Assembly: GCA_002327985.1 (NCBI GenBank)
Contig: DCVM01000058.1
Span: 21,460-85,459 of the forward strand
From: Syntrophaceae bacterium UBA2188
GTDB taxonomy: Bacteria; Desulfobacterota; BSN033; UBA1163
Reading direction: 5' to 3'
DNA length: 64,000 bases
Below the pieces are notes generated by a model that was given only the letters and a program-made list of their open reading frames with translations, did no database searches and had not been told where the DNA came from. Below are positions 1 through 64,000 of this stretch, one piece after another; positions within the stretch are counted from its first letter, which is position 1, and each line of letters begins with the position of its first letter. The translations under genes were made by a program, and so were the position numbers.

Positions 1-509
1 TTATCTTCCCGAAGCATTCTCTCCATATTTTCAAAGCGAAAAGCCCTGTCTGAAACCCCTTTGGGTGAAACACCGTGATCCTGAACCGCAATGGCCATGA
101 TATCCACTTTGAGATCCTCTCCGAAATTTGAAAGGAATTGTCCAAGCAATGATAGATTGACTTCTCGGATTTCCATCTCTTCAAAATGGTCAGCTCCAGG
201 TCTCTTCCCCACCTCAATCCCCATGGATTTGACCTCATCCAGATCATTGCGAATGGAATAGGCCGCAGACTCCTCCATCACCACACGATACCCCTTTTGA
301 ATATGGCGGAGGATTTCCCTGCCAAGGGAACCCCCTCCAATCGTATCCCCATAGATATAGACATGGTTTTTGATTTTTTTTAATATCTCAGCAAAATATT
401 TGGAGGGGGTAGGAAGGACAAAGCTGATACAATTTTCAATCTTTTTCTCTGAATCATAAAGGAGAATATCCTGAGTGCCAGCACCGATATCAATCGCAAG
501 AATCTTCAT
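1..509 (-). CDS. DUF1786-family (actin-fold/ASKHA-like) protein, N-terminal part only; the gene runs off the window start
   Basis: Absent from the ORF track because there is no stop in the window. My translation from ATG (rc of 507-509): MKILAIDIGAGTQDILLYDSEKKIENCISFVLPTPSKYFAEILKK..., open to position 1. D-I-G-x-G-T-Q-D phosphate-1-like motif at the N-terminus. Confidence 0.55.
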   Translation of the reverse strand, partial: MKILAIDIGAGTQDILLYDSEKKIENCISFVLPTPSKYFAEILKKIKNHVYIYGDTIGGGSLGREILRHIQKGYRVVMEESAAYSIRNDLDEVKSMGIEVGKRPGADHFEEMEIREVNLSLLGQFLSNFGEDLKVDIMAIAVQDHGVSPKGVSDRAFRFENMERMLRED

Positions 510-604
510 GTTGGCTTATGGCTTATAGCAGATTGCATATGGCTAACTGCCTTCTACCTTTCATTTTTGCTATTCGCTATCTGCTATTAGCTATTTGCTA
601 TGAT
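510..604. repeat. Intergenic array of degenerate heptamers (GGCTTAT GGCTTAT AGCAGAT TGCATAT ... TGCTATT CGCTATC TGCTATT AGCTATT TGCTATG)
   Basis: Read directly between the DUF1786 start and the rtcB stop. 7-nt periodicity in both halves. Confidence 0.5.
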
Positions 605-2074
605 TTATCCCTTAATCACTCCCATCGGGACAAGCTTGACCACTTTTCGGCTGATGCCGGCATGATGAACCACATCTACTACATCATTGACATCTTTATA
701 TGCATCGGAGATCTCTTCGACAAGGGTTCCCTGGCTTGCCCCCTTTACAACAATACCTTTATCTTCCAATTCCCTTGCAATCGCTCTCCCTTTAGCCGCT
801 TTAATGGCTTGATGCCGGCTCATCACCCGACCCGCTCCATGGCAGGTGCTTCCGAAGGTTTCTTCCATCGCTCTCTCTGTCCCCACCAATACATAGGAAC
901 ATCTACCCATATCCCCTGGGATGAGAACCGGTTGGCCGATGGACTGGTAATCGGATGGAATATCTGGATGATGTGGAGGGAAGGCCCGGGTCGCCCCTTT
1001 TCGGTGGACACAGAGCTTCTTTTTCTTTCCGTTCACCGTATGCGTTTCAATTTTAGCAATATTGTGACAGACATCATAGATCAAATCCAATCTTAAATCT
1101 TTTTGGCTTTTCTGAAAAACTTGTTCAAAGGTCTCCCTCACCCAGTGGGTGATCATCTGCCGATTGGTAAAAGCAAAATTGGCGGCACAGGCCATCGCCT
1201 CGAGATATTCTTTTCCTTCAGACGAAGAAACAGGGGCACAACAGAGTTGAGGATCTGGAAGTTCGATTTGATGTTTTCTGGTAGCATTCATCATGACACG
1301 GATGTAATCATCACAAACCTGGTGGCCTAACCCTCGTGAACCTGTATGGATAATAATGGTGACCTGATCTTTATATAGCCCCAGCGTTCGAGCAATGGCC
1401 TCATCAAAGACCTCAGCCACATACCCCGCTTCAACAAAATGATTTCCAGAACCCAAGGTCCCCAATTGTGCCCTACCCCTTTCCATTGCTTTTTCAGAGA
1501 CGCGATCTGGATTAGCTCCCTCGATGCATCCATGTTCCTCAATGTGTTCAAGGTCTTCTGCTGAACCAAAACCTTTTTCTATGGCCCACTTGGCCCCCTT
1601 TTTAAGGACCCGCCTCTCTTCCTCCCGATTCAATTTGAGATCCTTCCTATGGGACCCTACACCTGAAGGAATGTTGATGAAGAGGCCTTCCACTAACTCC
1701 TTTATTCTTCCCTGGATGTCGGTGCGGCTCAGACCTGAGCGCATCAATCGGACCCCTCAGTTGATGTCGTAACCCACCCCTCCTGGAGAAACGATTCCCT
1801 CCTCCATATCGAAGGCGGCCACCCCTCCAATAGGAAAACCATAACCCCAGTGGATATCCGGCATGGCCAAGGAATGGCCCACAATTCCTGGAAGCCATGC
1901 CACATTAGCCACTTGAACCAGACTTTGGTCCTTGCGGATATCGGTGAACAACCGCTCATCAGAATAGATGATCCCATCGGTTCTCATCTTTCCTTCTCGA
2001 GGAATTCGCCACCGATAATCATCTATCTTCTGGATTTTGATCTTTTCTTCTGGCGTCATCGGGTTGACTCCCAT
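605..2074 (-). CDS. rtcB: RNA 3'-phosphate/2',3'-cyclic phosphate ligase RtcB, predicted selenoprotein (UGA at 1757-1759 read as Sec)
   Basis: ORFs 1757..2074 and 605..1747 are in one frame, separated only by TGA. The joined sequence reads ...[37 protein letters not shown]..., matching the RtcB motif GxDINCGVR. The C-terminal part has typical RtcB blocks ([22 protein letters not shown]). An alternative start is Met6 (2059), which has a GGGAG Shine-Dalgarno (SD) sequence. Confidence 0.9.
1724..1759 (-). other. Recoded UGA (1757-1759) plus SECIS-like hairpin (1724-1742)
   Basis: mRNA: UGA GGGGUCCGAUUGAU GCGCUCAGGUCUGAGC(C)GC. Stem GCG/CGC plus CUCA/UGAG with apical GGUC. The apex CAGGUCUG is identical to the apex of the E. 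coli fdhF SECIS (GCAGGUCUGC). Confidence 0.75.
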
Positions 2075-2104
2075 TGTTTGGTGTTTATCGGTTATCGTGA
2101 TCTA

Positions 2105-2521
2105 TTAAAGATCCAGGATAATCTGTGCCCTCCAGCCTCGATTCTCTCTTTTAACCTGAATTTGATGGTAGGTCACGGCTTTCACCTCTGTTTTGATCGC
2201 ATGGACCCCCTCCTCATAAAGCTCTCCTTTCACGATCGCCTTCAGGCCACTCTCTCCAAGCGATTCCACTTTGAAACTTTTAAAGAGGAGATGCTCTACA
2301 TCATGAAGGTAGAGGAGTTCGCTCAACCAATCTACCATCAGGCGATCCAAACTCTCTCCTCCAATATGAATCTGTCTTTCGATCCGGCCTCTTACTTTTC
2401 GCAAATCCGTGATGAGGTGGAAGAACGCCTTCCCAGCATTCTCGAAAAGAGCCTTAAGATTTTCACCATGAACGATGATGCCAATATCCGCCGTATGATC
2501 CAAAATCTCATACCGCTTCAT
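2105..2521 (-). CDS. Archease (RtcB activator)
   Basis: 138 aa. N-terminal YEILDHTADIGIIVHG motif typical of archease. Sits immediately upstream of rtcB on the same strand. Confidence 0.85.
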   Translation of the reverse strand: MKRYEILDHTADIGIIVHGENLKALFENAGKAFFHLITDLRKVRGRIERQIHIGGESLDRLMVDWLSELLYLHDVEHLLFKSFKVESLGESGLKAIVKGELYEEGVHAIKTEVKAVTYHQIQVKRENRGWRAQIILDL

Positions 2522-2587
2522 CGTTGTCCTGTCCTTTTCTAAATGGATGGCCTCTTCGTCTGTTTATCCCCCTTAATGAAATCGGAG

Positions 2588-2974
2588 TTATCCCCTCCTC
2601 TTTTTCTCCACCCTCTGGAGAAACGATTCTTTGGGCACGAGGACCCTCTCGTGCTCTCCTTCTGCCACCTTTTCCAACTCATCGAAGGCGTCCACCAGGA
2701 AAAAAAGCCGGTTCCTTCTTACTTCTTTTAGAAGGGCATGGGCAGTCACTTTCATCCCAGAGGGTGTGGGAGACAAATGCTTGATTTTTACCTCTGTCCC
2801 AAGGCTCACCTGGTCCGTGGGAATAAAATCATAAATCGCCTTGAGGGCGGCTGCTTCCAAAAGTTGTATCAACCTTGGCGTGGAAAGGACCTTGATGGGG
2901 ACCTCCCCCAATCGGCTGACGAGATCTTCTTCTTGAACGACCATCTCGGATTCTCCGGCTAACCCAGGTATCAT
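2588..2974 (-). CDS. Hotdog-fold thioesterase (FlK/YbgC-like)
   Basis: VLSTPRLIQLLEAAA...SLGTEVKIKHLSPTPSGMKVTAHA...NRLFFLVDAFDE..AEGEHERVLV pattern. Start moved to Met11 (ATG 2972-2974), preceded by GGAGGG. The track start at 3004 is a TTG. Confidence 0.65.
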   Translation of the reverse strand: MIPGLAGESEMVVQEEDLVSRLGEVPIKVLSTPRLIQLLEAAALKAIYDFIPTDQVSLGTEVKIKHLSPTPSGMKVTAHALLKEVRRNRLFFLVDAFDELEKVAEGEHERVLVPKESFLQRVEKKRRG

Positions 2975-3134
2975 TTTCCCTCCACTCCCACTCATGAGTC
3001 CCAAATCTCAAATCCAATTCAGACTCTTCAAAAAGTCAGCCTAAACCCGTTCCTTGTTAAAATGACCCCATCCTGAGATCCTGAAACGGGTTCAAGGGCG
3101 AAATTTATTTGGCATTTGGATTTAAACCCCTGAC

Positions 3135-3584
3135 TTAAAACTCAGTCAAAATTTCTTCGTCGTAAATCTTTTCCAGTTTCTCTTTATGGGTCATTTCTTC
3201 TTGGGCGAGGATCAAAAGCAATTTTTTCAGCTTCGGATCTATAACCCTCTTTTCTGTTGATAAATAAAGGCGATGGGATTTTTCTTCATTTTTGATCGCC
3301 ATTCGAAGGAGGTCCGCATAACTCATATCTGAGCTATACGGGGCATCCTCCATCATGCCACTAATTCCCAACCCTTTCGTCGGTTTCAATTTCATCTTTT
3401 CAATCTTCTTCAAATCAAATCCTTCGAGTTTTTTCTTGTGCCCTTCTTCCATTTTAGCCAATTCTTTGAAGGTCTTTTTCACACCAGGGTTAGAACGATC
3501 CGCTGCCATTTTGTAAAAAGCCGCTGCATCCGCCTCTTTTCGAATAGCCAACCTCAAAATTTCATCCAAGCTGTCCAGTTTCAT
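3135..3584 (-). CDS. Rubrerythrin-like ferritin-fold diiron protein (no rubredoxin domain)
   Basis: Two E...ExxH pairs (KEADAAAFY..MEEGHKKKL; KNEEKSHRLY..QEEMTHKEKL). Start at ATG 3582-3584, preceded by AAGGAGGAGGG. The track start at 3623 is unlikely. Confidence 0.75.
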   Translation of the reverse strand: MKLDSLDEILRLAIRKEADAAAFYKMAADRSNPGVKKTFKELAKMEEGHKKKLEGFDLKKIEKMKLKPTKGLGISGMMEDAPYSSDMSYADLLRMAIKNEEKSHRLYLSTEKRVIDPKLKKLLLILAQEEMTHKEKLEKIYDEEILTEF

Positions 3585-3840
3585 CTTCTCCCTCCTCCTT
3601 AAAAGTTTTTTTGACTTCAGCAATCAGTGTCTCTGTCTGCTCCCTATTTTTTTCAGAAACCATGACGATGCCCCATCCTTTCTGGGGAATATAGAGCCCA
3701 TCATAAGCGGTATCGAGAAAGGATTTAATGAGAAAGGGAATCCCAGCCTCTTGAAGGGCTTGAGAAATCCTATCCCCTTCAAATCGGTTTTCGATCGTCC
3801 CCGCCTTTACCCATTGGTCTATCGTCGCCATTAGATTCAT
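3562..3840 (-). CDS. Small hypothetical protein (DUF2007-like?)
   Basis: ORF 3562..3867. The true start is uncertain (TTG 3867, ATG 3840 or ATG 3831). It overlaps the next gene by 23 nt. The family call rests only on weak resemblance. Confidence 0.35.
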   Translation of the reverse strand: MNLMATIDQWVKAGTIENRFEGDRISQALQEAGIPFLIKSFLDTAYDGLYIPQKGWGIVMVSEKNREQTETLIAEVKKTFKEEGEDETGQLG

Positions 3841-3961
3841 TATATAATGAAATAGGCACAACCCCAAGAATTAATTTTCAGGGATGAAGGAGTAACCAAT
3901 GAGAGAATAAAAGTAAAAATGGTCCATCACCGAAACCCGAACTGAAAACTTAAAAATTAAG

Positions 3962-3989
3962 TTGAAAAATAAAAATTTGTGAATATAAT
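3962..3989 (+). promoter_or_regulatory. Sigma70-like promoter for the XRE-cupin regulator
   Basis: TTGAAA (3962-3967), 16-nt spacer, TATAAT (3984-3989). AGGAGG RBS at about 4018 before ATG 4028. Confidence 0.5.
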
Positions 3990-4027
3990 GAACTTATAAG
4001 GGTAGAGTCTCAAAGCCAGGAGGAAGT

Positions 4028-4582
4028 ATGGCAACCAAAAAGATCGATGAAAAATCTTTCGGGGCGAAGATGAGCCAACTTCGCCTGTTGAGAAAGATAT
4101 CCTTTGAACAACTTGCAAACAAAACAGGATTTTCACAGCGTTATTTAAAAGAGATTGAAGGAGGGATAGCTATCCCTCCTGTCTCAGCCGTGATTCAGAT
4201 CGCAAAGGCTCTTGCGATTGACGCGGGCTCCTTCCTCTCCGCTGAAGAGCAGGAAGCTTCAGTAAAAAGAAGAAGGGAAAGCTTTTACAAACGGACCCAG
4301 GCTTATTCCTACAAAACCCTCACTCCGGATGCGGAGACAAGACACATGAAGGCCTTCCTGGTTACCATCGATCCAAAACAGGATCACAGGATGGTCGATT
4401 ATAAGCATGAGGGAGAGGAATTTCTTTATGTCTTAAAAGGACACATTGAAGTGATGGTAGGAGACAGTCAGAATCTCCTTAAAAAAGGACAAACCCTTCA
4501 TTTCAATTCAGGCCTCGTCCACAAACTGCGGAATGTCAGCGATGAAGAGGCCAAACTCCTAGTGGTGATTTATACCCCGTAA
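4028..4582 (+). CDS. XRE-family HTH transcriptional regulator with C-terminal cupin domain
   Basis: N-terminal HTH_3 (LRLLRKISFEQLANKTGFSQRYLKEIEGG). C-terminal cupin (HEGEEFLYVLKGHIEV...LHFNSGLVHKLRN). Confidence 0.85.
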   Translation: MATKKIDEKSFGAKMSQLRLLRKISFEQLANKTGFSQRYLKEIEGGIAIPPVSAVIQIAKALAIDAGSFLSAEEQEASVKRRRESFYKRTQAYSYKTLTPDAETRHMKAFLVTIDPKQDHRMVDYKHEGEEFLYVLKGHIEVMVGDSQNLLKKGQTLHFNSGLVHKLRNVSDEEAKLLVVIYTP

Positions 4583-4583
4583 C

Positions 4584-4627
4584 ATAGAAACGCTAAGCGC
4601 TTAGCGCTATTCGCATAGCGCTTCTAT
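4584..4627. repeat. Composite palindromic element (CGCTAAGCGCTTAGCG + GCGCTATtcgcATAGCGC, flanked by ATAGAA/TTCTAT)
   Basis: Perfect 16-bp palindrome at 4591-4606. Lies between convergent genes. A near-identical inverted copy is at 30609-30638. Confidence 0.7.
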
Positions 4628-5479
4628 CTATTGTCTCCAGTTTCTGGGGACTCCGGCGAAAGAGGCCTTTCTTTCAACCTCGCTCAACTGATTTTCAAAA
4701 TACCGGATTGCATTGTTGATTCGGGTTAATTCCCCTGTGGCTCCCTGACTTTCGACTTTTGCCCTCTGACGTTTCAACTCCTCTAAGTTTCGATGATAGA
4801 AACGAAATTGCCCAACCCAGTAATCCTTGCTGTATCCACCCGGGAATTCCGGGGAGGGAATCCCCTTCATGGGATAGAGTGTCATCTTTCCATGGTTGGC
4901 ATCGATGACGACTTTAAACTTATTGAGGAAAGAGTTTCCTAAAAGCCCGTCGCCACTGGCCGCCATCGGATAAATCACGGTCTCCACATTCTCTACCTCT
5001 GCATCTCCTACTCGAACAGACCCCAATGTCACCAATGGAACCGAAATAATACCACTGACCGAGGCCGCTCGGATATAAGGGGTGTTTTCATCATCCCTGA
5101 TTCCTAATTCCTTTGCGGTCACCCGATTGATGAGCGTAAAACTTGCCCCCGTATCCACAATAAAATACTTTCTTATCGACCCGTTCAAGACGACCTCTGT
5201 GAACAACAGGTCGCCTTTTCGCGCCAGCTCAACAGTGATTCCTTCGGGTTCAGATCCCTTGGGAGGGAGGGAAGATTTTGGCACCTCCTGTGGTTTGGGA
5301 GTTGAGGTTTCTTTAGCAGGCTTTCGAGTTTCTGCATCTTGACGATATTTTTCTGGAATGCTCGAAAGATCGTCAGTAAAATGAACCGTCCCTTTCTCAT
5401 CCACCCATTTATACATTTCCCCATAACTGGAAGGGACCAGGATGGCGATCATCATGATGGAAAGAAGGAGAAACCTCAT
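4628..5479 (-). CDS. Secreted retropepsin-like (clan AA) aspartic protease with N-terminal DUF4124-like segment
   Basis: Signal peptide MRFLLLSIMMIAILVPSSYG. MYKWVDEKGTVHFTD (DUF4124-like). Active-site FIVDTGAS. Confidence 0.75.
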   Translation of the reverse strand: MRFLLLSIMMIAILVPSSYGEMYKWVDEKGTVHFTDDLSSIPEKYRQDAETRKPAKETSTPKPQEVPKSSLPPKGSEPEGITVELARKGDLLFTEVVLNGSIRKYFIVDTGASFTLINRVTAKELGIRDDENTPYIRAASVSGIISVPLVTLGSVRVGDAEVENVETVIYPMAASGDGLLGNSFLNKFKVVIDANHGKMTLYPMKGIPSPEFPGGYSKDYWVGQFRFYHRNLEELKRQRAKVESQGATGELTRINNAIRYFENQLSEVERKASFAGVPRNWRQ

Positions 5480-5549
5480 TTCCTGTTTCCTTTCCTATAA
5501 ATTTCCTATAAAATGGTGATATTTTAATGAGAATAGACCAGGATGTCAA

Positions 5550-5578
5550 TTGCCGTTTTTAACCTGCTCTGTTACAAT
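5550..5578 (+). promoter_or_regulatory. Putative sigma70-like promoter of rubrerythrin
   Basis: TTGCCG, 17 nt, TACAAT (5573-5578). AAGGAGGG RBS before ATG 5610. Confidence 0.4.
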
Positions 5579-5609
5579 TTCGTATAGTAAAAAATATAAG
5601 GAGGGTGTG

Positions 5610-6107
5610 ATGGGAACCAAGGCAGAAGAACACCTGAAGGAGGCATTTGCAGGGGAGTCCCAAGCCAATCGAAAATATCTCGCTTTTGCCAAAAAAGCAG
5701 ATGAGGAAGGATATTCCCAAGTTGCCAAACTTTTCAGGGCTGCGGCTGAAGCTGAAACCGTTCATGCCCATAACCATCTCCGGGTTTTGAAAGGGATCAA
5801 ATCAACCAAAGAAAACCTCCAGGAGGCCATCGGAGGCGAAACCCATGAGTTCAAGAGCATGTACCCCAGAATGATGGATGCGGCAAAGGCGGAGAAGGAA
5901 AACGCAGCCTTCCGGACATTTCAATTCGCCAATGAGGTAGAAAAGATCCACGCATCGCTTTACTCAAAGGCCCTGGAGAGCCTCGGAAAAAATGAAGTGT
6001 TGGATTATTATGTCTGCCCTATTTGTGGGAACACCGTTGAAAAGGAAGCACCGAATCTGTGCCCGATCTGTGGGGCTTCGGGTAAGAGTTTTATCAAGAT
6101 TACCTGA
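5610..6107 (+). CDS. rbr: Rubrerythrin
   Basis: MGTKAEEHLKEAFAGESQANRKYLAFA, EAETVHAHNH, GETHEF, EVEKIHASLY diiron motifs, plus a C-terminal CPICG...CPICG rubredoxin-like domain. Start chosen at the ATG with a strong RBS. Confidence 0.9.
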   Translation: MGTKAEEHLKEAFAGESQANRKYLAFAKKADEEGYSQVAKLFRAAAEAETVHAHNHLRVLKGIKSTKENLQEAIGGETHEFKSMYPRMMDAAKAEKENAAFRTFQFANEVEKIHASLYSKALESLGKNEVLDYYVCPICGNTVEKEAPNLCPICGASGKSFIKIT

Positions 6108-6133
6108 TCTTCATTTTCCTTTGCAAAAAATCG

Positions 6134-6847
6134 ATGGAAACCTACTTTCTTCGTCCTGATTCGATTCGAAGACTGTTTGATAACATTGCCCCCACCTACG
6201 ACCTCCTCAATCACCTCCTCAGCCTGGGGAGAGATTTTTATTGGAGGAAAAAGGCAGTCCGAGAGCTGAAGGATCTCGAAGGCTGGATATTAGATATCGC
6301 TACAGGAACAGGGGATGTGGCCATCGAGGTGATTCACCAGAATCGTCATCACCGGAGGGTCTTCGGATTGGACTTCTCCCAACCCATGATCAAGCGGGCC
6401 CAGCGAAAGGTGCTGGAAAAAGACCTGTCGCAAACCATTACCTTAGGTCTTGGGGATGCCCTTTTCCTCCCTTTTCGAGACAATACCTTCAGCGCCTCAA
6501 TGATCGCCTTTGGACTGAGAAATATCGTGGAAAAAGAGCAGGCCCTTGCCGAAATGGTCCGAGTGATCAAAAAGGGTGGAAAAGTGATCATTTTAGAATT
6601 CACCTTTCCCCTAAAAGGATGGATGAGAAGTTTATACCCGATCTATTTCCAAAGGATCCTCCCATGGGTGGGTGGCCTCGTCTCTGGTGAACAAGGAGCC
6701 TATGCCTATCTCCCCAAATCGGTATCCCATTTTGCCTCGGCTGAAAATTATGAGAGGATCATGAAAAAAGTTGGATTGGAAGCCGTGGGTTTTCAACCCT
6801 TGACCGGTGGGGTAGCCTCCATTCTTTCGGGAATAAAAAAGTCCTGA
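6134..6847 (+). CDS. ubiE: Demethylmenaquinone/ubiquinone C-methyltransferase (UbiE/MenG family)
   Basis: FDNIAPTYDLLNHLLSLGRDFYWRK...LDIATGTGDVA...GLRNI family signature. Confidence 0.85.
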   Translation: METYFLRPDSIRRLFDNIAPTYDLLNHLLSLGRDFYWRKKAVRELKDLEGWILDIATGTGDVAIEVIHQNRHHRRVFGLDFSQPMIKRAQRKVLEKDLSQTITLGLGDALFLPFRDNTFSASMIAFGLRNIVEKEQALAEMVRVIKKGGKVIILEFTFPLKGWMRSLYPIYFQRILPWVGGLVSGEQGAYAYLPKSVSHFASAENYERIMKKVGLEAVGFQPLTGGVASILSGIKKS

Positions 6848-7290
6848 TGATCCGACCTTTCTCTTTCTCTGATTTAGATTCCCTCCTCCAAATCGAGGGC
6901 CAATCCTTTCCCAAATCGCCTTACGATTGGACCACCTTTCTCAACCTCCATGACCTCTATCCAAAAACCTTTTTAGTTTATGTCGATACGAACCAGAACC
7001 AAACGAAAGAGGCGCTTTGGGGATATATCATCTTTACTCTGGATGGACATATTATATCGATTGCCGTCCACCCCCAACACCGCAGGGAAGGCATTGGGAC
7101 AAGGCTTTTGCAGAGGGCGACGAAAACTCCCTATCTTCAAAAGGTCTGGGCAGAAGTGAGAAGAAGTAATCAAGGGGCACAAGCCTTTTATTCTCAAATG
7201 GGATTTCAAATGACCGGGTGGGTTAAAAACTACTATGGAAATGAAGATGCCCTGATTTTTCAATGGAGCCCCGACCCCCAGGAATTTTAA
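6847..7290 (+). CDS. rimI: Ribosomal-protein-alanine N-acetyltransferase (GNAT)
   Basis: ISIAVHPQHRREGIGTRLL...EVRRSNQGAQAFYSQMGF. The ATG overlaps the ubiE stop (TGATG). Confidence 0.75.
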   Translation: MIRPFSFSDLDSLLQIEGQSFPKSPYDWTTFLNLHDLYPKTFLVYVDTNQNQTKEALWGYIIFTLDGHIISIAVHPQHRREGIGTRLLQRATKTPYLQKVWAEVRRSNQGAQAFYSQMGFQMTGWVKNYYGNEDALIFQWSPDPQEF

Positions 7291-7362
7291 TGATGACAAC
7301 AGGGTTGACAAGGGTCATCCCCTTTGCTATGGATAAAGTTGCTAACTAAAAAGGGAGGAGTT

Positions 7363-8760
7363 ATGAGCGGAATTTTTGGAATCGTATCAAATAAAAATTG
7401 TGCGAACGACTTGCTTTACGGGACCGATTACCATTCCCATATGGGGACGGAATATGGAGGCATGGCCGTTTTCGGAAAACAATTTTACCGCTCTATTCAC
7501 GATATCTCCACCTCCCAATTCAAATCAAAATTTTATGATGATTATAAAGAAATGAAGGGCCATCTTGGTATCGGGGTCATCAGCGATCGGGATCCCCAGC
7601 CTCTGATCATTGGAACCAAGTTCGGGAATTTTGCTATTGCCGTTGCAGGTTTAATAGAGAATGTGAATGAGTTGGGGTCAGAACTTCTCAAAGAAGGGGA
7701 AACATTCGGTGAGATGTCGAGTGGCGGGATCAACTCTGTGGAATTGATTGCCAAGCTGATCACGAGGGGAAGAACCATTCCGAATGGGATTGAAGGAGTA
7801 TATGACCGGATCCAAGGATCCGCTTCTATTCTCCTCTTGAAAAAAGATGGGATTTTTGCAGCTCGAGATCGCCTGGGGCGAACCCCTTTGGTCATCGGTG
7901 AAAAGGATGGAGAATTTGCCATCGCTACAGAAACCTGTTCCTTTTTAAATTTGGGGTTTCAAATTAAAAAATACCTTGACCCGGGTGAAATCGTCTTTGT
8001 AGGAAAATCGGGGTTGGAGGAAAAGTCTCCAGGAAAAAAGACTAACCAGATTTGTGCCTTTTTATGGATCTATACCGGCTATCCTGCCTCAAGTTATGAA
8101 GGCATCAGTGTGGAGTTGGTGAGAGAGCGATGCGGAAGAGCTCTGGCCAAAAACGATGAGGTCCAGGCAGACCTCGTAGCCGGGGTCCCAGACTCAGGTG
8201 TGGGTCATGCCATTGGTTATGCAATGCAATCTGGGCTTCCTTATCGAAGACCCCTGGTTAAATATACCCCCGGATATGGAAGAAGTTACACTCCCCCTTC
8301 TCCAGAAATGCGGGATCTGGTGGCGACGATGAAACTCATCCCGGTCAAGGAAGTCATCTGTGGAAATAGGATTGTCCTCTGTGAGGACTCCATCGTTAGA
8401 GGGACTCAATTGAAAAACTATACGATTAAAAAACTTTGGGAATGTGGGGCAAAGGAAGTCCATATCCGACCTGCCTGCCCTCCCCTGATGTTCCCCTGCC
8501 GATTCGCCCTCTCCACCCGATCCATTAAAGAGCTGGCTGCCCGAAACGCCATCCAGGCTCTGGAAGGAAGAGACACTAATGAGTTGAAGGATTATATTGA
8601 TCAGCGATCAAAAAAGTATCAAAGGATGGTGGAATGGATTGCAAAGGAATTAGGGGTGACTACGTTAAGATATCAAAAAATCGATGACATGGTTGAAGCC
8701 ATCGGTCTTCCAAGAGAAAAACTCTGCCTCTACTGCTGGGTCGGAGACTACGATATTTAA
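7363..8760 (+). CDS. Amidophosphoribosyltransferase (PurF)-like protein with a degenerate glutaminase domain (Ser in place of the N-terminal Cys nucleophile)
   Basis: AGGGAGGAG RBS then ATG AGC GGA = MSGIFGI (canonical PurF is MCGI). PRTase motif IVLCEDSIVRGTQL. C-terminal CPPLMFPC. The LQHRGQ and RYsT motifs are not recognisable. Confidence 0.7.
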   Translation: MSGIFGIVSNKNCANDLLYGTDYHSHMGTEYGGMAVFGKQFYRSIHDISTSQFKSKFYDDYKEMKGHLGIGVISDRDPQPLIIGTKFGNFAIAVAGLIENVNELGSELLKEGETFGEMSSGGINSVELIAKLITRGRTIPNGIEGVYDRIQGSASILLLKKDGIFAARDRLGRTPLVIGEKDGEFAIATETCSFLNLGFQIKKYLDPGEIVFVGKSGLEEKSPGKKTNQICAFLWIYTGYPASSYEGISVELVRERCGRALAKNDEVQADLVAGVPDSGVGHAIGYAMQSGLPYRRPLVKYTPGYGRSYTPPSPEMRDLVATMKLIPVKEVICGNRIVLCEDSIVRGTQLKNYTIKKLWECGAKEVHIRPACPPLMFPCRFALSTRSIKELAARNAIQALEGRDTNELKDYIDQRSKKYQRMVEWIAKELGVTTLRYQKIDDMVEAIGLPREKLCLYCWVGDYDI

Positions 8761-8828
8761 ATTCGGACTTCGGATTGCGGATTTCGGAGTTTAATTCCGC
8801 ACTCCGCCTACTACATTCCGCAATTGTT
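8761..8828. repeat. Imperfect hairpin built from TTCGGA/ATTGCGGA-type octamer words
   Basis: ATTGCGGA...TCCGCAAT and CGGAGT...ACTCCG nested inverted repeats, read directly. Confidence 0.55.
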
Positions 8829-9278
8829 TTATTTAGAAAACCTCACGATATCCCCTACATGGATCGAATTTTTAGCGAACCAACCCTGGTTCATTTCTAA
8901 GGCGTAAAGGATCGGTCTGGGTGGGATGTGGGAATCTAAGGTAAAAGGTTTCATATCAGTCATCCAAACGATCCGGCCCTCCTTGTCAATAAAGGCAATG
9001 CTCAGGGGGATGAGGGTATCTTTCATCCAAAAGCCGTGAAAATCCTCTTTTTCAAAAATAAAGAGCATTCCATCGTCTTTTCCTAAATGTTTTCTGCCCA
9101 TCAATCCCCGGTTTCTCTCTTCCGGAGTGGTAGCGACCTCCACCCATATTTCTTTTTGATGGAAATAGAGAGGGATCTTCGGGAAACTCTGAGAATGCGC
9201 ACTGGACATCCAGAGTAAGAACAGGATGAATAGGAGCCCCTTAATCCTTGGGCCCCGCCATCTCCTTTCTTTTCCCAT
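8829..9278 (-). CDS. DUF192 domain protein (secreted)
   Basis: VEVATTPEERNRGLMGRKHLGKDDGMLFIF...FWMKDTLIPLSIAFID pattern. Signal peptide. Start set at ATG 9276-9278. Confidence 0.7.
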   Translation of the reverse strand: MGKERRWRGPRIKGLLFILFLLWMSSAHSQSFPKIPLYFHQKEIWVEVATTPEERNRGLMGRKHLGKDDGMLFIFEKEDFHGFWMKDTLIPLSIAFIDKEGRIVWMTDMKPFTLDSHIPPRPILYALEMNQGWFAKNSIHVGDIVRFSK

Positions 9279-9471
9279 CCCATTCCTTTTTTTCAAGCTG
9301 ATCAGCAAGGTTCCGAATTTCATCCTTGATCTTTCCTGTATTCCACTGGATGAACAAAACCCAAAGGGGAAGAAGAAGCCAGATAATTAAGAGGATGCCT
9401 AAAAAAACCACCATGGCAATGGCGATCCCAAAAGGAAGTTCTTTAAAAATCTGTTCAATATACCATTCCAT
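9241..9471 (-). CDS. Small membrane protein, hypothetical
   Basis: 76 aa, one long hydrophobic segment (PFGIAIAMVVFLGILLIIWLLLPLWVLFI). No recognisable family. Confidence 0.4.
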   Translation of the reverse strand: MEWYIEQIFKELPFGIAIAMVVFLGILLIIWLLLPLWVLFIQWNTGKIKDEIRNLADQLEKKEWDGKRKEMAGPKD

Positions 9472-9549
9472 TCCTATTCATACCTCCTTCACTCAATCCA
9501 CCAATCCACCAGGAAAAAACGATAAAGGGTGGTGGGCAGGAGCAATCTT

Positions 9550-9837
9550 CTAATTGTGGGGCTCCCCTCCCAATTTTTTTCTCAGCTTTTCATTGACCTT
9601 TAAAATCTGATCTACATCTGAACCCGCCAATTCCCAAGAATAGCTATCCTTTCCATCTTTTTTTAGTTTGATTTTAACCTCTGGAGGAAGGGGAGGGTCC
9701 TTTTCAACGGTTTCTTTTTCCACGATGACCTTCGGGACCGATGGACTCTCGGATTTTCCCTGTGGAGGGGGTGATTTCTGCTCACAGGCAATGAGGGAAA
9801 AAATCAATATCATCAAAATGATGAATAACTTCCACAT
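9550..9837 (-). CDS. Small lipoprotein, hypothetical
   Basis: Lipobox LIAC after the hydrophobic leader MWKLFIILMILIFS. Lys/Pro/Glu-rich mature part. Confidence 0.5.
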   Translation of the reverse strand: MWKLFIILMILIFSLIACEQKSPPPQGKSESPSVPKVIVEKETVEKDPPLPPEVKIKLKKDGKDSYSWELAGSDVDQILKVNEKLRKKLGGEPHN

Positions 9838-9862
9838 ACTCCCTTCGTTCCTTACGATGAGG

Positions 9863-11407
9863 TCAATCCTCTTTGAGAAACAGCCGGCATCCCTTGAGAA
9901 ATTCTTCTTTCGTCCGGGCTTCTTTTGGGTAAGAGTACGATCTAAACTGACAGCTTACCCCTTTGGTAATATAGTTCCCCTGTGTCAATTTCACCTGGAT
10001 CCTTTCACCGATTTCCTTGGCCAATTTCTTATCATTGAAAGAAAAAATATAAACGATGCTGTTTTGAAAAGGAACCACCGTGTCTACAGAACGAACCATT
10101 TTCTGAATGGCATACATCACTCCCTCCCAAGACTCATGGTTGAGCGCCGACTCTCGTTTAGTTCGCTGGTCCCAGAAGTCCACCCGAATCATGGAAAAGG
10201 GGGCCTTATCTCTATCCGCTTCTTCAAGCATTGGATTGAGGAGAAGGTGATAGATCGTCTCTATCCCAAAAATGGGAAGGGTGAAGACAAAGGAAGCGCC
10301 ACTTCCAATCTTGCTCTCTGCATGGATCGTCCCCTGATGACCTTCGATGACCTCCTTGGCAATGGCAAGGCCCAACCCTGTTCCAGTAATGACCCCGGTC
10401 TGGGTTCTCCCCCCCTGATAGAAACGGTCAAAGACTTTTGGCAGGTCCTCTGGTGAAATACCCACCCCTGTATCGGTCACCACGATTTTCAAATAATCCC
10501 GCTTCTCGGTCAGTCCCTTTGAGTCTATTGTAATCTTCCCTCCCGGGGAGGTGAATTTAATTCCATTTCCGATGAGGTTAATGAAGACCTCCACCAATCG
10601 ATTGCGGTCGATCAAAACGGGCGGGATATCTGGATCGAGGCGGTTTTCAAGAGTGATCCTCTTTTCCTCCAACTGCTGAGAAAAAGTCATGACCGCATCC
10701 TCCACGACCTCGATCAGACGCGTCGGTTCAAATCTCAGTTTTAGCCCCTTGCCGGATTCGATCCTGGAAAAATCAAGGAGGGTCTCAATCAGGTTCGTCA
10801 GGCGGATGATATTCTTATTGGCAATGTTTAAATATTCCCGCTGATCTTCGGTGAGGGCTCCCACATGGCCTTCAAGCATGAGGGAGATGAATTCCTTGAT
10901 GACGGTCAGAGGAGTTCGAAGTTCATGGGAAACACTGGAAATGAAGGTGGACTTCAATTGGTCGAGTCGTTTGAGTTCTGCATTGGCCCTTTCCAATTCT
11001 GTCGATTTCTGAGTGAGGTCTGTGACGAGATCCTTTTCACGGACCACTCGATTCACTTTTGCCCTCAACTCATCGATGGTGAAGGGCTTGGTGATATAGT
11101 CCTTGGCTCCCGCTCCAACCACATCCGTGTAAGTATAGGTCCCTCCATGGGCGGTCATACAAATGATGTAGACATCTGGAAATTGATCCCGAACGGCTTT
11201 CATCAATTCAAACCCGTCCATTTCCGGCATCTTGATATCTGTAATCAGGATGCTAAAAGGCTCATGTTTCAAAATCTCCAATGCCTCTTTCCCGCTTCCA
11301 GCGGTCATGGCCTCATGGCCGATGACGTCGATAATTTTAGAGACCATCTCCCGAACGGCCTCCTCATCATCCACTACTAAAATTCTTTCCTTTCCTATAG
11401 TGACCAT
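9863..11407 (-). CDS. Hybrid response-regulator/histidine kinase (REC-HisKA-HATPase_c) with an extra C-terminal domain
   Basis: REC (ILVVDDEE...LITDIKMPEMDG), H-box SHELRTPL, N/G boxes (IGNGIKFT, GTGLGLAI). The roughly 135-aa C-terminal extension resembles a degenerate GGDEF domain. Confidence 0.85.
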   Translation of the reverse strand: MVTIGKERILVVDDEEAVREMVSKIIDVIGHEAMTAGSGKEALEILKHEPFSILITDIKMPEMDGFELMKAVRDQFPDVYIICMTAHGGTYTYTDVVGAGAKDYITKPFTIDELRAKVNRVVREKDLVTDLTQKSTELERANAELKRLDQLKSTFISSVSHELRTPLTVIKEFISLMLEGHVGALTEDQREYLNIANKNIIRLTNLIETLLDFSRIESGKGLKLRFEPTRLIEVVEDAVMTFSQQLEEKRITLENRLDPDIPPVLIDRNRLVEVFINLIGNGIKFTSPGGKITIDSKGLTEKRDYLKIVVTDTGVGISPEDLPKVFDRFYQGGRTQTGVITGTGLGLAIAKEVIEGHQGTIHAESKIGSGASFVFTLPIFGIETIYHLLLNPMLEEADRDKAPFSMIRVDFWDQRTKRESALNHESWEGVMYAIQKMVRSVDTVVPFQNSIVYIFSFNDKKLAKEIGERIQVKLTQGNYITKGVSCQFRSYSYPKEARTKEEFLKGCRLFLKED

Positions 11408-11498
11408 CCCTTCTGCAAAACTCCTTTTATCATGATCTGCATACCCACAAGAGAATATTCTATTTTTACTGCAATTTCAACAAAATAACATGAGAGTG

Positions 11499-11592
11499 AA
11501 ACCCGTTAGAAATTCCAGTCGTTTCGGCTAAAATGATTCTTAAATCTAACTCTGCTGAAAAGAAGTGAAGCATTATTTCCAATGGGGTAAAA
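11499..11592. repeat. Roughly 95-nt intergenic element, copy A (copy B at 57580-57680)
   Basis: Shares ordered blocks AAACCC, GTTAGAAATTCCAG, TCGG, AATGATT, GCATTATTTC and GGGTAAA with copy B. Confidence 0.5.
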
Positions 11593-11599
11593 TTTTTAT

Positions 11600-12667
11600 C
11601 TATTTTCCTTCCCTCTCTTTTTTCCAGGTTGAGAAGAAAATCCAGAATTTTTCAGAGGTTCCAGGAGGGAGATTGAGAAGATGAATGCCTATGGGAAGTG
11701 TGTCTTCGATGAAGTGTGGGTTCATCTCTTTGAGCTCTTTGTAGTAAGATCCAATCGCTTTGGCGATCTCCATGATGGGAAGAGACCGAGGCAACTCAAC
11801 CTGAACTCTCTCCACCTGAAGGGGATGATAAAACTCTTTTTCCTCTAAACGATATCCGTATCTCCCTGGATCTGAAAGGATGATCTTGGCCACAGCAATC
11901 TTATAGATATACCGTTCTGTTTCCAATGGGAGATCGAGATAAAAATAATTCCTTGTCTTTTGAAGATCGATCTCCTTTCGAACTCTGTTCTCCCCTGCGT
12001 TATAGGCAGCCATGGAAAGAATCCAACTATTAAATTCTTCATAGAGGCCTTTGAGATAAGAAATCGCTCCCTCTGTGGCCTTAAAAAAGTCGAACCGCTC
12101 ATCGATGTTTCGGGTTTTCCTCATCCCATATTTCTCTCCAGTGGATGGGATGAATTGCCAGATCCCGGCTGCCCCTGACGAAGAAACGGCCTCAGGTCGA
12201 AGGCTGCTTTCTGTGATCGTCACATACTTTAAATCGTCAGGAAGTCCCATCTCCTTCAACCTGTTCTCGATCAACGGGAAATACCGTCGTGCCCGCTTCA
12301 TCCATAAAAGGACTTGAACCTCGTTGGACAAAACCAAGAGGAATTCCCGATCCAAATTTTCCCAAACATTTCTATCTTCTATCGGAAACCGCTCCCCACA
12401 AAGATAAACCTCTGAGGGAAGTTTGTAAGTGGTGATGGAAGGACGGGTTTGAATAGTATCTAAACGATATTTCAAACTGGCCACCTCGTAGCGGAGGCCA
12501 GAGAGGGATTGTTCCAATTCCGTCAATTTCTCCAACAGGGCATCGTAGGTCCCTGAGGATTCATCTCGAACGATAATTTTCTCGGATTCTCTTTGGACGT
12601 TTGGACCGGTAGCACAACCGATAAAAAATAACCCAATCATCAAAACCAAAAGGACGGTTTTAACCAC
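11600..12667 (-). CDS. Lytic transglycosylase (SLT domain) lipoprotein
   Basis: Lipobox FIGC. ES...GAAGIWQFIPSTG...AYNAG SLT motifs. Confidence 0.8.
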   Translation of the reverse strand: MVKTVLLVLMIGLFFIGCATGPNVQRESEKIIVRDESSGTYDALLEKLTELEQSLSGLRYEVASLKYRLDTIQTRPSITTYKLPSEVYLCGERFPIEDRNVWENLDREFLLVLSNEVQVLLWMKRARRYFPLIENRLKEMGLPDDLKYVTITESSLRPEAVSSSGAAGIWQFIPSTGEKYGMRKTRNIDERFDFFKATEGAISYLKGLYEEFNSWILSMAAYNAGENRVRKEIDLQKTRNYFYLDLPLETERYIYKIAVAKIILSDPGRYGYRLEEKEFYHPLQVERVQVELPRSLPIMEIAKAIGSYYKELKEMNPHFIEDTLPIGIHLLNLPPGTSEKFWIFFSTWKKEREGK

Positions 12668-12733
12668 TTTTGCTTTTCTCCCTTGAAGAAAAATAGGTGA
12701 GTTTCTAATTTTATTTTGAAAGATTAATCCTCA

Positions 12734-13726
12734 TCATTGACTCATCCACGTTGATTTGACGCCCATTTTCGTCCTCACCTCGTCCATCACTTCTGTAACA
12801 ATGGCTTTGCAGCGGTCGGCGCCGGATTTCAATACATCGATCATATATTGGGGTTTTTCATGGATCTCTTGGACCCGATTCTGGATTGGCCCAATTTCCT
12901 CCGCCATGTTCTTAAAGAGAATTTCTTTACATTCAATACAGCCGATTCCAGCCGAACGACAATGAGGATCGACGAAGGCAATCTGATCTGGTTTTGAAAA
13001 AGCCTGATGCATGGTAAAGATATTGCAGTGCTCCGGATGCCCAGGGTCACTTCGACGCTGCCGGTGCTCGCAGGTGGCTGCGGTCCTCAATTTTTCCCGG
13101 ATCATTTCAGGAGGGTCAAGGAGACCAATGGCATTATTCAGGGATTTGGACATCTTCACACCCCCATCCGTTCCAAGAATCCTTGGAGCATCTGAAAGAA
13201 GAACCTTGGGCTCAGGGAACACCTCCCCGAAACGGGCATTAAATTTCCGAGCAATTTCCCTCGAGAGTTCGACATGCTGAATCTGGTCTTCCCCCACGGG
13301 AACATACCCTGCTTTATAGACCAAAATATCTGCTGCCTGGAGCACAGGATAATCCAGAAGTCCCATATTGATATTCTGGCGATGTTGTTTTGCCTTTTCT
13401 TTAAACTGGGTCATTCTTTCTAATTCACCGATCGGGGTGACGCAATTGAAGATCCATGCCAGTTCCGTGTGCTCAGGGACATGAGATTGAACGACGATGA
13501 TACATTTATCCGGAGTCAATCCGCAGGCGACAAGAATCGTTGCGGTATCCAAAATCCTTTTCTGCATTAATTCCACCTCATATTCGATCGTAATGGCATG
13601 ATAGTCCACCACACAGTAGATGCATTCATATTGATCCACCAACTTCACCCAGTTGCGGATAGCACCCACATAATTACCGATATGAATTTCCCCTGAGGGT
13701 TGAATCCCGCTGAAGATACGATCCAT
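12734..13726 (-). CDS. trpS: Tryptophan--tRNA ligase
   Basis: Class I motifs (PSGEIHIGNYVGA, KMSKS). 330 aa of typical TrpS. Confidence 0.92.
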   Translation of the reverse strand: MDRIFSGIQPSGEIHIGNYVGAIRNWVKLVDQYECIYCVVDYHAITIEYEVELMQKRILDTATILVACGLTPDKCIIVVQSHVPEHTELAWIFNCVTPIGELERMTQFKEKAKQHRQNINMGLLDYPVLQAADILVYKAGYVPVGEDQIQHVELSREIARKFNARFGEVFPEPKVLLSDAPRILGTDGGVKMSKSLNNAIGLLDPPEMIREKLRTAATCEHRQRRSDPGHPEHCNIFTMHQAFSKPDQIAFVDPHCRSAGIGCIECKEILFKNMAEEIGPIQNRVQEIHEKPQYMIDVLKSGADRCKAIVTEVMDEVRTKMGVKSTWMSQ

Positions 13727-13787
13727 AAGTCACTCCTTTTCCCTCATCCCTCCAACCCCCCTCTCATAAAGGGGGAAAGGTGGGATT

Positions 13788-13819
13788 AAAAAAAAACCAT
13801 GGGTGGATATTGCCCATGG
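13788..13819 (-). terminator. Rho-independent terminator about 60 nt upstream of the trpS start
   Basis: Minus strand: CCAUGGGcaauauccaCCCAUGG (7-bp stem) followed by U9. Could terminate the upstream selenoprotein gene or attenuate trpS. Confidence 0.65.
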
Positions 13820-13979
13820 CCTCTCTTTATTATAAGGGATTAAATTATAGACATAGAGGCGCCAGGCAAAATCCCTTCCTCGTAATTCCACACCATATCC
13901 AGGCCAATTTCATCACCTTATCTTTTAAATAATGACAGGATAATCTATCTTAATTTCAATAAAAAATCAATGGTTCATT

Positions 13980-14435
13980 TCAGGTCATAAAATCGCAGAG
14001 CATCCCGGCAGTTTTCCCAACAATGTCAGTGCACTTTTCAAGACCCCCTGAAGCCAACCATTTTTGCCGTTCCTCTTCATTATCCAAATGACAATTTATC
14101 AGATCATAGCAATAACAGCTCCCAAACTCCTTTTCGAATTCCTTCCAGAATGCCTGGCATTTTCCGTAGATCTTTGTGAGGGCTTCCTTATCCTTGGGAT
14201 CGGATCTTCCCATCTTCATCCCGATAGCCATCACCGCCCCGGTGAATGCGCCGCAAAGCGACCCTTTTCGACCCACCCCTCCACCAAATCCTGTGGCCAA
14301 TTTTGGGATAAGTGGATCCTGAATCCCGAAATACTCCTTGAAACTCAAGGAGATAGATTCCGCTCAGTTAAATCCCTGCTCAAAATAACCTTTCGCCTTT
14401 TCAGAAATCAATTTCACATTCTCTTTCTCTCCCAT
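13980..14435 (-). CDS. C_GCAxxG_C_C family redox protein, predicted selenoprotein (UGA 14364-14366 read as Sec)
   Basis: The track ORF 13980..14348 starts at a TTG and lacks the family N-terminus. In-frame extension: ATG 14433-14435 (GAGGGG SD) gives MGEKENVKLISEKAKGYFEQGFN-U-AESISLSFKEYFG...GFGGGVGRKGSLCGAFTGAVMAIG. The result is about 151 aa, with U where homologues have GxNC(A)(Q/E). Confidence 0.75.
14321..14366 (-). other. Recoded UGA (14364-14366) plus SECIS-like hairpin
   Basis: 11 nt after the UGA: CUCCUUGA-GUU-UCAAGGAG (14334-14352), a perfect 8-bp stem, extended by GAAUC/GAUUC (14321-14325 / 14356-14360). Confidence 0.65.
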
Positions 14436-14568
14436 TGAGTCTTCCCCTCTTAGCCTTTCTTACCGGAAATGGATTAGGGTAGATTTACCATTTTAAAATT
14501 AAAAAAGCTATATGATCTAGCGAAGGATTCATTGAAGGCAAATAAAAAATGAGTTATACAGAGGTTTA

Positions 14569-16125
14569 ATGGAAACGTGGAGATTATTAGATACTGGCCC
14601 GCGTTCAGCAGCCGAGAATATGGCTCTTGACGAGTTGCTCCTCGAATTAAAGGCCGGGGAAAAGATTCCTCATACCCTCCGATTTCTCCAGTTCTCCTAC
14701 CCAACCGTCCTGGTCGGACATCATCAATCTGCAGAGGAGGAAGTGAGGCTCGACTACTGTCAAACACAAGGAATCGAAATAAACCGAAGACTTACAGGAG
14801 GAGGTGCCCTTTATTGGGGGAAAAAAGAATTAGGGTGGGAGATTTATATCTCAAAAAAAGATCCAAGGGTTCCCTCGAAGATTGAGGACCTTTATAGAAA
14901 GATGGGGGAGGCAGCCGCCCTTGGGCTTCGTCATCTCGGCGTTCGCGCCCATTTTCGGCCAAGAAACGATATTGAAATCCAGGGTCGTAAAATTTCCGGG
15001 ACAGGAGGGACGGAGCTCTCTGGGGCCATCCTCTTCCAAGGCACTCTCTTGGTCGATTTTGATGTCGATGAAATGCTCCGGGCCTTGAGAATTCCCTCTG
15101 AAAAACTTCAACATAAAGAGATTGAATCTTTAAAGGAAAGGGTCACCTGTTTGATGTGGGAGTTGGGCAAATCCCCTTCCCTTTCACAAATCAAAACTTC
15201 TCTCGCCAAGGGTTTTGGAGAGGCCTTTGGAGTTCAATTTCAAGATCAGTCCCTGACAGATGAAGAAGAAACAGAGTTAAAAAGTAAATTGTCTTACTTC
15301 TCTTCTCAGGATTATATTTTCAAGATTAGAAATGCCTTACCCAGGAGAAAAACCTTGAGTTCCATCTTGAAGGCGCCAGGCGGGTTAATTCGAGTCTCTA
15401 TTGCCATGGATAGCAGGACTCAGGTGATGAACCAGATTCTCATCACGGGTGACTTTTTTGCTTATCCCAAAAGGGCGATTTTTGACCTCGAAAGCCTCCT
15501 CAAGAATTCAAAGGCCATCCCCTCCAGCATTGAAGAGACCATCCGATCCTTCTTTTCCAAAACAAAACCTCAGATTCCAGGAGTCAAAGAGATTCATTTC
15601 ATTCAAGCCATTAAAGAAGCGGTGCGGAAAATGGATCTCCTCCCTTATGGATTTGACGAAGAAGAAACACACAATCTCTTTTCTATCTTAAAACATTTTA
15701 GGGAAGTGAAAAACCCCGAAATCCTTCTTCTCCCTTATTGTGCCAAAGAAATAGACTGCGAGTATAGAAATCTAAAAGGCTGTGAAGAGTGTGGTCGTTG
15801 TTCAATAGGAGAGGCCATTCAGATGGCCAGATGTTTCGGAATGGATTCGATTACCATCCAAAGTTACGAAGATCTTGAATCAACCCTTAGCCGATTAAAG
15901 CGATTAGGAGTCCACAACTTTATCGGATCCTGTTGTGAGCCTTTCTATGGGAAGCATCGGCCTGACTTTGAAAGGATCGGGTTACCTGGAATCCTGGTGG
16001 AGGTAGAAAGGACCACCTGCTATGATCTCGACCAAGAGAAAATGGCACACAAAGGTCAATTCATGAACCAAACCCAGCTTAATCTCTCTCTTTTAAGAAG
16101 GGTGCTTGAGTTCACCCATGCCTAA
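14569..16125 (+). CDS. Lipoate/octanoate-protein ligase (LplA/sLpl(AB)-like) fused to a C-terminal Cys-rich DUF116 domain
   Basis: N-terminal BPL_LplA_LipB-like region (RFLQFSYPTVLVGHHQ...RRLTGGGALYW...GRKISGTGG). C-terminal LLLPYCAKEIDCEYRNLKGCEECGRCSIGEA...GSCCEPFY, typical of DUF116. Confidence 0.75.
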   Translation: METWRLLDTGPRSAAENMALDELLLELKAGEKIPHTLRFLQFSYPTVLVGHHQSAEEEVRLDYCQTQGIEINRRLTGGGALYWGKKELGWEIYISKKDPRVPSKIEDLYRKMGEAAALGLRHLGVRAHFRPRNDIEIQGRKISGTGGTELSGAILFQGTLLVDFDVDEMLRALRIPSEKLQHKEIESLKERVTCLMWELGKSPSLSQIKTSLAKGFGEAFGVQFQDQSLTDEEETELKSKLSYFSSQDYIFKIRNALPRRKTLSSILKAPGGLIRVSIAMDSRTQVMNQILITGDFFAYPKRAIFDLESLLKNSKAIPSSIEETIRSFFSKTKPQIPGVKEIHFIQAIKEAVRKMDLLPYGFDEEETHNLFSILKHFREVKNPEILLLPYCAKEIDCEYRNLKGCEECGRCSIGEAIQMARCFGMDSITIQSYEDLESTLSRLKRLGVHNFIGSCCEPFYGKHRPDFERIGLPGILVEVERTTCYDLDQEKMAHKGQFMNQTQLNLSLLRRVLEFTHA

Positions 16126-17221
16126 GGTTTCAAAGATTGGCTTCTATGACATCGTTGTCATCGGGGCGGGCCCAGCCGGATCCAGCGCCGCTCAGGCAGC
16201 TGTCCAAAGAGGAGCGAATGTGCTGATGATTGACCGGAGACAGCGTATTGGGCTCCCGGTCCAGTGTGCAGAGTTCGTGCCCCAATGGATCTCCCGCTAT
16301 GCGCCCTTCTCCCCAAGGTGTGTGCTTCAAACCATTGAAACCATGATCACTCACCTTCCTGATGGAACATCCTATGAGATGAAAAGTCCCGGTTATATGC
16401 TTGACCGATCCCTTTTAGATAAGGAATTAGTGGCTTTAGCTGTTTTATCTGGGGCAAAGATTTCCATTGAAACAAAAGCGGTGGATCTTTCTACCGAGGG
16501 CCTTGTCGTGGAACAGGGGTCAAAAAAAGTTAAGATTCAAGCAAAGGTTTTCATCGGTGCGGATGGAGTTCACTCCTTCACCGCCCGTTGTGTCGGTCAT
16601 CCGTCCCTGAAGACCATCGTCGCCCTCCAGTATGAAGTCGTTCTCCCAAAACCTCAGAATCATGTGGACGTTTTCTTCCACAAAGACTACGAGGGGGGAT
16701 ATGCCTGGTTTTTTCCAAAAGGAAAAACCGCCAATGTGGGGATAGGTGTCATTCCTTCAAAAACATCGGTGTTACCAAATTTACTGAGCGATTTCCTAAA
16801 TTTTCTGCGAGAATCTAAAAAAGTGCCGAGGGTTGAAATCGTTTCGAAAACAGGGGGGTCTATTCCTTGTGCGCCTTATCAAAAAACTTTATTCAAGAAT
16901 ACCCTACTTGTGGGTGATGCAGCCGGACAGGCTCATCCCATCACCGGGGCAGGAATCCTAAACGCTGTCATGGCAGGCGAGATAGCGGGGAGAATTTCTG
17001 CGGAGGCCATTGAAAAAGGAGACCTTCAATATTTGGAAAATTATGAAATCGAATGCCAAGAGGCGTTTGGAAGATCCCTCTCCTATGGTTCGTTAAAGAG
17101 AGAATTTCTTGAAGAAAACTGGAGTAAAGTCGGATCTGATTTTGAAGGTTTGATTCGAAAAACTTGGGTTGGGTTCAAAGAATATTATCAGGATAGAGGA
17201 GAAGTGAATACTCAGGGCTAA
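16118..17221 (+). CDS. Geranylgeranyl-reductase-family FAD oxidoreductase (LipT-like)
   Basis: YDIVVIGAGPAGSSAA dinucleotide fold and GDAAGQAHPITGAGI. ATG 16118 overlaps the upstream stop (ATGCCTAA). Confidence 0.8.
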   Translation: MPKVSKIGFYDIVVIGAGPAGSSAAQAAVQRGANVLMIDRRQRIGLPVQCAEFVPQWISRYAPFSPRCVLQTIETMITHLPDGTSYEMKSPGYMLDRSLLDKELVALAVLSGAKISIETKAVDLSTEGLVVEQGSKKVKIQAKVFIGADGVHSFTARCVGHPSLKTIVALQYEVVLPKPQNHVDVFFHKDYEGGYAWFFPKGKTANVGIGVIPSKTSVLPNLLSDFLNFLRESKKVPRVEIVSKTGGSIPCAPYQKTLFKNTLLVGDAAGQAHPITGAGILNAVMAGEIAGRISAEAIEKGDLQYLENYEIECQEAFGRSLSYGSLKREFLEENWSKVGSDFEGLIRKTWVGFKEYYQDRGEVNTQG

Positions 17222-17272
17222 AGCCCTGAGTGACAGGTAAGGTGAATTTGTAACTCAGCCCTTCAGGGCTGA
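17211..17272. repeat. Pair of GC-rich hairpins (CTCAGGGC-TAAA-GCCCTGAG; TCAGCCC-TTCA-GGGCTGA)
   Basis: The first hairpin contains the stop codon of the LipT-like gene. The 10-mer GGCTAAAGCC recurs at 49555-49564. Confidence 0.6.
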
Positions 17273-17315
17273 TGGTAAAGACATCGAAAATCATCTCGAC
17301 GAAGAAAGGGAAAAA

Positions 17316-18365
17316 GTGAAACAAAAAGTTAGCCCCCAATATATCCAGACCAGTCTTGCTGCCTCGCTCACATTGGACTTCCAACAGGGATCCTTCCACC
17401 GGAATGCAAAGTTGAAAGGATTAAACCTGCTCCTCCACTATGAGGAAGGCTGCTTGGGGAAATGCCATTTCTGTGGTCTTTCGAAATCAAGAAAAGAAGA
17501 TCGGAAGGGAAAAACGTTTATCAGGGTGAACTGGCCCCTTTATCCCTTGGAAGAAATCATTGAAAGGGCAAGGCTTAAAGATCAACTCCATCGTGTCTGT
17601 ATCTCCATGGTGACCCATCCAAAGGCCTTTGAGGATACCCTTTATGTCATTCAAAGATTGAAAGAGAAAACCGATCTTTATATCAGTGTCCTCATCTCTC
17701 CAACATTGATTCACCACAAAGATTCTCTTATGGCGATGAAAAAAACGGGCGCAGGATGGGTTGGAATTGCTATTGATGCGGCCACTCCTGAACTATTCGA
17801 TCAATTGAGAGGCAGTGGAGTGGGAGGCCCTCACCGATGGGATCATTATTGGAAAGTCGTAGAAATGGCGACCTCTGTTTTTGAAAAATTTCATGTAGGG
17901 ATCCATCTCATTGTCGGTTTGGGCGAGACGGAGAAAGAGATGGCCGAGGCGATTCAGAAAGGGCAGGATATGGAAGCTCATACCCACCTTTTCTCCTTCT
18001 TCCCTGAAAAGGGAAGTCCCATGGAGGAATATCCCCCGCCCCCTCTCGGGCAATACCGGAGGATTCAACTTGCCCGCTGGATCATTAACGAGGGCTTAGG
18101 GTCAGCACGCCAGATGAAGTTTGATGAGAATGGAAGATTGATCGATTTTGGAATGGACATTGAACCTCTTATCCAGATGGGAGAACCCTTCATGACTTCT
18201 GGGTGCCCTGGCAGGGATGGAAAAGTCGCCTGCAACCGACCTTATGGTAACGAGCGGCCTTCGGGTCCGATCCGAAATTTCCCGTTTATCCCCGAAAAAG
18301 AAGATATTGAAGAAATTAAGAACCAATTGGAATATTGGGATATTAAAAACAGAGGGTCGGAATAA
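17316..18365 (+). CDS. Radical SAM protein, BioB/LipS-type (LipS1/LipS2 candidate)
   Basis: CLGKCHFCGL CxxxCxxC motif. GTG start. Context with the LplA-like and GGR-like genes. Confidence 0.7.
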   Translation: MKQKVSPQYIQTSLAASLTLDFQQGSFHRNAKLKGLNLLLHYEEGCLGKCHFCGLSKSRKEDRKGKTFIRVNWPLYPLEEIIERARLKDQLHRVCISMVTHPKAFEDTLYVIQRLKEKTDLYISVLISPTLIHHKDSLMAMKKTGAGWVGIAIDAATPELFDQLRGSGVGGPHRWDHYWKVVEMATSVFEKFHVGIHLIVGLGETEKEMAEAIQKGQDMEAHTHLFSFFPEKGSPMEEYPPPPLGQYRRIQLARWIINEGLGSARQMKFDENGRLIDFGMDIEPLIQMGEPFMTSGCPGRDGKVACNRPYGNERPSGPIRNFPFIPEKEDIEEIKNQLEYWDIKNRGSE

Positions 18366-18482
18366 TGGAACGGTGGAATGTTGGGTAGACGTCATTCTTA
18401 ATGGGCTCTGAATTTAACCCATTATTCCATAACCCCAGTATTCCATTGTTCCAGATTCATTTCATCATTCCATTATTCCATT
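18359..18482. repeat. ATTCCA/TGGAAT octamer-word hairpin element (family copy 1)
   Basis: GGAATAATGGAACGGTGGAATG ... CATTATTCCATAACCCCAGTATTCCATTGTTCCAG...CATCATTCCATTATTCCAT. Roughly 85% similar by eye to 42455-42510. Confidence 0.65.
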
Positions 18483-18492
18483 TAGGAGTGCC

Positions 18493-19455
18493 GTGCTAGC
18501 TCAGCTCATTCAAATCCCTTTAAAAGAACTCCAATCCGAGGCCTTCCAGATTCGAAAGGCCCATTTTGGCAACGAGCTCACCTTTTCCATTCCAAGCACT
18601 GTCTCTTACCATGACGATACTCTTTCTTTCCATAAGGATCGCTTTGCGGCGATTAGCGTCACAGGAAGCCATTGCGATCTTCGATGCGGGCATTGCCAAG
18701 GAAAGCTCCTTGAATCAATGATCCCTGCCAAGAGTCCTGAAACTTTTTTACAAGTGGCGGATCGACTTCTGTCCGGTGGCGCTCATGGAATCTTGGTGAG
18801 TGGCGGAGCCAATCAAAACGGCGAAGTTCCTCTTGAGGCATTTATTCCTTCGATCAGAGAAATTAAGGAAAAGAATCCCGAGTTCAAGGTAATAGTCCAC
18901 ACCGGTCTGATTCGAAGAGAGGTGGCTAAGGAGCTGAAAGAAGCTGGAGTCGATCAGATCCTGATCGATGTGATTGGCGATGATGCCACCATTCGAGAGG
19001 TTTACCATCTCAACAAACGGGTGAAAGATTATGAAAAGACGCTCTCGATGTTAAAAGAGATGGGTCACAACCTTGCACCACACATCATCATCGGGCATCA
19101 CTTTGGAGAGATCAGAGGGGAATGGAAGGCATTAGAAATGGTCACCCGTGCCGGTGTTGAGACCATTGTATTGGTCATTCTGAAGCCCCTTTTTTCTGTT
19201 GGAAAAAATCATTTTCGGATTCCGAAGCCTGATGAAACATCAAGGATTTCTGCCGTTGCTCGCATCCTTAATCCTAAGATTCCTATTCGTATGGGTTGCA
19301 TCCGTCCGGCCCATCCCTCAAAAGCGGAGATGGAAAAGGGATTTATTGACTCCGGGGTCAATACCATTGCCTACCCTCTCCAAGGAACGATCGAATATGC
19401 AAAAGAGCTCGGTCTTGGCACCCGCTTTATCGAGATGTGCTGTAGCTTGATTTAA
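18493..19455 (+). CDS. Radical SAM protein (second LipS1/LipS2 candidate)
   Basis: GSHCDLRCGHCQG CxxxCxxC motif. AGGAG RBS then GTG 18493. Confidence 0.7.
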   Translation: MLAQLIQIPLKELQSEAFQIRKAHFGNELTFSIPSTVSYHDDTLSFHKDRFAAISVTGSHCDLRCGHCQGKLLESMIPAKSPETFLQVADRLLSGGAHGILVSGGANQNGEVPLEAFIPSIREIKEKNPEFKVIVHTGLIRREVAKELKEAGVDQILIDVIGDDATIREVYHLNKRVKDYEKTLSMLKEMGHNLAPHIIIGHHFGEIRGEWKALEMVTRAGVETIVLVILKPLFSVGKNHFRIPKPDETSRISAVARILNPKIPIRMGCIRPAHPSKAEMEKGFIDSGVNTIAYPLQGTIEYAKELGLGTRFIEMCCSLI

Positions 19456-19486
19456 TTAAAGCATTGTCATTGCGGAGGCAAGGCCC

Positions 19487-20563
19487 GTGGCAATCGCAAA
19501 GGGTTTATTATTCCCCAACAAAAAACAAATCCAAATCAAACTTCTTCAATGGTTTAAGAAGAATAAGAGAGACCTCCCCTGGAGAAAGACGGATGACCCC
19601 TATTCCATCTGGGTTTCGGAGATCATGCTTCAGCAGACCCAGGTAACTACGGTTATTCCTTACTACAAAAATTTTCTAAAATCTTTTCCAACTATACGGC
19701 ATCTCGCAAAAGCCAATCTCTCAAAAGTCCTAAAGGTATGGGAAGGACTGGGATACTATTCGAGAGCCCGGAATCTCCACGGTGCCTCTAAGATTGTCTT
19801 GAAGCATTTCCATGGAAAAATCCCTGCCACATTGAAAGACCTCCTCGGCCTACCTGGAATCGGCCGATCCACTGCAGGCGCTATCCTTTCTTTTGCCTTT
19901 CAAAAAGAAGCCTCTATCCTCGATGGAAATGCAAAACGGGTTCTTTCCAGACTCTTTGCTGTCTCAGGAAATCCCGAAAAAAGGAAGACAGAGCAACTTC
20001 TTTGGAAAATTTCAGAATCTCTGATTCCAAAAGGATATTCGAATCCCTTCAACCAGGCGCTCATGGACCTGGGTGCCATGATTTGCACACCAAAAGGACC
20101 TCTATGTCCTCGTTGTCCCCTTCATCGTTTTTGTAAAGGAAGCACCTCCGGAAAACCAGAAAGATTCCCATCAAAAACCATTAAAAGGAAGACTCCTCAC
20201 ATCAGGGCGGTCTGCCCCGTAATCCATAAGGATGGAAAAGTTTTGCTCAACCAGAGGCCTCCGAAAGGGCTTTTAGGAGGATTATGGGAATTTCCAAATT
20301 GGAAAATTGAAGGAAAACAAAGGTCAAGATTAAGGTTGAGGTTAAAAAATGACATAAAAAAAGAAATGGGGTTGAATGTTAAGGTGAATGAGTCGATTGG
20401 GATGTTCCGCCAAACCTATTCTCACTTCAAAATTACTCTTGATGTTTTTACCTGCGAAGCGTTTGAGTGGAATAGCAATGGGAAATGGGTTCCCATCCCT
20501 GAACTCCATCTTTTCCCAATGTCCAGAATTCATCGACGAATAGCTGAATCAATTTCAAACTGA
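19487..20563 (+). CDS. mutY: A/G-specific adenine DNA glycosylase
   Basis: WFKKNKRDLPWRKTDDPYSIWVSEIMLQQTQV. HhH-GPD. Fe-S loop CTPKGPLCPRCPLHRFC. C-terminal NUDIX-like domain. Confidence 0.9.
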   Translation: MAIAKGLLFPNKKQIQIKLLQWFKKNKRDLPWRKTDDPYSIWVSEIMLQQTQVTTVIPYYKNFLKSFPTIRHLAKANLSKVLKVWEGLGYYSRARNLHGASKIVLKHFHGKIPATLKDLLGLPGIGRSTAGAILSFAFQKEASILDGNAKRVLSRLFAVSGNPEKRKTEQLLWKISESLIPKGYSNPFNQALMDLGAMICTPKGPLCPRCPLHRFCKGSTSGKPERFPSKTIKRKTPHIRAVCPVIHKDGKVLLNQRPPKGLLGGLWEFPNWKIEGKQRSRLRLRLKNDIKKEMGLNVKVNESIGMFRQTYSHFKITLDVFTCEAFEWNSNGKWVPIPELHLFPMSRIHRRIAESISN

Positions 20564-20639
20564 TGTATTTCTACGATCTTAATTTTGAATCTAAATATTA
20601 TTTTTTCTCTCAATCCCCCTATCTCTATTTCTCCTTATC

Positions 20640-20708
20640 CATGTTCTTCCCATGTCAAGAGTACATCGTCGTATCACCAAGTTGATAGCTGAGGAGAAAG
20701 GAAAATGA
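20640..20708 (+). pseudogene. Orphan fragment encoding a second, divergent MutY C-terminus
   Basis: Translates HVLPMSRVHRRITKLIAEEKGK*, compared with the mutY end HLFPMSRIHRRIAESISN* (20507-20563). The protein-level match has many nucleotide differences. Confidence 0.55.
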
Positions 20709-20819
20709 AGAGATTGGGTGTAAATTTCTAATTACAGTTAACACCTACTTATCCGCGAGGGAAGCTAACCCACAACCTTGATCATTACGGAAAGAAAGCA
20801 AGCATGAAGAGAGCTTGCA

Positions 20820-20853
20820 ACAAAAGAGGCAGGGCCATCTCTAACCCTGCCTC
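20820..20853 (-). terminator. Rho-independent terminator after the short S74 fibre gene
   Basis: Minus strand: GAGGCAGGGuuagagauggCCCUGCCUC followed by UUUUGUU. Confidence 0.7.
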
Positions 20854-20882
20854 GCTTTTAATCACTTATTTATGGTTTCCGA

Positions 20883-21758
20883 TTACCTCACTTTTTCTTT
20901 GAGCTCATTTAATTCCTCTCTCAAAGTTGAAATCGTCTTCTGCTGCTCCTGCATTGCTTTTTGCTGCTCCTGAACCACCTTGGTTAATACCGCCACGATG
21001 TCCATAGGACTTAGTCCCTTCCGATCCCTCGTTGCGATCAGATCAGGCACTTCTTCCGCAATAAACCCCACATGCTTCTCGGTCATGTCTTTCTTATAAG
21101 CAAACTTCACTGGATTAAGCTCCTTCAAAGTATCAAGAGCCTCCTCTGTGGCAAGAGCTTCGATGTGATCCTTATACTCCCTGCTCGAAGCATTGGTCCA
21201 GACCCCTCCGGTGGTCACATGAGCCCCACTGGCCATCTCCAAGGGATATAAAGGACTCTGGGTCCCAATCCCTACATAGCCATTGCCAATGATGGTGAGT
21301 CTTGGGTATCCCGCAGGGGTGGTGGTATTCGGAGCAGTAAAGAGGTCAAGCTGGGTGGCCGCATTGCCAATGGTGTTTCCACCTCCGAATGCAACAAAAT
21401 TATCGGTTAACGTGGAGGCTGCTCCAAACAGATAGACCGGCAATTGAGCATTGTTATAGTGGCGCAAGACCATCCGTGAACCCTTGATCGTGTTGTCCGC
21501 TATCGTGTTCGAGAGGAGAAGAAGCCCATTATCAGGCGCTACAACCTCAAGGTCCCGTGCAGGAGTAGATGTCCCAACACCTACCTTACCATCCTGTGTC
21601 ACGATAAACTTTATCTGACCCACGCCGTCCTTCACCACTAACCTGTCTTCCCCGGAAGCCAAAGTAGATACGAAAAGAACTAAAATGACGACCCAAAAGC
21701 CGACAGGCACAAAGCTCCCCACCACATCCAATCGTTTGATGCTTGCTCTTCTCTTCAT
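20883..21758 (-). CDS. Short secreted fibre protein with C-terminal peptidase-S74 intramolecular chaperone domain (paralog 1)
   Basis: MKRRASIKRL plus a hydrophobic leader, then GKVGVGTSTP...DNGLLLLSNT...GNGYVGIGTQSP...GGVWTNASSREYKDHIE...HVGFIAEEVPDLI...coiled-coil tail. Start at ATG 21756-21758, after AAGGAGGG. Confidence 0.8.
   Translation of the reverse strand: MKRRASIKRLDVVGSFVPVGFWVVILVLFVSTLASGEDRLVVKDGVGQIKFIVTQDGKVGVGTSTPARDLEVVAPDNGLLLLSNTIADNTIKGSRMVLRHYNNAQLPVYLFGAASTLTDNFVAFGGGNTIGNAATQLDLFTAPNTTTPAGYPRLTIIGNGYVGIGTQSPLYPLEMASGAHVTTGGVWTNASSREYKDHIEALATEEALDTLKELNPVKFAYKKDMTEKHVGFIAEEVPDLIATRDRKGLSPMDIVAVLTKVVQEQQKAMQEQQKTISTLREELNELKEKVR
20989..21129 (-). repeat. 141-nt perfect inverted repeat with 57315-57455
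   Basis: The reverse complement of 20989-21129 is identical base-for-base to 57315-57455 (checked by hand across the block). Confidence 0.85.
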
Positions 21759-21799
21759 CTTTGCCCTCCTTATAACTATCATTTGGGTTTTATTTGACC

Positions 21800-24700
21800 C
21801 TATTGCAAAATGATATTTTCAATAATCATCGTTCCATTGGTAATCGTAATGGAACCGTTAATAGTGGTATAAGATGAATTCGATGTAAAATCTGCACCCC
21901 ATCCACCCTGAAGCGTAATCTCTTCGTCAAAATCCAGAATAATATTTTCATTATAAGTTTCTTGAGTGATCTTAATTATGGAGGGAACAGAGGCTATGGC
22001 AATTCCATTCTGGATTTTGGGGAAACAAGGATTGTAACCACTGCATAAACCATCCTTAGAAACATAAATAGTAAACAGATCATAGTAAATCGTAATGGTC
22101 TGAGAAGTTTGATTATGGGTCGGGCAGTTGTCATAGGCAATAACCGTGATCGGATTAGCCCCTGGATTCAATGCCACCTCCTTGCTCCAGTTCGCCGTTC
22201 CGCTTCCCGTCGCCGTATCATTGTTTGCCCGAGCCCCGTTGACCGTCACCTGTTGGAGGCCGTTGTCTCCCTGCCCCGAATCACTCGCGGTTCCGACCAG
22301 GGTAATACTCGGGGTACTGACATGCTGGCCATTGTTGTGACTCGTAATCGATAATGAAGGCCCCGTCGTATCAGGGCACGCTTGAGTAGTTTGAGAGCCC
22401 AGGGACGTCCATTCCGTCTCAAGGCCATCCCCGTTCTTGCCTTTCACCCTGAAGCTATAGGAAGTGTCACAGGCCAAGCTACAGCTATTCCAAGAGATGC
22501 CGGTAGTCCAACCGGAGTTCGTTCCTGCTGTAATATTTTCGCAGTAATACTCTGTACCGCTTCTATTGCCGTTGGCCGTCCAGTTCGCCCGGATGCAAGT
22601 CTGTGTTACGTTCGAGAAAGAAGACGCCCCAGGACCGCTGGCGAGCGTGTATTTGTAAACCGTTAATGAGTAAGAGGTCTCGTTGGGTGTGGAGGCTGAA
22701 TCCCTCGCCTTTACCTGATACCCGTACTGATGGTTAGGCTGAAGCCCCGTATTCGTGTAAGAGGCTGAACTCTGCCAGCCCGCATCCGAGCCACCCGTGC
22801 CCCCTGTTGGACTGTTTACGAAATGGAAGTAATAAGATACAGGTGGGCTTCCGGCGTCCGTTGCCGTGTTCGCTACCATCGATATCGATGATGCGCTTGC
22901 CCCATAAGGAGAGGTTAACCAGGTCATGGGATTCGGCGCCGGTGGAGTTGTATCAACAACAGGGCCCAGGAACTCATAGGCTCCTATGTCCACGATGTAG
23001 GTACCATTGTTGTCGCCATCCATGACCCGTGGATTGCCTTCAACGTCCGTCGTCATGTTAGGAGGAACATCACTATTACTCCCTGCGTCAATACAGGGAG
23101 AAGTGGCCATTAGATGAAAATCTCCCGATGCCCTATTCACAAAAAGGGGATCCATGTGAATATCCGTTGCTCCTCCCGATAGAGGAGAGATATAATCAGG
23201 GCCGGGGGTGTTATAAACATTATTCTTTACAAGAGTTGGGGGAATCATGGGGGTTGTGGGGTGTCCAAAAATCCCTGAAGAATTGAAGGCAATGATGTTG
23301 TTTGCGATGACAATGCGATCCGGAATGGGCACGGGAGGAGTAGTAATAGGAGGAGGAATGGCAACGGCAATACCTCCTCCTTGTTCAATGGTTCCATATG
23401 CTGTGGCTGTATTTCCAACGATTGTGTTATTCAGAATGAAAAGACTCTCAACCGCATCGGTACGAGCAAAGGCGTAGATACCACCTCCAATCCCCCCATT
23501 GCCGGCCGTAGGATCAGAGGCTGCATTATTGATGATCAGGTTATTCAGAATCTTCCCGGTGAGATTGGGTGCCACATGGATTCCCGCTCCCATAGCTGCT
23601 GTATTTCCTTTTATAATATTTCTTTCAATATAAAAGTTGTCCCCAAGTGTTAGTGTTACAGCTCCATGAACAGCTCCCATGTAGAGAGGTTGAAAAACGT
23701 AAAAGGTATTGTTCTCGATGAGGTTATCAACGATCCTGGGTGTTGAAAGGGTAGTAAATATTGCAGGGCCAAATCTTGCCCGATTTTCAGTAATGGTGTT
23801 ATCCTCAATCGTCGGTATCGAATTTCTAAAGTAGATGGCGCCGCCTTCCCCATCGAAGGTGTTCAAAAGTTCATTTTGAGTCAAGGTGTTTCCTGCGATG
23901 ATGGCATGACTTAAATAACCGTAAATCCCGCCCCCCACAGCCGGTTTACTGGCATTTTCAAAAGGATCGCCCAGGGAGTTCCGATGAATGAGGTTGTTTA
24001 ATATATATGGAGAGGTAACGCTGACATGAATGCCTCCGCCTGCGCCTTCATATCGGGGAGGAGAAAATGGACATGCACCACCGGTATAACTGCCTCCATT
24101 CTGAATGGTGAAGCCGTCCAATGCACTAACCAGATAGCCTGATCCTATAATTTTAACGACATTAGGAATGCCGCCGCCATCAAGAATGGTGGGATTGGCA
24201 ATAATGTTCCTTTGAGCTCGACTGCTTTCATTTCCGGCAAACCCCCCATAAAGATAAACGAAGGCAGGAATACTGATTCGCTCCGCATAAGTCCCTGCAG
24301 CTACCCAGACCTCCCCGCCTGTTAAGGCAGTGGCAGCGATTCCTGCGGATACGGTTCTTTTCGCTGTTCCCCAAGTTAAGCCATCCTGGGCATCATTGCC
24401 TCCCGGCTTAACATGAATAATAGGGGTAGGCACATTCCACAGAGTGCCGTCTGATTCATCCGCACCGATATCCACGCTGACTCCAATTACCCTAAGCTGG
24501 CCGTCAATATCCGTCCATTCAGGCTCAACGTCGGACATGGATCCAGCATTACGGCATGGAGAATCCGACTGTAAATGAAATTCCCCAATTTTATAATTGG
24601 CCATCTTGGGATCTGCGGAGATATTTCCATTTAGACCTGTCTGCTCAGCGATCCCTTTATAGTCCGACTTCTCTCCCTGAAGCACATTGCCATACACACA

Positions 24701-25840
24701 GTTGTAACGAATGACAGGATAGGATGGGGTTAATGAAGATTGTTCAAGACCCCAGGTGTTAAAGGCCACCAGGTTATTACTGACAACCGGAAAGCTGTTG
24801 GCCCAGAAAATCCCAGCCCCGTGGTTGGCAAATAATGTGTTATTCATGACCTTGGGAGGTGGGTAAAGGCCCGGATCCAAAGGAGGTGGAGAGTCAATGA
24901 TGCAGATGCCACCCCCTAAATATCCTCCATTTGCCGCAATGACGTTATTGATAATGGTAGGAGCGCTTACTGCATACGAAACGGGCTGGCCAACCACATC
25001 ATTAGTTGTGGCAAAGATCCCCCCTCCACCTATACCAAACACAGTTGTCTGCTTCGCATAGTTGGCAAAGATGAGGTTGTTGGAAATGATTGGGGAGGAA
25101 TGCCCCCAGGAACCAATGCCTCCTCCGTTGTCTGCGGCCTCATTGCGGGCAATAATGTTATAGGCAATGGTCGGAGAAGAACTGGGGAGATGGACAATAT
25201 TATTCGAACCCCAGACAGAAATGCCTCCTCCATCAACAGCCTTATTGTTCACAATCATATTATGGGTAATCACGGAGTGTGCTCTTGGTTGTGTAATTTT
25301 GTATTCCGAAATACTAATGCCCGGCCCATTGTTAGATTTAATGACATTGTTGGTGATGACAGGGCCTGAAGCTATGATGGCTATTCCGGACCCGTTTCCA
25401 TTCATGATATGAAACCCATCCATGCGTGTTTCAGGTCCGGCCATCGCTCGAATGCTCACAACAACGCCGGCGTTGTTCCCGTCCAAGATTGAAATATTGA
25501 GGTTCCAATCTCGCTGGGTACGCACTGTCTCCGTTCCAGCAAACCCACCATAAAGGGCCACATTCACGGCTACGTCAGTTCCTCCTACATTGACTACCTT
25601 GTTCTGGATGTTTTCCTGGTATGTGCCTGCAGCGACCCAGATTTCATCCCCTTCGCTGGCTGCATTAATCGCGGCGGTGACAGTCCTCTTAGCCAAAGAC
25701 CAACTTGCTCCGGAATTCGTATCGTTGCCGTCAGGTTTTACTCGGAGGATCGCAGAGTGAGCGACCGCTTGAAATAAAAACAAACCCATTACAATGAGGG
25801 TTAAAGACAGAGCGATTTTAGAAATGGAATGTCGTTGCAT
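21800..25840 (-). CDS. 1346-aa secreted multidomain protein: two right-handed beta-helix (Pmp/GGxI-repeat, choice-of-anchor-Q-like) units, two FN3-like domains, an Ig-like domain and a 75-aa C-terminal module
   Basis: Signal peptide. Duplicated caps (VKPDGNDTNSGASW...GDEIWVAAGTYQENI and VKPGGNDAQDGLTW...GGEVWVAAGTYAERI). GGGI/GGAIY repeats. DP.F....GDFHL...SPCIDAG...DIGAYE motifs. Confidence 0.8.
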   Translation of the reverse strand: MQRHSISKIALSLTLIVMGLFLFQAVAHSAILRVKPDGNDTNSGASWSLAKRTVTAAINAASEGDEIWVAAGTYQENIQNKVVNVGGTDVAVNVALYGGFAGTETVRTQRDWNLNISILDGNNAGVVVSIRAMAGPETRMDGFHIMNGNGSGIAIIASGPVITNNVIKSNNGPGISISEYKITQPRAHSVITHNMIVNNKAVDGGGISVWGSNNIVHLPSSSPTIAYNIIARNEAADNGGGIGSWGHSSPIISNNLIFANYAKQTTVFGIGGGGIFATTNDVVGQPVSYAVSAPTIINNVIAANGGYLGGGICIIDSPPPLDPGLYPPPKVMNNTLFANHGAGIFWANSFPVVSNNLVAFNTWGLEQSSLTPSYPVIRYNCVYGNVLQGEKSDYKGIAEQTGLNGNISADPKMANYKIGEFHLQSDSPCRNAGSMSDVEPEWTDIDGQLRVIGVSVDIGADESDGTLWNVPTPIIHVKPGGNDAQDGLTWGTAKRTVSAGIAATALTGGEVWVAAGTYAERISIPAFVYLYGGFAGNESSRAQRNIIANPTILDGGGIPNVVKIIGSGYLVSALDGFTIQNGGSYTGGACPFSPPRYEGAGGGIHVSVTSPYILNNLIHRNSLGDPFENASKPAVGGGIYGYLSHAIIAGNTLTQNELLNTFDGEGGAIYFRNSIPTIEDNTITENRARFGPAIFTTLSTPRIVDNLIENNTFYVFQPLYMGAVHGAVTLTLGDNFYIERNIIKGNTAAMGAGIHVAPNLTGKILNNLIINNAASDPTAGNGGIGGGIYAFARTDAVESLFILNNTIVGNTATAYGTIEQGGGIAVAIPPPITTPPVPIPDRIVIANNIIAFNSSGIFGHPTTPMIPPTLVKNNVYNTPGPDYISPLSGGATDIHMDPLFVNRASGDFHLMATSPCIDAGSNSDVPPNMTTDVEGNPRVMDGDNNGTYIVDIGAYEFLGPVVDTTPPAPNPMTWLTSPYGASASSISMVANTATDAGSPPVSYYFHFVNSPTGGTGGSDAGWQSSASYTNTGLQPNHQYGYQVKARDSASTPNETSYSLTVYKYTLASGPGASSFSNVTQTCIRANWTANGNRSGTEYYCENITAGTNSGWTTGISWNSCSLACDTSYSFRVKGKNGDGLETEWTSLGSQTTQACPDTTGPSLSITSHNNGQHVSTPSITLVGTASDSGQGDNGLQQVTVNGARANNDTATGSGTANWSKEVALNPGANPITVIAYDNCPTHNQTSQTITIYYDLFTIYVSKDGLCSGYNPCFPKIQNGIAIASVPSIIKITQETYNENIILDFDEEITLQGGWGADFTSNSSYTTINGSITITNGTMIIENIILQ

Positions 25841-26158
25841 GACGAATTCTCCCTTCTACGGGGTCAATTTCAAATATCCTCTACCATTCCTGAGATCTCA
25901 ATAATTGGCAGATGCTTTGAGTGAATTCTGTGGACATACTACTATTTTAAAGTTTGTTCTTTTAACTTTTCCCATTTTTCTGGTGCCAGGTGACCTTTCT
26001 GTCTTTTGGTTGGAATATACACGATTTTTAAAACATAGGGAAGCAAAACATTAGGCGAAGGGAAAGGGGTACAATCGGAAAAAGGGAAACATTTGAAAAA
26101 TTCACCTCCTACTCATCAGGTGCAGCATGTGAAATCTACCGAAGATTTACAATTGAAA

Positions 26159-26737
26159 TTATCTCAGGCCGTCTTCTCTTTTAGCCTCTTCTTTTTTCAA
26201 ACCACCAATTCTTGCATGAGGTCTGCCTGAATCCGTGACCACGATGGCAACGAGGATTTCATCGGACCGGGGGGCATCGGGAACTCGGACAGTCATGGCA
26301 TCGAAATGAGTACGGACAAAGGCAGCGTCTTTATAATGAAGGGGTACATCAATCTCAGTCCCCGGACCACCCATTTTCTTGGCGGAAGGAATAATCGCCT
26401 TTCCTCCACCAACTGCTTCTCTTAAAGGCGTTCCCAATTTGGGATGCAAGATGGCTGCGGCGTGTTCCAGTTCACCATCTCCCCCCACAATCGCTGCCTT
26501 CCCATAACTCTCTGCATCCTTAGGAGGAATTTTCAATACCTCAACAGCCCTTTTCCCAAGGATTCCCCCCAACTCTTCACCGATATCGATGAGTTCATCC
26601 AATTTTTCTACATACTTCCCTGCAAAAGGATTCTTAATCACTGCGATGGCTGCCGCCTTTCGAGTTGGCGGATCAACTTTTTTCCCTCCTTCGACTGCTG
26701 TCTCCTCTACAATGGTGACATATTTTCTGACTTCCAT
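26159..26737 (-). CDS. Amino-acid-synthesis family protein (PF06684/DUF1185-like)
   Basis: MEVRKYVTIVEETAVEGGKKVDPPTRKAAAIAVIKNPFAG..., recognised as the AA_synth family. Has its own GGGAGGTG RBS. Confidence 0.65.
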   Translation of the reverse strand: MEVRKYVTIVEETAVEGGKKVDPPTRKAAAIAVIKNPFAGKYVEKLDELIDIGEELGGILGKRAVEVLKIPPKDAESYGKAAIVGGDGELEHAAAILHPKLGTPLREAVGGGKAIIPSAKKMGGPGTEIDVPLHYKDAAFVRTHFDAMTVRVPDAPRSDEILVAIVVTDSGRPHARIGGLKKEEAKREDGLR

Positions 26738-26740
26738 ATT

Positions 26741-26827
26741 TCACCTCCCACCCCTCACCCCTGCCTACCGGCTGGCAGGCTATCCCTCTTCCTCAAGGGG
26801 AGAGGGAAACGTGAGGCGGATTTCTTT
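26741..26827. repeat. GC-rich composite palindromic element
   Basis: CCTGCCtaccggctGGCAGG and CCCTCTtcctcaagGGGAGAGGG inverted repeats between two co-directional genes. Confidence 0.55.
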
Positions 26828-27718
26828 TTATAATTTAGTTAACCAAGAACTCAAAATATTTGTCCAAACCACTCTCCCTTTTAAAGCAATTAAAGCTCCA
26901 TGAATCAACCCTTTCTGATAGAGCATGCTTGCTTTTGATAAACCGTTATTCAATGCCTGTTCAATCTTTTCTTGAGTTAATTCTCTAACTTTAATGGTGA
27001 TCCATTCTCCAGCAATGTCTGTATCGGGATAAATTCTTTCAGCAGGGGTTCTGTTAATATTCGGATCATCAATGTTGGTGAAATTTCCTACAACCGTCGC
27101 CGCGGCGTCAGCCAGTGAAGCCTTCTCCGCAAGCACGGTTGCGGCTGAGGCAATCCCTTTGGTGAAACTCCTTCCTCCCAGTCCACTCGTAGCTACTCCA
27201 CCTATCCCCATGGTGGAATCAATTGAAAGGAGATAAATAGGTTGCTTTGCATCGATCTCTGTTTTTACTCCTACTTTTGCCACCTCCTTTTCTCTCAATC
27301 GGATGGCAACATCTCCTCCATTATCCACAATGATTTTTGTTCCCCCTTGACTGAACATAAAATCAGCCACCACATCAGAGGCCGTTCCGGCAACGGCAGA
27401 TAGAGGAGTTAAATCCGGTTCTTCCATTTTCTTTGTGGCTTCAATCATCCTTCGAACTACATCAGGGAACTCCTCCTCGATTTCCAACTCCTGTGATTTC
27501 CTTTTTATTATCGGAAGACACTTTGCTAAATCCTCAAGAACCCCCATAGCGAAACGAGCCCCTTCTTCTGCCAATGTAACAAGAGGTTTTCCATTTTCTG
27601 AGGCATTGATGAACATATGCATGGGACCATAATCCACAAGGACAATCCCATTGTGTAAAACTTGAATAGGATCATGGGTATATATTTTTTCGGCCAATTG
27701 CATAATCATATCAGCCAA
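26828..27718 (-). CDS. UPF0280 family protein (ApbE superfamily)
   Basis: 296 aa. The family assignment is by overall resemblance and by typical co-occurrence with Hnr-like and AA_synth genes; not verified by search. Confidence 0.5.
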   Translation of the reverse strand: MADMIMQLAEKIYTHDPIQVLHNGIVLVDYGPMHMFINASENGKPLVTLAEEGARFAMGVLEDLAKCLPIIKRKSQELEIEEEFPDVVRRMIEATKKMEEPDLTPLSAVAGTASDVVADFMFSQGGTKIIVDNGGDVAIRLREKEVAKVGVKTEIDAKQPIYLLSIDSTMGIGGVATSGLGGRSFTKGIASAATVLAEKASLADAAATVVGNFTNIDDPNINRTPAERIYPDTDIAGEWITIKVRELTQEKIEQALNNGLSKASMLYQKGLIHGALIALKGRVVWTNILSSWLTKL

Positions 27719-27750
27719 ACCACATTAGCTGTGGAAATACACTTTTTAAA

Positions 27751-27812
27751 ATCCCTCCCCACCTCCCTTTGCTAAAGGGAGGAGAAAATTCACCCTCTTT
27801 AATAAAGGGGGG
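27751..27812. repeat. Two GC-rich hairpins (CCTCCCTTT-GCT-AAAGGGAGG; CCCTCTTTAATAAAGGGGGG)
   Basis: Read directly. The second unit resembles 13757-13777 (CCCTCTCATAAAGGGGG). Confidence 0.55.
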
Positions 27813-27850
27813 ACAAGTGGTGATTATGTTTGAATATTGGTCATTGAAAT

Positions 27851-29407
27851 TTATTTGGGTATTGATGCTTGGGGTTTGGTGCTTCTTCCTATCTCCTTCA
27901 ATACTTGCTTCAGCTTCCGTATCTTCTCTTGATGGCCGCCCATTTCCAAATATTCTTTCAATCTCATTGTATATTCGAGGGGAACAACGGTGGCTGGAGT
28001 GGGAACATAGGTAAAAGCCCTGACCATAACCTTTTCAACGTCCACCAAGAAAGTGATTCCTCCCCCCGGAAGGATGTAGGTCGGTGCTCCGCCTACAGTC
28101 AATTTCGCCCGATTTTGATGAATGGCTTGGTTGAGTTTAACAGGAACCTTGGTGACCCCTGCTCTTGCGCTTCCGCCCGAGCCACCAACAAAAACGGCTG
28201 AAACCCTTGACGCCTGACAGTTGGAAGCAATCATATCCACTGCTATTTTCGCCTTGGGAGTTAATTCAATTTGAGTAAACTTTCCATCCTTTCCCAGACG
28301 AAACATAACAGCTCTCTCTGCGGTCGTCTCGGTGATTAGAACCGTCGTCCCAGATTTAGCAATCTTCGTATCGAATCCTTCAATAATTTGAATGGGGTCT
28401 TCAATGGGTGTACCTCCCCAACCCCGGCCAGGCTCACCGAAATATCTGCCTGGGGTGGATTTTCTTGCCTTTAACTTGATCCCACTATATTTTGCCCCCA
28501 GCTCTCTTCCTGCCGCATGCTCTGTAAATTGCCCAATCAGGTGAGCATCGAGGACAATCACTTCGTCTGCTGCATCTAAAAAATACCTTCCGAAAAGCCC
28601 CATGGAGGCACTGCCACACCCTACCCTCATCCTCCTTCCCGTCTCACCATCAATGATCGGGGGTTTAGCCACCTGGAGAACCAGCTCAGCACCCTCCTCG
28701 ACATTAAGATGAACCTCTTTCCTATTCGCAATGTCAACAATGAGTCTCGCCACAGCAATGCCATCCTTGCCTGTTAAAAGATTGACTCCTCCCAGGGAAA
28801 GAATTTTTGAACCATATTCCTCTGTGCAGAGATGACCCACCTTCTTTTTCCCGATCCGAATGGGCGCACCTTCGTTCCCCATATGGAGATCTGTATCGAC
28901 CTTCACCTTGATACCACTGTAGCTCAACGGCGCCTCTGTGACAACGGTGACCACATCGATTCCCTTCAACCGGGATTGGACAATATACGGGGCGGGTTTG
29001 GTATCCGGATAAGTAGTTCCAGCTCCAATACCTGTAATCAACGGCCGACGAATGACCTCCTCATGATCTTCACCGACAATCTCCCTCACATCTTCATAAG
29101 GTTGAAGCGGGATATTCCGGACGAGTTCTCCATCTCGATTGACAAACCGTTGACAGGCTCCCGTATTGCCGACCTTGATCGTGCAGTTGATTGGGCACGA
29201 TGGGCACTGAATGCCCCTTTCTTTCGGCCCTGGCTCAGCTCCGATGGCTTCTTTGGGACAGACCTTGGTGCAAGCCTGACAGTCGACACAGATTTCAGAA
29301 ATGGATGCTTTTTTATCTTTCCTCTCTAGCGCCATAGATATGGCCCCGAGGGGACAAACCTCCATACATAAGCCACATCCAATACAGGTCTCCCAATCAA
29401 CTATCAT
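27851..29407 (-). CDS. Ferredoxin-domain reductase, 6-hydroxynicotinate reductase (Hnr)-like
   Basis: N-terminal 2x[4Fe-4S] motifs (CIGCGLCMEVCP; CVDCQACTKVCP) plus further Cys clusters. Size and context (next to an enamidase homologue) fit Hnr. Confidence 0.6.
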   Translation of the reverse strand: MIVDWETCIGCGLCMEVCPLGAISMALERKDKKASISEICVDCQACTKVCPKEAIGAEPGPKERGIQCPSCPINCTIKVGNTGACQRFVNRDGELVRNIPLQPYEDVREIVGEDHEEVIRRPLITGIGAGTTYPDTKPAPYIVQSRLKGIDVVTVVTEAPLSYSGIKVKVDTDLHMGNEGAPIRIGKKKVGHLCTEEYGSKILSLGGVNLLTGKDGIAVARLIVDIANRKEVHLNVEEGAELVLQVAKPPIIDGETGRRMRVGCGSASMGLFGRYFLDAADEVIVLDAHLIGQFTEHAAGRELGAKYSGIKLKARKSTPGRYFGEPGRGWGGTPIEDPIQIIEGFDTKIAKSGTTVLITETTAERAVMFRLGKDGKFTQIELTPKAKIAVDMIASNCQASRVSAVFVGGSGGSARAGVTKVPVKLNQAIHQNRAKLTVGGAPTYILPGGGITFLVDVEKVMVRAFTYVPTPATVVPLEYTMRLKEYLEMGGHQEKIRKLKQVLKEIGRSTKPQASIPK

Positions 29408-29424
29408 GGTTTCAGTCCTTTTAT

Positions 29425-30591
29425 TTATTGTTTACTGGTTACGACCTTCCCATTAGGTGGTGGAGTATTTCTGCTCACTCCGATCTTCATCACCCCATCA
29501 ATCAACACACCTGCAATCCCTGGGATATCACCCACTTCAATAGCAGAGAGGGCATCTTTGCCAACCGATCCCATGGGTGCATCCATAATCACCAGATCTG
29601 CTTCCTTCCCCACTTCAATGACTCCCCTATTCAATCTGTAAACTCTGGCAGTGTTGCCTGTGGCCATAGCAATGGCTTCCTCTGCTTTCACATTGCAGAG
29701 GGAGGCTAAAAAGTTAATCACCCTGAGAATGCCCAAAGGGATCACGCCCGTTCCAGAGGGAGCATCGTTACCAATAATCATTCTTGGATAAGCCTTGACC
29801 TCTTTTACAATTTTCATCACATCTACAATCATCTTTGAGTTCCCACAGTGGGCAATTTCTAAAATCAAAGAGGTTTTTCGAATCAATTTATCTGCTTCCT
29901 GAAAAGAAATCGCCGTGGGACCTCCATTAATATGGGAGACGATATCTGGACCGGCAGCAATCACATCATCAGCAGGAACGGTTGTACTCCCAGGAATAGA
30001 CGTCCCCCCGGTATGCATCATTACCACCATTCCATATTTCTTTGCCCATTTGACCATGGGGGCTGCATCCTTTGGTGTTTTGATGCCTCCCAAACCAATC
30101 TCCCCCACAACCTTCACTCCTTCTTTGGCCAATTCCTCAAAATCTTTTTCCTGCAAACCAGGCTCAAGAATGAGGCTCCCACCTAATACCTTCACCCCTG
30201 CGGGTCGAGCGCTTGCAAAGGATTTTGCAGCCAGGATCGCAAGGGCTTTTGTTCCTGCTACATCCTTAGGTCTCCCCGGGAGATGAACCTCACCTGCTGA
30301 GATAAGAGTGGTTACCCCCCCGTGAAGCGAGGATTCGATAAAATCTAACATCTTTTGCCTGGGTGTAAAATCTCCAAGAACAGGGTGGCAGTGAGAATCA
30401 ATGAGTCCCGGAGTGATGGTCATCCCCCCAATGTCCAAAACCTGATCTATTCCCTTCGTGTCAAGAGCCTTCTCCTTGCCCAAAGCTTGAATCAATCCTC
30501 CATCTATAATGATGGTGTCTGCATTCAAGACAGGATTAGAAATATCCCCAGAAACCAAAGCGCCAATATTCTTAATCATCAGTTTAGCCAT
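29425..30591 (-). CDS. Enamidase-like amidohydrolase (1,4,5,6-tetrahydro-6-oxonicotinate amidohydrolase family)
   Basis: IKNIGALVSGDISNPVL...GGVTTLISAGEVHLPGRPKDVAGTKALA...MHTGGTSIPGS...VSHINGGPTAI...GNDAPSGTGVIPLGILR closely follows my recollection of the Eubacterium barkeri enamidase sequence. Confidence 0.75.
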   Translation of the reverse strand: MAKLMIKNIGALVSGDISNPVLNADTIIIDGGLIQALGKEKALDTKGIDQVLDIGGMTITPGLIDSHCHPVLGDFTPRQKMLDFIESSLHGGVTTLISAGEVHLPGRPKDVAGTKALAILAAKSFASARPAGVKVLGGSLILEPGLQEKDFEELAKEGVKVVGEIGLGGIKTPKDAAPMVKWAKKYGMVVMMHTGGTSIPGSTTVPADDVIAAGPDIVSHINGGPTAISFQEADKLIRKTSLILEIAHCGNSKMIVDVMKIVKEVKAYPRMIIGNDAPSGTGVIPLGILRVINFLASLCNVKAEEAIAMATGNTARVYRLNRGVIEVGKEADLVIMDAPMGSVGKDALSAIEVGDIPGIAGVLIDGVMKIGVSRNTPPPNGKVVTSKQ

Positions 30592-30608
30592 TTAAAACCT
30601 CCCCATAT

Positions 30609-30638
30609 CGCTATGCGCATAGCGCTAAGCGCTTAGCG
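30609..30638. repeat. Palindromic element CGCTATGCGCATAGCG + CGCTAAGCGCTTAGCG (inverted copy of 4584-4627)
   Basis: Two overlapping perfect 16-bp palindromes. The second contains the stop codon of the hydroxylase large subunit. Confidence 0.7.
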
Positions 30639-32873
30639 TTGTTTACTTTTATGAATCGCTTCCAACACTCGTTCCAAGTTTGCTGGCAAATGGTAAATTC
30701 TCTCCCCAATGGCATCTGCAATCGCATTCAGGATCGCTGGGGCAGAGGGAATAAGGGCTGGTTCTCCAACCCCTTTCGCTCCAAAGGGACCGGTGGGTTC
30801 TTTCTCTTCAACGACAATCGGGATCACTTCCGGAACGTCCTTAGAAGTCGGGATGAGATAATTGACAAAAGAGGTTGTCTTTCCCGGAATGAATTCCTCC
30901 ATCAAGGCAAAACCCGTACCCATGGCGACACCACCCATAATCTGACCCATCACATTTTTTGGATGAATGGCTTTACCCACATCATGGCTGGCAACCATCC
31001 GATTGACCCTCACCTTACCCGTTTCTAAATCCACCTCCACTTCTGCTAAATGAGTGGCAAAGGCATAAGTCGCATAAGGAGCTCCCTGCCCGGTTTCAGG
31101 ATCAAGCCGGGTCGTCTCAGGATCGAAATACCCTTCTCCTCTTATCACCCTTCCACACCTTTTTGCTATCTCTTTAATTGGAATAGATGTCGTTAAGCAG
31201 GTCCTCGATTTGACCTTCCCCTCTTCATAAAAAAGGTCCTTTTCATCAATGCTTAATAGCTGACTTGCTTCTCCGATGGCAACCTCTTTCAAATTTTTAA
31301 TGGCATTAAGGATGGCATTTCCGGAAATATAAGTCTGGCGACTCGCTGAGGTTGCACCTGCATCGGTGGTTATAGCTGTATCCGCCCGAATCAGACGGAA
31401 ATCTTTTAAAGAAACCCCTATTGTTTCAGAAGCAATTTGAAGAAGGATTGTATCAGACCCCTGCCCGATATCTGCCACCCCTGTAAAAAGTCGAATCTCT
31501 CCATTTGGATCAACCTCTACCTGGGCAGTCGAAGGGTTGGCAATCCCTGTATTTCCCACTCCATACCACATCGAACCAATCCCAATGCCTTTTTTAATAA
31601 AGGGTCTTTTTGGATTGTTTTTAGAGAAGAACCCTCGCTCCCTCCACTCTTTTACCTTGTTTAAGGTCTCCCCTATTCCAACACTGGCCATCAACGTTTG
31701 ACCCGTCGCTGTTTCAGATCCCACACGGAGGCAATTTTTAAGACGAATCTCTATTGGGTCCATGTTCAAGGCCTGGGCGAGGAGATCCATCTGTGACTCG
31801 TGGGCGAAGGCCATCTGGGGAACTCCAAAACCGCGCATCGCACCAGACCATGAATTATTGGTATAGACCATCCGGCTTCTAACCTTTACGTTGGGCACCT
31901 GGTAAGGGCCTGTGGCATGGACAGCAGATCGGATGGCTACAGTGGAACCGTAAGAAGCGTAGGCACCCGTATCTCCCAGGATGTCAACCTCCACAGCGGA
32001 AAGGGTCCCATCCCTCTTTGCGCCGCTTTTATATCGAATCTTCAAAGGATGACGTTTAGAGGTAATCTGGAAAACTTCCTCCCTCGAGTAAATAATCTTC
32101 ACTGGCCTTTTCAGATGAAAAACGGCCAGGGCCAGTAAACACTGGACAGTGATGTCTAATCTTCCCCCAAACCCTCCGCCCGTAACAGACTGAATGATTC
32201 TCACCTGATCCAACGGCAAAGAGAGAACAGAAGCCACCTCTTTCTGATCGTAATGGACATTCTGGGTGGGGCAAACTACCGTAATTCTTCCTTGCTCATC
32301 CAGGTAGGAAATCCCTGCATCGGGCTCTAAATAAGCGTGATCCACCCAAGTGGTCGTATAGGTTTCTTCGACAATGACATCCGCTTCTTTAAATCCTCTC
32401 GGGCTATCTCCTTTTATCACATGAAATTCGAGAAGCAGATTTCCTTTATCATGAATCAGAGGAGCATAAGGCTGGAGGGCTTCTTCTGGTTGGAAAACGG
32501 CAGGGAGATCTTCATAGATAACTCTCAATTTCTTCGTTGCCTGTTCTGCAAACTCCTCTCCATTGGCCACCACCAATGCAACGGGATCTCCGATATATCT
32601 CACCCGGTCTGAGGCTAAAATGGGCTGATCCTTGGTAATGGTTCCAACCAGATTTTTCCCGGGAATATCTTTGGCTATGAAGATTTTCTCCACACCTGGA
32701 ACTCGAAGGGCTTCATCCATTTCGATTCTTACAATTTTGGCATGAGGTTTTGGACTGCGGAGGACTTTAAGGAAAAGGAGTTCCCCTGTAGGCAAATCTG
32801 CCCCATACTTCGCTTCACCCAAGGCCTTCTCTAAAACATCCACTTTGGGAACTTCAATCCCTACCTGTCTCAT
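30633..32873 (-). CDS. Molybdopterin-dependent hydroxylase large subunit (xanthine dehydrogenase/nicotinate dehydrogenase family)
   Basis: 746 aa. a/b-hammerhead plus MoCo-binding blocks (GGGFGGR, GQGS, EPxxxGPFGAKGVGE). Confidence 0.85.
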   Translation of the reverse strand: MRQVGIEVPKVDVLEKALGEAKYGADLPTGELLFLKVLRSPKPHAKIVRIEMDEALRVPGVEKIFIAKDIPGKNLVGTITKDQPILASDRVRYIGDPVALVVANGEEFAEQATKKLRVIYEDLPAVFQPEEALQPYAPLIHDKGNLLLEFHVIKGDSPRGFKEADVIVEETYTTTWVDHAYLEPDAGISYLDEQGRITVVCPTQNVHYDQKEVASVLSLPLDQVRIIQSVTGGGFGGRLDITVQCLLALAVFHLKRPVKIIYSREEVFQITSKRHPLKIRYKSGAKRDGTLSAVEVDILGDTGAYASYGSTVAIRSAVHATGPYQVPNVKVRSRMVYTNNSWSGAMRGFGVPQMAFAHESQMDLLAQALNMDPIEIRLKNCLRVGSETATGQTLMASVGIGETLNKVKEWRERGFFSKNNPKRPFIKKGIGIGSMWYGVGNTGIANPSTAQVEVDPNGEIRLFTGVADIGQGSDTILLQIASETIGVSLKDFRLIRADTAITTDAGATSASRQTYISGNAILNAIKNLKEVAIGEASQLLSIDEKDLFYEEGKVKSRTCLTTSIPIKEIAKRCGRVIRGEGYFDPETTRLDPETGQGAPYATYAFATHLAEVEVDLETGKVRVNRMVASHDVGKAIHPKNVMGQIMGGVAMGTGFALMEEFIPGKTTSFVNYLIPTSKDVPEVIPIVVEEKEPTGPFGAKGVGEPALIPSAPAILNAIADAIGERIYHLPANLERVLEAIHKSKQR

Positions 32874-33733
32874 GCCTGTTCTTCCAGGGCCTTTCTCATC
32901 GCTCTAATAAAAAGGGCTTCCACCACTGGCTTTTTATAGGAGGTGGTGGGCCGGATTCCACTTTGGGAAATCATCTTCTCAGAAACCTTGTGTGAAGCTT
33001 TTTGAAAAGATGCTTCATCCAGTGGTTTTCCTTTTAAAAAAGTTTCTGCCTCTAACATCCTTTGAGGAGTGGGTGTCACTGATCCGACTGCGATGCGAAT
33101 ATCCTCTATTTTGCCTCTTTCTATCTGAAAGACAACGGCCACACTCATCCTGGCAATGGCCATGGCCTCCCTTCTGGCAAGTCGAACAAAGCTGCTTCTC
33201 ATATCGGAAGGAAGTTTTAGAAATATGACTTGGGTCAGAAGTTCATAGGGTTTTAAATTCGTTTCATAGGGACCTTTAAATAGTTGATAAAGTGGAACCT
33301 GCCTTTCACCTTCCTTGGACACCACCCTTCCCATCGCATTCAATACCATGAGAGGGGGAATGGTATCTGCTGCGGGAGAAGCATTGATGATATTCCCACC
33401 AATCGTTCCAAGATTTCTGACCTGTGGAGAACCAATCTCCGAAGCTGCGTCGGATAAAACTTTTCCATATTTTTTCACCCAAGAAGACGAAGCCAGTTCA
33501 GAATGAGTAATGGCAGCGCCAATCGAAAGGACACCATTCATTTCCCCAATCTTCCGAAGTTCTTCTATTCTTGTGATGTCGATGATGACCTGAGGGCTCT
33601 GATCCCCATTGCGGAGACCGATCACCAAATCTGTTCCTCCGGCAATGATCTTTGATTTCCCCTCAGCCTGCCACAACAAATCGCAGGCCTCTTCAATGGT
33701 CTTTGGAATTTTATATTCAAAAGGAGGAATCAT
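32870..33733 (-). CDS. Hydroxylase FAD-binding medium subunit (CoxM/XdhB-like)
   Basis: IIAGGTDLVIGLR and NLGTIGGNIINASPAADT motifs. The stop overlaps the large-subunit start. Confidence 0.85.
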   Translation of the reverse strand: MIPPFEYKIPKTIEEACDLLWQAEGKSKIIAGGTDLVIGLRNGDQSPQVIIDITRIEELRKIGEMNGVLSIGAAITHSELASSSWVKKYGKVLSDAASEIGSPQVRNLGTIGGNIINASPAADTIPPLMVLNAMGRVVSKEGERQVPLYQLFKGPYETNLKPYELLTQVIFLKLPSDMRSSFVRLARREAMAIARMSVAVVFQIERGKIEDIRIAVGSVTPTPQRMLEAETFLKGKPLDEASFQKASHKVSEKMISQSGIRPTTSYKKPVVEALFIRAMRKALEEQA

Positions 33734-33827
33734 ATGATCCTACTTAATGTTGGAGGAAAGAGGAGCACTTTGTTTGAGGTAAAAAATTTTTGCCTCTTGC
33801 CTCAAATCCTCCGAAGAAGAACGATCC
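33734..33827. repeat. TTGAGG/CGATCCTCAA word element inserted between hydroxylase subunit genes
   Basis: CGATCCTCAA at 33822-33831 overlaps the S-subunit stop. Contains a TTGAGG...CCTCAA hairpin. The same 10-mer occurs at 40431-40440. Confidence 0.55.
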
Positions 33828-34289
33828 TCAAACCTCTGACGCTTTTGCTATCGCTTCGATGATTTGATGATACCCTGTACACCGGCAGAGATGTCCTGAG
33901 ATCGCCTCCTTGATTTCCTCTATGGTGGGATTCGAATTTTTTCCCAATAATGCCTTTGAAGACATCAATATCCCCGGGGTGCAAAAACCACACTGAATCG
34001 CTCCATGGTCGATAAACGATTTTTGTAATGGATGAAGAGACTCTTGACTTCCAAGGCTCTCTACTGTCTCGACTTTCCTCCCTTCAACTTTTGGAGCCAA
34101 GATCAGACAGGCATTGACAGGCATTCCATCCAATAATACGGTGCAGGCCCCGCATTCACCAATTCCACAACCCTCTTTCGTGCCGGTAAGTCCAAGTTTA
34201 TCTCGAAGGAGCTTTAGAAGGGTCCAGTGAGGAGGCACCTCCACCTGAATTTCTTCTCCATTTAAAATAAACTTAATCATTAAATCCAC
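33828..34289 (-). CDS. Hydroxylase [2Fe-2S] small subunit (CoxS/XdhC-type)
   Basis: GCGIGECGACTV and CGFCTPG cluster motifs. Confidence 0.9.
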   Translation of the reverse strand: MDLMIKFILNGEEIQVEVPPHWTLLKLLRDKLGLTGTKEGCGIGECGACTVLLDGMPVNACLILAPKVEGRKVETVESLGSQESLHPLQKSFIDHGAIQCGFCTPGILMSSKALLGKNSNPTIEEIKEAISGHLCRCTGYHQIIEAIAKASEV

Positions 34290-35764
34290 CTTGTGACGAC
34301 AGTCTTCTCGTCCATAAACATCCTCATCGAGGCCATCCTCGATTTGGCTGTCCCAACAAAGGATTCCCTTCTCGATCCAAGCGGAAAGAAGGCATAGGGT
34401 TGTGCCACACCTACATTGACACCCACATTACCTACATTGACCTCCCTAATGAATTTACGGGCAATCCTGCCATCTCTTGTCATAATACATGCTGTATGAC
34501 CGAGATTAGTTTTTGTATTAATCCACTCGATAACCTGGTCAAGACGTTCACCTCTGATCAAAGCGGCGACTGGGCCGAAAGCCTCCTCTTTCGCCATAGG
34601 CATATCCACATTTACCTCTCCAAGGATCGTGGGACCGAGAAAATAACCCTTTGGGTAATCCTTTACCTTAACGCCCCTTCCATCAAGAACCATCTTGGCT
34701 CCTTCAGACAAGGATTTCTCGATCCATCCAACTACCTTCTCCTTTCCTGCCTGGGTTGTCATGGGCCCTAACTCGATCTCCGTATCCAGTCCATAACCCA
34801 GCTTCATTTTCGCGGCAGCTTCTTTAAACTTTACTTTAACCTCATCATAGATATCACCCATGACAACAATGTTATCGACTCCCAAACAGCGCTGCCCTGA
34901 CATCCCAAAACAGCCTCTGAGCAGCCATTGAATTCCAGAATTGAGATCAGCATCGGGCATGATCACAACGTGGTTCTTACCGTTCCCATTAATGGAAGAA
35001 GTTTTCCCAAGCTTGCCACAAAGCTCGAAAAGCTCCCAGCCTGCCCGATTGGACCCTATAAAACCCACACCTTTCACTTCTGGTTGGGATAATATCTCTT
35101 TATTGATCGTCCTTCCTCCATGGATCAAATTTAAAACACCAGGTGGAAAACCTGCTTCTTGAGCTACTTTGCAGATGGCCTCTGCCGCAACCGGGCACTG
35201 CCTACTGGGACTGACCACCATGGTACACCCAGCCGCAAGACCGTATGGAACAAAAGATGACCAAGCATGCATTGGAATATTGCCTGGCGTAATGATCAGG
35301 AAAGCACCCAGAGGTTCCCAGATGAGGTACTGATCGATGCCGTCTGCGACTTGATCCATGTGTTCATTCCTTTGGGTCAACCCATAAACAGCAGAACAAG
35401 CAGACTCGATATTCTCAATGACCCTTCTCACCGATCCTCTTGCCTCTTCGATCGTCCGACCATGATCCTGAACAAGGATTCGTGAAAGTTCTTCAAAATG
35501 TTCTTCAAATTTTCCCCTCATATCGAAAAGAAGGCGGGCCCGATCTCGAAGAGGCACATTTTTCCATCCCTCAAATGCCCTTTGAGCTGCCACCACTGCA
35601 GCTCGCGCTTCTTCTCTTGTAGCTTCTGGGAATTCCGAAATCACTTCCCCTGTGGCTGGGTTAGGATTTTGATGGAGAATAATGGATTTCGCCTCCACCC
35701 ATTTCCCATCGATAAAAAATCTTTGCTTTCCATAATGATTCTTAACTTCCGGTAGCATGGCCAT
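34280..35764 (-). CDS. CoA-acylating (methyl)malonate-semialdehyde dehydrogenase family aldehyde dehydrogenase (MmsA-like)
   Basis: GNGKNHVVIMPDAD (the MmsA-type block, with Asn in place of the general-base Glu) and the catalytic GQRCLG. Confidence 0.75.
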   Translation of the reverse strand: MAMLPEVKNHYGKQRFFIDGKWVEAKSIILHQNPNPATGEVISEFPEATREEARAAVVAAQRAFEGWKNVPLRDRARLLFDMRGKFEEHFEELSRILVQDHGRTIEEARGSVRRVIENIESACSAVYGLTQRNEHMDQVADGIDQYLIWEPLGAFLIITPGNIPMHAWSSFVPYGLAAGCTMVVSPSRQCPVAAEAICKVAQEAGFPPGVLNLIHGGRTINKEILSQPEVKGVGFIGSNRAGWELFELCGKLGKTSSINGNGKNHVVIMPDADLNSGIQWLLRGCFGMSGQRCLGVDNIVVMGDIYDEVKVKFKEAAAKMKLGYGLDTEIELGPMTTQAGKEKVVGWIEKSLSEGAKMVLDGRGVKVKDYPKGYFLGPTILGEVNVDMPMAKEEAFGPVAALIRGERLDQVIEWINTKTNLGHTACIMTRDGRIARKFIREVNVGNVGVNVGVAQPYAFFPLGSRRESFVGTAKSRMASMRMFMDEKTVVTRWI

Positions 35765-35856
35765 ATGTTACCTCTCCTTTTGATTGAATATTTTCTTCCC
35801 TCTTCCTTTCCTCCTCCTCTTGAGTGATAAGGTGGGGATGATGGCAAATATTAAAG

Positions 35857-37164
35857 CTACCTCCCCATCATTGAAGGTAAAAAGAGAGCAATTTTTGGGA
35901 ATATAGTTATAAAAATGACAACCATAATCATGGAGATCAAAAAAGGCATCGCCCCCCTGAAAATGGTTTGCATGGGAACATCTTTCACGACCCCGGCAAG
36001 AGTATAGACATTGAGCCCAACAGGCGGTGTAATCAGTCCTGCCTCCATCATGATCACGCAGATGACGCCAAACCAGATTGGGTCAAAGCCTAAGGCTTTA
36101 ATCACAGGAAAGATGACAGGCATGGTCAGAACCATCATGGAAATCGCATCCAAGAAACAGCCGAGCATCATGTAAATCAGGATAATGATAGCAAGAATGA
36201 TATATCGCGAGATGTGAAGCCCGGCCATCCAGCTCGAAACCGCCATGGGAATGGTAGAAAGGGCAAGAAAATAACTGAAAACATTTGCTCCCGCCACGAG
36301 AAAGAGAACCAATACTGAAATCCGGACCGCTTCAAGAAGGGAAACAGAAAGACTATGCAAACTCAATTTCTTCTTCAGGAGAACAATGACAAAAAGGGCG
36401 GTCGCACCGATCGCACCAGCCTCTGTCGGATTGATGACCCCCCCATAGATTCCCCCCATGACAATGAAAAAAACCAGCAGTGTTTCCCATATGCCCGAAA
36501 AGGCCTTTAGTTTCTCCTTAAAACTCACCTCTCCAGGAGTGGCTGGAGCTAAACTCGGGTTCAATTTCACCTGACAGACAATAATGGTGACAAAGGCCAG
36601 GGAAAGGAGGATTCCCGGAAAAATCCCCGAGATTAAAAGTTTTCCAATCGATTGCTCGGTAAGCATGCCATAGACCACAAAACCAAGAGAGGGTGGAATG
36701 AGAAAACTTAGCGTCCCGCCTGCTGCCACCGTGCCAACAGCTAATCTTGGAGCATAATTGAACCGTCTCATCTCAGGAATGGCAATCGTCCCCATCGCTG
36801 CTGAGGCTGCAACCGAGGAGCCGCTCAAAGCGGCAAAAAAAGCACAGGCTGAAATCGTGGCAATCCCTAATCCCCCGGGCAATTTCCTGAACCATTTATC
36901 AAAGGATCGATAGAGCTCCCTTGTAATCCCGGCGTTTCCTGCAAATCCTCCCATCAGGATGAAGAGAGGAATGATCGTATAGGGATAATAAGAGGCGGTC
37001 TCATAAACGGTTTTGGCGATAACAGGCAATGCAGCATTGAGGGAGGTCAAATAACTAATGCCCAGAAATCCTACCAACATCATGACAAAGGCAATGGGCA
37101 TCCCAAGAAACAATAAGATGACAAGCAGTACACTCCCCAATATTCCTACCGTAATGGGATTCAC
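35857..37164 (-). CDS. dctM: TRAP transporter large permease
   Basis: 435-aa polytopic protein with typical DctM blocks. Overlaps the dctQ stop. Confidence 0.85.
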   Translation of the reverse strand: MNPITVGILGSVLLVILLFLGMPIAFVMMLVGFLGISYLTSLNAALPVIAKTVYETASYYPYTIIPLFILMGGFAGNAGITRELYRSFDKWFRKLPGGLGIATISACAFFAALSGSSVAASAAMGTIAIPEMRRFNYAPRLAVGTVAAGGTLSFLIPPSLGFVVYGMLTEQSIGKLLISGIFPGILLSLAFVTIIVCQVKLNPSLAPATPGEVSFKEKLKAFSGIWETLLVFFIVMGGIYGGVINPTEAGAIGATALFVIVLLKKKLSLHSLSVSLLEAVRISVLVLFLVAGANVFSYFLALSTIPMAVSSWMAGLHISRYIILAIIILIYMMLGCFLDAISMMVLTMPVIFPVIKALGFDPIWFGVICVIMMEAGLITPPVGLNVYTLAGVVKDVPMQTIFRGAMPFLISMIMVVIFITIFPKIALFLPSMMGR

Positions 37165-37652
37165 CCTTCCCTCCTCTTGAGTTTTCCTATTGAATTAACA
37201 AGGTCTGTCAGAAGTTCCAGCCATAGAAGGAAGCCTCCCACGGCAACGAGGATCCGGAATGGATATTGGGGAATTCTCAGCATGTCCGAGACAGTACGTT
37301 CTCGGATGCCTTCTAACCAACCGTACCATATGACGATGGCAATGATGAACAAACTAAGTATCGTTGTGATGATCTCGCAGACAACTCGAACACGGGGAGA
37401 TAACCGGGAGGTAAGAAAATCAACCCCGACGTGCCCCTTCACCTGCTGGGTGTAAGCGGCACCCAACAGGATGAAGGTGGCTAAGATATATTCGGATATT
37501 TCAAAGGTCCCCGGGATTGTTTTAGAAAGAAATTTTCTACCTATGATATCGCCAGTGGTGAGCAACATCAATGGAATGATAAAAAACATCCCTATGACAC
37601 AGACATAAAAATTGATGCGGTGAATCATCTTTTGAGTTTTAGCCCACCACAT
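37161..37652 (-). CDS. dctQ: TRAP transporter small permease
   Basis: 163 aa, four hydrophobic segments, positioned between dctP and dctM. Confidence 0.8.
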   Translation of the reverse strand: MWWAKTQKMIHRINFYVCVIGMFFIIPLMLLTTGDIIGRKFLSKTIPGTFEISEYILATFILLGAAYTQQVKGHVGVDFLTSRLSPRVRVVCEIITTILSLFIIAIVIWYGWLEGIRERTVSDMLRIPQYPFRILVAVGGFLLWLELLTDLVNSIGKLKRREG

Positions 37653-37679
37653 GTCCTGCCACTCCTAAAAATTCGATCG

Positions 37680-38747
37680 TTACTTCCATTCAGGTGGGAA
37701 GGCTGCCACCTTTACACCTCGTTTTTCACATTCCTCATTGTACATACGGACCACTTCTTTAGCCTTCAGACCCTTCCCTTCAAGATCTGATACCCACTTT
37801 CTTGTTACATCTCTGAAGCGGTCATACCATCGTTCCGCCTCCTTTGATGGAAGATTATAGAGTTCCACTTTCTTGTCAGTAATTTCATTCAACATCGTTT
37901 TATAAACTTCTCTGGTCAATCCTCCTGTTGTGTGGAAGGGATTGTGGCATACATCCTCGACGACGGGCTTAAGGTCATCAGGTGTCTTTTTCCAGCTTTC
38001 CTGATTCATAATGACACCTTCAGAAACGCAACCAAAGGTTGTGACGACTGCATGCTTTGTCACCTCATAGAGTTTGAAAGAAAGGATCAAGGGGGGACAG
38101 GTTACGATTCCATCAATTGTTCCTGTTTCCATTGCCATATAGACGTCCCCGAGAGGCATGAAGATTGGCTCTGCTCCAAGTGACTTAATATAATGGGTTT
38201 GATGACCCCCAGGGCTCCTTATCTTGAGGCCCTTCACATCCTCGAGGGTTCTCACGGGTTTTTTGGTCCACATGAAAGCCTGGATGCATCCATTCAACTC
38301 CACCATTTTTACTCCAGGAAATTCCTGGTTAAGAACACGTTTATACATGGCATTTCCTATATCTGTCGCAATATCCTTCCCATCAACCCATGCAGCCAAA
38401 GAAAGAACATCGGTCAATGGAAAGCGGCCTGGCGTCCAGGTGGCGGTAAAGTAACCCATATCCGAAAGGCCTTTCGCGACGATATCAAAATGTTCTGGCC
38501 CCTTCCCGAGGGCACCTCCTGCGTACATCGTCGATGTAATTCTCCCCTTGCTCTTCTTCTTCAGCTCTTCAAGCATCGGCTCCCAGACGGTCTTGACCTC
38601 CCGGCTAACCGGAACATGCCAGGTGCTAAACCTTAAATTAGTAGCTTGACCATAAGCCAAATGAGAATGGCCTAATCCCGTTCCTACTGCGATACCCCCC
38701 ACCACTGAACTTTTTATAAAATCCCTTCTTGTGATTTTTCTAGACAT
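37680..38747 (-). CDS. dctP: TRAP transporter substrate-binding protein (Tat signal)
   Basis: SRKITRRDFIKSSVVGG twin-arginine leader. DctP-family body. Confidence 0.8.
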   Translation of the reverse strand: MSRKITRRDFIKSSVVGGIAVGTGLGHSHLAYGQATNLRFSTWHVPVSREVKTVWEPMLEELKKKSKGRITSTMYAGGALGKGPEHFDIVAKGLSDMGYFTATWTPGRFPLTDVLSLAAWVDGKDIATDIGNAMYKRVLNQEFPGVKMVELNGCIQAFMWTKKPVRTLEDVKGLKIRSPGGHQTHYIKSLGAEPIFMPLGDVYMAMETGTIDGIVTCPPLILSFKLYEVTKHAVVTTFGCVSEGVIMNQESWKKTPDDLKPVVEDVCHNPFHTTGGLTREVYKTMLNEITDKKVELYNLPSKEAERWYDRFRDVTRKWVSDLEGKGLKAKEVVRMYNEECEKRGVKVAAFPPEWK

Positions 38748-38873
38748 TTTACACCTCCTGCCTGAATGATCTCTTGATGAGTTTTAAAAAAAATTCACCT
38801 CCTCTCTCTAAAGATATCTTTTTTCTACATGCTTGATTTAGCATTAAATTTGTACCTTTTAGTCTTTATTTAA

Positions 38874-39425
38874 TCAAAAGGTCGGTGGACTCACCACCCA
38901 TATGACGACCGCCTTTTTTTTACTTGGGTTTGACCAGCTATGAGGTTCCTGGGATGAAAAATAGAAACTTTCGTTTTTCTTCAGTCGATACGCCTTCCCA
39001 TTTAGGTTGATTTCCAGATTTCCCTTCAAAACAATTCCACATTCTTCTCCGATATGGGAGTAAAATCCTTTCGACCCACCTCCGGGTTCGATGGTTGTAT
39101 AAAAAGGTTGCATTCTTTTATTTTGAATATTTCGAACAAGCATCTGTATTTTAGCTTCCCCTCGTTTAAACCTTATCTTTACCCTTTCCGCCTCTTTGCA
39201 GACCACATCGTTCTCTTTTGTTTCTGGCTCAAGGAAGAAATCAACCACTTTTACCTGAAGGGCAGAAGCAATTTTTTTCAGGATCATGATAGAAGGGTTT
39301 GCACGACCCCTTTCGAGCTGGGAAAGGTAGGCATCTGTGCAGCCAGCTTTGTTAGCCAGTTGTTTGAGGGTCATTCGGTTCGCCAAGCGGAAGACCTTGA
39401 GTTTTTCGGCAATCTCTTTCATCAA
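38874..39425 (-). CDS. XRE-family HTH regulator with cupin domain (probable regulator of the catabolic island)
   Basis: LRLANRMTLKQLANKAGCTDAYLSQLERG HTH. C-terminal cupin (HIGEECGIVLKGNLEI). First gene of the minus-strand island. Confidence 0.8.
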   Translation of the reverse strand: MMKEIAEKLKVFRLANRMTLKQLANKAGCTDAYLSQLERGRANPSIMILKKIASALQVKVVDFFLEPETKENDVVCKEAERVKIRFKRGEAKIQMLVRNIQNKRMQPFYTTIEPGGGSKGFYSHIGEECGIVLKGNLEINLNGKAYRLKKNESFYFSSQEPHSWSNPSKKKAVVIWVVSPPTF

Positions 39426-39566
39426 AGCAACATTAAATATAATTACATCTAATTAACAAATATTTAATATCTAAAAATTTGTCAAGCAGAAAAATAGTCC
39501 TTGTTTTTGTCATTCTGGACTTGATTCAGAATCCCTATAAAGAGACCCTGATTAGAGGTCAGCCAA

Positions 39567-40328
39567 TTACACATTCCCCCCTTCGCAAGAATGACCTTTA
39601 GGGGTCAGTGTGTAATCTATCTTAATGTTGGAAAGGGCGCGGAAGATATTTCCTTTGACCCGACGGTCCTTCTTATTTAAAGACCCAATGATATCCTTGA
39701 TCACTTTCCTTTTTGTCTTTCCGGAACTCGGGCAACCGCTTGGACCGAAAGGCAAATCCATCTCTCGGGCGAATCTCTCAACTTTTTTCTCCTCCAATAA
39801 GGCAAAGGGACGAATCAAAGTAATCTTCCCCTTAAAGAGGGTTTGAAGGGGGACCATCGTGCTGATTTCAGCACTATAAAAAATATTAAGAAGAAGAGTT
39901 TCAATGATATCATCCTGGTGATGGCCAAGAGCAATCTTGTTACATTTGAAACGTTGCACAAGATGAAACAGATGTTTTCTTCTCTCCCATGAGCAGAGGA
40001 AACAGGGGTTTTCTCTATTCTCAGGGCTGTTTGCTCTTCTCCCAATATCGGTGAACTCAATGTGATAAGCAAGCCCTTTATTTTCAAAATAATTCTTCAG
40101 GATCTCGGCTCGGCCGGAACCAAAACCGAGGTCAATGTAGACCGGGAAAAGTTCATAACGGATGGGAACCCGTTTGCTCCGTTCATGGAGGAGATGGAAC
40201 AATGAAAGGCTATCTTTCCCTCCAGAGACTCCCACCATAATCCGGTCTCCCTCCTGGATCAAACCATAACGGTGGATCGCCTTTCCCATCAAGCTTCGAA
40301 TCTCTTTCTGCCAGTATGCCATTGTCAT
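39567..40328 (-). CDS. ttcA: tRNA 2-thiocytidine biosynthesis protein TtcA-like PP-loop ATPase
   Basis: VGVSGGKDSLSL PP-loop. CFLCSWERR and GCPSSG Cys motifs. Confidence 0.75.
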   Translation of the reverse strand: MTMAYWQKEIRSLMGKAIHRYGLIQEGDRIMVGVSGGKDSLSLFHLLHERSKRVPIRYELFPVYIDLGFGSGRAEILKNYFENKGLAYHIEFTDIGRRANSPENRENPCFLCSWERRKHLFHLVQRFKCNKIALGHHQDDIIETLLLNIFYSAEISTMVPLQTLFKGKITLIRPFALLEEKKVERFAREMDLPFGPSGCPSSGKTKRKVIKDIIGSLNKKDRRVKGNIFRALSNIKIDYTLTPKGHSCEGGNV

Positions 40329-40457
40329 GTTCGAGGATCGCTCCGCTTGAGGTGCGTTTCACTTGAGGACCGCTGCGCTCGAGGGCCTTAATACACGAGA
40401 TCTTTGGCCTCTTCCCTCAAGTCAGAAGGACGATCCTCAAGGCCTCAGGGCCGCTCC
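40329..40457. repeat. TTGAGG/GAGGATCG word hairpin element
   Basis: GAGGATCG (40333-40340) and its complement CGATCCTC (40431-40438), plus several CTTGAGG/CCTCAAG copies. Confidence 0.55.
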
Positions 40458-41114
40458 TTAAACGAAGTGGTCCCATCCTCTTATGCCTTTTAATGGACAT
40501 ATATCACATCTCGGTATCTTTTGACACACAGTCTTCCCTAAATAAACGAAAAGGGCATGGTATTCATTGAATAACTTTTCATTGCTTGGAAGATGATCCA
40601 TAAAAAGTTTCTGGACGTCCTCATAGGAAGTTTTCTCTGAAATCACACCGTGACGCGAAAGGATTCTCTTCGTATAGGCATCGATAACAAAGATGGGTTT
40701 CCTCAGGCCATAAAGGAGAATGCTATCTGCAGTTTCAGGCCCAATTCCATTAACCCTGAGAAGTTTTTCCCTTAATGCTACAGTGTTCTCCTTCCCCATC
40801 ACCTTTATATTCCCGTCATATTCTTCAAACAAGAAATCGACAAAAGACTTCAAACGATCCGTTTTGATTCGATAGTAGCCTGACGATTTAATGAGTGGGG
40901 CCAACTGTGGTTTCTTAAGATGATGAATCCCTTCCGGATTTAAAACCCCCTTCCCTTTCAGCTTCTGAATCGCCTTCTCAACATTTCTCCAGGAGGTATT
41001 CTGGGTAAGAATGGCCCCTACCATGACCTCAAAAGGGGTTTCTGCAGGCCACCAGTGTCGAGGGCCATAGGCCTGGTAAAGGATTCGGTAAATGTTCATT
41101 AAGAGCCGTTGCAT
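40458..41114 (-). CDS. Endonuclease III-related HhH-GPD protein (COG2231-like) with Fe-S loop
   Basis: AILTQNTSWRNVEKAI, NGIGPETADSILLY, C-terminal CQKIPRCDICPL. Confidence 0.75.
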   Translation of the reverse strand: MQRLLMNIYRILYQAYGPRHWWPAETPFEVMVGAILTQNTSWRNVEKAIQKLKGKGVLNPEGIHHLKKPQLAPLIKSSGYYRIKTDRLKSFVDFLFEEYDGNIKVMGKENTVALREKLLRVNGIGPETADSILLYGLRKPIFVIDAYTKRILSRHGVISEKTSYEDVQKLFMDHLPSNEKLFNEYHALFVYLGKTVCQKIPRCDICPLKGIRGWDHFV

Positions 41115-41139
41115 GAAATTTCACCTGTAGCGCACGGTT

Positions 41140-41240
41140 CTGGAAAAATGGAATGCTGGAATAATGACACAAAAAAGACTATTCCTAACTTCCTTGCCCA
41201 ATATTCCAATATTCCAGTATTCCAACATTCCATTACTCAT
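41140..41240. repeat. ATTCCA/TGGAAT octamer-word hairpin element (family copy 2)
   Basis: CTGGAAAAATGGAATGCTGGAATAATG ... CCAATATTCCAATATTCCAGTATTCCAACATTCCATTACTC. 41181-41207 is the reverse complement of 42409-42434, apart from 1 mismatch and 1 indel. Confidence 0.7.
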
Positions 41241-41241
41241 C

Positions 41242-42372
41242 TTATTTCAGCCTCTTTTGAAATCTCAGGGAACTTAATAAGATCGTGAACCCACCCAGAA
41301 TAACTAATGCCAGCATCTCAGGCCAGAGGATATCCAATCCATTCCCCTTTAAAAAGACACCTCGGATAATGATTAAAAAGTACCGTAATGGGTTTACATA
41401 CGTAATGGTTTGAAGCCATTCTGGCATATTTTCTAAGGGGAAAGCAAAACCTGAGAGGATAAAGGCTGGCATCATAAAAAAGAATGTTGAAATCTGGGCT
41501 TGCTGCTGTGTGGAAGAGATAGTGGAGATGAAGAGACCTATTCCTACGGAACTCATTAAGAAGAAGACATTCCCTAAAAGAAGGATAAGAGGGTTTCCTC
41601 GAAAAGGAACTTCAAACCAAAATACTCCGATCAGGGCGATCATCATGGCATCTGCAAGCCCAATCATCGCAAAAGGAAAGGTCTTCCCCAACATCAACTC
41701 CCACGACCGGATAGGGCTCACCATGATCTGTTCAAGAGTACCCATCTCCCTCTCCCTGACAATGGCCTGTGCCGTAAGAATAATAGGAAGGAGAAAAGCA
41801 ATGGAGGCGATGACCCCTGGAACATAAAAAAGTCGACTCTCGACGTTGGGGTTAAACCAGATCCGATGCTCGAGTTCCACTCCGGCCTCCTCGAAACCGA
41901 CGATCCCTTCCCGATTCAACCTTTTGATCATCATCATGGTTGAATACTCTGAAAGAATCCGACCGATGTAGCCCAGGGCAATCATGGCCGTATTCGATTC
42001 AGTTCCATCGAGGATGATCTGCACAATCCCTGTATCTCCCTTCTTCAATTTTCTTGAAAAATCGCTTGGGATTTCGATACAGAGAGTGACAGCTCCCCTA
42101 CGAATAAGGGTCTCAATCTCTGCTGGGGTCTTCGGATAAGAAACTATATCAAAATATTTAGAACTCCCGAACCGACTGGTCAATTCTCTTGATTCCACAC
42201 TCTGATCCAGGTCCCGTAAAGCAGTCTGAATGTGTTTTACATCCAGATTGGCCGCATATCCAAAGACGATCAATTGAAAAATAGGCGGGAAGATAAGAAT
42301 CATCCTCAACCGCTTATCTCTCAGGACCTGAATCATCTCTTTGACAAATAGGTATCGAACACGGTGAAACAT
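41242..42372 (-). CDS. ABC-2 type transporter permease (YbhR/YbhS-like)
   Basis: 376 aa. N-terminal TM, large periplasmic loop, then five C-terminal TMs. Confidence 0.8.
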   Translation of the reverse strand: MFHRVRYLFVKEMIQVLRDKRLRMILIFPPIFQLIVFGYAANLDVKHIQTALRDLDQSVESRELTSRFGSSKYFDIVSYPKTPAEIETLIRRGAVTLCIEIPSDFSRKLKKGDTGIVQIILDGTESNTAMIALGYIGRILSEYSTMMMIKRLNREGIVGFEEAGVELEHRIWFNPNVESRLFYVPGVIASIAFLLPIILTAQAIVREREMGTLEQIMVSPIRSWELMLGKTFPFAMIGLADAMMIALIGVFWFEVPFRGNPLILLLGNVFFLMSSVGIGLFISTISSTQQQAQISTFFFMMPAFILSGFAFPLENMPEWLQTITYVNPLRYFLIIIRGVFLKGNGLDILWPEMLALVILGGFTILLSSLRFQKRLK

Positions 42373-42382
42373 AAATACCTTC

Positions 42383-42525
42383 TTGGAATATTGGGATGCT
42401 GGAAAATTGGAATATTGGGCAAGAAAGTTAGAATTAGCTTGTTTGTGTCTTTATTCCAACATTCCATTATTCCATTGTTCCAGCTTTTTTCATGATTCCA
42501 TCATTCCATAATTCCATCATTCTTT
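42383..42525. repeat. ATTCCA/TGGAAT octamer-word hairpin element (family copy 3)
   Basis: GGAATATTGGGATGCTGGAAAATTGGAATATTGGG ... TTATTCCAACATTCCATTATTCCATTGTTCCAG ... GATTCCATCATTCCATAATTCCATCATTC. Confidence 0.7.
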
Positions 42526-42531
42526 ATATTC

Positions 42532-43665
42532 TTATCTCAATTCTTTTTTAAAACTCTTGGTCGCTACCCAAAGTCCTGCCACAGCCATCCCGATCAGGAT
42601 TAACGTTTCGGTCCAGAGAAAAGAGAAATCTGCTCCTTTTAGAAATATTTCCTTGAGTATGGTGACATAATATCTGGGTGCAATCCCATAGGTGATGAGC
42701 TGAAGCCAAAATGGCATATTCGCGATGACGAAAGTGAACCCTGATAACAAGAAGGTCGGAAGGAAACCGATGACCATGGCCATCTGATTGGCCAGAATTT
42801 GAGTCTTTGCTACAGTAGAGATGGTCATGCCCAGTGCCAGGGCAACAAAGATATAGATGCAGGAAAGAAGAAAAAGGAGAGCGATGCTCCCCCTCAGGGG
42901 CACCTCAAAGACCCATTTCCCCATCCATATCGCCAATGCTAAATCGATAAGACACAAGAAAAAATATGGAAACAATTTCCCGATAATCAATTCCTCTTTT
43001 CGGACGGGGGTGGAGATGAGAAGTTCCATTGTTCCCTGCTCCCATTCACGAACAATCACCTGTCCTGTGAGGAGCACTCCGATGATGGACATGATCACCG
43101 CCACCAACCCCGGTATAAAATAATTCTTTGATTCCAGTTCTTCATTGAACCAGATTCTTGGCCGGCCTTCGACAGGTGCTTTGAGTCTTTGCCCACCCAA
43201 TCGGTCTATCTTCAGAAAGGTTTTCTCAAGATTGTATTCCCGGACCACCCCCTGGATATACGTCAGAATGATATTGGCGGTATTGGAATCCGAGCCGTCC
43301 AGTAATATCTGAATGGTTGCCTTTTTCCCGCCCTTGATCGTTTTGGAGAAATCCCATGGAAGAATCAATCCCATCTTGGTCTCACCCCGATCAATCCATC
43401 GTTGAATCTCTTTCTCATCCTGTGCAAAAAAGAGAAGATGAAAATAGGGAGAGGCGCTGAACCGATGGATAAAGGATAAACTTTCCTGACTTTTATCGCG
43501 ATCCAAAACAGCCATGGGTACCTTCTTTACATCAAGGCTGACCGCATAACCAAAGAGGAGCATGAGCAAGACGGGCATCAGGATCACCAATCCCAGACTT
43601 CTCCAGTCTCGTAGGATGTGGAACCATTCTTTTCGTGCGATGGCCCAGATGCGAGAAAAATTCAT
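42532..43665 (-). CDS. ABC-2 type transporter permease (second paralog)
   Basis: 377 aa, same architecture as 41242..42372. Confidence 0.8.
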   Translation of the reverse strand: MNFSRIWAIARKEWFHILRDWRSLGLVILMPVLLMLLFGYAVSLDVKKVPMAVLDRDKSQESLSFIHRFSASPYFHLLFFAQDEKEIQRWIDRGETKMGLILPWDFSKTIKGGKKATIQILLDGSDSNTANIILTYIQGVVREYNLEKTFLKIDRLGGQRLKAPVEGRPRIWFNEELESKNYFIPGLVAVIMSIIGVLLTGQVIVREWEQGTMELLISTPVRKEELIIGKLFPYFFLCLIDLALAIWMGKWVFEVPLRGSIALLFLLSCIYIFVALALGMTISTVAKTQILANQMAMVIGFLPTFLLSGFTFVIANMPFWLQLITYGIAPRYYVTILKEIFLKGADFSFLWTETLILIGMAVAGLWVATKSFKKELR

Positions 43666-44603
43666 ATTCTTCCTTCTTTGGCGATCAATGAAACAAAGAC
43701 ATCCTCCAGGGAAGGCCTGATGCGGTCCATCTGTTTCAGCATGATCCCATACTTCTGAAAAAGAAGGGTAACCTCTTTCTCTATATCCGTTTCCTCCCGA
43801 CCGATCACATGAAGGGAATTCCCAAAGACAGCTGCCTCAGAGACCCAGGGTTCCTTCTTCAACAGGTCCAGGGCAGAAATGAGGGGTTCGCATATCACTT
43901 CCAGTACGCCTTGGGCAATCGTTTTCAACTTGAGTTCAGAAGGAGTTCCAAGGGCGATGATCTTACCTTGATAGATCAAAGCCAATCGGTCACAATATTC
44001 TGCTTCATCCATGTAGTGGGTCGTCACGAAAGTAGTCACCCCCTTTTCCCCCATCTGCTGGATGAGGTTCCAGAAATTTCTTCTGGAGATGGGATCGACT
44101 CCGGAAGTCGGTTCATCCAAGAAAAGAATGGATGGCTCATGGAGGATTGAACATCCCAAGGCGAGCCTCTGTTTCCATCCAACAGCCAGTGTCTGGGTCA
44201 TTCGATCTCGGAACTCCTTGAGATGTATCATGTCCAAAACCAGATCCTCTCTTTTTCTTTGAAGGAAACCGGAGAGGCCATAAATCCCGCCAAAAAAATG
44301 AAGGTTTTCCGTCACGGTCAGGTCTTCGTAGAGTGAAAACTTTTGGGACATATAACCAATCACGTTCTTAATTTTTTCTGGCTCACCCATGATGTCAAAC
44401 CCTGCAACCTTCCCTTCCCCAGCGGTGGGCATCAGGAGGCCGCAAAGCATACGGATGGTTGTGGATTTCCCGGACCCATTGGGTCCCAGAAATCCAAAGA
44501 TCTCTCCCTTCTTGACCTGAAAACGGATATGATCCACAGTGACGAAGTCCCCGAAGGTTTTCACGAGGTCTTCCACTTCCACAGCAAAAGTTGGCATCGT
44601 CAT
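43662..44603 (-). CDS. ABC transporter ATP-binding protein
   Basis: Walker A GPNGSGKST, signature region, Walker B ILFLDEPTSGVD. Confidence 0.9.
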   Translation of the reverse strand: MTMPTFAVEVEDLVKTFGDFVTVDHIRFQVKKGEIFGFLGPNGSGKSTTIRMLCGLLMPTAGEGKVAGFDIMGEPEKIKNVIGYMSQKFSLYEDLTVTENLHFFGGIYGLSGFLQRKREDLVLDMIHLKEFRDRMTQTLAVGWKQRLALGCSILHEPSILFLDEPTSGVDPISRRNFWNLIQQMGEKGVTTFVTTHYMDEAEYCDRLALIYQGKIIALGTPSELKLKTIAQGVLEVICEPLISALDLLKKEPWVSEAAVFGNSLHVIGREETDIEKEVTLLFQKYGIMLKQMDRIRPSLEDVFVSLIAKEGRI

Positions 44604-44673
44604 GAGTTATGGGTTCGGAGTTAGGAGTTAAGAATTTAAAGTTAATTCATGATTCTCAATTCATAATTCACAA
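44604..44673. repeat. Heptamer-word imperfect hairpin (GAGTTAT GGGTTCG GAGTTAG GAGTTAA ... ATTCATG ATTCTCA ATTCATA ATTCACA)
   Basis: Read directly between the two ATPase genes. Confidence 0.5.
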
Positions 44674-45597
44674 TTATTTTTCTTTCTTTCTCACTATCGA
44701 AACAAAGGCATCTTCAAGAGAAGGTCTGACCACCGCAAGGTTAAAAATAGGCATTTGACTAGCTTTTAATACATCCCGAATCGTTCTTTCACCTTCTTGG
44801 GGATCACTGACGTGGACATGAATCTTATCGCCGGATAAGACGAAGCCCTGAAATGATTCAATCCCTTCAAGCATTCTCATGCTCTTCTGATTATTTTCTG
44901 TGCGAAGCTCCAAAATCGTCCCCTCGATTTGAGCTTTGATGGCAGCCGGAGTATCCGCAATAAATAGCTCTCCTTGGTAAATCATTCCGATGCGATTGCA
45001 TCGCTCTGCCTCATCCAGATAAGAGGTTGAAAAAAGGATGGTCACTCCCTCTTTCAACAAGTCATAGAGGATAACCCAGAAATCCCTCCGCGAGAGGGGA
45101 TCGACTCCAGTGGTCGGTTCATCGAGAAAAAGGATTTGAGGCGTATGGATCAAGGCGCAGATAAGCCCCAACTTCTGCTTCATGCCGCCAGAGAGATCCT
45201 GAGCCTTTCGTTTTCCGAAGGGTTTTAGACTGGCAAATTGAAGAAGCCTTTCGATCCGTTCCATTCTACTTTTCTTTGACACCTGATAGAGGTCAGCATA
45301 AAAATGGATGTTTTCAAGGACAGTGAGATCCCTATAGAGTCCGAAACGCTGAGGAAGATATCCTACCTTCCCTTTCAAAATCTCTGCCTCTCTTCGGACA
45401 TTACACCCTGCGACAATTGCCTCTCCTCCATCCGGTGGCAGAATTCCGCAAAGCATCCGAAGCGTCGTCGTTTTCCCAGAGGCATCCGGACCGACCAGAC
45501 CGAAGATCTCTCCCGCCCTCACTTCCAAGTTCAGGCCTTTGACAGCTGTCAATGATACAAAAGATTTAGTCAGATTGTTGGTTTGAATGGCTAACAT
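44674..45597 (-). CDS. ABC transporter ATP-binding protein
   Basis: Walker A GPDASGKTT, LSGGMKQKL signature, Walker B ILFLDEPTTGVD. Confidence 0.9.
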   Translation of the reverse strand: MLAIQTNNLTKSFVSLTAVKGLNLEVRAGEIFGLVGPDASGKTTTLRMLCGILPPDGGEAIVAGCNVRREAEILKGKVGYLPQRFGLYRDLTVLENIHFYADLYQVSKKSRMERIERLLQFASLKPFGKRKAQDLSGGMKQKLGLICALIHTPQILFLDEPTTGVDPLSRRDFWVILYDLLKEGVTILFSTSYLDEAERCNRIGMIYQGELFIADTPAAIKAQIEGTILELRTENNQKSMRMLEGIESFQGFVLSGDKIHVHVSDPQEGERTIRDVLKASQMPIFNLAVVRPSLEDAFVSIVRKKEK

Positions 45598-45711
45598 CAG
45601 ATCGTATGCACTTTAATAACAGCAAATGTAAGTAAGAAATAAATAAATCGTAGGGTGAGTTTAGGGAGTCTGTAAAGTCGAAGTCGGATTTGTTTCCCAT
45701 TGCTTAAATCT

Positions 45712-46716
45712 CTAAGGCTCTAGCGATGAAGACGGTGCCAACACAATCTTCCCATCGGCTGGCATCCCCGGTTTCAATTCTCGGTTTGGATTTGGAATAT
45801 CCACTTTAATTCGATAGACTAGTGTCACTCTCTCTTTTTCCGTCTGAATGCTTTTGGGAGTGAATTCGGCCTGAGAGGAGATAAAGGAGATTTTTCCTTT
45901 ATACTCCTTTTTCGGTTGAAGGTCCGTCGTGATGATGACCTCCTGCCCCCATTTTATTTTACTCAGATCGGTCTCCGGGATGTAAGCCTTCAACCAAACA
46001 TTTTCGATATCGGCTAAGGTGAGCACGGAGGTTCCAGGATTCACCACTTCACCGACTTCACTCGATTTGACTAAAACAACACCTGAAAGCGGTGAATGGA
46101 GAACGGCGTAACTGAGCTGAGTCTCCGATAGCTTCAATGACGCCCGTGCTTGCCCGACCTGCGCCTTGGCATCTTCAATGTCTTCTTTTCTTGGTCCTTG
46201 TTTCACCAAGAGATAATTTTCCGTCGCCCTCTGAAAAGATGCCTGGGCAATCTTAAACCCGGCTTCGGCGTTGTCAAGGGTATCTTTAGGAATCACCCCT
46301 CTCTCAAAAAGGGGCTTTAACCGTTCGTAATGAGCCTGCTTATTCTCCAAATCGGATTTGGCCTGATAAAGTACTGCCTCTGCCTCTCTAATTTCCTCTG
46401 GTCTCGAACCCGCCAACAATTTACTCAATTTCGCCTGCCCAGAATGTAAAGTGGCTTGGGCCAATTCAAAACGGTGGCGGAGGTCTTCGTCATCCAATTT
46501 TGCCAGAATCTTCCCGCTTTCTACCCAATCTCCTTCTTGAACCAAGAGGTGGATAATCCTTCCGGAAATCTTGAACCCCACATTCACTTCTGTGGTCTCA
46601 ATATTTCCGGAAACCTTGATGAAGTCGTCCCCTTCCTTTTGATCTCGAGTGAAGAAATAATAGACAAACCCACCGATGACCCCAACGAGGATCACCATCA
46701 ATAAAATCCGTTTCAT
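45712..46716 (-). CDS. HlyD-family periplasmic adaptor (YbhG-like)
   Basis: N-terminal TM, coiled-coil hairpin, beta-barrel. First gene of the adaptor/2x ATPase/2x ABC-2 permease operon. Confidence 0.85.
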   Translation of the reverse strand: MKRILLMVILVGVIGGFVYYFFTRDQKEGDDFIKVSGNIETTEVNVGFKISGRIIHLLVQEGDWVESGKILAKLDDEDLRHRFELAQATLHSGQAKLSKLLAGSRPEEIREAEAVLYQAKSDLENKQAHYERLKPLFERGVIPKDTLDNAEAGFKIAQASFQRATENYLLVKQGPRKEDIEDAKAQVGQARASLKLSETQLSYAVLHSPLSGVVLVKSSEVGEVVNPGTSVLTLADIENVWLKAYIPETDLSKIKWGQEVIITTDLQPKKEYKGKISFISSQAEFTPKSIQTEKERVTLVYRIKVDIPNPNRELKPGMPADGKIVLAPSSSLEP

Positions 46717-46935
46717 CTCCCAAAGACTCCTAACCCATCAGGCAAACCATTATAGATTCTATTTCTTTCACTGTCAAAATTTTTCCCATTCCCCTTTAAG
46801 ACTGAGGCACCATCGAAGGGGGTAAATAATAGGGCATCCTCTCTTCGGGAGGGAAATCCACCTGGGGCAGGGAAGAAGAAAGGATAAGAAAAACCTCTTG
46901 AATTTTCTTAAGGTTATGAGTAAGATGGTTTTAAA

Positions 46936-49110
46936 ATGTTGAGATTTAATGACATCTTAGAAAGGCTGACCTCCTATAACCCCAATGCAGATACAGAGCT
47001 CCTGAAAAAGGCCTATGTCTTTTCTGCCAAAGTTCATTTAGGACAGGTCCGCCTCTCCGGAGAACCTTACCTCAATCATCCCTTGGAAGTCGCTGGAATT
47101 TTGACCCAACTGAAAGTCGATGTGTCCAGTGTGGCCACCGGCCTGCTTCATGATACCATTGAGGACACTCTGACCACTCCCAAAGAGATTCATGAAAACT
47201 TTGGCGAAGAAATCTCTCACCTGGTAGATGGTCTGACCAAGATCAGCCAAATTTCTCTACGATCCTCTGAAGAAAATCAGGCAGAAAATTTTCGCAAGAT
47301 GATTCTGGCGATGGTGAAGGACATTCGGGTCATCTTGATTAAACTGGCTGACCGTCTACACAACATGCGAACCCTCAAGTTTCACACTTCTGAAAAACAA
47401 GTGGAGATCGCCCAGGAAACCCTTGACATCTACGCTCCCCTGGCTCACCGCCTCGGGATCGACTGGGTGAGATCGGAGTTGGAGGATCTTGCTTTCCAAT
47501 ACCTCCATCCTGAAATCTACGAAGACATTAAGCGGAAAATTGTAAAAAGAGAGAAGGAAAGAGAACGATATATTGATGATGTAAAGCGGATCTTGATGAA
47601 GAAACTTTACGAAAATCGAATCGTCGGGGAGGTGAATGGACGCCTTAAACAGATTTACAGTATCTACTTAAAAATGAAAGACCAGAACATCGATTTTGAT
47701 CAAGTCTATGACATCACCGCCTTCCGTGTGATCGTCAGCTCCATTAAAGATTGTTACGATGTGCTGGGCATCATCCATTCCCTCTGGAAACCCATTCCAG
47801 GTAAATTCAAAGATTACATCGGCCTTCCCAAAGAGAACATGTACCAGTCCCTGCATACCGCCGTCATTGGACCCTATGGGGAACGAATTGAGATTCAGAT
47901 TCGAACTCATGAAATGCATCGGATCGCCGAGGAGGGGATCGCCGCTCATTGGAAATACAAAGAAGGGAAAGTGGTGGAAGAGGCGGATGATAAACGGTTT
48001 ACCTGGCTGAGGCAACTCTTGGAGTGGCAACGAGATCTCAAGGATGATCGAGAATTTATCGAAAGCGTGAAGGTGGACCTCTTTCCCCATGAGGTCTATA
48101 TCTTTACCCCCAAGGGAGAGGTCAAACAGTTCCCCATCGGTTCCACACCTATCGATTTTGCATACAGCATTCATTCCGACATCGGAAACCATTGTGTGGG
48201 AGCAAAGGTGAATGGAAAGATCGTCCCGCTGAAATATGAATTTCGAAGCGGGGATACGGTGGAGATCATGACGTCTCCCAATCAGAAACCCAGCAAGGAT
48301 TGGCTTAAATTTGTCAAAACCTCACGAGCTAAAACGAAAATCCGCCAATGGTTTACAGCAGAAGAAAGAGAAAAATCCATCACCCTCGGGAAAGAGATTT
48401 TGGACAAGGAACTTCGAAAATATGACCTTCAGCAGGCCAAATTAATAAAGTCAGGCGACTTGGCCAGGGTGGCAAGCGAATTTAGCTTCCAGGGGATTGA
48501 GGATCTCATCGCAGCGGTCGGTTACGGAAAGTTAACCGTCAATCAAATTATTGGGAAGATTCTTCCCCAGGAGAAGTTGGAGCAGCAAAAAGAGGAACTG
48601 AAGGAGGGGCGTTTCAAGCACTTCGTTCAAAAAATCACCCACACCCCCAAGGATGCCTTGCTGATCAAGGGAATTGATAATGTGATGGTACGCTATGCAG
48701 GGTGTTGCAATCCCGTCCCTGGAGATAAAGTGGTGGGATTCATCACCCGGGGCAGAGGGGTGACCATCCATACCATCGACTGCCAAAATGCCATGGACGA
48801 TGATCCTAACCGCATGGTCCAAGTGGAATGGGATTCGACGAAAGAATATAGCTATCCGGTAAGGATCCGGGTCTTTTCAGAGGACAAGAAAGGATTGCTG
48901 GCCGAGATCAGCAATTCACTCTCTTCCCATGAAGCCAATATCAAGAATGCCAGGGTGGATACAACAGAAGATAAAAAAGCCATCAGTACTTTTGAGGTAG
49001 AGATTCGAGATTTACACCACCTCAACAAAGTGATCAAGGCTCTTGCAAAGATTAAGGGGATCCATCGAGTAGAAAGATTGAGGGCGGAGACAGAGGCTGA
49101 AACCCTGTAG
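46936..49110 (+). CDS. rel: Bifunctional (p)ppGpp synthetase/hydrolase (RelA/SpoT homologue)
   Basis: HD domain (HLGQVRLSGEPYLNHPLEVA...HDTIEDT), synthetase block, TGS and ACT domains. 724 aa. Confidence 0.92.
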   Translation: MLRFNDILERLTSYNPNADTELLKKAYVFSAKVHLGQVRLSGEPYLNHPLEVAGILTQLKVDVSSVATGLLHDTIEDTLTTPKEIHENFGEEISHLVDGLTKISQISLRSSEENQAENFRKMILAMVKDIRVILIKLADRLHNMRTLKFHTSEKQVEIAQETLDIYAPLAHRLGIDWVRSELEDLAFQYLHPEIYEDIKRKIVKREKERERYIDDVKRILMKKLYENRIVGEVNGRLKQIYSIYLKMKDQNIDFDQVYDITAFRVIVSSIKDCYDVLGIIHSLWKPIPGKFKDYIGLPKENMYQSLHTAVIGPYGERIEIQIRTHEMHRIAEEGIAAHWKYKEGKVVEEADDKRFTWLRQLLEWQRDLKDDREFIESVKVDLFPHEVYIFTPKGEVKQFPIGSTPIDFAYSIHSDIGNHCVGAKVNGKIVPLKYEFRSGDTVEIMTSPNQKPSKDWLKFVKTSRAKTKIRQWFTAEEREKSITLGKEILDKELRKYDLQQAKLIKSGDLARVASEFSFQGIEDLIAAVGYGKLTVNQIIGKILPQEKLEQQKEELKEGRFKHFVQKITHTPKDALLIKGIDNVMVRYAGCCNPVPGDKVVGFITRGRGVTIHTIDCQNAMDDDPNRMVQVEWDSTKEYSYPVRIRVFSEDKKGLLAEISNSLSSHEANIKNARVDTTEDKKAISTFEVEIRDLHHLNKVIKALAKIKGIHRVERLRAETEAETL

Positions 49111-49134
49111 TGAACGCAGATCTGCGTTCACTAC
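49107..49134. terminator. Perfect 28-bp palindrome between convergent rel and rpmB (hairpin, no U-tract)
   Basis: GTAGTGAACGCAGA|TCTGCGTTCACTAC. Overlaps the rel stop codon. Confidence 0.4.
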
Positions 49135-49151
49135 ATCTTATCCACACATCA

Positions 49152-49343
49152 TCAAGCAGCTTTGGTGACAAACCCTGAGCGAAGGCATCTGGAACAAATT
49201 TTCATTCGAATGGTCCTTCCCTCTTTGAGGGTTTTCACCTTATGAAGGTTAGGGTACCAGATTCTTTGGGTCTTGTTATTGGCATGACTAACATTATGTC
49301 CAAAGACAGGCCCTTTTCCGCAAATGTCACAAACTTTTGCCAT
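49152..49343 (-). CDS. rpmB: 50S ribosomal protein L28
   Basis: [33 protein letters not shown]... Confidence 0.92.
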
Positions 49344-49499
49344 GATCGAACCTCAAAATATTTAATTGTTTAATATTAACATAATATAAAAATACTTCAA
49401 TAAATATTTTTTCCCACGAAAAAATTTTTTCCCCTCTCTATTCACCTCACTTCCCTACCTCTTCTATGAGAATCCACCCCCACCTTCTCCCTATTGCAA

Positions 49500-49602
49500 G
49501 TAATGCCTCACCTGAACGGGGTAGGGGCGACTTCAGTCGCCCTTTAGAAAGGGAGGCTAAAGCCTCCCCTACCCATGGCCCCCCGCTTCAGTGACGCATT
49601 AC
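49500..49602. repeat. Nested palindrome: roughly 28-37-nt imperfect outer arms enclosing three small hairpins
   Basis: GTAATGCCTCACCTGAACGGGGTAGGGG ... CCCCTACCCatggccCCCCGCTTCAGTGACGCATTAC. Inner hairpins: CGACttcaGTCG, CCCTTTagAAAGGG, GGGAGGCtaaaGCCTCCC. Confidence 0.6.
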
Positions 49603-49844
49603 TATTACAATTATTTTACAATTGACAATTATGACATGACTTGATAAATAAATGTTATCTTGGAAATAAAAGCTTATACCTTTTTAGAGGAACAGATGAG
49701 GCACAAATCGAAAAAGGGGGTGATAGATGGCCCCTGAATGGGGTTTATGACCTCTTGAGGGGGCAAAATGTTAGAGATAAATTTTCAAATTTAAATATGT
49801 AAGAATTTAAACAGTCTAATATTCAAATCAAAAAGGAGGTTGCC

Positions 49845-51467
49845 ATGGATAAGATTAAGATCATTTGCGTGTTAGTTGTAATTGGAGTGCTCCTTTGTGT
49901 CACACCGTCAATTGCACAGGTAGCTGTTGATTGTACCTCAGTAAGCCTTCAAACTGCAATCAGCAATAATGGTGCTGGAACAACGTTCAATGTGACCGGA
50001 ACTTGTAATGAGAACATAACGATTCATGAGTCGAAAGAAAGGATTACTATAAATGGGGGTGGTACAGCAGCTATCAGTGGCCCGAGTGCAACCAGTCCAG
50101 TTGTCACGATAAGGGGGCAAGGGGTTGTGGTAACGGGCTTTACCATTTCGGGAGGCCAGGATGGGATACAGTTGTTCAGAGGCGGGTCCGCGACAATATA
50201 TGGGAATACAATCCAAAGCACTGGCAGAAATGGGATCACTGTAGCCGGAAATAGCTATGCCGCAATTTTTAGTAATTCGATACACGATAACCCCCAACGT
50301 GGGATATCTGTATCTGAAAATTCGGCTGCGCGCATAGGGTTTTACAGCTATTCAGATACGAGCGCTTCACCTAACAGCATTTATAACAATGGAAGCTACG
50401 GGATCGAAGTTTACCGGACTTCCAGGGCACACATTGTAGGAAATACCATCAGTAGTAATGACATAACTGGGATCTTGGTTAGCGCGGGTTCGCAAGCCGG
50501 CATTTCTTACAATACAATTAATGACAATGGAGGAAGCGGGATTTACGTAGGCTACGATTCTTCCGCTGGTCTGGGATCTCTTAGTGGGTCTACCATCTTC
50601 GATTCACCTAACACCACGACTCTCAATAACGTATATAACGGTTTGCGATGCGAGATGGGAGCAACGATTTCCGGCCGAATAGGGACCCTCAATGGTAACG
50701 AAGGAAACATCGGCAACACTGGCATAGGAATTAAGACCTCCGAGCTCGCAGACGACTATGGCATCGATATTCTGACTGCCAGCACCGGTTCAAAGGCAGG
50801 TTTAATACTGTTAGGGAATGCAACTGCCAATAATGCTGATAAAGTAGCCCGAATGGTTGTTCGCCATTATAACAACGCTGAGGAGCCATTATATCTTTTT
50901 GGTGCCTACTCAGGTCCAACAGATAACTTTGTTGCTTTTGGTGGAGGCAGTGTTCTGGGGAATGCAGCAACACAGTTAGATTTCTTCACCGCTCCAACCA
51001 CTACCACTCAAGCGGGTTTGCCCAGGATTACAATAAAAGGAAATGGATATGTCGGCATCGGCAGACAGGATCCTTCCTATCCATTACACATGGCCAGTGG
51101 AGCCCATGTGACCACAGGAGGGGTGTGGACCAATGCTTCGAGCAGGGAGTATAAGGATCACATCGAAGCTCTTGCCACGGAGGAGGCCCTTGATACATTG
51201 AAGGAGCTTAATCCTGTTAAATTTGCCTATAGATTAGATCCGACTGAAAAGCATGTGGGATTTATTTCTGAGGAAGCGCCCGAACTTATCGCAACGAAAG
51301 ACAGAAAAGGGTTAAGCCCGATGGATATCGTAGCGGTTTTAACAAAGGTCATTCAGGAACAGCAGAGGGTTGCCGAAGAGCAGCAGAAGACCATCTCGGT
51401 GCTTTCTGAGAAAATCGCTGAGCTTGAAAGAGGACTAAAATTGAGAGAGGGGCTCTCGCAGCCGTGA
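49845..51467 (+). CDS. Secreted fibre protein: NosD-like parallel beta-helix head plus fibre module plus peptidase-S74 intramolecular chaperone domain (paralog 2)
   Basis: Signal peptide. PbH1 repeats (GNTIQSTGRNGITV, NSIHDNPQRGISV, GNTISSNDITGILV, NTINDNGGSGIYV). Then RMVVRHYNNAEEPLYLFGA...GNGYVGIG...GGVWTNASSREYKDHIE...HVGFISEEAPELI. Confidence 0.8.
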   Translation: MDKIKIICVLVVIGVLLCVTPSIAQVAVDCTSVSLQTAISNNGAGTTFNVTGTCNENITIHESKERITINGGGTAAISGPSATSPVVTIRGQGVVVTGFTISGGQDGIQLFRGGSATIYGNTIQSTGRNGITVAGNSYAAIFSNSIHDNPQRGISVSENSAARIGFYSYSDTSASPNSIYNNGSYGIEVYRTSRAHIVGNTISSNDITGILVSAGSQAGISYNTINDNGGSGIYVGYDSSAGLGSLSGSTIFDSPNTTTLNNVYNGLRCEMGATISGRIGTLNGNEGNIGNTGIGIKTSELADDYGIDILTASTGSKAGLILLGNATANNADKVARMVVRHYNNAEEPLYLFGAYSGPTDNFVAFGGGSVLGNAATQLDFFTAPTTTTQAGLPRITIKGNGYVGIGRQDPSYPLHMASGAHVTTGGVWTNASSREYKDHIEALATEEALDTLKELNPVKFAYRLDPTEKHVGFISEEAPELIATKDRKGLSPMDIVAVLTKVIQEQQRVAEEQQKTISVLSEKIAELERGLKLREGLSQP

Positions 51468-51502
51468 ACATTTTCTCCAATCAAATCTGATCAGAGACTC
51501 CT

Positions 51503-51533
51503 GCTGTCCCACTTGGTTTCCAGGTGGGACAGC
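51503..51533 (+). terminator. 10-bp hairpin after paralog 2 (no U-tract); left edge of the GC-rich segment
   Basis: GCTGTCCCACttggtttccagGTGGGACAGC. Confidence 0.35.
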
Positions 51534-51565
51534 TGACCACAAACGTGATTGTTGTAAAGACACAT

Positions 51566-52171
51566 ATGAGTGACCCATACGACGATTTAAGAGGTTCCCG
51601 GAACTTCCAACCTTCTGGCAACGATGCTGAGTCGATGGAGGAGTTTTTCTCACGGTGCGAGGACCCTTGGCGCCTCAAAGACCTCGCTCGCCACGGCCCT
51701 CGGATTGAGATCTTCAGGGCGATGCTTCAACAACATGGTCCGAAATTTCGCCGTCTCTTGGATATCGGCTGCGCCGAAGGATTTATCACCTACCACCTGC
51801 ACGACCTATCAGAGTTCACTCTTGGAATTGATGTCTCTCCCACTGCGATTCAGCGAGCCATCCGGGATTACGGTCGCACCTGCAGTTTCGAGGTTGGTGG
51901 AATCAGCGATTTTCGGCCAGATGAGCCGTTCGACGCCGTCGTGATCACTGGGGTGCTTTACTACCTGAGCGATCAACGCCAACTGATCAACGAGAATGTG
52001 TCACTCTATCTCGCGAGCGGCGGCTTGTTGCTGATTTCACACATAAAGGAATCGAGCGGCCATACCGGTTTCGTCGAATTATTTGACCCGGAGCGATTCC
52101 AACTTATTACTTCCAAGGAGTTCCCATGCGATGAGTACGACCAGTCCCTACATCTCTTCCGTAAACGTTAA
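51566..52171 (+). CDS. Class I SAM-dependent methyltransferase (NodS-like)
   Basis: DPWRLKD...RRLLDIGCAEGFIT motif I...AVVITGVLYYL. The start is uncertain (ATG 51566, versus the track's GTG 51524 inside the hairpin). Confidence 0.7.
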   Translation: MSDPYDDLRGSRNFQPSGNDAESMEEFFSRCEDPWRLKDLARHGPRIEIFRAMLQQHGPKFRRLLDIGCAEGFITYHLHDLSEFTLGIDVSPTAIQRAIRDYGRTCSFEVGGISDFRPDEPFDAVVITGVLYYLSDQRQLINENVSLYLASGGLLLISHIKESSGHTGFVELFDPERFQLITSKEFPCDEYDQSLHLFRKR

Positions 52172-53168
52172 GTCGGTCGGTTTTGGGAATGATCAAGCTG
52201 CTTTCAACCCTCTTAACGGCCACCTCTGGTTCTTTAGGGATTCTTTGCTGCTTTCGTGGGATGACAGTGGGATCGAGACAGTCAACTGGTTCAAACCGAA
52301 TCAGCCAGGTCGAATGCTCTACTTCACTCCGGAAGGTGGCGTCCTTGTTTCAATGGAGCTCTCCGGCGAAGTCCTTCTCTCAGAGGATCAGGGAAGGAGT
52401 TTTTACCGTGTGCTGAACTTGGCGGGTGCGAATTCCTGGGTTCAAAACTGGGCAATTGAGCGGGTTGATCCTTATTTACTCCTTGGTGAGTATCATCTGG
52501 ATTGGGACGAACGCGCGATTCTTTATGCTTCGCCTGATGGGGGGCACTCATGGCAAGGCGTTTTCAAGATACCAGATCGCCACATTCACTTTCTCCGTTC
52601 GGACCCCTTCTCTGACCAGTTTTTTGTTTCGTATGGTGACAGCGCCAAAGGTGTTTTTAGAATCCCGCGACAGATTCTTGCGGATGCACTGGGTGAAGTC
52701 TTCGCCGGAAGGCTCAGTTCGATACCGCCTGATCTGTTCACCCGCGTCAACCCTGGTCACGAAGGGTTGATGTCCATCGGCTTTACTCCCGAGGTCTTAC
52801 TCTATGGAACCGATCTGGCAGTCGGCAATTCCATTGTTGTAGAAGCCAGAGACGGGACCACCCGTGTATTTCAGCTTGAGCCGCCGTTCGATCTGATGTC
52901 ATACGAGTTCCTCTGGCTTGGCGGACTTCCTCTAGTCACGATGCGGTTGACTATCGGATTACCCGGGCGCAACCACAACAAGCCCTGTATCGCAACGCTC
53001 AACCCGGAAACGGGAGAACTCAATCGCATCAGCGAAAACGAGGCTTTCTACTTCACCTTACCTCACGCAGGGAAAGTCGTGACAGCGAGAACGGACCAAA
53101 CGCTGCTGATTTCGAGCACGACAGAGTCCAAGGCTGCCGTCATGGAAGGTACTAACGCCTACGGTTAA
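52131..53168 (+). CDS. Hypothetical beta-propeller-like protein with BNR/Asp-box motifs
   Basis: SPDGGHSW and SEDQGRSF Asp-box-like motifs. AAGGAG RBS 10 nt before ATG 52131. Overlaps the methyltransferase 3' end. No signal peptide seen. Confidence 0.5.
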   Translation: MSTTSPYISSVNVKSVGFGNDQAAFNPLNGHLWFFRDSLLLSWDDSGIETVNWFKPNQPGRMLYFTPEGGVLVSMELSGEVLLSEDQGRSFYRVLNLAGANSWVQNWAIERVDPYLLLGEYHLDWDERAILYASPDGGHSWQGVFKIPDRHIHFLRSDPFSDQFFVSYGDSAKGVFRIPRQILADALGEVFAGRLSSIPPDLFTRVNPGHEGLMSIGFTPEVLLYGTDLAVGNSIVVEARDGTTRVFQLEPPFDLMSYEFLWLGGLPLVTMRLTIGLPGRNHNKPCIATLNPETGELNRISENEAFYFTLPHAGKVVTARTDQTLLISSTTESKAAVMEGTNAYG

Positions 53169-53186
53169 AATCCAGCATAGCGGTTA

Positions 53187-53285
53187 TCTACCACTCCAGG
53201 AGGTTATCCGAGGATTACAATAAAAGGGAATGGTTATGTTGGTATTGGTACCCAAACTCCCTCCTATCTATTACAGATGGCGAGT
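53187..53285 (+). pseudogene. Decayed internal fragment of an S74 fibre paralog
   Basis: Translates ..STTPGGYPRITIKGNGYVGIGTQTPSYLLQMAS, then loses homology and stops. It matches PRITIKGNGYVGIGRQDPSYPLHMAS of paralog 2. An in-frame TAG lies immediately upstream (53178-53180). Confidence 0.65.
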
Positions 53286-53391
53286 ATGGATTTTCTTTTT
53301 ACTTTCAAATAGTCTTTTACGAGGGGCAAGCCAACAGCTTGCCCCTCTAATTATGTAGAAGAGCCTCTGTTCGTGTTTCGGAGGATATAAG

Positions 53392-55128
53392 ATGAAACAA
53401 TTCGATGGGGCATCTTGCAAGGCTTTGATTACCATTTCCATAATATCTCTTTTGGTCATCTCACTCAAGACAAGACCCATTTTAGCACAAGAAAAAATAA
53501 TAGACCGGGGGAAAATAGTTTCTATTGCTATGACAAAAGGGTTTGTCAAAGTGATCGTTCAAATAGAAGTCCCCAAAATTAGAGAACTGACGGGACATTC
53601 TACAAAATATAGGAATATAGAGCCAGGTCAGATATTTTCAAGAGATGGCATCAAAGCTGACATGGCACTTGATGCGGCAATCAGTGAGGCCTCACATGGG
53701 TTATTGTCAAGATTAAGATCCACGAACGCCTTATTCAGGGTGAACCATACTTATATAACGCTACCCATTGTAGCCCTGGACGTCTCTGAAGAGACACTCC
53801 TAACCTTGGAGATTGACCCTTCTGTAATACGAATTGTTGAAGATCGTCCGCTCCCTCTCGTTGATACCTCTATCTATAAAAAATATATTGCTGATGTGGT
53901 TCCACCGTCACTTTACGATACGGTCAACATCATTGGCGCCAACGAGGCATGGGCAACAGGATACACAGGTTCAGGTTGGTATGTGGCGGTTCTGGATACT
54001 GGAATACGATCAAGCCATGAGTTCTTTTCAGCGAAGACCATCGTAGAAGCGTGTTTCTCAGCCCTGGGAGACTGCCCGAATGGTTTAACCGAGATGCACG
54101 GTCCTGGAGCCGCCACACATTATGAAAATACTTATAGAGGATGGGATCATGGGACGCATGTCACCGGAATAGCCGCTGGAAATAAGGAAAATGCCCTCTA
54201 CGGAGTGGCCAAAGATGCAGATATTATCGCGATTCAGGTCTTCTCACGTTTTACGGCTGAGGAGTGTGATGGTAGTCCCTGTATCATGAGCTATACTTCG
54301 GATCAGATCAAAGGTTTAGAATATTTATATACACTGCGCGGAATTTACAGTATAGCCTCAGCAAATATGAGTCTCGGTGGTGGACGCTACTCCAATCAAA
54401 CAACCTGCGATCGGGAAAACGCTTCGACTAAGTCGGCCATTGACCATCTTCGCTCTATTGGTATTGCAACCGTTATAGCATCAGGGAATGATGGTTTCTG
54501 TGATGGATTAAATGCACCCGGCTGTATTTCTTCAGCCGTTGCCATAGGTGCCACCACCAAGTCTGATCAGCAAACACGGTTTAGCAACTGGCATGAAAGC
54601 ATGTTAGATTTATTTGCCCCTGGCCAAAGTATATTTTCCTCAACCGGTGATTCTGACACGAGTTATGAATACTGGAGTGGTACTTCTATGGCCGCGCCCC
54701 ATGTCGCCGGAGCGTGGGCCATACTAAAGCAGAAAAACCCAAGTGAGACAGTACCTGGAATTTTAAATTCATTGTCTACCACTGGTGTACCGGTCACAAC
54801 CCTGTGTACTAAACAACTCGGCTCAAAACCCAGGATAAAGGTAGATGCCACTTTAGCCGCTTTAAGTTGTGATAACCCTCCCCTGAAGGTAGATACCCAA
54901 TATTTTAATACAGTCCAGGTGGCCTACGATAGCGCTCCAGAGGGGAGTATCATTCAGGTCCAGTCAGTGGGATTTACCGAGGACCTAATTTTTGATCGAA
55001 ATATTACAGCTACCTTTAAAGGGGGTTATGATTGTGACTACACAGCTAATCCTGGATACACAATAGTGAACGGATCGCTAAAAATCAGTAACGGGATGCT
55101 GATGATTGAGAATCTGGCAATAAAGTAG
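53392..55128 (+). CDS. Secreted subtilisin-like serine protease (peptidase S8) with a 75-aa C-terminal module shared with the 1346-aa protein
   Basis: Catalytic triad contexts VAVLDTGI, HGTHVTGIAAG, GTSMAAPHVAG. Hydrophobic leader. GGAGGA RBS. Confidence 0.88.
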   Translation: MKQFDGASCKALITISIISLLVISLKTRPILAQEKIIDRGKIVSIAMTKGFVKVIVQIEVPKIRELTGHSTKYRNIEPGQIFSRDGIKADMALDAAISEASHGLLSRLRSTNALFRVNHTYITLPIVALDVSEETLLTLEIDPSVIRIVEDRPLPLVDTSIYKKYIADVVPPSLYDTVNIIGANEAWATGYTGSGWYVAVLDTGIRSSHEFFSAKTIVEACFSALGDCPNGLTEMHGPGAATHYENTYRGWDHGTHVTGIAAGNKENALYGVAKDADIIAIQVFSRFTAEECDGSPCIMSYTSDQIKGLEYLYTLRGIYSIASANMSLGGGRYSNQTTCDRENASTKSAIDHLRSIGIATVIASGNDGFCDGLNAPGCISSAVAIGATTKSDQQTRFSNWHESMLDLFAPGQSIFSSTGDSDTSYEYWSGTSMAAPHVAGAWAILKQKNPSETVPGILNSLSTTGVPVTTLCTKQLGSKPRIKVDATLAALSCDNPPLKVDTQYFNTVQVAYDSAPEGSIIQVQSVGFTEDLIFDRNITATFKGGYDCDYTANPGYTIVNGSLKISNGMLMIENLAIK

Positions 55129-55206
55129 ATTAAGAGGAGATTAAATTTGTAAGGAATATGGTTAACAATGAGACATAGATCCAGAAAATATGCTGAGGAG
55201 GAAGAA

Positions 55207-56061
55207 ATGAAAAGAAGATTAAGCATAAGGCCATTGAACTTTATCAAGACCTTCATCCCTGCCGGCCCTTTGATGGTAATTTTAGTTATTCTCGCTCACA
55301 CTCTGGCTTTCAGTGCAGACAGATTAGTGGTTCAGAACGCTTTGGGTGAAACAAAGTTCGTTGTAACACAGGAGGGTAAGGTAGGTGTGGGGACATCTAT
55401 TCCCGGACAGGACCTTGACATCGTTGCCCCTGACAATGGGCTGCTTCTCCTCTCAAACACGATCACAGACAGTACGACCAAGGTCTCCCGAATTGTTTTA
55501 CGTCACTATTCTAATGCTCAATTGCCTGTCTATTTTTTCGGTGCCGCCTCCACATCCACCGATAATTTTGTTGCCCTTGGTGGTGGAGCCCCCATCGGCA
55601 ATGCTGCCACCCAAATTGACCTCTTTACAACAGAAAATACGACCACACCGGTTGGGACACCACGATTGACCATCATTGGCAATGGCTATGTGGGGATTGG
55701 GATTCAGGATCCTGAGTATCCCTTGGAGATGGCCAGTGGGGCCTATGTGACCACAGGTGGGGTCTGGACCAATGCTTCGAGCCGGGAGTATAAGGATAAC
55801 ATCGAAACCCTTGCCACAGAGGAAGCTCTTGATGCGTTAAAGGAACTTAATCCCGTGAAGTTTGGTTATAAAAAAGACGTGACTGAGAAGCACGTAGGAT
55901 TTATAGCGGAAGAGGTTCCTGATCTTATCGCAACAAAAGACAGAAAAGGGTTAAGTCCGATGGACATCGTGGCGGTGCTCACCAAAGTGGTTCAGGAGCA
56001 GCAGAAAGCGATTTCAACTCTTTATGAAAAAGTATCTGAGCTTGAAAAAACGCTCAAATAA
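55207..56061 (+). CDS. Short secreted fibre protein with peptidase-S74 intramolecular chaperone domain (paralog 3)
   Basis: MKRRLSIRPL leader. Same architecture as paralog 1 (GKVGVGTSIP...DNGLLLLSNT...GGVWTNASSREYKDNIE...HVGFIAEEVPDLI). GAGGAGG RBS before ATG 55207. Confidence 0.8.
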   Translation: MKRRLSIRPLNFIKTFIPAGPLMVILVILAHTLAFSADRLVVQNALGETKFVVTQEGKVGVGTSIPGQDLDIVAPDNGLLLLSNTITDSTTKVSRIVLRHYSNAQLPVYFFGAASTSTDNFVALGGGAPIGNAATQIDLFTTENTTTPVGTPRLTIIGNGYVGIGIQDPEYPLEMASGAYVTTGGVWTNASSREYKDNIETLATEEALDALKELNPVKFGYKKDVTEKHVGFIAEEVPDLIATKDRKGLSPMDIVAVLTKVVQEQQKAISTLYEKVSELEKTLK

Positions 56062-56267
56062 AATTCTTCAAGCTTTTAGGTGGGTGTTATTTCCTTCTTA
56101 AAATAACCTCTTGTTATCTCCACTTATAAGTTGATAGCACTTTCTTTTTTCTCAATTTCCGATTGACAAAAAATGGTATTTCTTTTAGTCTTTACACAGA
56201 AAATAATTTTCAAATCCCTCATCATCCTTTTATCTAAAGGAATGATGAGGTAAAAAGGGAGGGTAAA

Positions 56268-57581
56268 ATGAAAAAAAAGATCATGATTTGTGCAATGGTT
56301 CTGTTTTTGTCTGCATTTTCAGGGATTGCCTTTGGAGGGACAGAGGGAACTATCAACACTTTCTATGGCACAGGGGCTGGGGGAACTACAACCGGAGATG
56401 ATGACTATGACACCTTTATAGGTGCGGGTGCCGGTTACTCAAACACCACCGGTTATTACAACACCTTCCTAGGATTTGGGGCTGGCTACCTCAACACCAC
56501 CGGTTATGCTAACACCTTCCTGGGGTACCGTGCCGGCTATAACACCAACGGTATCTCTAACACCTTCCTGGGGTTTGAGGCCGGCTACTCCAACACCACA
56601 GGTAACAGTAACATTTTCCTGGGGCCTTTGGCCGGCTACTCCAGCACCACCGGTTACTTCAACACCTTCCTGGGGGAGGCTGCCGGCTATTTCAACAGCA
56701 CCGGTATCTCTAACACCTTCCTGGGGTATGCTGCCGGATACAACAACACCGGCTCCGGAAACGTTTTCCTTGGCAATAAAGCAGGGTATTATGAGGCAGG
56801 CTCAAACAAACTCTACATAGACTACTCACAAACCTCTACCCCCCTCATCTATGGAGAGTTTGATAATAGGATATTGACCATCCACGGGAACCTTGAGGTA
56901 ATCGGCCCTGACAATGGACTGGTCTATCTGTCAAACACCACTGCTGACAACACGGACAAAGGATCCCGGATGGTCTTAAATCACTATTCAAACGCCCAAT
57001 TGCCGGTTTACCTTTTCGGGGCATACTCAGGCCCAACGGATAACTTTGTTGCCTTTGGCGGAGGAGCCCTCATCGGCAATGCAGCCACCCAGCTTGACCT
57101 CTTCACCGCTCCGAATACCACCACCCCTGCGGGATACCCAAGACTCACCATCATTGGCAATGGGTATGTGGGGATTGGGACCCAGAGTCCTTTTTATCCC
57201 TTGGAGATGGCCAGTGGGGCTCATGTGACCACCGGAGGGGTCTGGACCAATGCTTCGAGCAGGGAGTATAAGGAAAACATCATAGCTCTTGCCACGGAGG
57301 AGGCCCTTGATACCTTGAAGGAGCTTAATCCAGTGAAGTTTGCTTATAAGAAAGACATGACCGAGAAGCATGTGGGGTTTATTGCGGAAGAAGTGCCTGA
57401 TCTGATCGCAACGAGGGATCGGAAGGGACTAAGTCCTATGGACATCGTGGCGGTACTCACCAAGGTGGTTCAAGAACAGCAGAAGGTTATTGAGGAACAA
57501 CAGAAGACCGCGCAAGAGCAGCGCAATGCCATTTCTTTGCTCAAAGAGGAGTTGAATGAACTAAAGGAGAAAGTCAGATAA
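56268..57581 (+). CDS. Secreted fibre protein: tandem NTFLG-x-AGY-x-NTTG repeat head plus fibre module plus peptidase-S74 chaperone domain (paralog 4)
   Basis: Signal peptide. About 7-8 repeats of 16-17 aa. C-terminal 225 aa are nearly identical to paralog 1. Confidence 0.8.
   Translation: MKKKIMICAMVLFLSAFSGIAFGGTEGTINTFYGTGAGGTTTGDDDYDTFIGAGAGYSNTTGYYNTFLGFGAGYLNTTGYANTFLGYRAGYNTNGISNTFLGFEAGYSNTTGNSNIFLGPLAGYSSTTGYFNTFLGEAAGYFNSTGISNTFLGYAAGYNNTGSGNVFLGNKAGYYEAGSNKLYIDYSQTSTPLIYGEFDNRILTIHGNLEVIGPDNGLVYLSNTTADNTDKGSRMVLNHYSNAQLPVYLFGAYSGPTDNFVAFGGGALIGNAATQLDLFTAPNTTTPAGYPRLTIIGNGYVGIGTQSPFYPLEMASGAHVTTGGVWTNASSREYKENIIALATEEALDTLKELNPVKFAYKKDMTEKHVGFIAEEVPDLIATRDRKGLSPMDIVAVLTKVVQEQQKVIEEQQKTAQEQRNAISLLKEELNELKEKVR
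56413..56790 (+). repeat. In-frame tandem coding repeats (about 48-51 nt period) in the paralog 4 head
   Basis: AACACCTTCCTGGGG recurs at a 48-51-nt spacing. Protein repeat: NTFLGxxAGYxNTTGxx. Confidence 0.75.
57315..57455 (+). repeat. 141-nt perfect inverted repeat partner of 20989-21129
   Basis: See 20989-21129. Confidence 0.85.
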
Positions 57582-57680
57582 ACCCTGTTAGAAATTCCAG
57601 GGAAGGCGTTAAACTCAGTCGGAATGATTGAGAATGTTACCTTTTGCAGAGCAACAGGGCATTATTTCTGACAGGGTAAA
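57580..57680. repeat. Roughly 100-nt intergenic element, copy B (copy A at 11499-11592)
   Basis: CCCUGUUAGAAA (5') can pair with UUUCUGACAGGG (3') as a 12-bp closing stem. Shares ordered blocks with copy A. Confidence 0.5.
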
Positions 57681-57731
57681 CAAGAAGCAACAGTGAAGTG
57701 AATGGAAGTGAGATGATGAGAGGCTAATTTG

Positions 57732-57765
57732 AGGCAGGATCAAACATGATCCTGCCTTTTCATTT
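57732..57765 (+). terminator. Rho-independent terminator
   Basis: AGGCAGGATCaaacatGATCCTGCCT followed by TTTTCATTT. Confidence 0.7.
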
Positions 57766-57773
57766 ATTAAGGG

Positions 57774-58853
57774 ATGGGGATAACACAGTTCATCTCTCCG
57801 ACGATGTCGTACTTGCAGGGAATAGAGTGGCAAGTTAAAATAGCGAGACGCGAGGAAGTGAATAAGACCCGGAGGTCCTATTCCTTGAAGAAGAAAGTTT
57901 TATTGCCTGTTATTGCTCTTGCCTTGGTTCTTCTTGTATTTTGCTATGTACACCTTATTCCAAGGATTCAAACCGTGGTGGGAAAAAGGATTTATCGGAG
58001 TTCTCAGCTTTCAGCTCATTTCCTGGAAAAAGTAATAAGAGAAAAGGGCATTAAGACAATGATTAATCTAAGGGGAGAGGATAAAGATTCGAAGTGGTAC
58101 ATCGAAGAAAATGAAATATGTAGAAAAAATAACGTAACACTGTATGATTGTAGGCTGCATGCCTCTGATCTCCCCAAAACTCGTATCCTCATGAAGATAA
58201 TAAATATACTTCTTACGTCTGAACGACCTCTCTTGATTCATTGTGTTGCAGGGGTTGATAGGACTGGGTTCGTCAGCGCCTTAGCTCTGGCCATCGAAAA
58301 GGATCTTCCACTCTTTGAACTAAAGAAACAATTTTCGTGGAGATATGGTGTCTTTCCTTTTAATAGATTAATCGGGCCGCTTTTTTTTTCTAAATATGAA
58401 CAATGGCTTGAAAAAATGCAGAGGCCCCATAGCAAAGAAAATCTAATTTATTGGATTAACCTTGAATATGTTGATAGCCAGGAAAATATCGAATTTAACA
58501 TTGACCACATTAATGGGAAACATTCTAAGAAAATAATTACTTTATCTAAAAACTCAAAAACGATATGGATGGAGGGTTGGGCTTTTAACACCCGTACCAA
58601 CTCACCCTTAGAAGACCTCCGGGTTATCATTGATAATCGAATTTCATTAAAAGCTGATAGGGTGAACAGGCCTGACGTTGCCACGTTCTTCGAATTAAAA
58701 AAACATGAAGATCATTTTATGGTGGGTTGGAGGGTGTCACCTGATAGAAACACCATAGGCGAAGGATGTCACAAAATATCTTTCAGAATCAATGATAACC
58801 AATCAGGGAGTTTGGATATCCCAACAGATTTAGCATTTTGTATTGAAGATTAA
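57774..58853 (+). CDS. Membrane-anchored protein-tyrosine/dual-specificity phosphatase-like protein with an uncharacterised C-terminal domain
   Basis: CX5R motif HCVAGVDRTG. One TM (VLLPVIALALVLLVFCYVHL). The start is uncertain because the terminator lies only 10-40 nt upstream. Confidence 0.6.
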   Translation: MGITQFISPTMSYLQGIEWQVKIARREEVNKTRRSYSLKKKVLLPVIALALVLLVFCYVHLIPRIQTVVGKRIYRSSQLSAHFLEKVIREKGIKTMINLRGEDKDSKWYIEENEICRKNNVTLYDCRLHASDLPKTRILMKIINILLTSERPLLIHCVAGVDRTGFVSALALAIEKDLPLFELKKQFSWRYGVFPFNRLIGPLFFSKYEQWLEKMQRPHSKENLIYWINLEYVDSQENIEFNIDHINGKHSKKIITLSKNSKTIWMEGWAFNTRTNSPLEDLRVIIDNRISLKADRVNRPDVATFFELKKHEDHFMVGWRVSPDRNTIGEGCHKISFRINDNQSGSLDIPTDLAFCIED

Positions 58854-58946
58854 ATTCGGAGTCGTTTCACAGGGGCGAGACATTGTCTCGCCCTTTTTGA
58901 TATCCTTATCCACTTCTCAACTACCTTTATAAAAATCCATCGAATA

Positions 58947-59645
58947 CTAAAAAATTAATTTCGAAACTTGCTCTTCACTCTGTTCCGCTGTATCAATCTC
59001 AATAAGTTTAAATGGCATTTTAACCCGTGCCATCTGTAAGGTGTCTCTAAATTTCTGATCCAAGGACCGAAGAGACTCTTCATGCTCATGAAGGTGCAGC
59101 CAGTAGTCCCTTCCGTAAGTAATCTTAGGGTGATCACCCGAAATCCTCTTATAGATTCGTTCCATGGCTATTTGGACAGGAGTATTTAGGAAGAAGTATA
59201 GATCTCGGAATGGAAGTCGAGAATAAAGCTGGGCGAATCTCAACTTGCTCTCGGTCGTCATTCTCCGGCTGATCCAGGGGTAGTAAAATTCACTATAAAT
59301 GGACGAATCAATAATCATACATCGAGTGCCCATAACCAACTCCGGATGGTATTTCTTGATCATGTAGGGTTCTAACCATCCTTGGAAAAAGAAGAAAAGT
59401 AGCCTGGTCAGTCCAATCCACTGTCTTTTCTTGGTTGCATCGACCCTCTTAAAAAGACCTTCGAAAAAATTGCCTATGATCGGAAGACAGGGAATAACAT
59501 TTCCTCTCCAGATGAAAAAAGAACCTCTGCCTGTCTTACAGGCAGGAATTTGGTGACTCAGGGCATCAATCACTTTAAGAGTAGTAGTGCTTTTCCCAGA
59601 ATCATCGATACCAATAATAGAAATGCGAAGGGGTTTCATATCCAT
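58947..59645 (-). CDS. P-loop NTPase, thymidylate/nucleoside-kinase-like
   Basis: ISIIGIDDSGKSTT Walker A. The ATG abuts the stop of the upstream GT gene (TAGATG). Confidence 0.5.
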   Translation of the reverse strand: MDMKPLRISIIGIDDSGKSTTTLKVIDALSHQIPACKTGRGSFFIWRGNVIPCLPIIGNFFEGLFKRVDATKKRQWIGLTRLLFFFFQGWLEPYMIKKYHPELVMGTRCMIIDSSIYSEFYYPWISRRMTTESKLRFAQLYSRLPFRDLYFFLNTPVQIAMERIYKRISGDHPKITYGRDYWLHLHEHEESLRSLDQKFRDTLQMARVKMPFKLIEIDTAEQSEEQVSKLIF

Positions 59646-61151
59646 CTATTGAATCCTTTTATAGACAATAATCTTTTCCATCCCCTTCCCTTCAAATCGA
59701 GCGAGTTCAACAAAATCCCTTTTAATGGCTTCACCATTTTTAGGAAAGTCGATGATTTCCCTTTCCTCAATCGCCAAATAGAGAGCATTTCTTTCTACCA
59801 TGGAGGCCATTATCCTATCAAAACTGTCTTTATTTAAATCAATATATTCACCGTCTCCATTGGCGTAGTAGACGACACGGGGCACTGTTGTGAAAATGGT
59901 TATCCCTTTCCCAAATTGGTTTCTCATCCACACTCCTGCCCACTTCTCGGGTAAACGGTCGTACCTTTGAGGCTTGAAGGTCTTAGGAAGAACGATCGCC
60001 GCCACGATGAAGAATAATATCCCCCATACGATTAGAGATCTGTTCCCTGTTTGGGATCGGAGAAATAAACGAAGTGTTCCGGTCTTTTCGTCAATCCAGT
60101 TGTGGATCACCAGAATGCCCTGGCCAACCCAATAGACTGAAAACAATAATAAAGGCAACACATATCTTCCGCTAAAATAGTCAGCCTGAATGGCCCCCTT
60201 CCTGACCCATACCGTTATATTCAGTAGGAATAAGAATAAAACTGCATAATGTAAGATGCAAAAGGATAAAAGAAAGCCCTCCCCTTTTCTAAAATGAGGA
60301 GAAGACCTTTTCACCAAACCAACGACCGCCAAAAAAATGTACAGAGGGTGAACGATAAAGAAGATTTCAAGGTTCAATCTCCTGAAGCTGAACAGGAGCT
60401 TATCGATGAATGGAGTTTCGCCTCCGGTTATTCCCAAACCCAAAAACCAGGCCATTGTCTTTGCTCTGCTCAAAGTCCATACGCCAGTCGTTTCCCTCAA
60501 ATAAATGAGATAAGGGAGAAAAAAGAGGAGAGAGGATAAGACCATCAGGAGGATGATCGTCCATTTATTTTTGGCTCCATTGACCTGTCTCATAAAAAGA
60601 ACATAAAAGAAAACAACTAAAACCACTTCAATGCCATCAGGTCTGGCCAGATAAGCGATCGCAGAGTAAAGGGGGATGAAAAAAAACGGAAATTTTCTTC
60701 CCTTCTCAATCGTCTCCCAGGCAAACCAGAGGCCTGCCACCAGAAAGAAGAGGTAAGTCGATTCCTTAAGGACGTCCGCTGAAAACCTTCGAATATAAGG
60801 ATGGACAAGCAAAAGAAGAGTGGAAAGGAAGGCAATTCTTTGATCAAATATTTGCCTGCCCAGAAAATAGGCAGGGAAGATCAGTAAGATACCGAAAAGA
60901 GTGGATACCCATTTCCCGGCTAATTCAAAATCAGATGCCCATTGGAAAATAAAGGCAATCAAAAAGGGATACAGAGGTTGCTGGTTATGGCTGAACCCCT
61001 TCTTGAAAAGGCCTGAGGCAAAATCTTTGGCAATGGGGATATATTGAAACGCCCCATCCAGGGAAATGACATAAGTTCGAAAGAAAAGATAGAGGCTTAG
61101 AATGATGGAAAACAAGAGAAGCAGGGCAAGATTTATTTTTTCGTTTCTCAT
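59646..61151 (-). CDS. Polytopic glycosyltransferase of the ArnT/PMT (GT39/GT83-like) type
   Basis: 501 aa, at least 10 hydrophobic segments followed by a soluble C-terminal domain. Family call by architecture only. Confidence 0.55.
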   Translation of the reverse strand: MRNEKINLALLLLFSIILSLYLFFRTYVISLDGAFQYIPIAKDFASGLFKKGFSHNQQPLYPFLIAFIFQWASDFELAGKWVSTLFGILLIFPAYFLGRQIFDQRIAFLSTLLLLVHPYIRRFSADVLKESTYLFFLVAGLWFAWETIEKGRKFPFFFIPLYSAIAYLARPDGIEVVLVVFFYVLFMRQVNGAKNKWTIILLMVLSSLLFFLPYLIYLRETTGVWTLSRAKTMAWFLGLGITGGETPFIDKLLFSFRRLNLEIFFIVHPLYIFLAVVGLVKRSSPHFRKGEGFLLSFCILHYAVLFLFLLNITVWVRKGAIQADYFSGRYVLPLLLFSVYWVGQGILVIHNWIDEKTGTLRLFLRSQTGNRSLIVWGILFFIVAAIVLPKTFKPQRYDRLPEKWAGVWMRNQFGKGITIFTTVPRVVYYANGDGEYIDLNKDSFDRIMASMVERNALYLAIEEREIIDFPKNGEAIKRDFVELARFEGKGMEKIIVYKRIQ

Positions 61152-61313
61152 TCAGTCACGGGACCCTACTGCCTGCCCTGTACCAGCACGGTTCAGGGCT
61201 GTCACCAGACAAATACATGATCAAATCTTATAAGGAAACTGGATGATCGAGCCTCCTCTTTCGAGCTTCGTGCTTCGATACCAGCATCGTCACCCATAAC
61301 CGTTCATAAAAAA

Positions 61314-62720
61314 TTAATAGGCTGATTTACTGAAGAGTCCTCTCCAGAGGGTCATCGAAAGAATCCTCAGATCAAAACCAATCGACCAATTCTGAATGTA
61401 ATAAAGATCATGCTCGATCCTTTTTTCCAGAGAGGTATTTCCCCTCCACCCATTCACTTGAGCCCAACCGGTCATTCCGGCTTTGATCTTGTGCCGAAGC
61501 ATATAGAGAGGAATTTTATTTCTAAATTCTTGAACAAAATTGGGTCTCTCTGGCCGGGGGCCAACCAGACTCATCTCTCCCTTGAGCACGTTGAACAACT
61601 GAGGAAGTTCATCCAGACTGGTTTCTCGCAAGAAGACACCGCTTTTTGTCCTTCTGGGATCGTTTTCCTTAGCCCAAACGGGCCCGGTTTCACTTTCAGC
61701 CCCCACACGCATGGTTCTGAATTTCAACATCCGAAAAAGATGGCCATCAAATCCTAAACGCTCCTGTTTGTATAAGACCGGACCTTTGGAGGTCAATTTG
61801 ATTATAAGGCCGATGATCAGCATGATAGGAGATAGGATTACCAATATCAGACTTCCTATGAAGAGATCGAATGTCCTCTTAAACACACGATCCCAACCAT
61901 AGAGAGGCGAAGTTTGAAGGCTGATGATTGGAAGATCACCCAATTCGTCCATACCCCCTCTCAAGCTCAGGAATTCATAAGATCCTGGCACCACCTTAAT
62001 CTCTGGTAAACGTCCCCAGAGTTTTTTATACAGGCTTTCAAAACAGTCATATTCATTGATAGAAAGGGCAATAAAGAAAATATCAACCTCCATCTGACTT
62101 AGGAATTGATCAAGGTCTTCATATAATCCCAGCACTGGAATATTTTTAATCTTTTTTCCAACCTCCTCGACGTTATGTGTCAAAAATCCGATTACCTCTA
62201 TTCCTAATTCCGGATAGAGTTCAAATTTTTCCAATACCTTTTGACCCAGTGAACCTGTTCCAGCAATGAGGACAAACCGCCGGTTATATCCTCGGCTACG
62301 AAAAACCTTAAGCGTCTTTCGAGCAAAATATCTCACTAAAAGAACTCCCAAAAAACTGATCACCCAAAAATAAAAGAATGCCAATCGGGAAAACTCAAAC
62401 CTTCCAAAAAGGTAGATCACTGCGATCAAGAGAAAAAGGGTCAACGTGAGACTTTTCAAAACATCTAAATATTCTTTTAAAAAATGCTCGATTCTCCGGG
62501 GACGATATAATTTGGACCTTTCCGAAACCAAACCCCATATCAGCCAAAGAGGTAATAAAAATCCAATGTAAGTCAGAAAAGGAGGAGTTCCCAATGTTGG
62601 AGGGATGATCAGGTCTGTGTAAAATCTCAAAAAGTAAGAGAGGATCCAGGCCAGGGCAAGAATGAACAAGTCTGAAATAATGAACAGAGATTTAAAGAAT
62701 CGGGCATGCCTTTTTAGCAT
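61314..62720 (-). CDS. Polyprenyl glycosylphosphotransferase (WbaP/EPS sugar transferase family)
   Basis: N-terminal TMs, central Rossmann-like region, C-terminal KRTFDL...LVGPRPERP...GMTGWAQVNG motifs. Confidence 0.85.
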   Translation of the reverse strand: MLKRHARFFKSLFIISDLFILALAWILSYFLRFYTDLIIPPTLGTPPFLTYIGFLLPLWLIWGLVSERSKLYRPRRIEHFLKEYLDVLKSLTLTLFLLIAVIYLFGRFEFSRLAFFYFWVISFLGVLLVRYFARKTLKVFRSRGYNRRFVLIAGTGSLGQKVLEKFELYPELGIEVIGFLTHNVEEVGKKIKNIPVLGLYEDLDQFLSQMEVDIFFIALSINEYDCFESLYKKLWGRLPEIKVVPGSYEFLSLRGGMDELGDLPIISLQTSPLYGWDRVFKRTFDLFIGSLILVILSPIMLIIGLIIKLTSKGPVLYKQERLGFDGHLFRMLKFRTMRVGAESETGPVWAKENDPRRTKSGVFLRETSLDELPQLFNVLKGEMSLVGPRPERPNFVQEFRNKIPLYMLRHKIKAGMTGWAQVNGWRGNTSLEKRIEHDLYYIQNWSIGFDLRILSMTLWRGLFSKSAY

Positions 62721-62726
62721 CTCAAA

Positions 62727-63659
62727 TCACCTCGATCCAGAAGAGGAGGTGCCATATTCCCAAAAGTTTTTATTGAAACTTAACTTTTTTTTAATAGCTA
62801 AGGGTAAGCTTTCTTCCAAGAGCCCTGTCCTATATCCAAGAAAACGGCTGGCGGTATCGGCTAAGGCATAGGGTATCCAGCCTTTTTGACCATTTGCAGA
62901 CAGAAATCGAATCTCTTCCTTCAGATATCTGATCCCCTCTTTTTCCGATCTGGCCATCTCCCTAATCCACTGGTTTCTATGGAAAAAGACTCCGATATCA
63001 AAATATCTTTTAAATTGTGTGGTGAAGGAGTAATGATGTGAATGGTATACCACCGCATCCGCTTGATAGGCTATCTTATAACCTTTTTGGAGGAGCTTTG
63101 CGGCCAGAAACATGTCTTCATTCATGATGGTTTTTCCCGGAAACCCACCCACCTCTTCATAAGCTCTTTTTTTTATCGCGGAGCAGGCATTTGAAAAGAA
63201 AAAGGTCCTGACTCCAAGTTTCGGTAAATCCTCTATCCCCTTCATCATCTCCGCAGAAGGGTAATTGAAAGACTTTGCAAATACCTGTATGGGATTGGCC
63301 TCCTCATCGTGGATCTGCCTACCGTAGGAAGCGGCGATCATGGGATGCTTCAATGGACTGATCAGGTTCTTAAGACATTCCTTGTTTTCGAAAAAAGCAT
63401 CCTGAGTCATAAAAACAAAAACATCCCCAATGACTCTTGAGGCAGCGAGATTTCTCGTTCCCCCATGGTCGAAGGCTTTTGCATCAATTTGAATGAAGTC
63501 AGCACCGAAGGTTCTGCAAATATTTTGGGTATCATCATCAGAAGATGAATCAACAACTAATATCTGGACTGGCCTGAACATCTGCTCTTTTAATGTTGTA
63601 AAGAGCCGCCCTAAATATCTTGCCCCATTTTTAGTCGGAATAATAATTGAAACTTTCAT
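62727..63659 (-). CDS. Glycosyltransferase family 2
   Basis: VSIIIPTKNGARYL...VVDSSSDDDT...DAFF GT-A motifs. Confidence 0.8.
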   Translation of the reverse strand: MKVSIIIPTKNGARYLGRLFTTLKEQMFRPVQILVVDSSSDDDTQNICRTFGADFIQIDAKAFDHGGTRNLAASRVIGDVFVFMTQDAFFENKECLKNLISPLKHPMIAASYGRQIHDEEANPIQVFAKSFNYPSAEMMKGIEDLPKLGVRTFFFSNACSAIKKRAYEEVGGFPGKTIMNEDMFLAAKLLQKGYKIAYQADAVVYHSHHYSFTTQFKRYFDIGVFFHRNQWIREMARSEKEGIRYLKEEIRFLSANGQKGWIPYALADTASRFLGYRTGLLEESLPLAIKKKLSFNKNFWEYGTSSSGSR

Positions 63660-63734
63660 CCCTTCCTCTAATCATGAGCTTCTGGATTCCTTCATTATCG
63701 AACGTCTCCCGTCCTCTCGAATTAAATATTGAGA

Positions 63735-64000
63735 CTACGCATACAAAAACTTTTTAACCTTTGCAATCAAGAAATCTTTTTGCCATAAAGGAGTCATTAC
63801 GCTCAGCAAATATCTATGGGTCACTTTTCTCTTCTTCATTATCACGGCTCTCTTTTTTAACATCCAGGGAAACATTCTTACCGCATCCATCTTAGCTTTA
63901 AGATACAACCTTAAACGTTTGTGTTTTACAGCAAAATAGATGAATTCCGCTAACAACCCGATAATGAATTCGGGAAAACATTTTACAAAAACAGTAAGCG
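63735..64000 (-). CDS. C-terminal part of a further glycosyltransferase-like gene; the ORF is open to the window end
   Basis: The frame of the track ORF 63735..63956 stays open upstream to 64000 (..LTVFVKCFPEFIIGLLAEF..). The basic C-terminal tail is typical of GT2 enzymes. Confidence 0.35.
   Translation of the reverse strand, partial: LTVFVKCFPEFIIGLLAEFIYFAVKHKRLRLYLKAKMDAVRMFPWMLKKRAVIMKKRKVTHRYLLSVMTPLWQKDFLIAKVKKFLYA

Follow-up and report, generated by a model that had tools for sequence, protein, structure and literature searches.

A putative selenocysteine form of the RNA ligase RtcB, with a predicted SECIS hairpin, in a Syntrophaceae bacterium and related loci

The 64-kb stretch of DNA analysed here (the window) carries on its minus strand a complete RtcB RNA ligase gene at positions 605..2074, which is 489 codons long including one in-frame UGA. 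The open reading frames at 1757..2074 and 605..1747 (both minus) are a single frame whose sole interruption is the TGA at 1757-1759, as had been proposed in a sequence-only reading of this DNA. The Pfam RtcB profile (PF01139) matches the 489-aa read-through product over its entire length (positions 1-426 of 426; 602 bits against a cut-off of 27), and the solved RtcB structures 2epg, 7lfq and 1uc2 align with it at E values of about 1e-175. The UGA, which is the proposed selenocysteine (Sec) codon at residue 106, pairs in all three alignments with the Cys of the DINCGVR motif (the 7lfq chain is tagged, and its residue 118 is Cys98 of Pyrococcus horikoshii RtcB). These alignments bear out the earlier assignment of the UGA to the canonical metal-ligand Cys, which is Cys98 in P. 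horikoshii RtcB and Cys122 in the human protein and bridges both active-site Mn2+ ions. Asp95, His203, His234, His329 and the guanylylated His404 (P. horikoshii numbering) are all kept in the window RtcB, and the motifs D-I-N, GSGNHF, HTGSRG, CHNI and STCHGAG are present in its alignment; every metal- and GMP-binding residue is conserved apart from Cys98, whose codon is UGA. Judged by these alignments the window gene belongs to the RtcB family, and the UGA at Cys98 is its point of difference and no ground for exclusion.

Directly upstream, as the sequence-only reading had also stated, lies a gene for archease, the RtcB activation factor (2105-2521, minus; PF01951, 5.5e-45). Archease and rtcB probably form an operon, and their order is kept in related loci. 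Upstream of this pair, a gene encodes a FlK-type hotdog thioesterase (2588..3004, minus), a neighbour that is likewise conserved by synteny in related loci. A homolog of methylated-DNA-protein-cysteine methyltransferase adjoins rtcB in related loci; it appears to be a Cys form, since it is called as a single full-length ORF of 168-173 aa.

A predicted type 1 SECIS hairpin occupies positions 1723..1743 (minus), nucleotides +17 to +37 counted from the U of the UGA, with the layout UGCG-CUCA-[GGUC]-UGAG-(C)-CGCA: a 4-bp lower stem, a bulged C on the 3' side, a 4-bp upper stem and a GGUC apical loop at 1732-1735. The segment GCGCUCAGGUCUGAGC(C)GC at 1742-1724 (minus) lies 14 nt 3' of the UGA, where the sequence-only reading had placed a hairpin fourteen nucleotides downstream. 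That reading had further called the hairpin fdhF-like. Its apex, CAGGUCUG, is indeed identical to the apex of the Escherichia coli fdhF SECIS (the fdhF sequence with this apex was verified in 5,419 E. coli genomes), but the resemblance is only partial, because the loop lies 3 nt farther from the UGA (nt 25-28 from its U, versus nt 22-25 in fdhF) and it is a C on the 3' side that bulges, instead of a 5' U. The fdhF determinants described by Liu et al. 1998 are reportedly a GGUC loop with G23/U24, a 5' bulged U17 and a distance of 11 nt between the UGA and the minihelix; in the window rtcB this distance is 13-14 nt. The spacing from UGA to loop in the window rtcB is 21 nt, and the bSECISearch rule is said to allow about 16-37 nt. 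A bacterial SECIS has been characterised as an in-ORF stem-loop directly after the UGA with a small apical loop containing G (PMC1088965); the window hairpin is an in-ORF stem-loop with a small G-containing apical loop, and its position is conserved in the Sec forms described below. Taken by itself, the hairpin does not exceed dinucleotide shuffles of its sequence in stability (z = +0.5 to +0.8), a comparison that is uninformative because the segment is short and GC-rich, and an Rfam scan of the window matched no family. It is thus the comparative data, and not the single sequence, that mark the hairpin as more than chance.

A DNA search with the pattern GVG[YF]DIN-TGA-G[VI], which is blind to the hairpin, found at least 120 metagenome contigs with TGA at the metal-ligand codon, and 10 species-representative genomes from two phyla also have TGA at this codon of RtcB. 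The carrier genomes are labelled Thermodesulfobacteriota/'Deltaproteobacteria', Desulfarculaceae and Syntrophaceae, with two labelled Acidobacteriota. Among the matches listed, the 120 closest database proteins include about 115 that are shortened to 379 aa at the same place. The exact product of the window gene recurs on 9 contigs, which come from independent samples in ENA, JGI and SRA, and is split in all of them, which excludes the sequencing artefact that the earlier reading had wanted checked. At the same codon, 70 distinct Cys forms carry TGC or TGT, so that the alignment of homologues confirms the Cys/Sec pairing, and a syntenic ortholog about 90% identical to the window gene (L004/P0033) has TGC in place of TGA and an identical hairpin.

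Both sides of the UGA are under purifying selection. In the matches listed among these contigs (at least 120), the frame is open upstream of the TGA in 120/120 and downstream in 119/120; the one exception, L091, has an additional downstream stop. The dN/dS values are 0.014-0.096 for both gene halves, with dS about 1 or saturated (an upstream value of 0.98 for L023 was set aside as an indel artefact of the ungapped comparison). The extra stop in L091, and the fact that NCBI-style pipelines would flag such a gene as disrupted, could be taken to mean that the TGA arose recently and inactivated the gene, or that it is an error of assembly or sequencing. This reading is effectively refuted, and we give it almost no probability: the identical TGA is present in independent assemblies and samples and recurs across sequences only 50-97% identical, the catalytic residues are all retained, and pseudogene decay, which had been raised at the outset as a threat to the Sec reading, is excluded by the 119 of 120 listed contigs that are free of any other frame disruption together with the dN/dS of 0.01-0.1 in both halves. 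Reassignment of UGA was rejected as well, as TGA still terminates 13 of the 53 window genes. An intein was also considered, since inteins insert at the metal-ligand Cys of RtcB and the best NCBIfam match is an intein-containing RtcB model; it was rejected on the grounds that the score falls well short of the cut-off, only the extein parts are matched and there is no insertion.

The hairpin goes mainly with the TGA forms. One of -6 kcal/mol or better is found in 120 of 127 distinct Sec sequences versus 27 of 70 Cys forms; among the 120 Sec forms that have it, the loop begins within nt 24-26 in 100, with nt 25 as the start in 83, whereas the positions of the hairpins in Cys forms are scattered, and at least 90 of the Sec-form loops contain GU. 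Measured against versions with randomised synonymous codons, the mean structure z is -1.33 for Sec forms and -0.06 for Cys forms (Mann-Whitney p about 1e-15); the statistical tests reported here treat related sequences as independent. RNAalifold run on ungapped alignments gave no type 1 consensus, as its sub-classes are set apart by a bulge or by loop length, and for a second architecture (type 2) it gave only a UGA-proximal helix without covariation; pairing was instead assessed by register-aware counting and on explicit structures. Register-aware counting shows compensatory changes on both sides at 5 of 8 stem levels. On explicit structures, pairing in the unbulged sub-class holds for 96% of cells, versus 74% in shuffles and 23-44% when the register is slid, and 6 of 8 pairs have both-sided changes. 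The type 2 hairpin covaries at 6 of 11 pairs versus 1.5 in shuffles, and 0 of 500 shuffles reached as high a value. Other Sec-RtcB lineages have either different stems or this different, type 2 hairpin.

These data bear on the possibility that the gene is truly split, with translation stopping at the UGA after a 105-aa N-terminal fragment and restarting at an AUG 13 nt downstream, the two pieces then assembling or acting separately. The constant UGAGG offers a Shine-Dalgarno-like GAGG, which in the window precedes the AUG by 8 nt, and gene callers do report an ORF of 100-105 aa plus one of 379 aa in hundreds of contigs. The restart codon is not conserved, however: many Sec forms have CUG, UUG, GUG or AUC/AUA there (LLRSG, LVKTG, LIRTS), and the type 2 forms lack a nearby start. 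A split protein would, moreover, wholly lack the metal-bridging residue, whose Cys-to-Ala mutants are ligase-dead (PMC10630183), and neither the covarying hairpin specific to the TGA forms nor the interchange of TGA and TGC in near-identical orthologs would be explained. We consider a split gene very improbable.

If the UGA is decoded as Sec, the host should be a Sec-decoding organism, and a second gene in the window supports this view. A member of the C_GCAxxG_C_C family (13980..14435, minus; PF09719, positions 1-116 of 118) has an in-frame TGA at 14364-14366, at the family's first conserved Cys, followed by a SECIS-like hairpin, CUCCUUGA-GUU-UCAAGGAG, at 14334-14352 (-15 kcal/mol). Its relatives are shortened at the same place, a Cys homolog exists (P0177), and the family is catalogued as a selenoprotein (PMC13188914). 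The Sec-decoding genes selA, selB and selD and tRNA-Sec were sought in about 84 kb of this genome, that is the 64-kb window and 10 kb past either end, and in 1.34 Mb of related flanks, and none was found. Specifically, Pfam annotation of the 53 window genes and of 10 kb beyond both ends gave no sel genes, tblastn of E. coli SelA and SelB against the 1.34 Mb of related sequence gave no match, and ARAGORN found no tRNA in the window and no tRNA-Sec among the 22 tRNAs across all loci examined.

This lack of sel genes in the sequence examined (about 84 kb of the genome and 1.34 Mb of related flanks) would suit read-through that needs no selenium, in which a near-cognate tRNA-Cys or tRNA-Trp, or Cys carried on tRNA-Sec, decodes the UGA and the hairpin merely slows termination; downstream structure can in general stimulate stop-codon read-through. 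Low-efficiency read-through at an essential catalytic residue would carry a cost, given that a single-base change to TGC is open to the gene and has repeatedly been taken. In addition, the window hairpin has the fdhF apex, and a second gene in the window, from a catalogued selenoprotein family, shows a TGA plus hairpin too. The deltaproteobacterial/Thermodesulfobacteriota lineages, the label of most carriers, are Sec-rich. The position and size of the hairpin and its small, G/U-containing apical loop are typical of a bacterial SECIS (PMC1088965). We regard selenium-free read-through as having only a slight chance of being correct.

The Sec/Cys pair, the recurrence of the TGA, the covarying stem-loop, the purifying selection and the second selenoprotein gene together support the reading that the gene very probably encodes a full-length RtcB whose UGA-106 is translated as selenocysteine, and the earlier proposal that RtcB has a Sec codon at its metal-ligand Cys, together with a bacterial SECIS, is thus upheld on comparative sequence grounds. 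Under the Sec reading, the hairpin 14 nt 3' of the UGA, with its 8-bp stem, 3' bulged C and GGUC loop, would act as a bacterial SECIS and recruit SelB-GTP-Sec-tRNA(Sec) as the ribosome nears the UGA, and this complex would bring Sec into the A site against competition from RF2. In the resulting 489-aa product, homology to the solved structures suggests that a selenolate would stand in for the thiolate bridge between the two active-site divalent metals, and the bridged ions would hold GTP in place for guanylylation of the catalytic His (the His404 equivalent, present here). The remaining chemistry would presumably be unchanged, with the His-GMP intermediate formed first, GMP next moved onto the RNA 3'-phosphate, and attack by the 5'-OH then sealing the RNA; the archease encoded upstream would serve as the guanylylation activator.

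What a bacterium might gain from this substitution can be considered from the properties of the two residues. The selenolate is fully ionised at physiological pH and oxidised selenium forms are easily re-reduced; from this and the oxidation sensitivity of the Cys we infer that Sec may guard the ligase against irreversible oxidative or metal-catalysed inactivation, by analogy with the [NiFeSe] hydrogenases. A changed metal affinity or preference would be a second possible advantage. Because selenolate is a soft ligand and Mn2+ a hard ion, it is not obvious what Sec would bring to the RtcB metal site. In Cys enzymes the active-site Cys ligates both Mn2+ ions and its Ala mutants are ligase-dead, and this Cys has been found in oxidised form after aerobic purification of the enzyme and is sensitive to oxidation in human RTCB (PMC10630183, PMC12263435); the metal-bridging Cys of RtcB has been called invariant (PMC12263435). 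Sec and Cys have probably interconverted repeatedly by the single-base change between TGA and TGC/TGT, leaving 'fossil' hairpins in some Cys forms.

RtcB is not among the 119 prokaryotic selenoprotein families of the May 2026 list, NCBIfam is without a selenoprotein RtcB entry, the deep-Sep supplements have no RtcB or ligase entry, and a literature search for RtcB with selenocysteine or selenoprotein returned only an engineered P. horikoshii U98 protein. Sec-RtcB is very probably a genuine and widespread selenoprotein family, and apparently an uncatalogued one. A broader reading, to which we give an even chance, would make it an unrecognised, widespread family that is the first natural selenoenzyme of RNA repair/splicing, with a selenolate-bridged binuclear metal centre in a non-redox nucleotidyl transferase, a bacterial counterpart of the PYROXD1 solution in animals to inactivation of the active-site Cys by oxidation, many Sec gains or losses and possibly a shifted metal preference, e.g. 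away from Mn2+. If this is true, Sec has been gained or lost many times at one residue, as would follow from the existence of two unrelated SECIS architectures and from the scattered positions in the tree. To our knowledge nearly all known selenoproteins are redox enzymes and the Sec-metal contacts established by experiment involve Mo/W and Ni; a Sec that bridges the binuclear metal site of an RNA ligase would widen the known uses of Sec and be a new kind of selenium-metal site. Intensive study has gone into oxidation of the RtcB Cys in the contexts of human tRNA splicing and of the unfolded protein response (PYROXD1, thioredoxin), and the Sec variants and their close Cys orthologs, one base apart, are ready-made pairs for testing oxidation resistance or metal use. 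Hundreds of database entries would be mis-annotated as 379-aa fragments or pseudogenes, which a Sec-aware family model would correct.

Compared with known systems, the window RtcB is about 60% identical over its whole length to the canonical Cys enzymes (P. horikoshii PH1602, Thermus thermophilus TTHA1785 and human RTCB) and has in common with them the Asp and His metal ligands, the guanylylated His and the adjacent archease; it differs in having a UGA, followed by a predicted SECIS, at the metal-bridging Cys. We know of no selenolate ligand to the binuclear metal site described for the RtcB family. E. coli fdhF, like the window rtcB, has an in-frame UGA and a stem-loop within the coding region with the apex CAGGUCUG (GGUC loop), and its Sec is a metal ligand, as proposed here; its metal, however, is the Mo/W of a redox site, whereas the RtcB site uses Mn2+ or another divalent ion for nucleotidyl transfer. 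In the [NiFeSe] hydrogenases Sec, a Ni ligand, replaces a metal-ligating Cys, as is proposed for RtcB, and is suggested to shield the site against irreversible oxidation (PMC13188914); these are redox enzymes whose Sec is experimentally established, whereas the benefit of Sec in RtcB is hypothetical. The engineered P. horikoshii RtcB U98 of Haruna et al. 2014 has Sec at the same residue and undergoes spontaneous peptide cleavage (PMC4150793), so Sec is evidently not trivially tolerated at residue 98 in every RtcB; that protein is artificial, made by UAG/EF-Tu-based insertion, whereas the natural Sec forms are evidently kept by selection. Finally, methylated-DNA-protein-cysteine methyltransferase has a catalogued bacterial selenoprotein form that acts on a nucleic-acid substrate, outside classical redox metabolism (PMC13188914); its Sec is a stoichiometric alkyl acceptor, whereas the Sec of RtcB is proposed to be a metal ligand.

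The rtcB gene runs on the minus strand from 2074 to 605 as a single frame of 490 codons that, as the sequence-only reading had it, is broken solely by the TGA at 1757-1759. Its 489-aa read-through product covers the whole Pfam RtcB model (1-426/426, 602 bits) and can be aligned over its full length with RtcB proteins of solved structure (T. thermophilus TTHA1785 and P. horikoshii PH1602, E ~1e-175). In this alignment the TGA coincides precisely with the DINCGVR cysteine, the metal ligand Cys98 that had been proposed (chain residue 118 in the tagged 7lfq chain), and Asp95, His203 (in GSGNHF), His234 (in HTGSRG), His329 (in (A/C)HNI) and the guanylylated His404 (in STCHGAG) are all kept. The archease gene reported directly upstream is indeed there (2105-2521), preceded by genes for a FlK-type thioesterase and rubrerythrin. 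Two rubrerythrin-family genes (3135-3623 and 5550-6107) flank the thioesterase-archease-rtcB cluster, an arrangement also present in the related loci L001, L004 and L205; such an oxidative-stress neighbourhood would, as an association only, fit the role proposed for Sec below. The intergenic stretch that runs from the rtcB stop codon to the DUF1786 gene holds two short tandem arrays of heptamers, at 566-601 and 512-544, with units TTTGCTA (5.1 copies) and TGGCTTA (4.7 copies).

Of the best 120 relatives taken from a collection of 5.8 billion proteins (87-91% identity), gene callers cut about 115 at the same place, to 379 aa, and the 3 that are full-length (483-484 aa) all have Cys. Nine contigs, from ENA, JGI and SRA assemblies that are independent of one another, encode the window's exact C-terminal product, each time preceded by a separate RtcB fragment of 100-105 aa. 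Among the syntenic loci, L001-L003 carry the TGA, and the ortholog L004 has TGC there, followed by the very same hairpin. Ten of the 80 best species-representative genomes have the TGA; they are labelled Syntrophaceae, Desulfarculaceae, Thermodesulfobacteriota/"Deltaproteobacteria" and, in two cases (one Marinacidobacterales chromosome and one further MAG), Acidobacteriota. A DNA pattern encoding just G-V-G-Y/F-D-I-N-TGA-G-V/I, which is blind to the hairpin, matches at least 120 metagenome contigs, with 114 distinct sequences among the matches listed. The further frame disruptions of a decaying pseudogene are not seen: the frame is open upstream in 120/120 listed contigs and downstream in 119/120, and comparing the window with TGA-bearing relatives gives dN/dS of 0.014-0.096 before and after the TGA alike (dS ~1 or saturated). 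A pseudogene or a sequencing error, against which this recurrence on independent assemblies, open frames and low dN/dS also count, has next to no chance of being correct and is excluded because the TGA is real and conserved among relatives. The one exception, locus L091, shows a further in-frame stop 75 codons downstream, which might mark gene decay, another recoded position or an error in the assembly. Since TGA ends 13 of the 53 window genes, it is not a reassigned codon. Annotation pipelines do output a split gene, in which translation would stop at the UGA and restart at a downstream AUG, but the codon for that restart shows no conservation, an essential metal ligand would be missing from the product, and the hairpin and the TGA/TGC interchange would go unexplained; we regard this reading as very improbable.

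The hairpin itself was found where first described, 14 nt after the UGA at 1742-1724, with UGCG/CGCA and CUCA/UGAG as its paired segments, a bulged C on the 3' side and GGUC in the loop, and its apex, CAGGUCUG, is that of the E. coli fdhF SECIS as had been claimed (fdhF sequence checked in 5,419 E. coli genomes). Counted from the U of the UGA, this hairpin has its loop at nt 25-28, versus nt 22-25 in fdhF. By itself, in single-sequence folding, it is no stabler than shuffled sequence. With positions counted from the U of the UGA and a hairpin defined as ≤ -6 kcal/mol within nt 10-56, 120 of 127 distinct Sec sequences (TGA at the metal-ligand codon) have one, with an apical loop beginning at nt 24-26 in 100 cases (at nt 25 in 83). 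The loops are GGUC, GGUU, GGUCU, GUC, AGUU, CGUGUU and similar, with GU in at least 90. Such hairpins occur in 27 of 70 distinct Cys sequences (TGC or TGT), at scattered positions. The few of these at nt 24-25 include near relatives of the Sec clade (L004/L005, L009, L014) whose hairpins look like fossil SECIS elements, which suggests recent Sec-to-Cys reversion via one base change. Compared with versions randomised by synonymous codons so that the same peptide is encoded, Sec forms have excess structure (mean z -1.33, 65% below -1) and Cys forms have none (mean z -0.06; Mann-Whitney p ~1e-15, which overstates independence because the sequences are related). Stems vary by lineage in the same register (GCGCUCA/UGAGC-GC, GCGCUCC/GGAGCGC, GCGUUCC/GGAACGC, GAAGACC/GGUCUUC, ACGGACC/GGUCUGU, CUUGAGGA/UCCUCAAG), as do the peptides they encode (RSGLSR, RSGLER, KTGLVF, RTSLVC, RSFLKV), with compensatory double-sided changes at 5/8 stem levels. 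In an unbulged sub-class 96.2% of cells pair, where shuffled controls give 74% and slid partners 23-44%, and 6/8 pairs have both-sided changes. Taken together, these comparisons mark the hairpin as an RNA element under selection and linked to the TGA.

About 20 Sec sequences (peptide LLRSNLTK...) instead of this type 1 architecture have an 8-11-bp stem at nt 20-30/40-50 with a 9-nt A-rich loop (type 2); 6/11 pairs covary versus 1.5 expected, with 0/500 shuffles as high. Another SelB lineage, or an origin of its own, might account for type 2. Its carriers (loci within L085-L204, e.g. L087, L097, L098, L108, L116 and L147; peptide GVRLLRSNLTK...) also form a helix taking in the UGA itself, UGAGGNG...CUCCUCA.

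In a neighbour-joining tree built from 151 sequences, all non-identical and near-full-length (p-distances, without support values, descriptive only), Sec forms, 50 to 97% identical to one another, fall into at least 10 runs with Cys forms between them, and the Cys ortholog L004 nests among Sec forms; this indicates repeated switching between Sec and Cys. The Cys98 codon is an intein splice junction in P. horikoshii (PMC4150793), and the best NCBIfam match to the window RtcB is an intein-containing RtcB model; as both an intein insertion site and a Sec recoding site, the codon would thus be a hotspot for unusual genetic events.

No selA, selB, selD or tRNA-Sec gene was found in the 64-kb window, in 10 kb past either end or in 1.34 Mb of related flanks. 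A second gene carrying an in-frame TGA, of the C_GCAxxG_C_C family (PF09719, 1-116/118), lies on the minus strand at 13980..14435, and its TGA (14364-14366) is at the family's first conserved Cys. A strong, SECIS-like hairpin at 14334-14352 (8 bp, GUU loop, -15 kcal/mol) begins 11 nt past this UGA, its first base being nt 15. Relatives of this gene are mostly called as fragments of 124-125 aa; the homolog P0177 has Cys at the site, and several ENA calls have Trp, probably TGA translated under code 4. Table 1 of PMC13188914 catalogues the family as a selenoprotein, and the gene is good, if indirect, support for Sec decoding in this organism. Selenium-independent read-through of the rtcB UGA is disfavoured by the SECIS features together with this gene, and we give it little credence. 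The best-supported reading of these sequences is canonical bacterial Sec insertion, in which the SECIS would recruit SelB-GTP-Sec-tRNA(Sec) to the UGA.

Elsewhere in the window, a cluster at 26159-38747 encodes a xanthine-dehydrogenase-family molybdenum hydroxylase (MoCoBD, FAD and 2Fe-2S subunits), aldehyde dehydrogenase, amidohydrolase, an AA_synth protein and a TRAP transporter; in a Sec-using anaerobe the hydroxylase could be worth checking as a candidate selenium-dependent enzyme. Four proteins with C-terminal Peptidase_S74 (endosialidase intramolecular chaperone) domains (20883-25840, 49845-51467, 55168-57581), alongside a 1346-aa beta-helix/DUF1565 protein and an S8 subtilase, are an unusual concentration of tail-fibre-like/self-cleaving surface proteins for a bacterial chromosome.

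Sec insertion would yield an RtcB with a selenolate in the position of the thiolate that is a ligand of both active-site Mn2+ ions. His234 and His329 help to hold one of these ions, at the GTP alpha-phosphate, and Asp95 and His203 help to hold the second, at the gamma-phosphate (PMC10630183). Changing this Cys to Ala leaves the archaeal, E. coli and human enzymes ligase-dead (PMC10630183), and in P. horikoshii RtcB that was purified aerobically it was in an oxidised state (PMC10630183 / PMC12263435). The same residue of human RTCB, the "invariant" Cys122, is oxidation-sensitive and shielded by PYROXD1 (PMC12263435), and thioredoxin keeps it reduced (PMC10653391). Since the Cys of known RtcBs is both essential and oxidation-prone, we hypothesise that Sec protects the enzyme from irreversible oxidative or metal-catalysed inactivation; metal affinity might also be altered.

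Neither RtcB nor PF01139 figures among the 119 prokaryotic selenoprotein families and subfamilies inventoried in May 2026, no RtcB entry occurs in the deep-Sep supplements, and NCBIfam release 20 (June 2026) has only ordinary or intein-containing RtcB models. Open full text, with older family names giving nothing, yielded just an engineered Sec-containing RtcB, and an earlier mention elsewhere is possible; on this evidence Sec-RtcB appears to be an uncatalogued selenoprotein family. That engineered P. horikoshii protein carries Sec98, at the residue matching the Sec proposed here, and its spontaneous peptide cleavage is cautionary (PMC4150793). Both the recoding mechanism and the enzyme are known; what would be new is Sec at a position considered invariant, where it would bridge metal ions in a non-redox capacity.

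Follow-up and report, generated by a model that had tools for sequence, protein, structure and literature searches.

The window, by which the whole analysed stretch of 64 kb is meant, carries on its minus strand a reading frame of 151 codons with an in-frame UGA at codon 24, a SECIS-type hairpin shortly behind this codon and four conserved cysteine (Cys) positions, the first of which coincides with the UGA. The features of the locus, given in the order of transcription, are the following:

14444..14449 (minus strand): Shine-Dalgarno-like GAGGGG, 8 nt 5' of the ATG, by direct reading of the sequence
14433..14435 (minus strand): the true start codon ATG, with an equivalent ATG in 20 of the 26 orthologues
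13980..14435 (minus strand): the full-length gene of a predicted C-GCAxxG-C-C family selenoprotein, 151 codons including selenocysteine (Sec) 24, delimited by profile matches and orthologue alignments
14364..14366 (minus strand): in-frame UGA, codon 24, predicted Sec, aligned to the first invariant Cys of the family
14334..14352 (minus strand): bacterial SECIS-type hairpin CUCCUUGA-GUU-UCAAGGAG, identified by folding, synonymous-site constraint and fit to the bSECIS model
14346..14348 (minus strand): TTG, the codon of Leu30 within the hairpin's 5' arm, chosen as a false start in ORF and gene calling
14253..14255 (minus strand): codon of Cys61, the second invariant Cys (the Cys of GCAxxG, here S-L-C-G-A-F-T-G), present in 81/81 family sequences
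14109..14111 (minus strand): codon of Cys109, the third invariant Cys, present in 81/81 family sequences
14031..14033 (minus strand): codon of Cys135, the fourth conserved Cys, present in 80/81
13980..13982 (minus strand): TGA, the gene's own stop, by direct reading of the sequence

The frame opens with MGEKENVKLISEKAKGYFEQGFN, corresponding to the ATG and 22 further sense codons, reaches the TGA at 14366..14364 and continues behind it with AESISLSFKEYFG..., and a total of 127 sense codons separate the internal UGA from the terminal TGA at 13982..13980. The original prediction had described an ATG preceded at 8 nt by a GAGGGG Shine-Dalgarno sequence, a UGA in the same frame and a product of about 151 aa, and the DNA agrees with it in each of these elements. 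It had also stated that the N-terminus was missed by the ORF track. The tracked entry is indeed a 122-aa ORF starting at TTG 14348, 29 residues shorter than the full-length frame, and the same error is systematic in public entries. A scan for sigma-70 promoters and terminators around the gene returned none on the gene's strand.

The hairpin behind the internal UGA

The hairpin is separated from the UGA by an 11-nt spacer and is formed by a perfect 8-bp stem and a GUU loop, at a distance of 19 nt from UGA to loop and with a folding energy of -9.4 kcal/mol. In the orthologues the energies range from -6.0 to -9.4 kcal/mol, with a mean of -8.1, and the conserved core comprises 6-7 bp together with the GUU loop. 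The bSECIS model (PMC13188914) is defined by (i) a loop of 3-9 nt; (ii) an upper stem of 4-16 bp; (iii) an energy of -7.5 kcal/mol or below; (iv) G in the first two loop positions, with G or U as the usual next nucleotide; (v) a UGA-to-loop distance of 16-37 nt. The window hairpin lies within these published limits for a bacterial SECIS in every respect (loop of 3 nt, stem of 8 bp, loop beginning with GU, 19 nt, -9.4 kcal/mol). Among the 2597 TGA trinucleotides of the window, 13 (0.5%) are accompanied by a perfect 8-bp hairpin obeying the bSECIS spacing and loop rules. An Rfam search of the whole window at gathering thresholds gave no match to a SECIS family.

The codons covered by the hairpin, +5 to +11 (S L S F K E/D Y), are nearly frozen in their codon choice despite a degeneracy of up to six-fold. 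Among the sequences keeping the respective residue, TCC is used in 23/24, TTG in 26/26, AGT in 26/26, TTC in 25/25, AAG in 25/26, GAG in 14/14 and TAT in 23/23, while the conserved residues flanking the hairpin show 1-2 bits of codon entropy. The loss of synonymous variation coincides exactly with the codons of the hairpin and shows that the structure is held at the RNA level; this conclusion follows from codon usage and not from covariation. In the covariation test the shuffles reach the observed values, one compensatory pair was found and the stem is almost invariant, so that the test is uninformative. In one orthologue (L021) the sole AAG-to-AAA change co-occurs with the sole TCC-to-TCT change, by which the C-G pair becomes U-A and pairing is preserved. 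The hairpin overlaps the conserved peptide SLSFKE, and its conservation is not strictly tied to the UGA, since a close relative with TGT at this codon (L165, described below) has it too.

An outer helix GAAUC/GAUUC (14360..14356 with 14325..14321), proposed at the outset as an extension of the stem, is present in the window. Across the 26 orthologues it is paired in 62% of cells, with no compensating changes, and was rejected as a conserved element. The part of the proposal that stands is the perfect 8-bp stem-loop located 11 nt past the UGA.

Conserved cysteines, orthologues and database entries

With Cys put at codon 24, the protein matches PF09719 with an E-value of 4.6e-29 (101.3 bits, cutoff 27) and TIGR01909 with 77.8 bits (cutoff 47.4), the latter being named by NCBI "C-GCAxxG-C-C family (seleno)protein". 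A homologue scan of one genome per GTDB species yielded 80 loci, namely 25 close orthologues, 60-80% identical and derived from metagenome-assembled genomes of Syntrophaceae/Thermodesulfobacteriota, and 55 distant relatives, 33-50% identical. In the resulting alignment of 81 sequences the only conserved Cys columns are 24, 61, 109 and 135, which supply the four elements (C, GCAxxG, C, C) after which the family is named. Column 24, with Cys or Sec in 81/81, sits within an invariant G-x-N-C motif. The alignment thus places the UGA exactly at the first family Cys, as had been claimed.

An alternation of TGA and TGC at this codon among relatives had been suggested as a check, and it was found. The UGA column is TGA in 25/25 close orthologues from different species-level genomes (26/26 with the window included) and TGT or TGC in 54 of the 55 distant relatives. 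The other distant relative, L063 (CAYVQZ010000023.1, codon at 3043; 40% identity), has TGA at the same first-Cys column, and 15 nt 3' of it a hairpin, GGCUCUU-GGC-AAGAGCU, unrelated to that of the window. As judged from these alignments, Sec appears to have arisen at the first-Cys column at least twice, in L063 independently. Close Cys forms exist as well (P0011, P0019, P0086 and P0117). The close relative L165 (JBRBYD010000092.1, gene 3001..3447) is a Cys form with 71% identity, which carries TGT at the column and has retained the SECIS-like hairpin; it is read as a recent Sec-to-Cys switch, which would explain the kept hairpin.

Two odd variants were met at the Sec column. In L166 (ENA k141_805224) the codon is TTA (Leu) and the hairpin is intact, while P0121 is a degenerate 56-aa fragment with Arg at this place; both are probably errors or decayed, inactivated copies. 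Single metagenome variants of this kind are the observations that could be invoked for the TGA being a sequencing or assembly error, or for the gene being a pseudogene. However, 25 independent species-level genomes have an identical TGA, as do several independently made assemblies of the window's organism, and the frame downstream of it is intact and under purifying selection, which leaves such an explanation with almost no probability.

The 23 codons located 5' of the UGA show conserved amino acids and variable synonymous codons, with an entropy of about 0.5-1.8 bits in the 26 ungapped orthologous sequences. Because the amino acids are kept while the synonymous sites vary, these codons constitute a translated region. 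If the UGA were nevertheless a true stop, the product would have 122 aa starting from TTG 14348, or fewer from a later codon, and the 23 upstream codons would belong to a leader or a micropeptide. This shortened product would lack the first invariant Cys together with the G-x-N-C motif of 81/81 members, and the codons assigned to the leader are conserved as protein, in frame and contiguous with the rest of the gene. The TTG is enclosed in a stable hairpin, and no Shine-Dalgarno sequence precedes it, in contrast to the GAGGGG at -8 of ATG 14435. Moreover, distant relatives encode the same N-terminus unbroken, with TGY at the column. Termination at codon 24 is consequently regarded as extremely improbable, even with every standard-code public gene caller in agreement with it (122-127 aa, more than 100 clusters) and no Sec machinery nearby (window and 10 kb on each side).

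Among the best 120 database homologues, about 100 are 124-127-aa proteins starting at "(I)SLSFKEY" just past the UGA, and a dozen "full-length" entries have Trp at the Sec column. The entries with Trp result from translation of the TGA with another genetic code, as checked on the DNA of L167, and in one of them (P0002) the translation with W also runs through the true stop, giving '...KIQGWLIF'. In independent assemblies of the window's organism the gene has been called as a 122-aa or an 83-aa product, and a homologue search with the N-terminal 50 residues only returned one match, a degenerate fragment. The W displayed at the codon by some entries might be taken as a sign of a genetic code with UGA as a sense codon (code 4 or 25). 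Against this, TGA terminates 13 of the 49 well-supported ORFs of the window, this gene included, hence UGA is not reassigned genome-wide, and the overrun of the real stop in P0002 identifies its W translation as a gene-caller artefact. A reassigned code is accordingly given a negligible probability.

With the full-length frame, an annotation error that recurs systematically is put right. Over 100 database clusters of this orthologue group are entered as 124-127-aa proteins without the key residue, or have Trp in its place, and structural or functional work based on those entries would begin from the wrong protein.

Neighbouring genes and a second in-frame UGA

In 22 of the 25 orthologous loci the selenoprotein gene is located 5' of trpS on the same strand, and the other flank varies (LplA, MutY or a histidine kinase). 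In the window trpS, encoding tryptophanyl-tRNA synthetase, occupies 12734..13726 (minus strand), 253 bp from the selenoprotein gene, and a search of the spacer between the two genes for terminators and riboswitches gave no hit.

A lipoate cluster extends divergently from the selenoprotein gene at 14569..19455 (plus strand). It consists successively of a lipoate-protein ligase (LplA/LplB) fused to a Cys-rich DUF116 domain (14569..16125), a geranylgeranyl-reductase-family flavoprotein (16106..17221), LipS2 (17316..18365) and LipS1 (18493..19455), all on the plus strand. The genes of the LplA-DUF116 protein and the flavoprotein flank the selenoprotein gene in 7 of the 25 orthologous loci. The Cys-form gene of L165 adjoins a divergent group of YeeE/YedE (Sulf_transp), TusA and Se_S_carrier (PF11823), i.e. 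a sulfur/selenium-trafficking neighbourhood. Elsewhere in the window, at 20883..25840 (minus strand) and at 49845..51467 and 55168..57581 (plus strand), four proteins with a C-terminal Peptidase_S74 domain (endosialidase chaperone) are encoded. A 1346-aa beta-helix/DUF1565 protein adjoins one of them, and a subtilase is located at 53392..55128. All of these proteins taken as a set look like self-cleaving fibre or adhesin-like surface proteins.

The original prediction had counted two cases of UGA at a Cys codon with a hairpin in this window, and the other case, a TGA at 1759..1757 within the gene of the RNA ligase RtcB, is likewise present. The gene occupies 605..2074 (minus strand), and its in-frame TGA (1757..1759) falls on the Cys that binds the metal (Cys98 of the Pyrococcus horikoshii enzyme). 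With Cys at the UGA, the Pfam RtcB match covers residues 1-426 of 426 with an E-value of 1e-180. A hairpin, UGCGCUCA-GGUC-UGAGC(C)GCA, follows about 13 nt past the UGA. In 80 related metagenome loci the column is TGA in 27 and TGY in 53, and each of the 27 TGA loci shows a hairpin at the same distance (-7.7 to -16.1 kcal/mol), in which the loop is G-rich and the stem sequence differs between loci. In public gene calls the RtcB gene is broken up into one product of 100-105 aa and another of 379 aa. The selenoprotein catalogues of 2022 and 2026 do not list RtcB, and a literature search led only to the engineered U98 variant of the P. horikoshii enzyme; the UGA-containing RtcB looks more novel than the C-GCAxxG-C-C gene. 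The gene of archease, the RtcB activator, is located directly 5' of RtcB at about 2105..2521 (minus strand; coordinates mapped from L171), the two forming an archease-RtcB operon. A gene for methylated-DNA-protein-cysteine methyltransferase is also found near RtcB, about 1.3 kb before the window start (12414..12923 of L171), and this enzyme is a listed known selenoprotein family.

Decoding and role of residue 24 in relation to known systems

Taken together, the gene at 14435..13980 (minus strand) very probably encodes a 151-residue C-GCAxxG-C-C selenoprotein with UGA24 read as Sec, an assignment made from sequence comparison. Translation would initiate at ATG 14435, and the hairpin at 14352..14334 would act as a bacterial SECIS by which termination at UGA 14366..14364 is avoided. 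By recruiting SelB-GTP carrying Sec-tRNA(Sec), the hairpin would direct the insertion of selenocysteine at position 24, while the UGA at 13982..13980, having no such hairpin, would terminate translation normally. The predicted Sec24 would replace the first of the four invariant Cys (24, 61, 109 and 135), within the motif G-x-N-C/U.

SelB and tRNA(Sec) are presumably present in the organism. No selA, selB, selD or tRNA-Sec gene was detected in the 64 kb of the window or in the adjoining 10 kb on either side. ARAGORN detected no tRNA-Sec in the whole window, about 50 ORFs of the window, annotated with Pfam and NCBIfam, included no SelA, SelB or SelD, and the 10-kb extensions, obtained through public contigs of the same organism, carry only glycosyltransferases at one end and genes of unrelated kinds at the other. 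Thermodesulfobacteriota have been described as among the most selenoprotein-rich bacteria. The selenoprotein-rich phylum, the UGA of RtcB and the published family members lend indirect support to Sec decoding.

The UGA might also be read through by a standard tRNA, either a near-cognate Trp or Cys tRNA or a suppressor, with the hairpin as a generic stimulator and selenium not involved. The absence of Sec machinery from the window and 10 kb on either side would fit such a process, as would the existence of a Cys form with the same hairpin (L165). The column, however, is an invariant Cys that Trp would destroy, the hairpin fits the SelB-type model in its loop (G then U) as well as in its spacing, RtcB in the same window has the same signature of UGA plus hairpin at a Cys codon, and both the family and the phylum are documented Sec users. 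Selenium-free read-through is thus considered very unlikely.

What the Sec/Cys pair establishes is a critical function of the residue; it does not show thiol redox chemistry. The original prediction took the Sec replacement as support for a redox role, of which the critical nature of the residue can be retained, whereas redox activity is not implied by the replacement, a metal ligand being equally possible on this ground, as in RtcB. In the literature the family is called "putative redox-active", in connection with expression data only. The favoured reading is that Sec24 would be a reactive redox nucleophile cycling with a conserved Cys through a selenenylsulfide; the less favoured alternative is that it would bind a metal or iron-sulfur centre together with three other ligands. 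Sec fixed at the first Cys in one clade, and again in another, would mark this residue as the reactive centre of the family. For this widespread family of anaerobes, the Sec column provides a starting point for biochemistry, while nothing is changed in the knowledge of selenocysteine decoding itself.

The AlphaFold model of the protein is all-helical, with a mean pLDDT of 82 and a pTM of 0.81, the GGGxGxxG loop before Cys61 being of low confidence. In structure comparisons with PDB and BFVD this model had no match at an E-value below 1, and sequence searches of the PDB with two family profiles, one narrow and one broad, gave sub-threshold matches only.

Split-Soret cytochrome c, which reportedly carries an unusual iron centre, shares with the window protein the motif GG-I-x-x-x-G-x-x-C-G-A-x-x-G-A...G-R around Cys61. 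This motif-level similarity involves residues 77-106 of 1H21, GGISDWGTICGALYGA...GR, which belong to the N-terminal part of the cytochrome, with a PDB E-value of 1.1, below significance. The NCBIfam model of split-Soret (NF047622) is matched by residues 15-81 with an E-value of 0.0075 and 15.7 bits, the cutoff being 400. A Foldseek comparison gave no match of the window model to 1H21, and in contrast to split-Soret cytochrome c the window protein has no haem-binding part. The similarity may be followed as a lead and is not put forward as a result. That the four Cys/Sec residues make up a site for a metal or iron-sulfur cluster, akin to the unusual iron centre of split-Soret cytochrome c, with Sec as a natural cluster ligand, is a tentative and rather unlikely proposal. 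If true, the recurrence of Sec at the first-Cys column in L063 would point to a ligand position that tunes the reactivity of the site.

Sec is a metal ligand in formate dehydrogenase and in [NiFeSe] hydrogenase. The window gene resembles such metal-ligand selenoproteins, as well as the RtcB of the window, in having a UGA at an invariant Cys codon and a hairpin 10-20 nt downstream; in contrast to formate dehydrogenase and [NiFeSe] hydrogenase, a metal or cofactor in the C-GCAxxG-C-C family is hypothetical.

The minimal SECIS of E. coli fdhF reportedly consists of the upper stem-loop located 11 nt past the UGA. The E. coli element has a bulged U and specific loop nucleotides, which are bound by E. 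coli SelB. Like it, the window hairpin lies 11 nt past the UGA and within the coding sequence, and has a small loop with G then U. The differences relate to the bulged U, which is missing, the 3-nt GUU loop, the stem, which is unrelated, and the lower stem, which is unconserved. The classification as a minimal fdhF-type SECIS, made in the original prediction, therefore holds for the 11-nt spacing and does not extend to the bulge and the loop. The window hairpin would work like the fdhF SECIS and belongs to a different sequence class.

The closest known systems are the selenoproteins of the same family. In Zhang & Gladyshev 2007 (PMC1976440), selenoprotein members are given as "putative redox protein" of the Olavius algarvensis delta-1 symbiont, together with Sec/Cys alignments and predicted SECIS elements for this family. 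The 2022 selenoprotein catalogue also lists the C-GCAxxG-C-C family, and the catalogue of Zhang et al. 2026 (PMC13188914) lists it as "form 1" and "form 2". For these catalogued forms (reference sequences MGD8741185.1 and WP_012158890.1) the literature consulted does not name the Cys that Sec replaces. The known members and the window protein belong to the same Pfam/NCBIfam family, have an in-frame UGA opposite Cys homologues and a stem-loop 3' of the UGA, and likewise come from sulfate-reducer and syntroph lineages, formerly Deltaproteobacteria. Compared to the catalogued selenoprotein forms, the orthologue group of the window is located 5' of trpS, is abundant in metagenomes and is represented in databases by entries that are shortened or contain Trp. 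As the family has had published selenoprotein members since 2007, the novelty is low; the gene is a previously unannotated member of a known selenoprotein family, and its description is a re-annotation rather than a discovery.

Follow-up and report, generated by a model that had tools for sequence, protein, structure and literature searches.

What becomes of 2-formylglutarate in a bacterium that appears equipped to produce this compound from nicotinate but not to process it through the B12-dependent branch of Eubacterium barkeri? This question is raised by one block of genes in the window, by which we denote the whole analyzed stretch of 64,000 nucleotides. In the nicotinate fermentation of E. 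barkeri, the first three steps yield 2-formylglutarate (PMC9304392).

The block at 26159-39425 is a genuine 12-gene operon of an uncultured relative of sulfate reducers (Table 1). All 12 ORFs are encoded on the minus strand, in agreement with the positions given in the initial annotation, and the gene content and order claimed there are confirmed by the ORF positions and domain assignments. The intergenic gaps are 17 to 132 nt long, and three gene pairs overlap, namely, DctQ/DctM (4 nt), ALDH/[2Fe-2S] subunit (10 nt) and FAD/MoCo subunits (4 nt). The arrangement is far from chance; the core of the block was found again in 80 related loci.

Table 1. Genes of the putative nicotinate operon (positions within the window)
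Product	Coordinates	Strand	Evidence
XRE-HTH + cupin transcriptional regulator, PuuR-like architecture, first gene of the block	38874..39425	-	Pfam HTH_3 3e-13, Cupin_2 2e-17
DctP, TRAP solute-binding protein	37680..38747	-	Pfam DctP 2e-40; twin-arginine-type N-terminus
DctQ, TRAP small membrane subunit	37161..37652	-	Pfam DctQ 1.6e-29
DctM, TRAP large membrane subunit	35857..37164	-	Pfam DctM 7.8e-93
MSDH-family ALDH, type A, presumably CoA-acylating	34280..35764	-	Aldedh; TIGR01722 386 bits
[2Fe-2S] subunit of molybdenum hydroxylase, NdhS-like	33828..34289	-	Pfam Fer2_2 1e-31, Fer2; NCBIfam XdhC-type models
FAD subunit of molybdenum hydroxylase, NdhF-like	32870..33733	-	Pfam FAD_binding_5 4e-48, CO_deh_flav_C 6e-20
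MoCo subunit, 746 aa, fused NdhL + NdhM equivalents	30633..32873	-	Ald_Xan_dh_C + MoCoBD_1 + MoCoBD_2; 3HRD
Enamidase (1,4,5,6-tetrahydro-6-oxonicotinate hydrolase/deaminase) ortholog	29425..30591	-	Amidohydro_1; PDB 2VUN
6-hydroxynicotinate reductase-family Fe-S protein (Hnr-like)	27851..29407	-	N-terminal 2x[4Fe-4S]; named relatives
UPF0280 / ApbE-like protein	26828..27718	-	NCBIfam PRK04334.1-2 227 bits; weak Pfam ApbE 3.7e-4
AA_synth (DUF1185) family protein	26159..26737	-	Pfam AA_synth 1.2e-75

The block shares with the E. barkeri cluster (Alhapel et al. 2006, PNAS 103:12341; 3HRD, 2VUN, 3CKY) the genes for nicotinate dehydrogenase, Hnr and enamidase (Ena), with the difference that the NdhL and NdhM equivalents are fused in a single 746-aa protein. 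Residues 5-409 of this MoCo subunit match chain A of 3HRD (NdhL) at 1e-128, the best PDB match, and residues 427-740 match chain B (NdhM) at 5e-79; no other PDB enzyme outscores the two chains combined. Residues 1-380 of Ena, which is present in one copy in the genome, match the enamidase 2VUN at 9e-144, followed by the next match at only 2e-07. In the Hnr-like protein, Fer4 domains are confined to residues 1-57, and no Pfam family matches the roughly 460 residues that follow; its close relatives carry the name 6-hydroxynicotinate reductase (NCBI, JGI), and its identity to the Sulfitobacter protein annotated as Hnr in RefSeq is 41%. The homology to the E. barkeri enzymes that the initial annotation proposed to check is thus borne out, and the hydroxylase, Hnr and enamidase steps can be assigned by close homology to characterized enzymes. 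Most likely, the operon imports nicotinate (vitamin B3) and opens its ring by three known anaerobic enzymes. The TRAP system would import the substrate; the molybdenum hydroxylase (NdhF, NdhS and fused NdhLM) would convert nicotinate to 6-hydroxynicotinate; the Hnr-like Fe-S enzyme would reduce the latter to 1,4,5,6-tetrahydro-6-oxonicotinate; and enamidase would release 2-formylglutarate and ammonia. Nicotinamide would also enter the route by way of a nicotinamidase, whose gene lies at another place in the genome: this enzyme (NCBIfam 181.5, above the cut-off of 174) occurs in 16 related loci, and a copy with 60% identity resides on contig C146 of the window's genome.

The subsequent steps of the E. 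barkeri pathway have no apparent counterparts. Neither the block nor the genome yielded Hmd, the B12 mutase Mgm, Mii, the Dmd dehydratase or Dml; the block includes, instead, a TRAP importer and an ALDH of the MSDH family. Genes of the B12-mutase branch were found neither in the block, as already noted in the initial annotation, nor in the surrounding 34 kb that were examined, and their absence extends to the genome, which is 98.5% complete: Mii/PrpF, a MutL-like reactivase, Dml and an SDH_alpha-type dehydratase had no match there, and for Mgm, only B12-domain-level matches and no full-length homolog were detected. The Tepidanaerobacter locus (L052) combines Ena with an E. barkeri-type branch and has no ALDH.

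To judge from its sequence, the ALDH belongs, as a diverged member, to the CoA-acylating methylmalonate-semialdehyde dehydrogenase (MSDH) family. Its best NCBIfam model is TIGR01722 (MMSDH), at 386 bits and below the cut-off of 448.5, its top PDB matches are MSDHs throughout, and source annotations name it malonate/methylmalonate-semialdehyde dehydrogenase. The two motifs quoted in the initial annotation were located at residue 260 (GNGKNH) and residue 290 (GQRCLG). Alignment to the Bacillus subtilis MSDH (IolA/MmsA, 1T90) through an ALDH of a second type (type B, from locus L054) showed R114, R292 and C293 (equivalent to Arg124, Arg301 and Cys302) to be invariant in 29/29 ALDHs of the window's type (type A), all of which have Asn at position 268; the equivalents of the two arginines and the cysteine are likewise invariant, and Glu268 is missing, in all 13 type-B sequences. 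In the MSDH family, Arg124 and Arg301 bind the beta-carboxylate. The window ALDH shares with MSDHs, including human ALDH6A1, the fold, these residues and the lack of the general base Glu268, which implies CoA-dependent release after beta-decarboxylation. It differs from them in its score under the family cut-off, in phylogeny and in the substrate tunnel. Types A and B form one clade each (support 100), separate from the generic MSDH paralogs, with which the second MSDH copy of the window's genome (contig C144) groups. Both types share tunnel changes that are missing from the generic paralogs: the W177 equivalent is replaced by Ser or Tyr (Ser in the window), the F459 equivalent by Leu or Val (Leu in the window), and a clade-specific Arg is gained at residue 476 of the window ALDH.

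The genomic distribution of type A ties it to enamidase and not, as in the case of MSDH, to genes for valine, beta-alanine or inositol metabolism. Across a sample of 301 genomes from the phylum, type A (called at 57% identity or more; the range of 44%-56% was empty of matches) is present in 34, all among the 51 Ena-positive genomes, and in none of the 250 Ena-negative ones, although these counts overstate independence because the sampled genomes are related. It shares a contig with Ena, at a distance of no more than 10 kb, in 25 of these 34. Of the 36 related loci that extend 8 kb or more to either side of Ena, 20 contain a type-A ALDH, 10 have the type-B MSDH clade in the ALDH slot, and six encode no MSDH-like ALDH; a few Ena-positive genomes (G036, G221, G291) lack an MSDH-like ALDH. 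Type A is also found within nic clusters of Bacillota MAGs. No plasmid record contained it at 1e-90. The claim of an MmsA-type enzyme thus stands, with the mechanistic residues of MSDH retained and the linkage to enamidase extending across the phylum.

A putative route downstream of glutaryl-CoA is identifiable in part. Of the enzymes for which the initial annotation suggested searching the genome, one stand-out candidate for an Acd-type glutaryl-CoA dehydrogenase emerged outside the window (contig C115, 7714-8877), with 463 bits against NF045552, 7 below the cut-off of 470, and 136 bits above the next paralog (327). Its top PDB match is the non-decarboxylating enzyme of the Desulfococcus multivorans/Syntrophus type (3MPI, 1e-110). 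Unlike in those bacteria, the partner glutaconyl-CoA decarboxylase could not be made out as one unit: the genome contains a gene for a Na+-decarboxylase beta subunit (OAD_beta) without a carboxyltransferase neighbor, and no glutaconyl-CoA decarboxylase operon was recognized. Matches of the glutaryl-CoA dehydrogenase type (E <= 1e-122) occur in 48/51 Ena-positive vs 74/250 Ena-negative genomes.

Taken together, these observations make it reasonably likely that the operon serves anaerobic nicotinate catabolism in which the MSDH-family ALDH turns 2-formylglutarate into glutaryl-CoA without a B12 branch. The ALDH, as a decarboxylating, CoA-acylating 2-formylglutarate dehydrogenase, would bind 2-formylglutarate as a 2-substituted malonate semialdehyde; with NAD+ as the oxidant, the aldehyde would be oxidized on Cys293, the two conserved arginines would bind the beta-carboxyl, which would depart as CO2, and CoA would then free glutaryl-CoA. 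The product would proceed through the glutaryl-CoA dehydrogenase and, probably, glutaconyl-CoA decarboxylase to crotonyl-CoA and, subsequently, acetyl-CoA, leaving the B12-dependent branch of E. barkeri unused. A dedicated ALDH thus probably stands in for the B12-dependent lower pathway; we infer its substrate solely from genomic context and conserved residues. At this level, comparative genomics supports the interpretation advanced in the initial annotation, and each of the computational checks suggested there turned out favorably.

The idea of a path from nicotinate to glutarate or glutaryl-CoA is not itself new because Azorhizobium caulinodans is known from physiology to use a route via glutarate, according to the statement in Shettigar et al. 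2012 (PMC3511419) that cites Kitts et al. 1992. The route proposed for the window resembles the Azorhizobium route and the proteobacterial reductive cluster in feeding the carbon skeleton into the glutarate/glutaryl-CoA pathway. In the Azorhizobium route, decarboxylation, oxidation to free glutarate and CoA transfer are reportedly distinct steps; in the window, one ALDH is proposed for all three. The proteobacterial reductive nicotinate clusters that we inspected differ as well, in that no ALDH accompanies their genes for an ABC transporter and a ferredoxin-NADP reductase. We found no description of the ALDH step in the literature; if the proposal is correct, this would be a new step in a variant of the nicotinate route via glutarate.

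Alternatively, with the same upper pathway, 2-formylglutarate could be decarboxylated first, spontaneously or by another decarboxylase, so that the ALDH would oxidize glutarate semialdehyde to glutaryl-CoA or to free glutarate activated elsewhere. As a beta-aldehydo acid, a chemically labile type of compound, 2-formylglutarate may lose CO2 before meeting the enzyme, and both the reported Azorhizobium route and a Mesorhizobium plasmid, on which some 2 kb separate AA_synth and Ena from a non-MSDH ALDH of the succinate-semialdehyde type, speak for this order of events. We nevertheless regard it as unlikely. Both beta-carboxylate-binding arginines are invariant in 42/42 nic-linked ALDHs, which is unexpected if the carboxylate is already gone, and free glutarate is an unlikely product without Glu268. 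Furthermore, the clusters share no conserved decarboxylase family, and AA_synth, the sole unexplained companion of Ena, is also present in the Tepidanaerobacter locus, where the carboxyl is kept for the mutase branch.

It is less probable still that the true substrate is another carboxylated N-heterocycle, a pyridine carboxylate or related lactam, with the ALDH acting on the matching 2-substituted malonate semialdehyde. The ligand of DctP cannot be inferred because its PDB relatives are only distant, transporters and regulators vary between related loci, and the genome encodes at least five further molybdenum-hydroxylase paralogs, some adjoining TRAP genes, which implies degradation of several heterocycles or aromatics. 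Nevertheless, the Mo subunit and the hydrolase both find their best structural matches, by large margins, in nicotinate enzymes, Ena is 64% identical to the Tepidanaerobacter copies alongside the E. barkeri-type lower pathway, and the nicotinamidase in the 16 related loci is bona fide. Even more doubtful is the notion of the ALDH as an ordinary malonate/methylmalonate-semialdehyde dehydrogenase, in line with the source annotations, that is only co-located with the nicotinate genes and leaves 2-formylglutarate to unlinked enzymes. In locus L137, a 77%-identical type-A ALDH without Ena within 10 kb adjoins a 3-hydroxyisobutyrate-dehydrogenase-like gene, the classic pairing of the valine pathway, but the best PDB match of this neighbor is the E. 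barkeri 2-(hydroxymethyl)glutarate dehydrogenase 3CKY, if only by 15 bits. The confinement of type A to Ena-positive genomes, the remodeled tunnel of both types and the presence of a generic MSDH paralog in another cluster of the same genome all argue against this notion.

Under the favored reading, with the ALDH delivering glutaryl-CoA, the UPF0280 and AA_synth proteins would be accessory to the Hnr and Ena steps, respectively. AA_synth is a regular companion of enamidase, which it adjoins even in loci where Hnr was not found (L052, L112); its PDB matches, 2QTP and 3BYQ, are uncharacterized proteins. UPF0280, whose closest PDB entry (2O34) is a hypothetical protein, adjoins Hnr in Desulfobacterota, Bacillota, Alpha- and Betaproteobacteria and is a regular Hnr companion, perhaps with a role in flavin attachment. 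The N-terminus of DctP includes the sequence TRRDF. The XRE-cupin regulator scores 83 bits with the NCBIfam PuuR model, far below the cut-off; regulators of this type are present in 11 related loci, and GntR, IclR or sigma-54 activators in others.

The operon that carries the aldehyde dehydrogenase (ALDH) gene very probably encodes the upper part of a nicotinate-type pathway. It is filled by 12 minus-strand open reading frames (ORFs) with gaps of 17-132 nt and three overlaps; an overlap of 10 nt joins the gene of the ALDH, a member of the methylmalonate-semialdehyde dehydrogenase (MSDH) family, to that of the [2Fe-2S] subunit of the hydroxylase. The initial annotation had recognized this minus-strand block as a unit, which the ORF map confirms, and every gene family that it placed there is borne out by Pfam and NCBIfam. 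The TRAP transporter is complete, with the Pfam families DctP, DctQ and DctM in three adjoining genes; the DctP protein has only distant relatives in the PDB (best E-value 5e-27), so that its ligand is not inferable. The flanking genes appear unrelated: on one side, directly downstream, lies that of a 1346-aa repeat protein, probably secreted or exposed at the surface, with DUF1565 (pectin-lyase-like), DUF5123, fn3 and glucodextranase-B-like domains, and on the other, genes for a PP-loop ATPase, an HhH-GPD glycosylase and ABC-2 permeases. Scans of positions 25700-39700 for promoter and terminator consensus sequences yield sites that are fewer or no more numerous than in shuffled sequence and are thus uninformative on the operon boundaries. 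The source of the window is a metagenome-assembled genome (MAG) of 3.98 Mb in 186 contigs, 98.5% complete with 4.4% contamination; the relatives closest to it carry the labels Syntrophaceae or Thermodesulfobacteriota.

Locations of the features discussed in the text (L, related loci; G, sampled genomes of the phylum; C, contigs of a genome)
Feature	Location	Strand	Remarks
Window in its MAG	C159:21460-85459		
Operon	window 26159-39425	-	probably nicotinate type
UPF0280 and AA_synth genes	window 26159-27718	-	
ALDH	window 34280-35764	-	type A
Enamidase	window 29425-30591	-	
1346-aa protein	window 21800-25840	-	downstream of the operon
Second MSDH-family ALDH of the MAG	C144:40142-41626		generic; locus L109
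Candidate glutaryl-CoA dehydrogenase of the MAG	C115:7714-8877		
Old-Yellow-Enzyme + Pyr_redox_2 protein	L068:4354-6288		644 aa
Canonical ApbE	L068:19242-20354		
Type-A ALDH region without Ena within 10 kb	L137, 10001-16000		on an ENA contig of 4.16 Mb
Enamidase and type-B-like ALDH	G246, C60:13987-19236		genome congeneric with that of the window

The comparison with the nicotinate enzymes of Eubacterium barkeri that the initial annotation had proposed yields matches to the enamidase (Ena) and to the subunits NdhL and NdhM of nicotinate dehydrogenase (Ndh). In PDB searches, the amidohydrolase of the operon aligns over its whole length (380 residues) with E. barkeri enamidase (2VUN, 9e-144), with the next structure at 2e-07. 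Residues 5-409 of the 746-aa Mo subunit have NdhL (3HRD chain A; 1e-128) as their top match, which outranks 4-hydroxybenzoyl-CoA reductase (2.9e-108) as well as aldehyde oxidoreductases and xanthine dehydrogenases, and residues 427-740 match NdhM (3HRD chain B, a 330-residue chain; 5e-79, fifth by E-value), so that the two are fused here into a single NdhLM protein. Subunits with Fer2/Fer2_2 and FAD_binding_5 domains are encoded alongside the Mo subunit, giving the [2Fe-2S], FAD and molybdopterin parts of a nicotinate dehydrogenase. The 518-aa Fe-S protein that resembles 6-hydroxynicotinate reductase (Hnr) begins with a 2x[4Fe-4S] domain (residues 1-57), and the rest of the chain belongs to no Pfam family; the protein has about 5000 relatives, some of which are named 6-hydroxynicotinate reductase by NCBI and JGI. 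Support for its identity as an Hnr is indirect: it is 41% identical to a RefSeq '6-hydroxynicotinate reductase' from a Sulfitobacter plasmid cluster, and for a member of that proteobacterial cluster an identity of 42% with E. barkeri Hnr is reported (PMC3511419).

A nicotinamidase of the isochorismatase family, scoring above the NCBIfam cut-off (181.5 against 174), is encoded in 16 related loci, and a copy with 60% identity is found on contig C146 of the window's genome. Taken together, the Ena, NdhLM, Hnr-family and nicotinamidase matches point to nicotinate or nicotinamide as the most likely substrate. The alternative of a reductive pyrimidine pathway, which would follow from the JGI name 'PreA subunit' for the Hnr-like protein, was rejected given that the name derives solely from the ferredoxin domain and that the hydrolase matches enamidase at 9e-144 as opposed to dihydropyrimidinase at 2e-07. 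The UPF0280 (ApbE-like) and AA_synth proteins accompany Hnr and Ena in Desulfobacterota, Bacillota, Alphaproteobacteria and Betaproteobacteria (the window and L111, L134, L135, L138, L052 and L112); AA_synth adjoins Ena also in L052 and L112, where no Hnr homolog was found, and Proteobacteria have two copies of it. The relatives of AA_synth and UPF0280 in the PDB (2QTP, 3BYQ and 2O34) are uncharacterized proteins, and the obvious idea for UPF0280 is a putative ApbE-like flavin transferase that matures Hnr.

The initial annotation had assigned the ALDH to the CoA-acylating MmsA type. In what follows, type A denotes the kind of ALDH found in the window, and type B a second MSDH-family clade that fills the same slot elsewhere. 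Among 41 ALDH models, TIGR01722 (MMSDH) is the best for the window ALDH, with 386 bits (the next model reaches 271 bits), under the cut-off of 448.5, which a type-B ALDH passes with 460.9 bits; the top PDB matches of the window ALDH are all MSDHs. When this protein is aligned, via a related ALDH, with the Bacillus subtilis MSDH (1T90), its residues R114, R292 and C293 correspond to Arg124, Arg301 and Cys302, of which the two arginines form the beta-carboxylate-binding pair of MSDH. All three are conserved without exception in the 29 type-A and 13 type-B sequences. Glu268, the general base of hydrolytic ALDHs, is absent, being replaced by Asn in all type-A sequences, by Gln in all type-B sequences, and by Leu, Gln or Ala in generic paralogs.

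In the MSDH mechanism, a thioacyl-enzyme that carries a beta-carboxylate loses CO2, after which CoA frees the product. 2-Formylglutarate, if handled in the same manner, would give glutaryl-CoA and CO2, and it is more likely than not that the ALDH converts 2-formylglutarate directly into glutaryl-CoA. The route predicted in the initial annotation is supported by homology, mechanistic residues, gene linkage, the phyletic pattern and the missing alternative branch.

For the gene linkage, 80 loci from species genomes that encode an enamidase relative were compared. The core of the nic cluster (Mo hydroxylase, Ena, Hnr, UPF0280 and AA_synth) recurs throughout these loci; what differs from one to another is the transporter, of the TRAP or the Liv-type ABC kind, and the regulator, such as XRE-cupin or GntR. 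Strain NaphS2 (locus L070) is among the carriers of the whole cluster. Type A, with 57-92% identity to the window ALDH, is present in 20 of the 36 full loci, in which Ena is flanked by 8 kb or more on either side, and type B, about 38-40% identical to type A, in 10, usually in the same position. The remaining six contain neither type. One of these exceptions, the Tepidanaerobacter locus L052, encodes an E. barkeri-type lower branch instead, made up of aconitase-type DmdAB, a B12-domain Mgm, a PrpF-type Mii, a MutL-type reactivase and a PEP-mutase-type lyase. The same locus includes two enamidase copies, split NdhL and NdhM, and AA_synth, with no Hnr homolog within 10 kb and a fumarate-reductase-type flavoprotein (FAD_binding_2, 502 aa) in the place of Hnr. 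In three other exceptions (L035, L041 and L068), a 644-aa flavoprotein with Old-Yellow-Enzyme and Pyr_redox_2 domains holds the position of the ALDH, which looks like either another fate for 2-formylglutarate or another reductase arrangement; a canonical ApbE is encoded nearby, as in L068.

The phyletic pattern was surveyed in 301 genomes sampled evenly across the phylum, with counts that are descriptive inasmuch as the genomes are related and not independent. Enamidase is encoded in 51 of these genomes, representing 33 of 200 genera. Matches to the window ALDH have either 57-100% or at most 43% identity, and no match falls between these two bands, so that type A is defined by sequence rather than by context. 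The upper band is represented in 34 genomes, which belong to at least 14 families and are without exception enamidase-positive; type A occurs in none of the 250 enamidase-negative genomes. In 25 of the 34, type A and Ena are located within 10 kb on one contig, and 11 of the other 17 enamidase-positive genomes encode an MSDH-like ALDH (36-41% identity) within 10 kb of Ena. Outside the phylum, type A is found at 77-79% identity in nic clusters of Bacillota/Dethiobacteria MAGs and of further metagenome contigs; no plasmid record contains a match to type A at 1e-90. The congeneric genome G246 encodes an enamidase that is only 60% identical to that of the window, along with a type-B-like ALDH (39%), which indicates an exchange or replacement of the nic cluster inside this genus.

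One locus, L137, is an exception to the linkage, with a type-A ALDH of 77% identity and no Ena within 10 kb. The neighbors of this ALDH are a beta-hydroxyacid dehydrogenase, the large and small subunits of an AcnX-type (de)hydratase, a GD_AH-type dehydratase and a TAXI-TRAP system. The beta-hydroxyacid dehydrogenase scores 233 bits with E. barkeri 2-(hydroxymethyl)glutarate dehydrogenase (3CKY) and 218 bits with human 3-hydroxyisobutyrate dehydrogenase, a margin too small to decide between the two. The arrangement is compatible with an ALDH that receives 2-formylglutarate from another source, and L137 could encode a route that starts from 2-methyleneglutarate or 2-(hydroxymethyl)glutarate and ends in glutaryl-CoA.

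In a quick maximum-likelihood tree of 63 ALDH sequences, types A and B form separate clades, each with support of 100 and a stem of more than one change per site, apart from the generic MSDH-like paralogs of the phylum, including the second copies in enamidase-positive genomes and the copy on C144 of the window's genome. Types A and B are sisters with support of 88, at a node where long branches meet. Two independent recruitments of MSDH were considered and not upheld, as the sister grouping makes a single recruitment followed by divergence equally possible. ALDH positions 124, 177, 301 and 459, mapped here by hand from the 1T90 alignment, line the substrate tunnel in ALDH structures. Several columns, including two of these, are conserved in both types and different in the generic group. 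The equivalent of Trp177 (ALDH2 numbering) is Ser in type A and Tyr in type B, where 1T90 and 17 of 18 generic sequences have Trp; that of Phe459 is Leu or Val in types A and B, compared with Phe in the generic group; and an arginine at residue 476 of the window ALDH is present in 42 of 42 type-A and type-B sequences as against 1 of 18 generic ones. The smaller tunnel residues and the added arginine, read from the alignment, may be what a substrate with an extra carboxyethyl group requires. The generic ALDH gene on C144 has genes for a GntR regulator and a Liv-type ABC transporter around it, along with those for a 666-aa CoA transferase and a MaoC dehydratase; together they form another catabolic cluster, different from the nic operon.

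The absence of the B12-mutase branch, initially noted for the block, extends to the genome as a whole, at 98.5% completeness. With the lower-branch proteins of Tepidanaerobacter (L052) as queries, Mii, the reactivase and the lyase have no match at 1e-5 in the window's genome, the Pfam families PrpF and SDH_alpha have no match in it either, and Mgm yields only B12-domain matches (28-30% identity over about 140 residues). The aconitase-type matches, 35-41% identical and spread over three paralogs, are accordingly generic, and one generic beta-hydroxyacid dehydrogenase is encoded elsewhere, on C97.

For the fate of glutaryl-CoA, the initial annotation had named glutaryl-CoA dehydrogenase and glutaconyl-CoA decarboxylase, and the genome offers a candidate for the former only. 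Among its 32 acyl-CoA dehydrogenase genes, the one on C115 scores 463.3 bits against NF045552 (Desulfococcus-type glutaryl-CoA dehydrogenase Acd), just under the cut-off of 470, and is hence treated as a candidate only; the next paralog reaches 326.6 bits, and the top PDB match of the candidate is 3MPI (1e-110). The window's genome encodes the beta subunit of a Na+-translocating decarboxylase as well as several carboxyltransferases, and no glutaconyl-CoA decarboxylase could be assembled from these parts; the single OAD_beta gene (C81) is surrounded by a P-type ATPase and housekeeping genes, with no GcdA or GcdC. Across the sample, 48 of 51 enamidase-positive genomes have a glutaryl-CoA-dehydrogenase-like match (E <= 1e-122) versus 74 of 250 enamidase-negative ones, as do all five small genomes (1.5-1.8 Mb) with a nic cluster. 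The acyl-CoA dehydrogenases encoded beside the nic clusters of L139 and L140 were rejected as linked glutaryl-CoA dehydrogenases because their NF045552 scores of 294-321 bits are no higher than those of short-chain acyl-CoA dehydrogenases in general. About 20 of the glutaryl-CoA-dehydrogenase-like matches, from several families including f15 and f2 (G015:C72, G189:C156 and G047:C13), contain one in-frame TAA (or TAG) each, which could be an artefact of reading past the gene end or a shared feature.

The first three steps encoded by the operon are the same as in E. barkeri, to our knowledge the only strict anaerobe with genetically worked-out nicotinate catabolism. After ring opening, E. barkeri employs a B12 mutase and six further enzymes. 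The window's organism differs in that NdhL and NdhM are fused, as opposed to separate in E. barkeri, and in that the lower-branch enzymes (Hgd, Hmd, Mgm, Mii, Dmd and Dml) are not found as a complete set in its genome. The Sulfitobacter and Comamonadaceae clusters that were inspected contain Hnr, UPF0280, two AA_synth, Ena, a ferredoxin-NADP reductase and an ABC transporter, and no ALDH. The new element is the dedicated MSDH-type ALDH in its predicted role as the fourth enzyme, the upper three steps being already known. In Azorhizobium caulinodans, nicotinate is catabolized via glutarate (PMC3511419). A full-text search, with most subscription journals beyond its reach, returned no paper that links an MSDH-type enzyme to 2-formylglutarate. 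On balance, and by a narrow preference, we regard both enamidase-linked ALDH clades as a new 2-formylglutarate dehydrogenase (decarboxylating, CoA-acylating) that would complete a B12-independent, four-enzyme route from nicotinate to glutaryl-CoA; this route would be the principal means by which vitamin B3 is mineralized in anoxic sediments and digesters.

Should the ALDH act as predicted, a single enzyme would stand in for the whole lower branch of E. barkeri, which would connect the breakdown of nicotinate with the glutaryl-CoA pathway of anaerobes and add a new substrate class to the MSDH mechanism. The nic cluster is widespread in anaerobes, and the route would occur in roughly a sixth of the sampled Desulfobacterota genomes as well as in Bacillota. 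Sulfate reducers that oxidize nicotinate completely have been known since 1983, and we know of no pathway assigned to them; the proposed route would supply one for nicotinate degraders such as Desulfococcus niacini. The ALDH gene, which in our sample occurs only in enamidase-carrying genomes, would then also be a clean marker when anoxic metagenomes are annotated for vitamin B3 turnover; current pipelines call type A a methylmalonate-semialdehyde dehydrogenase, suggesting valine catabolism.

The window's genome encodes at least five more paralogs of the molybdenum-hydroxylase large subunit (C63, C85, C131, C145 and C177), with 31-43% identity. Three of these share a contig with TRAP genes, which adjoin the paralog on C63 and are separated from it by about 10 kb on C145 and by about 30 kb on C131; the C145 paralog is also near an acyl-CoA dehydrogenase gene. 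The organism looks like a specialist in the catabolism of N-heterocycles, aromatics and acids.
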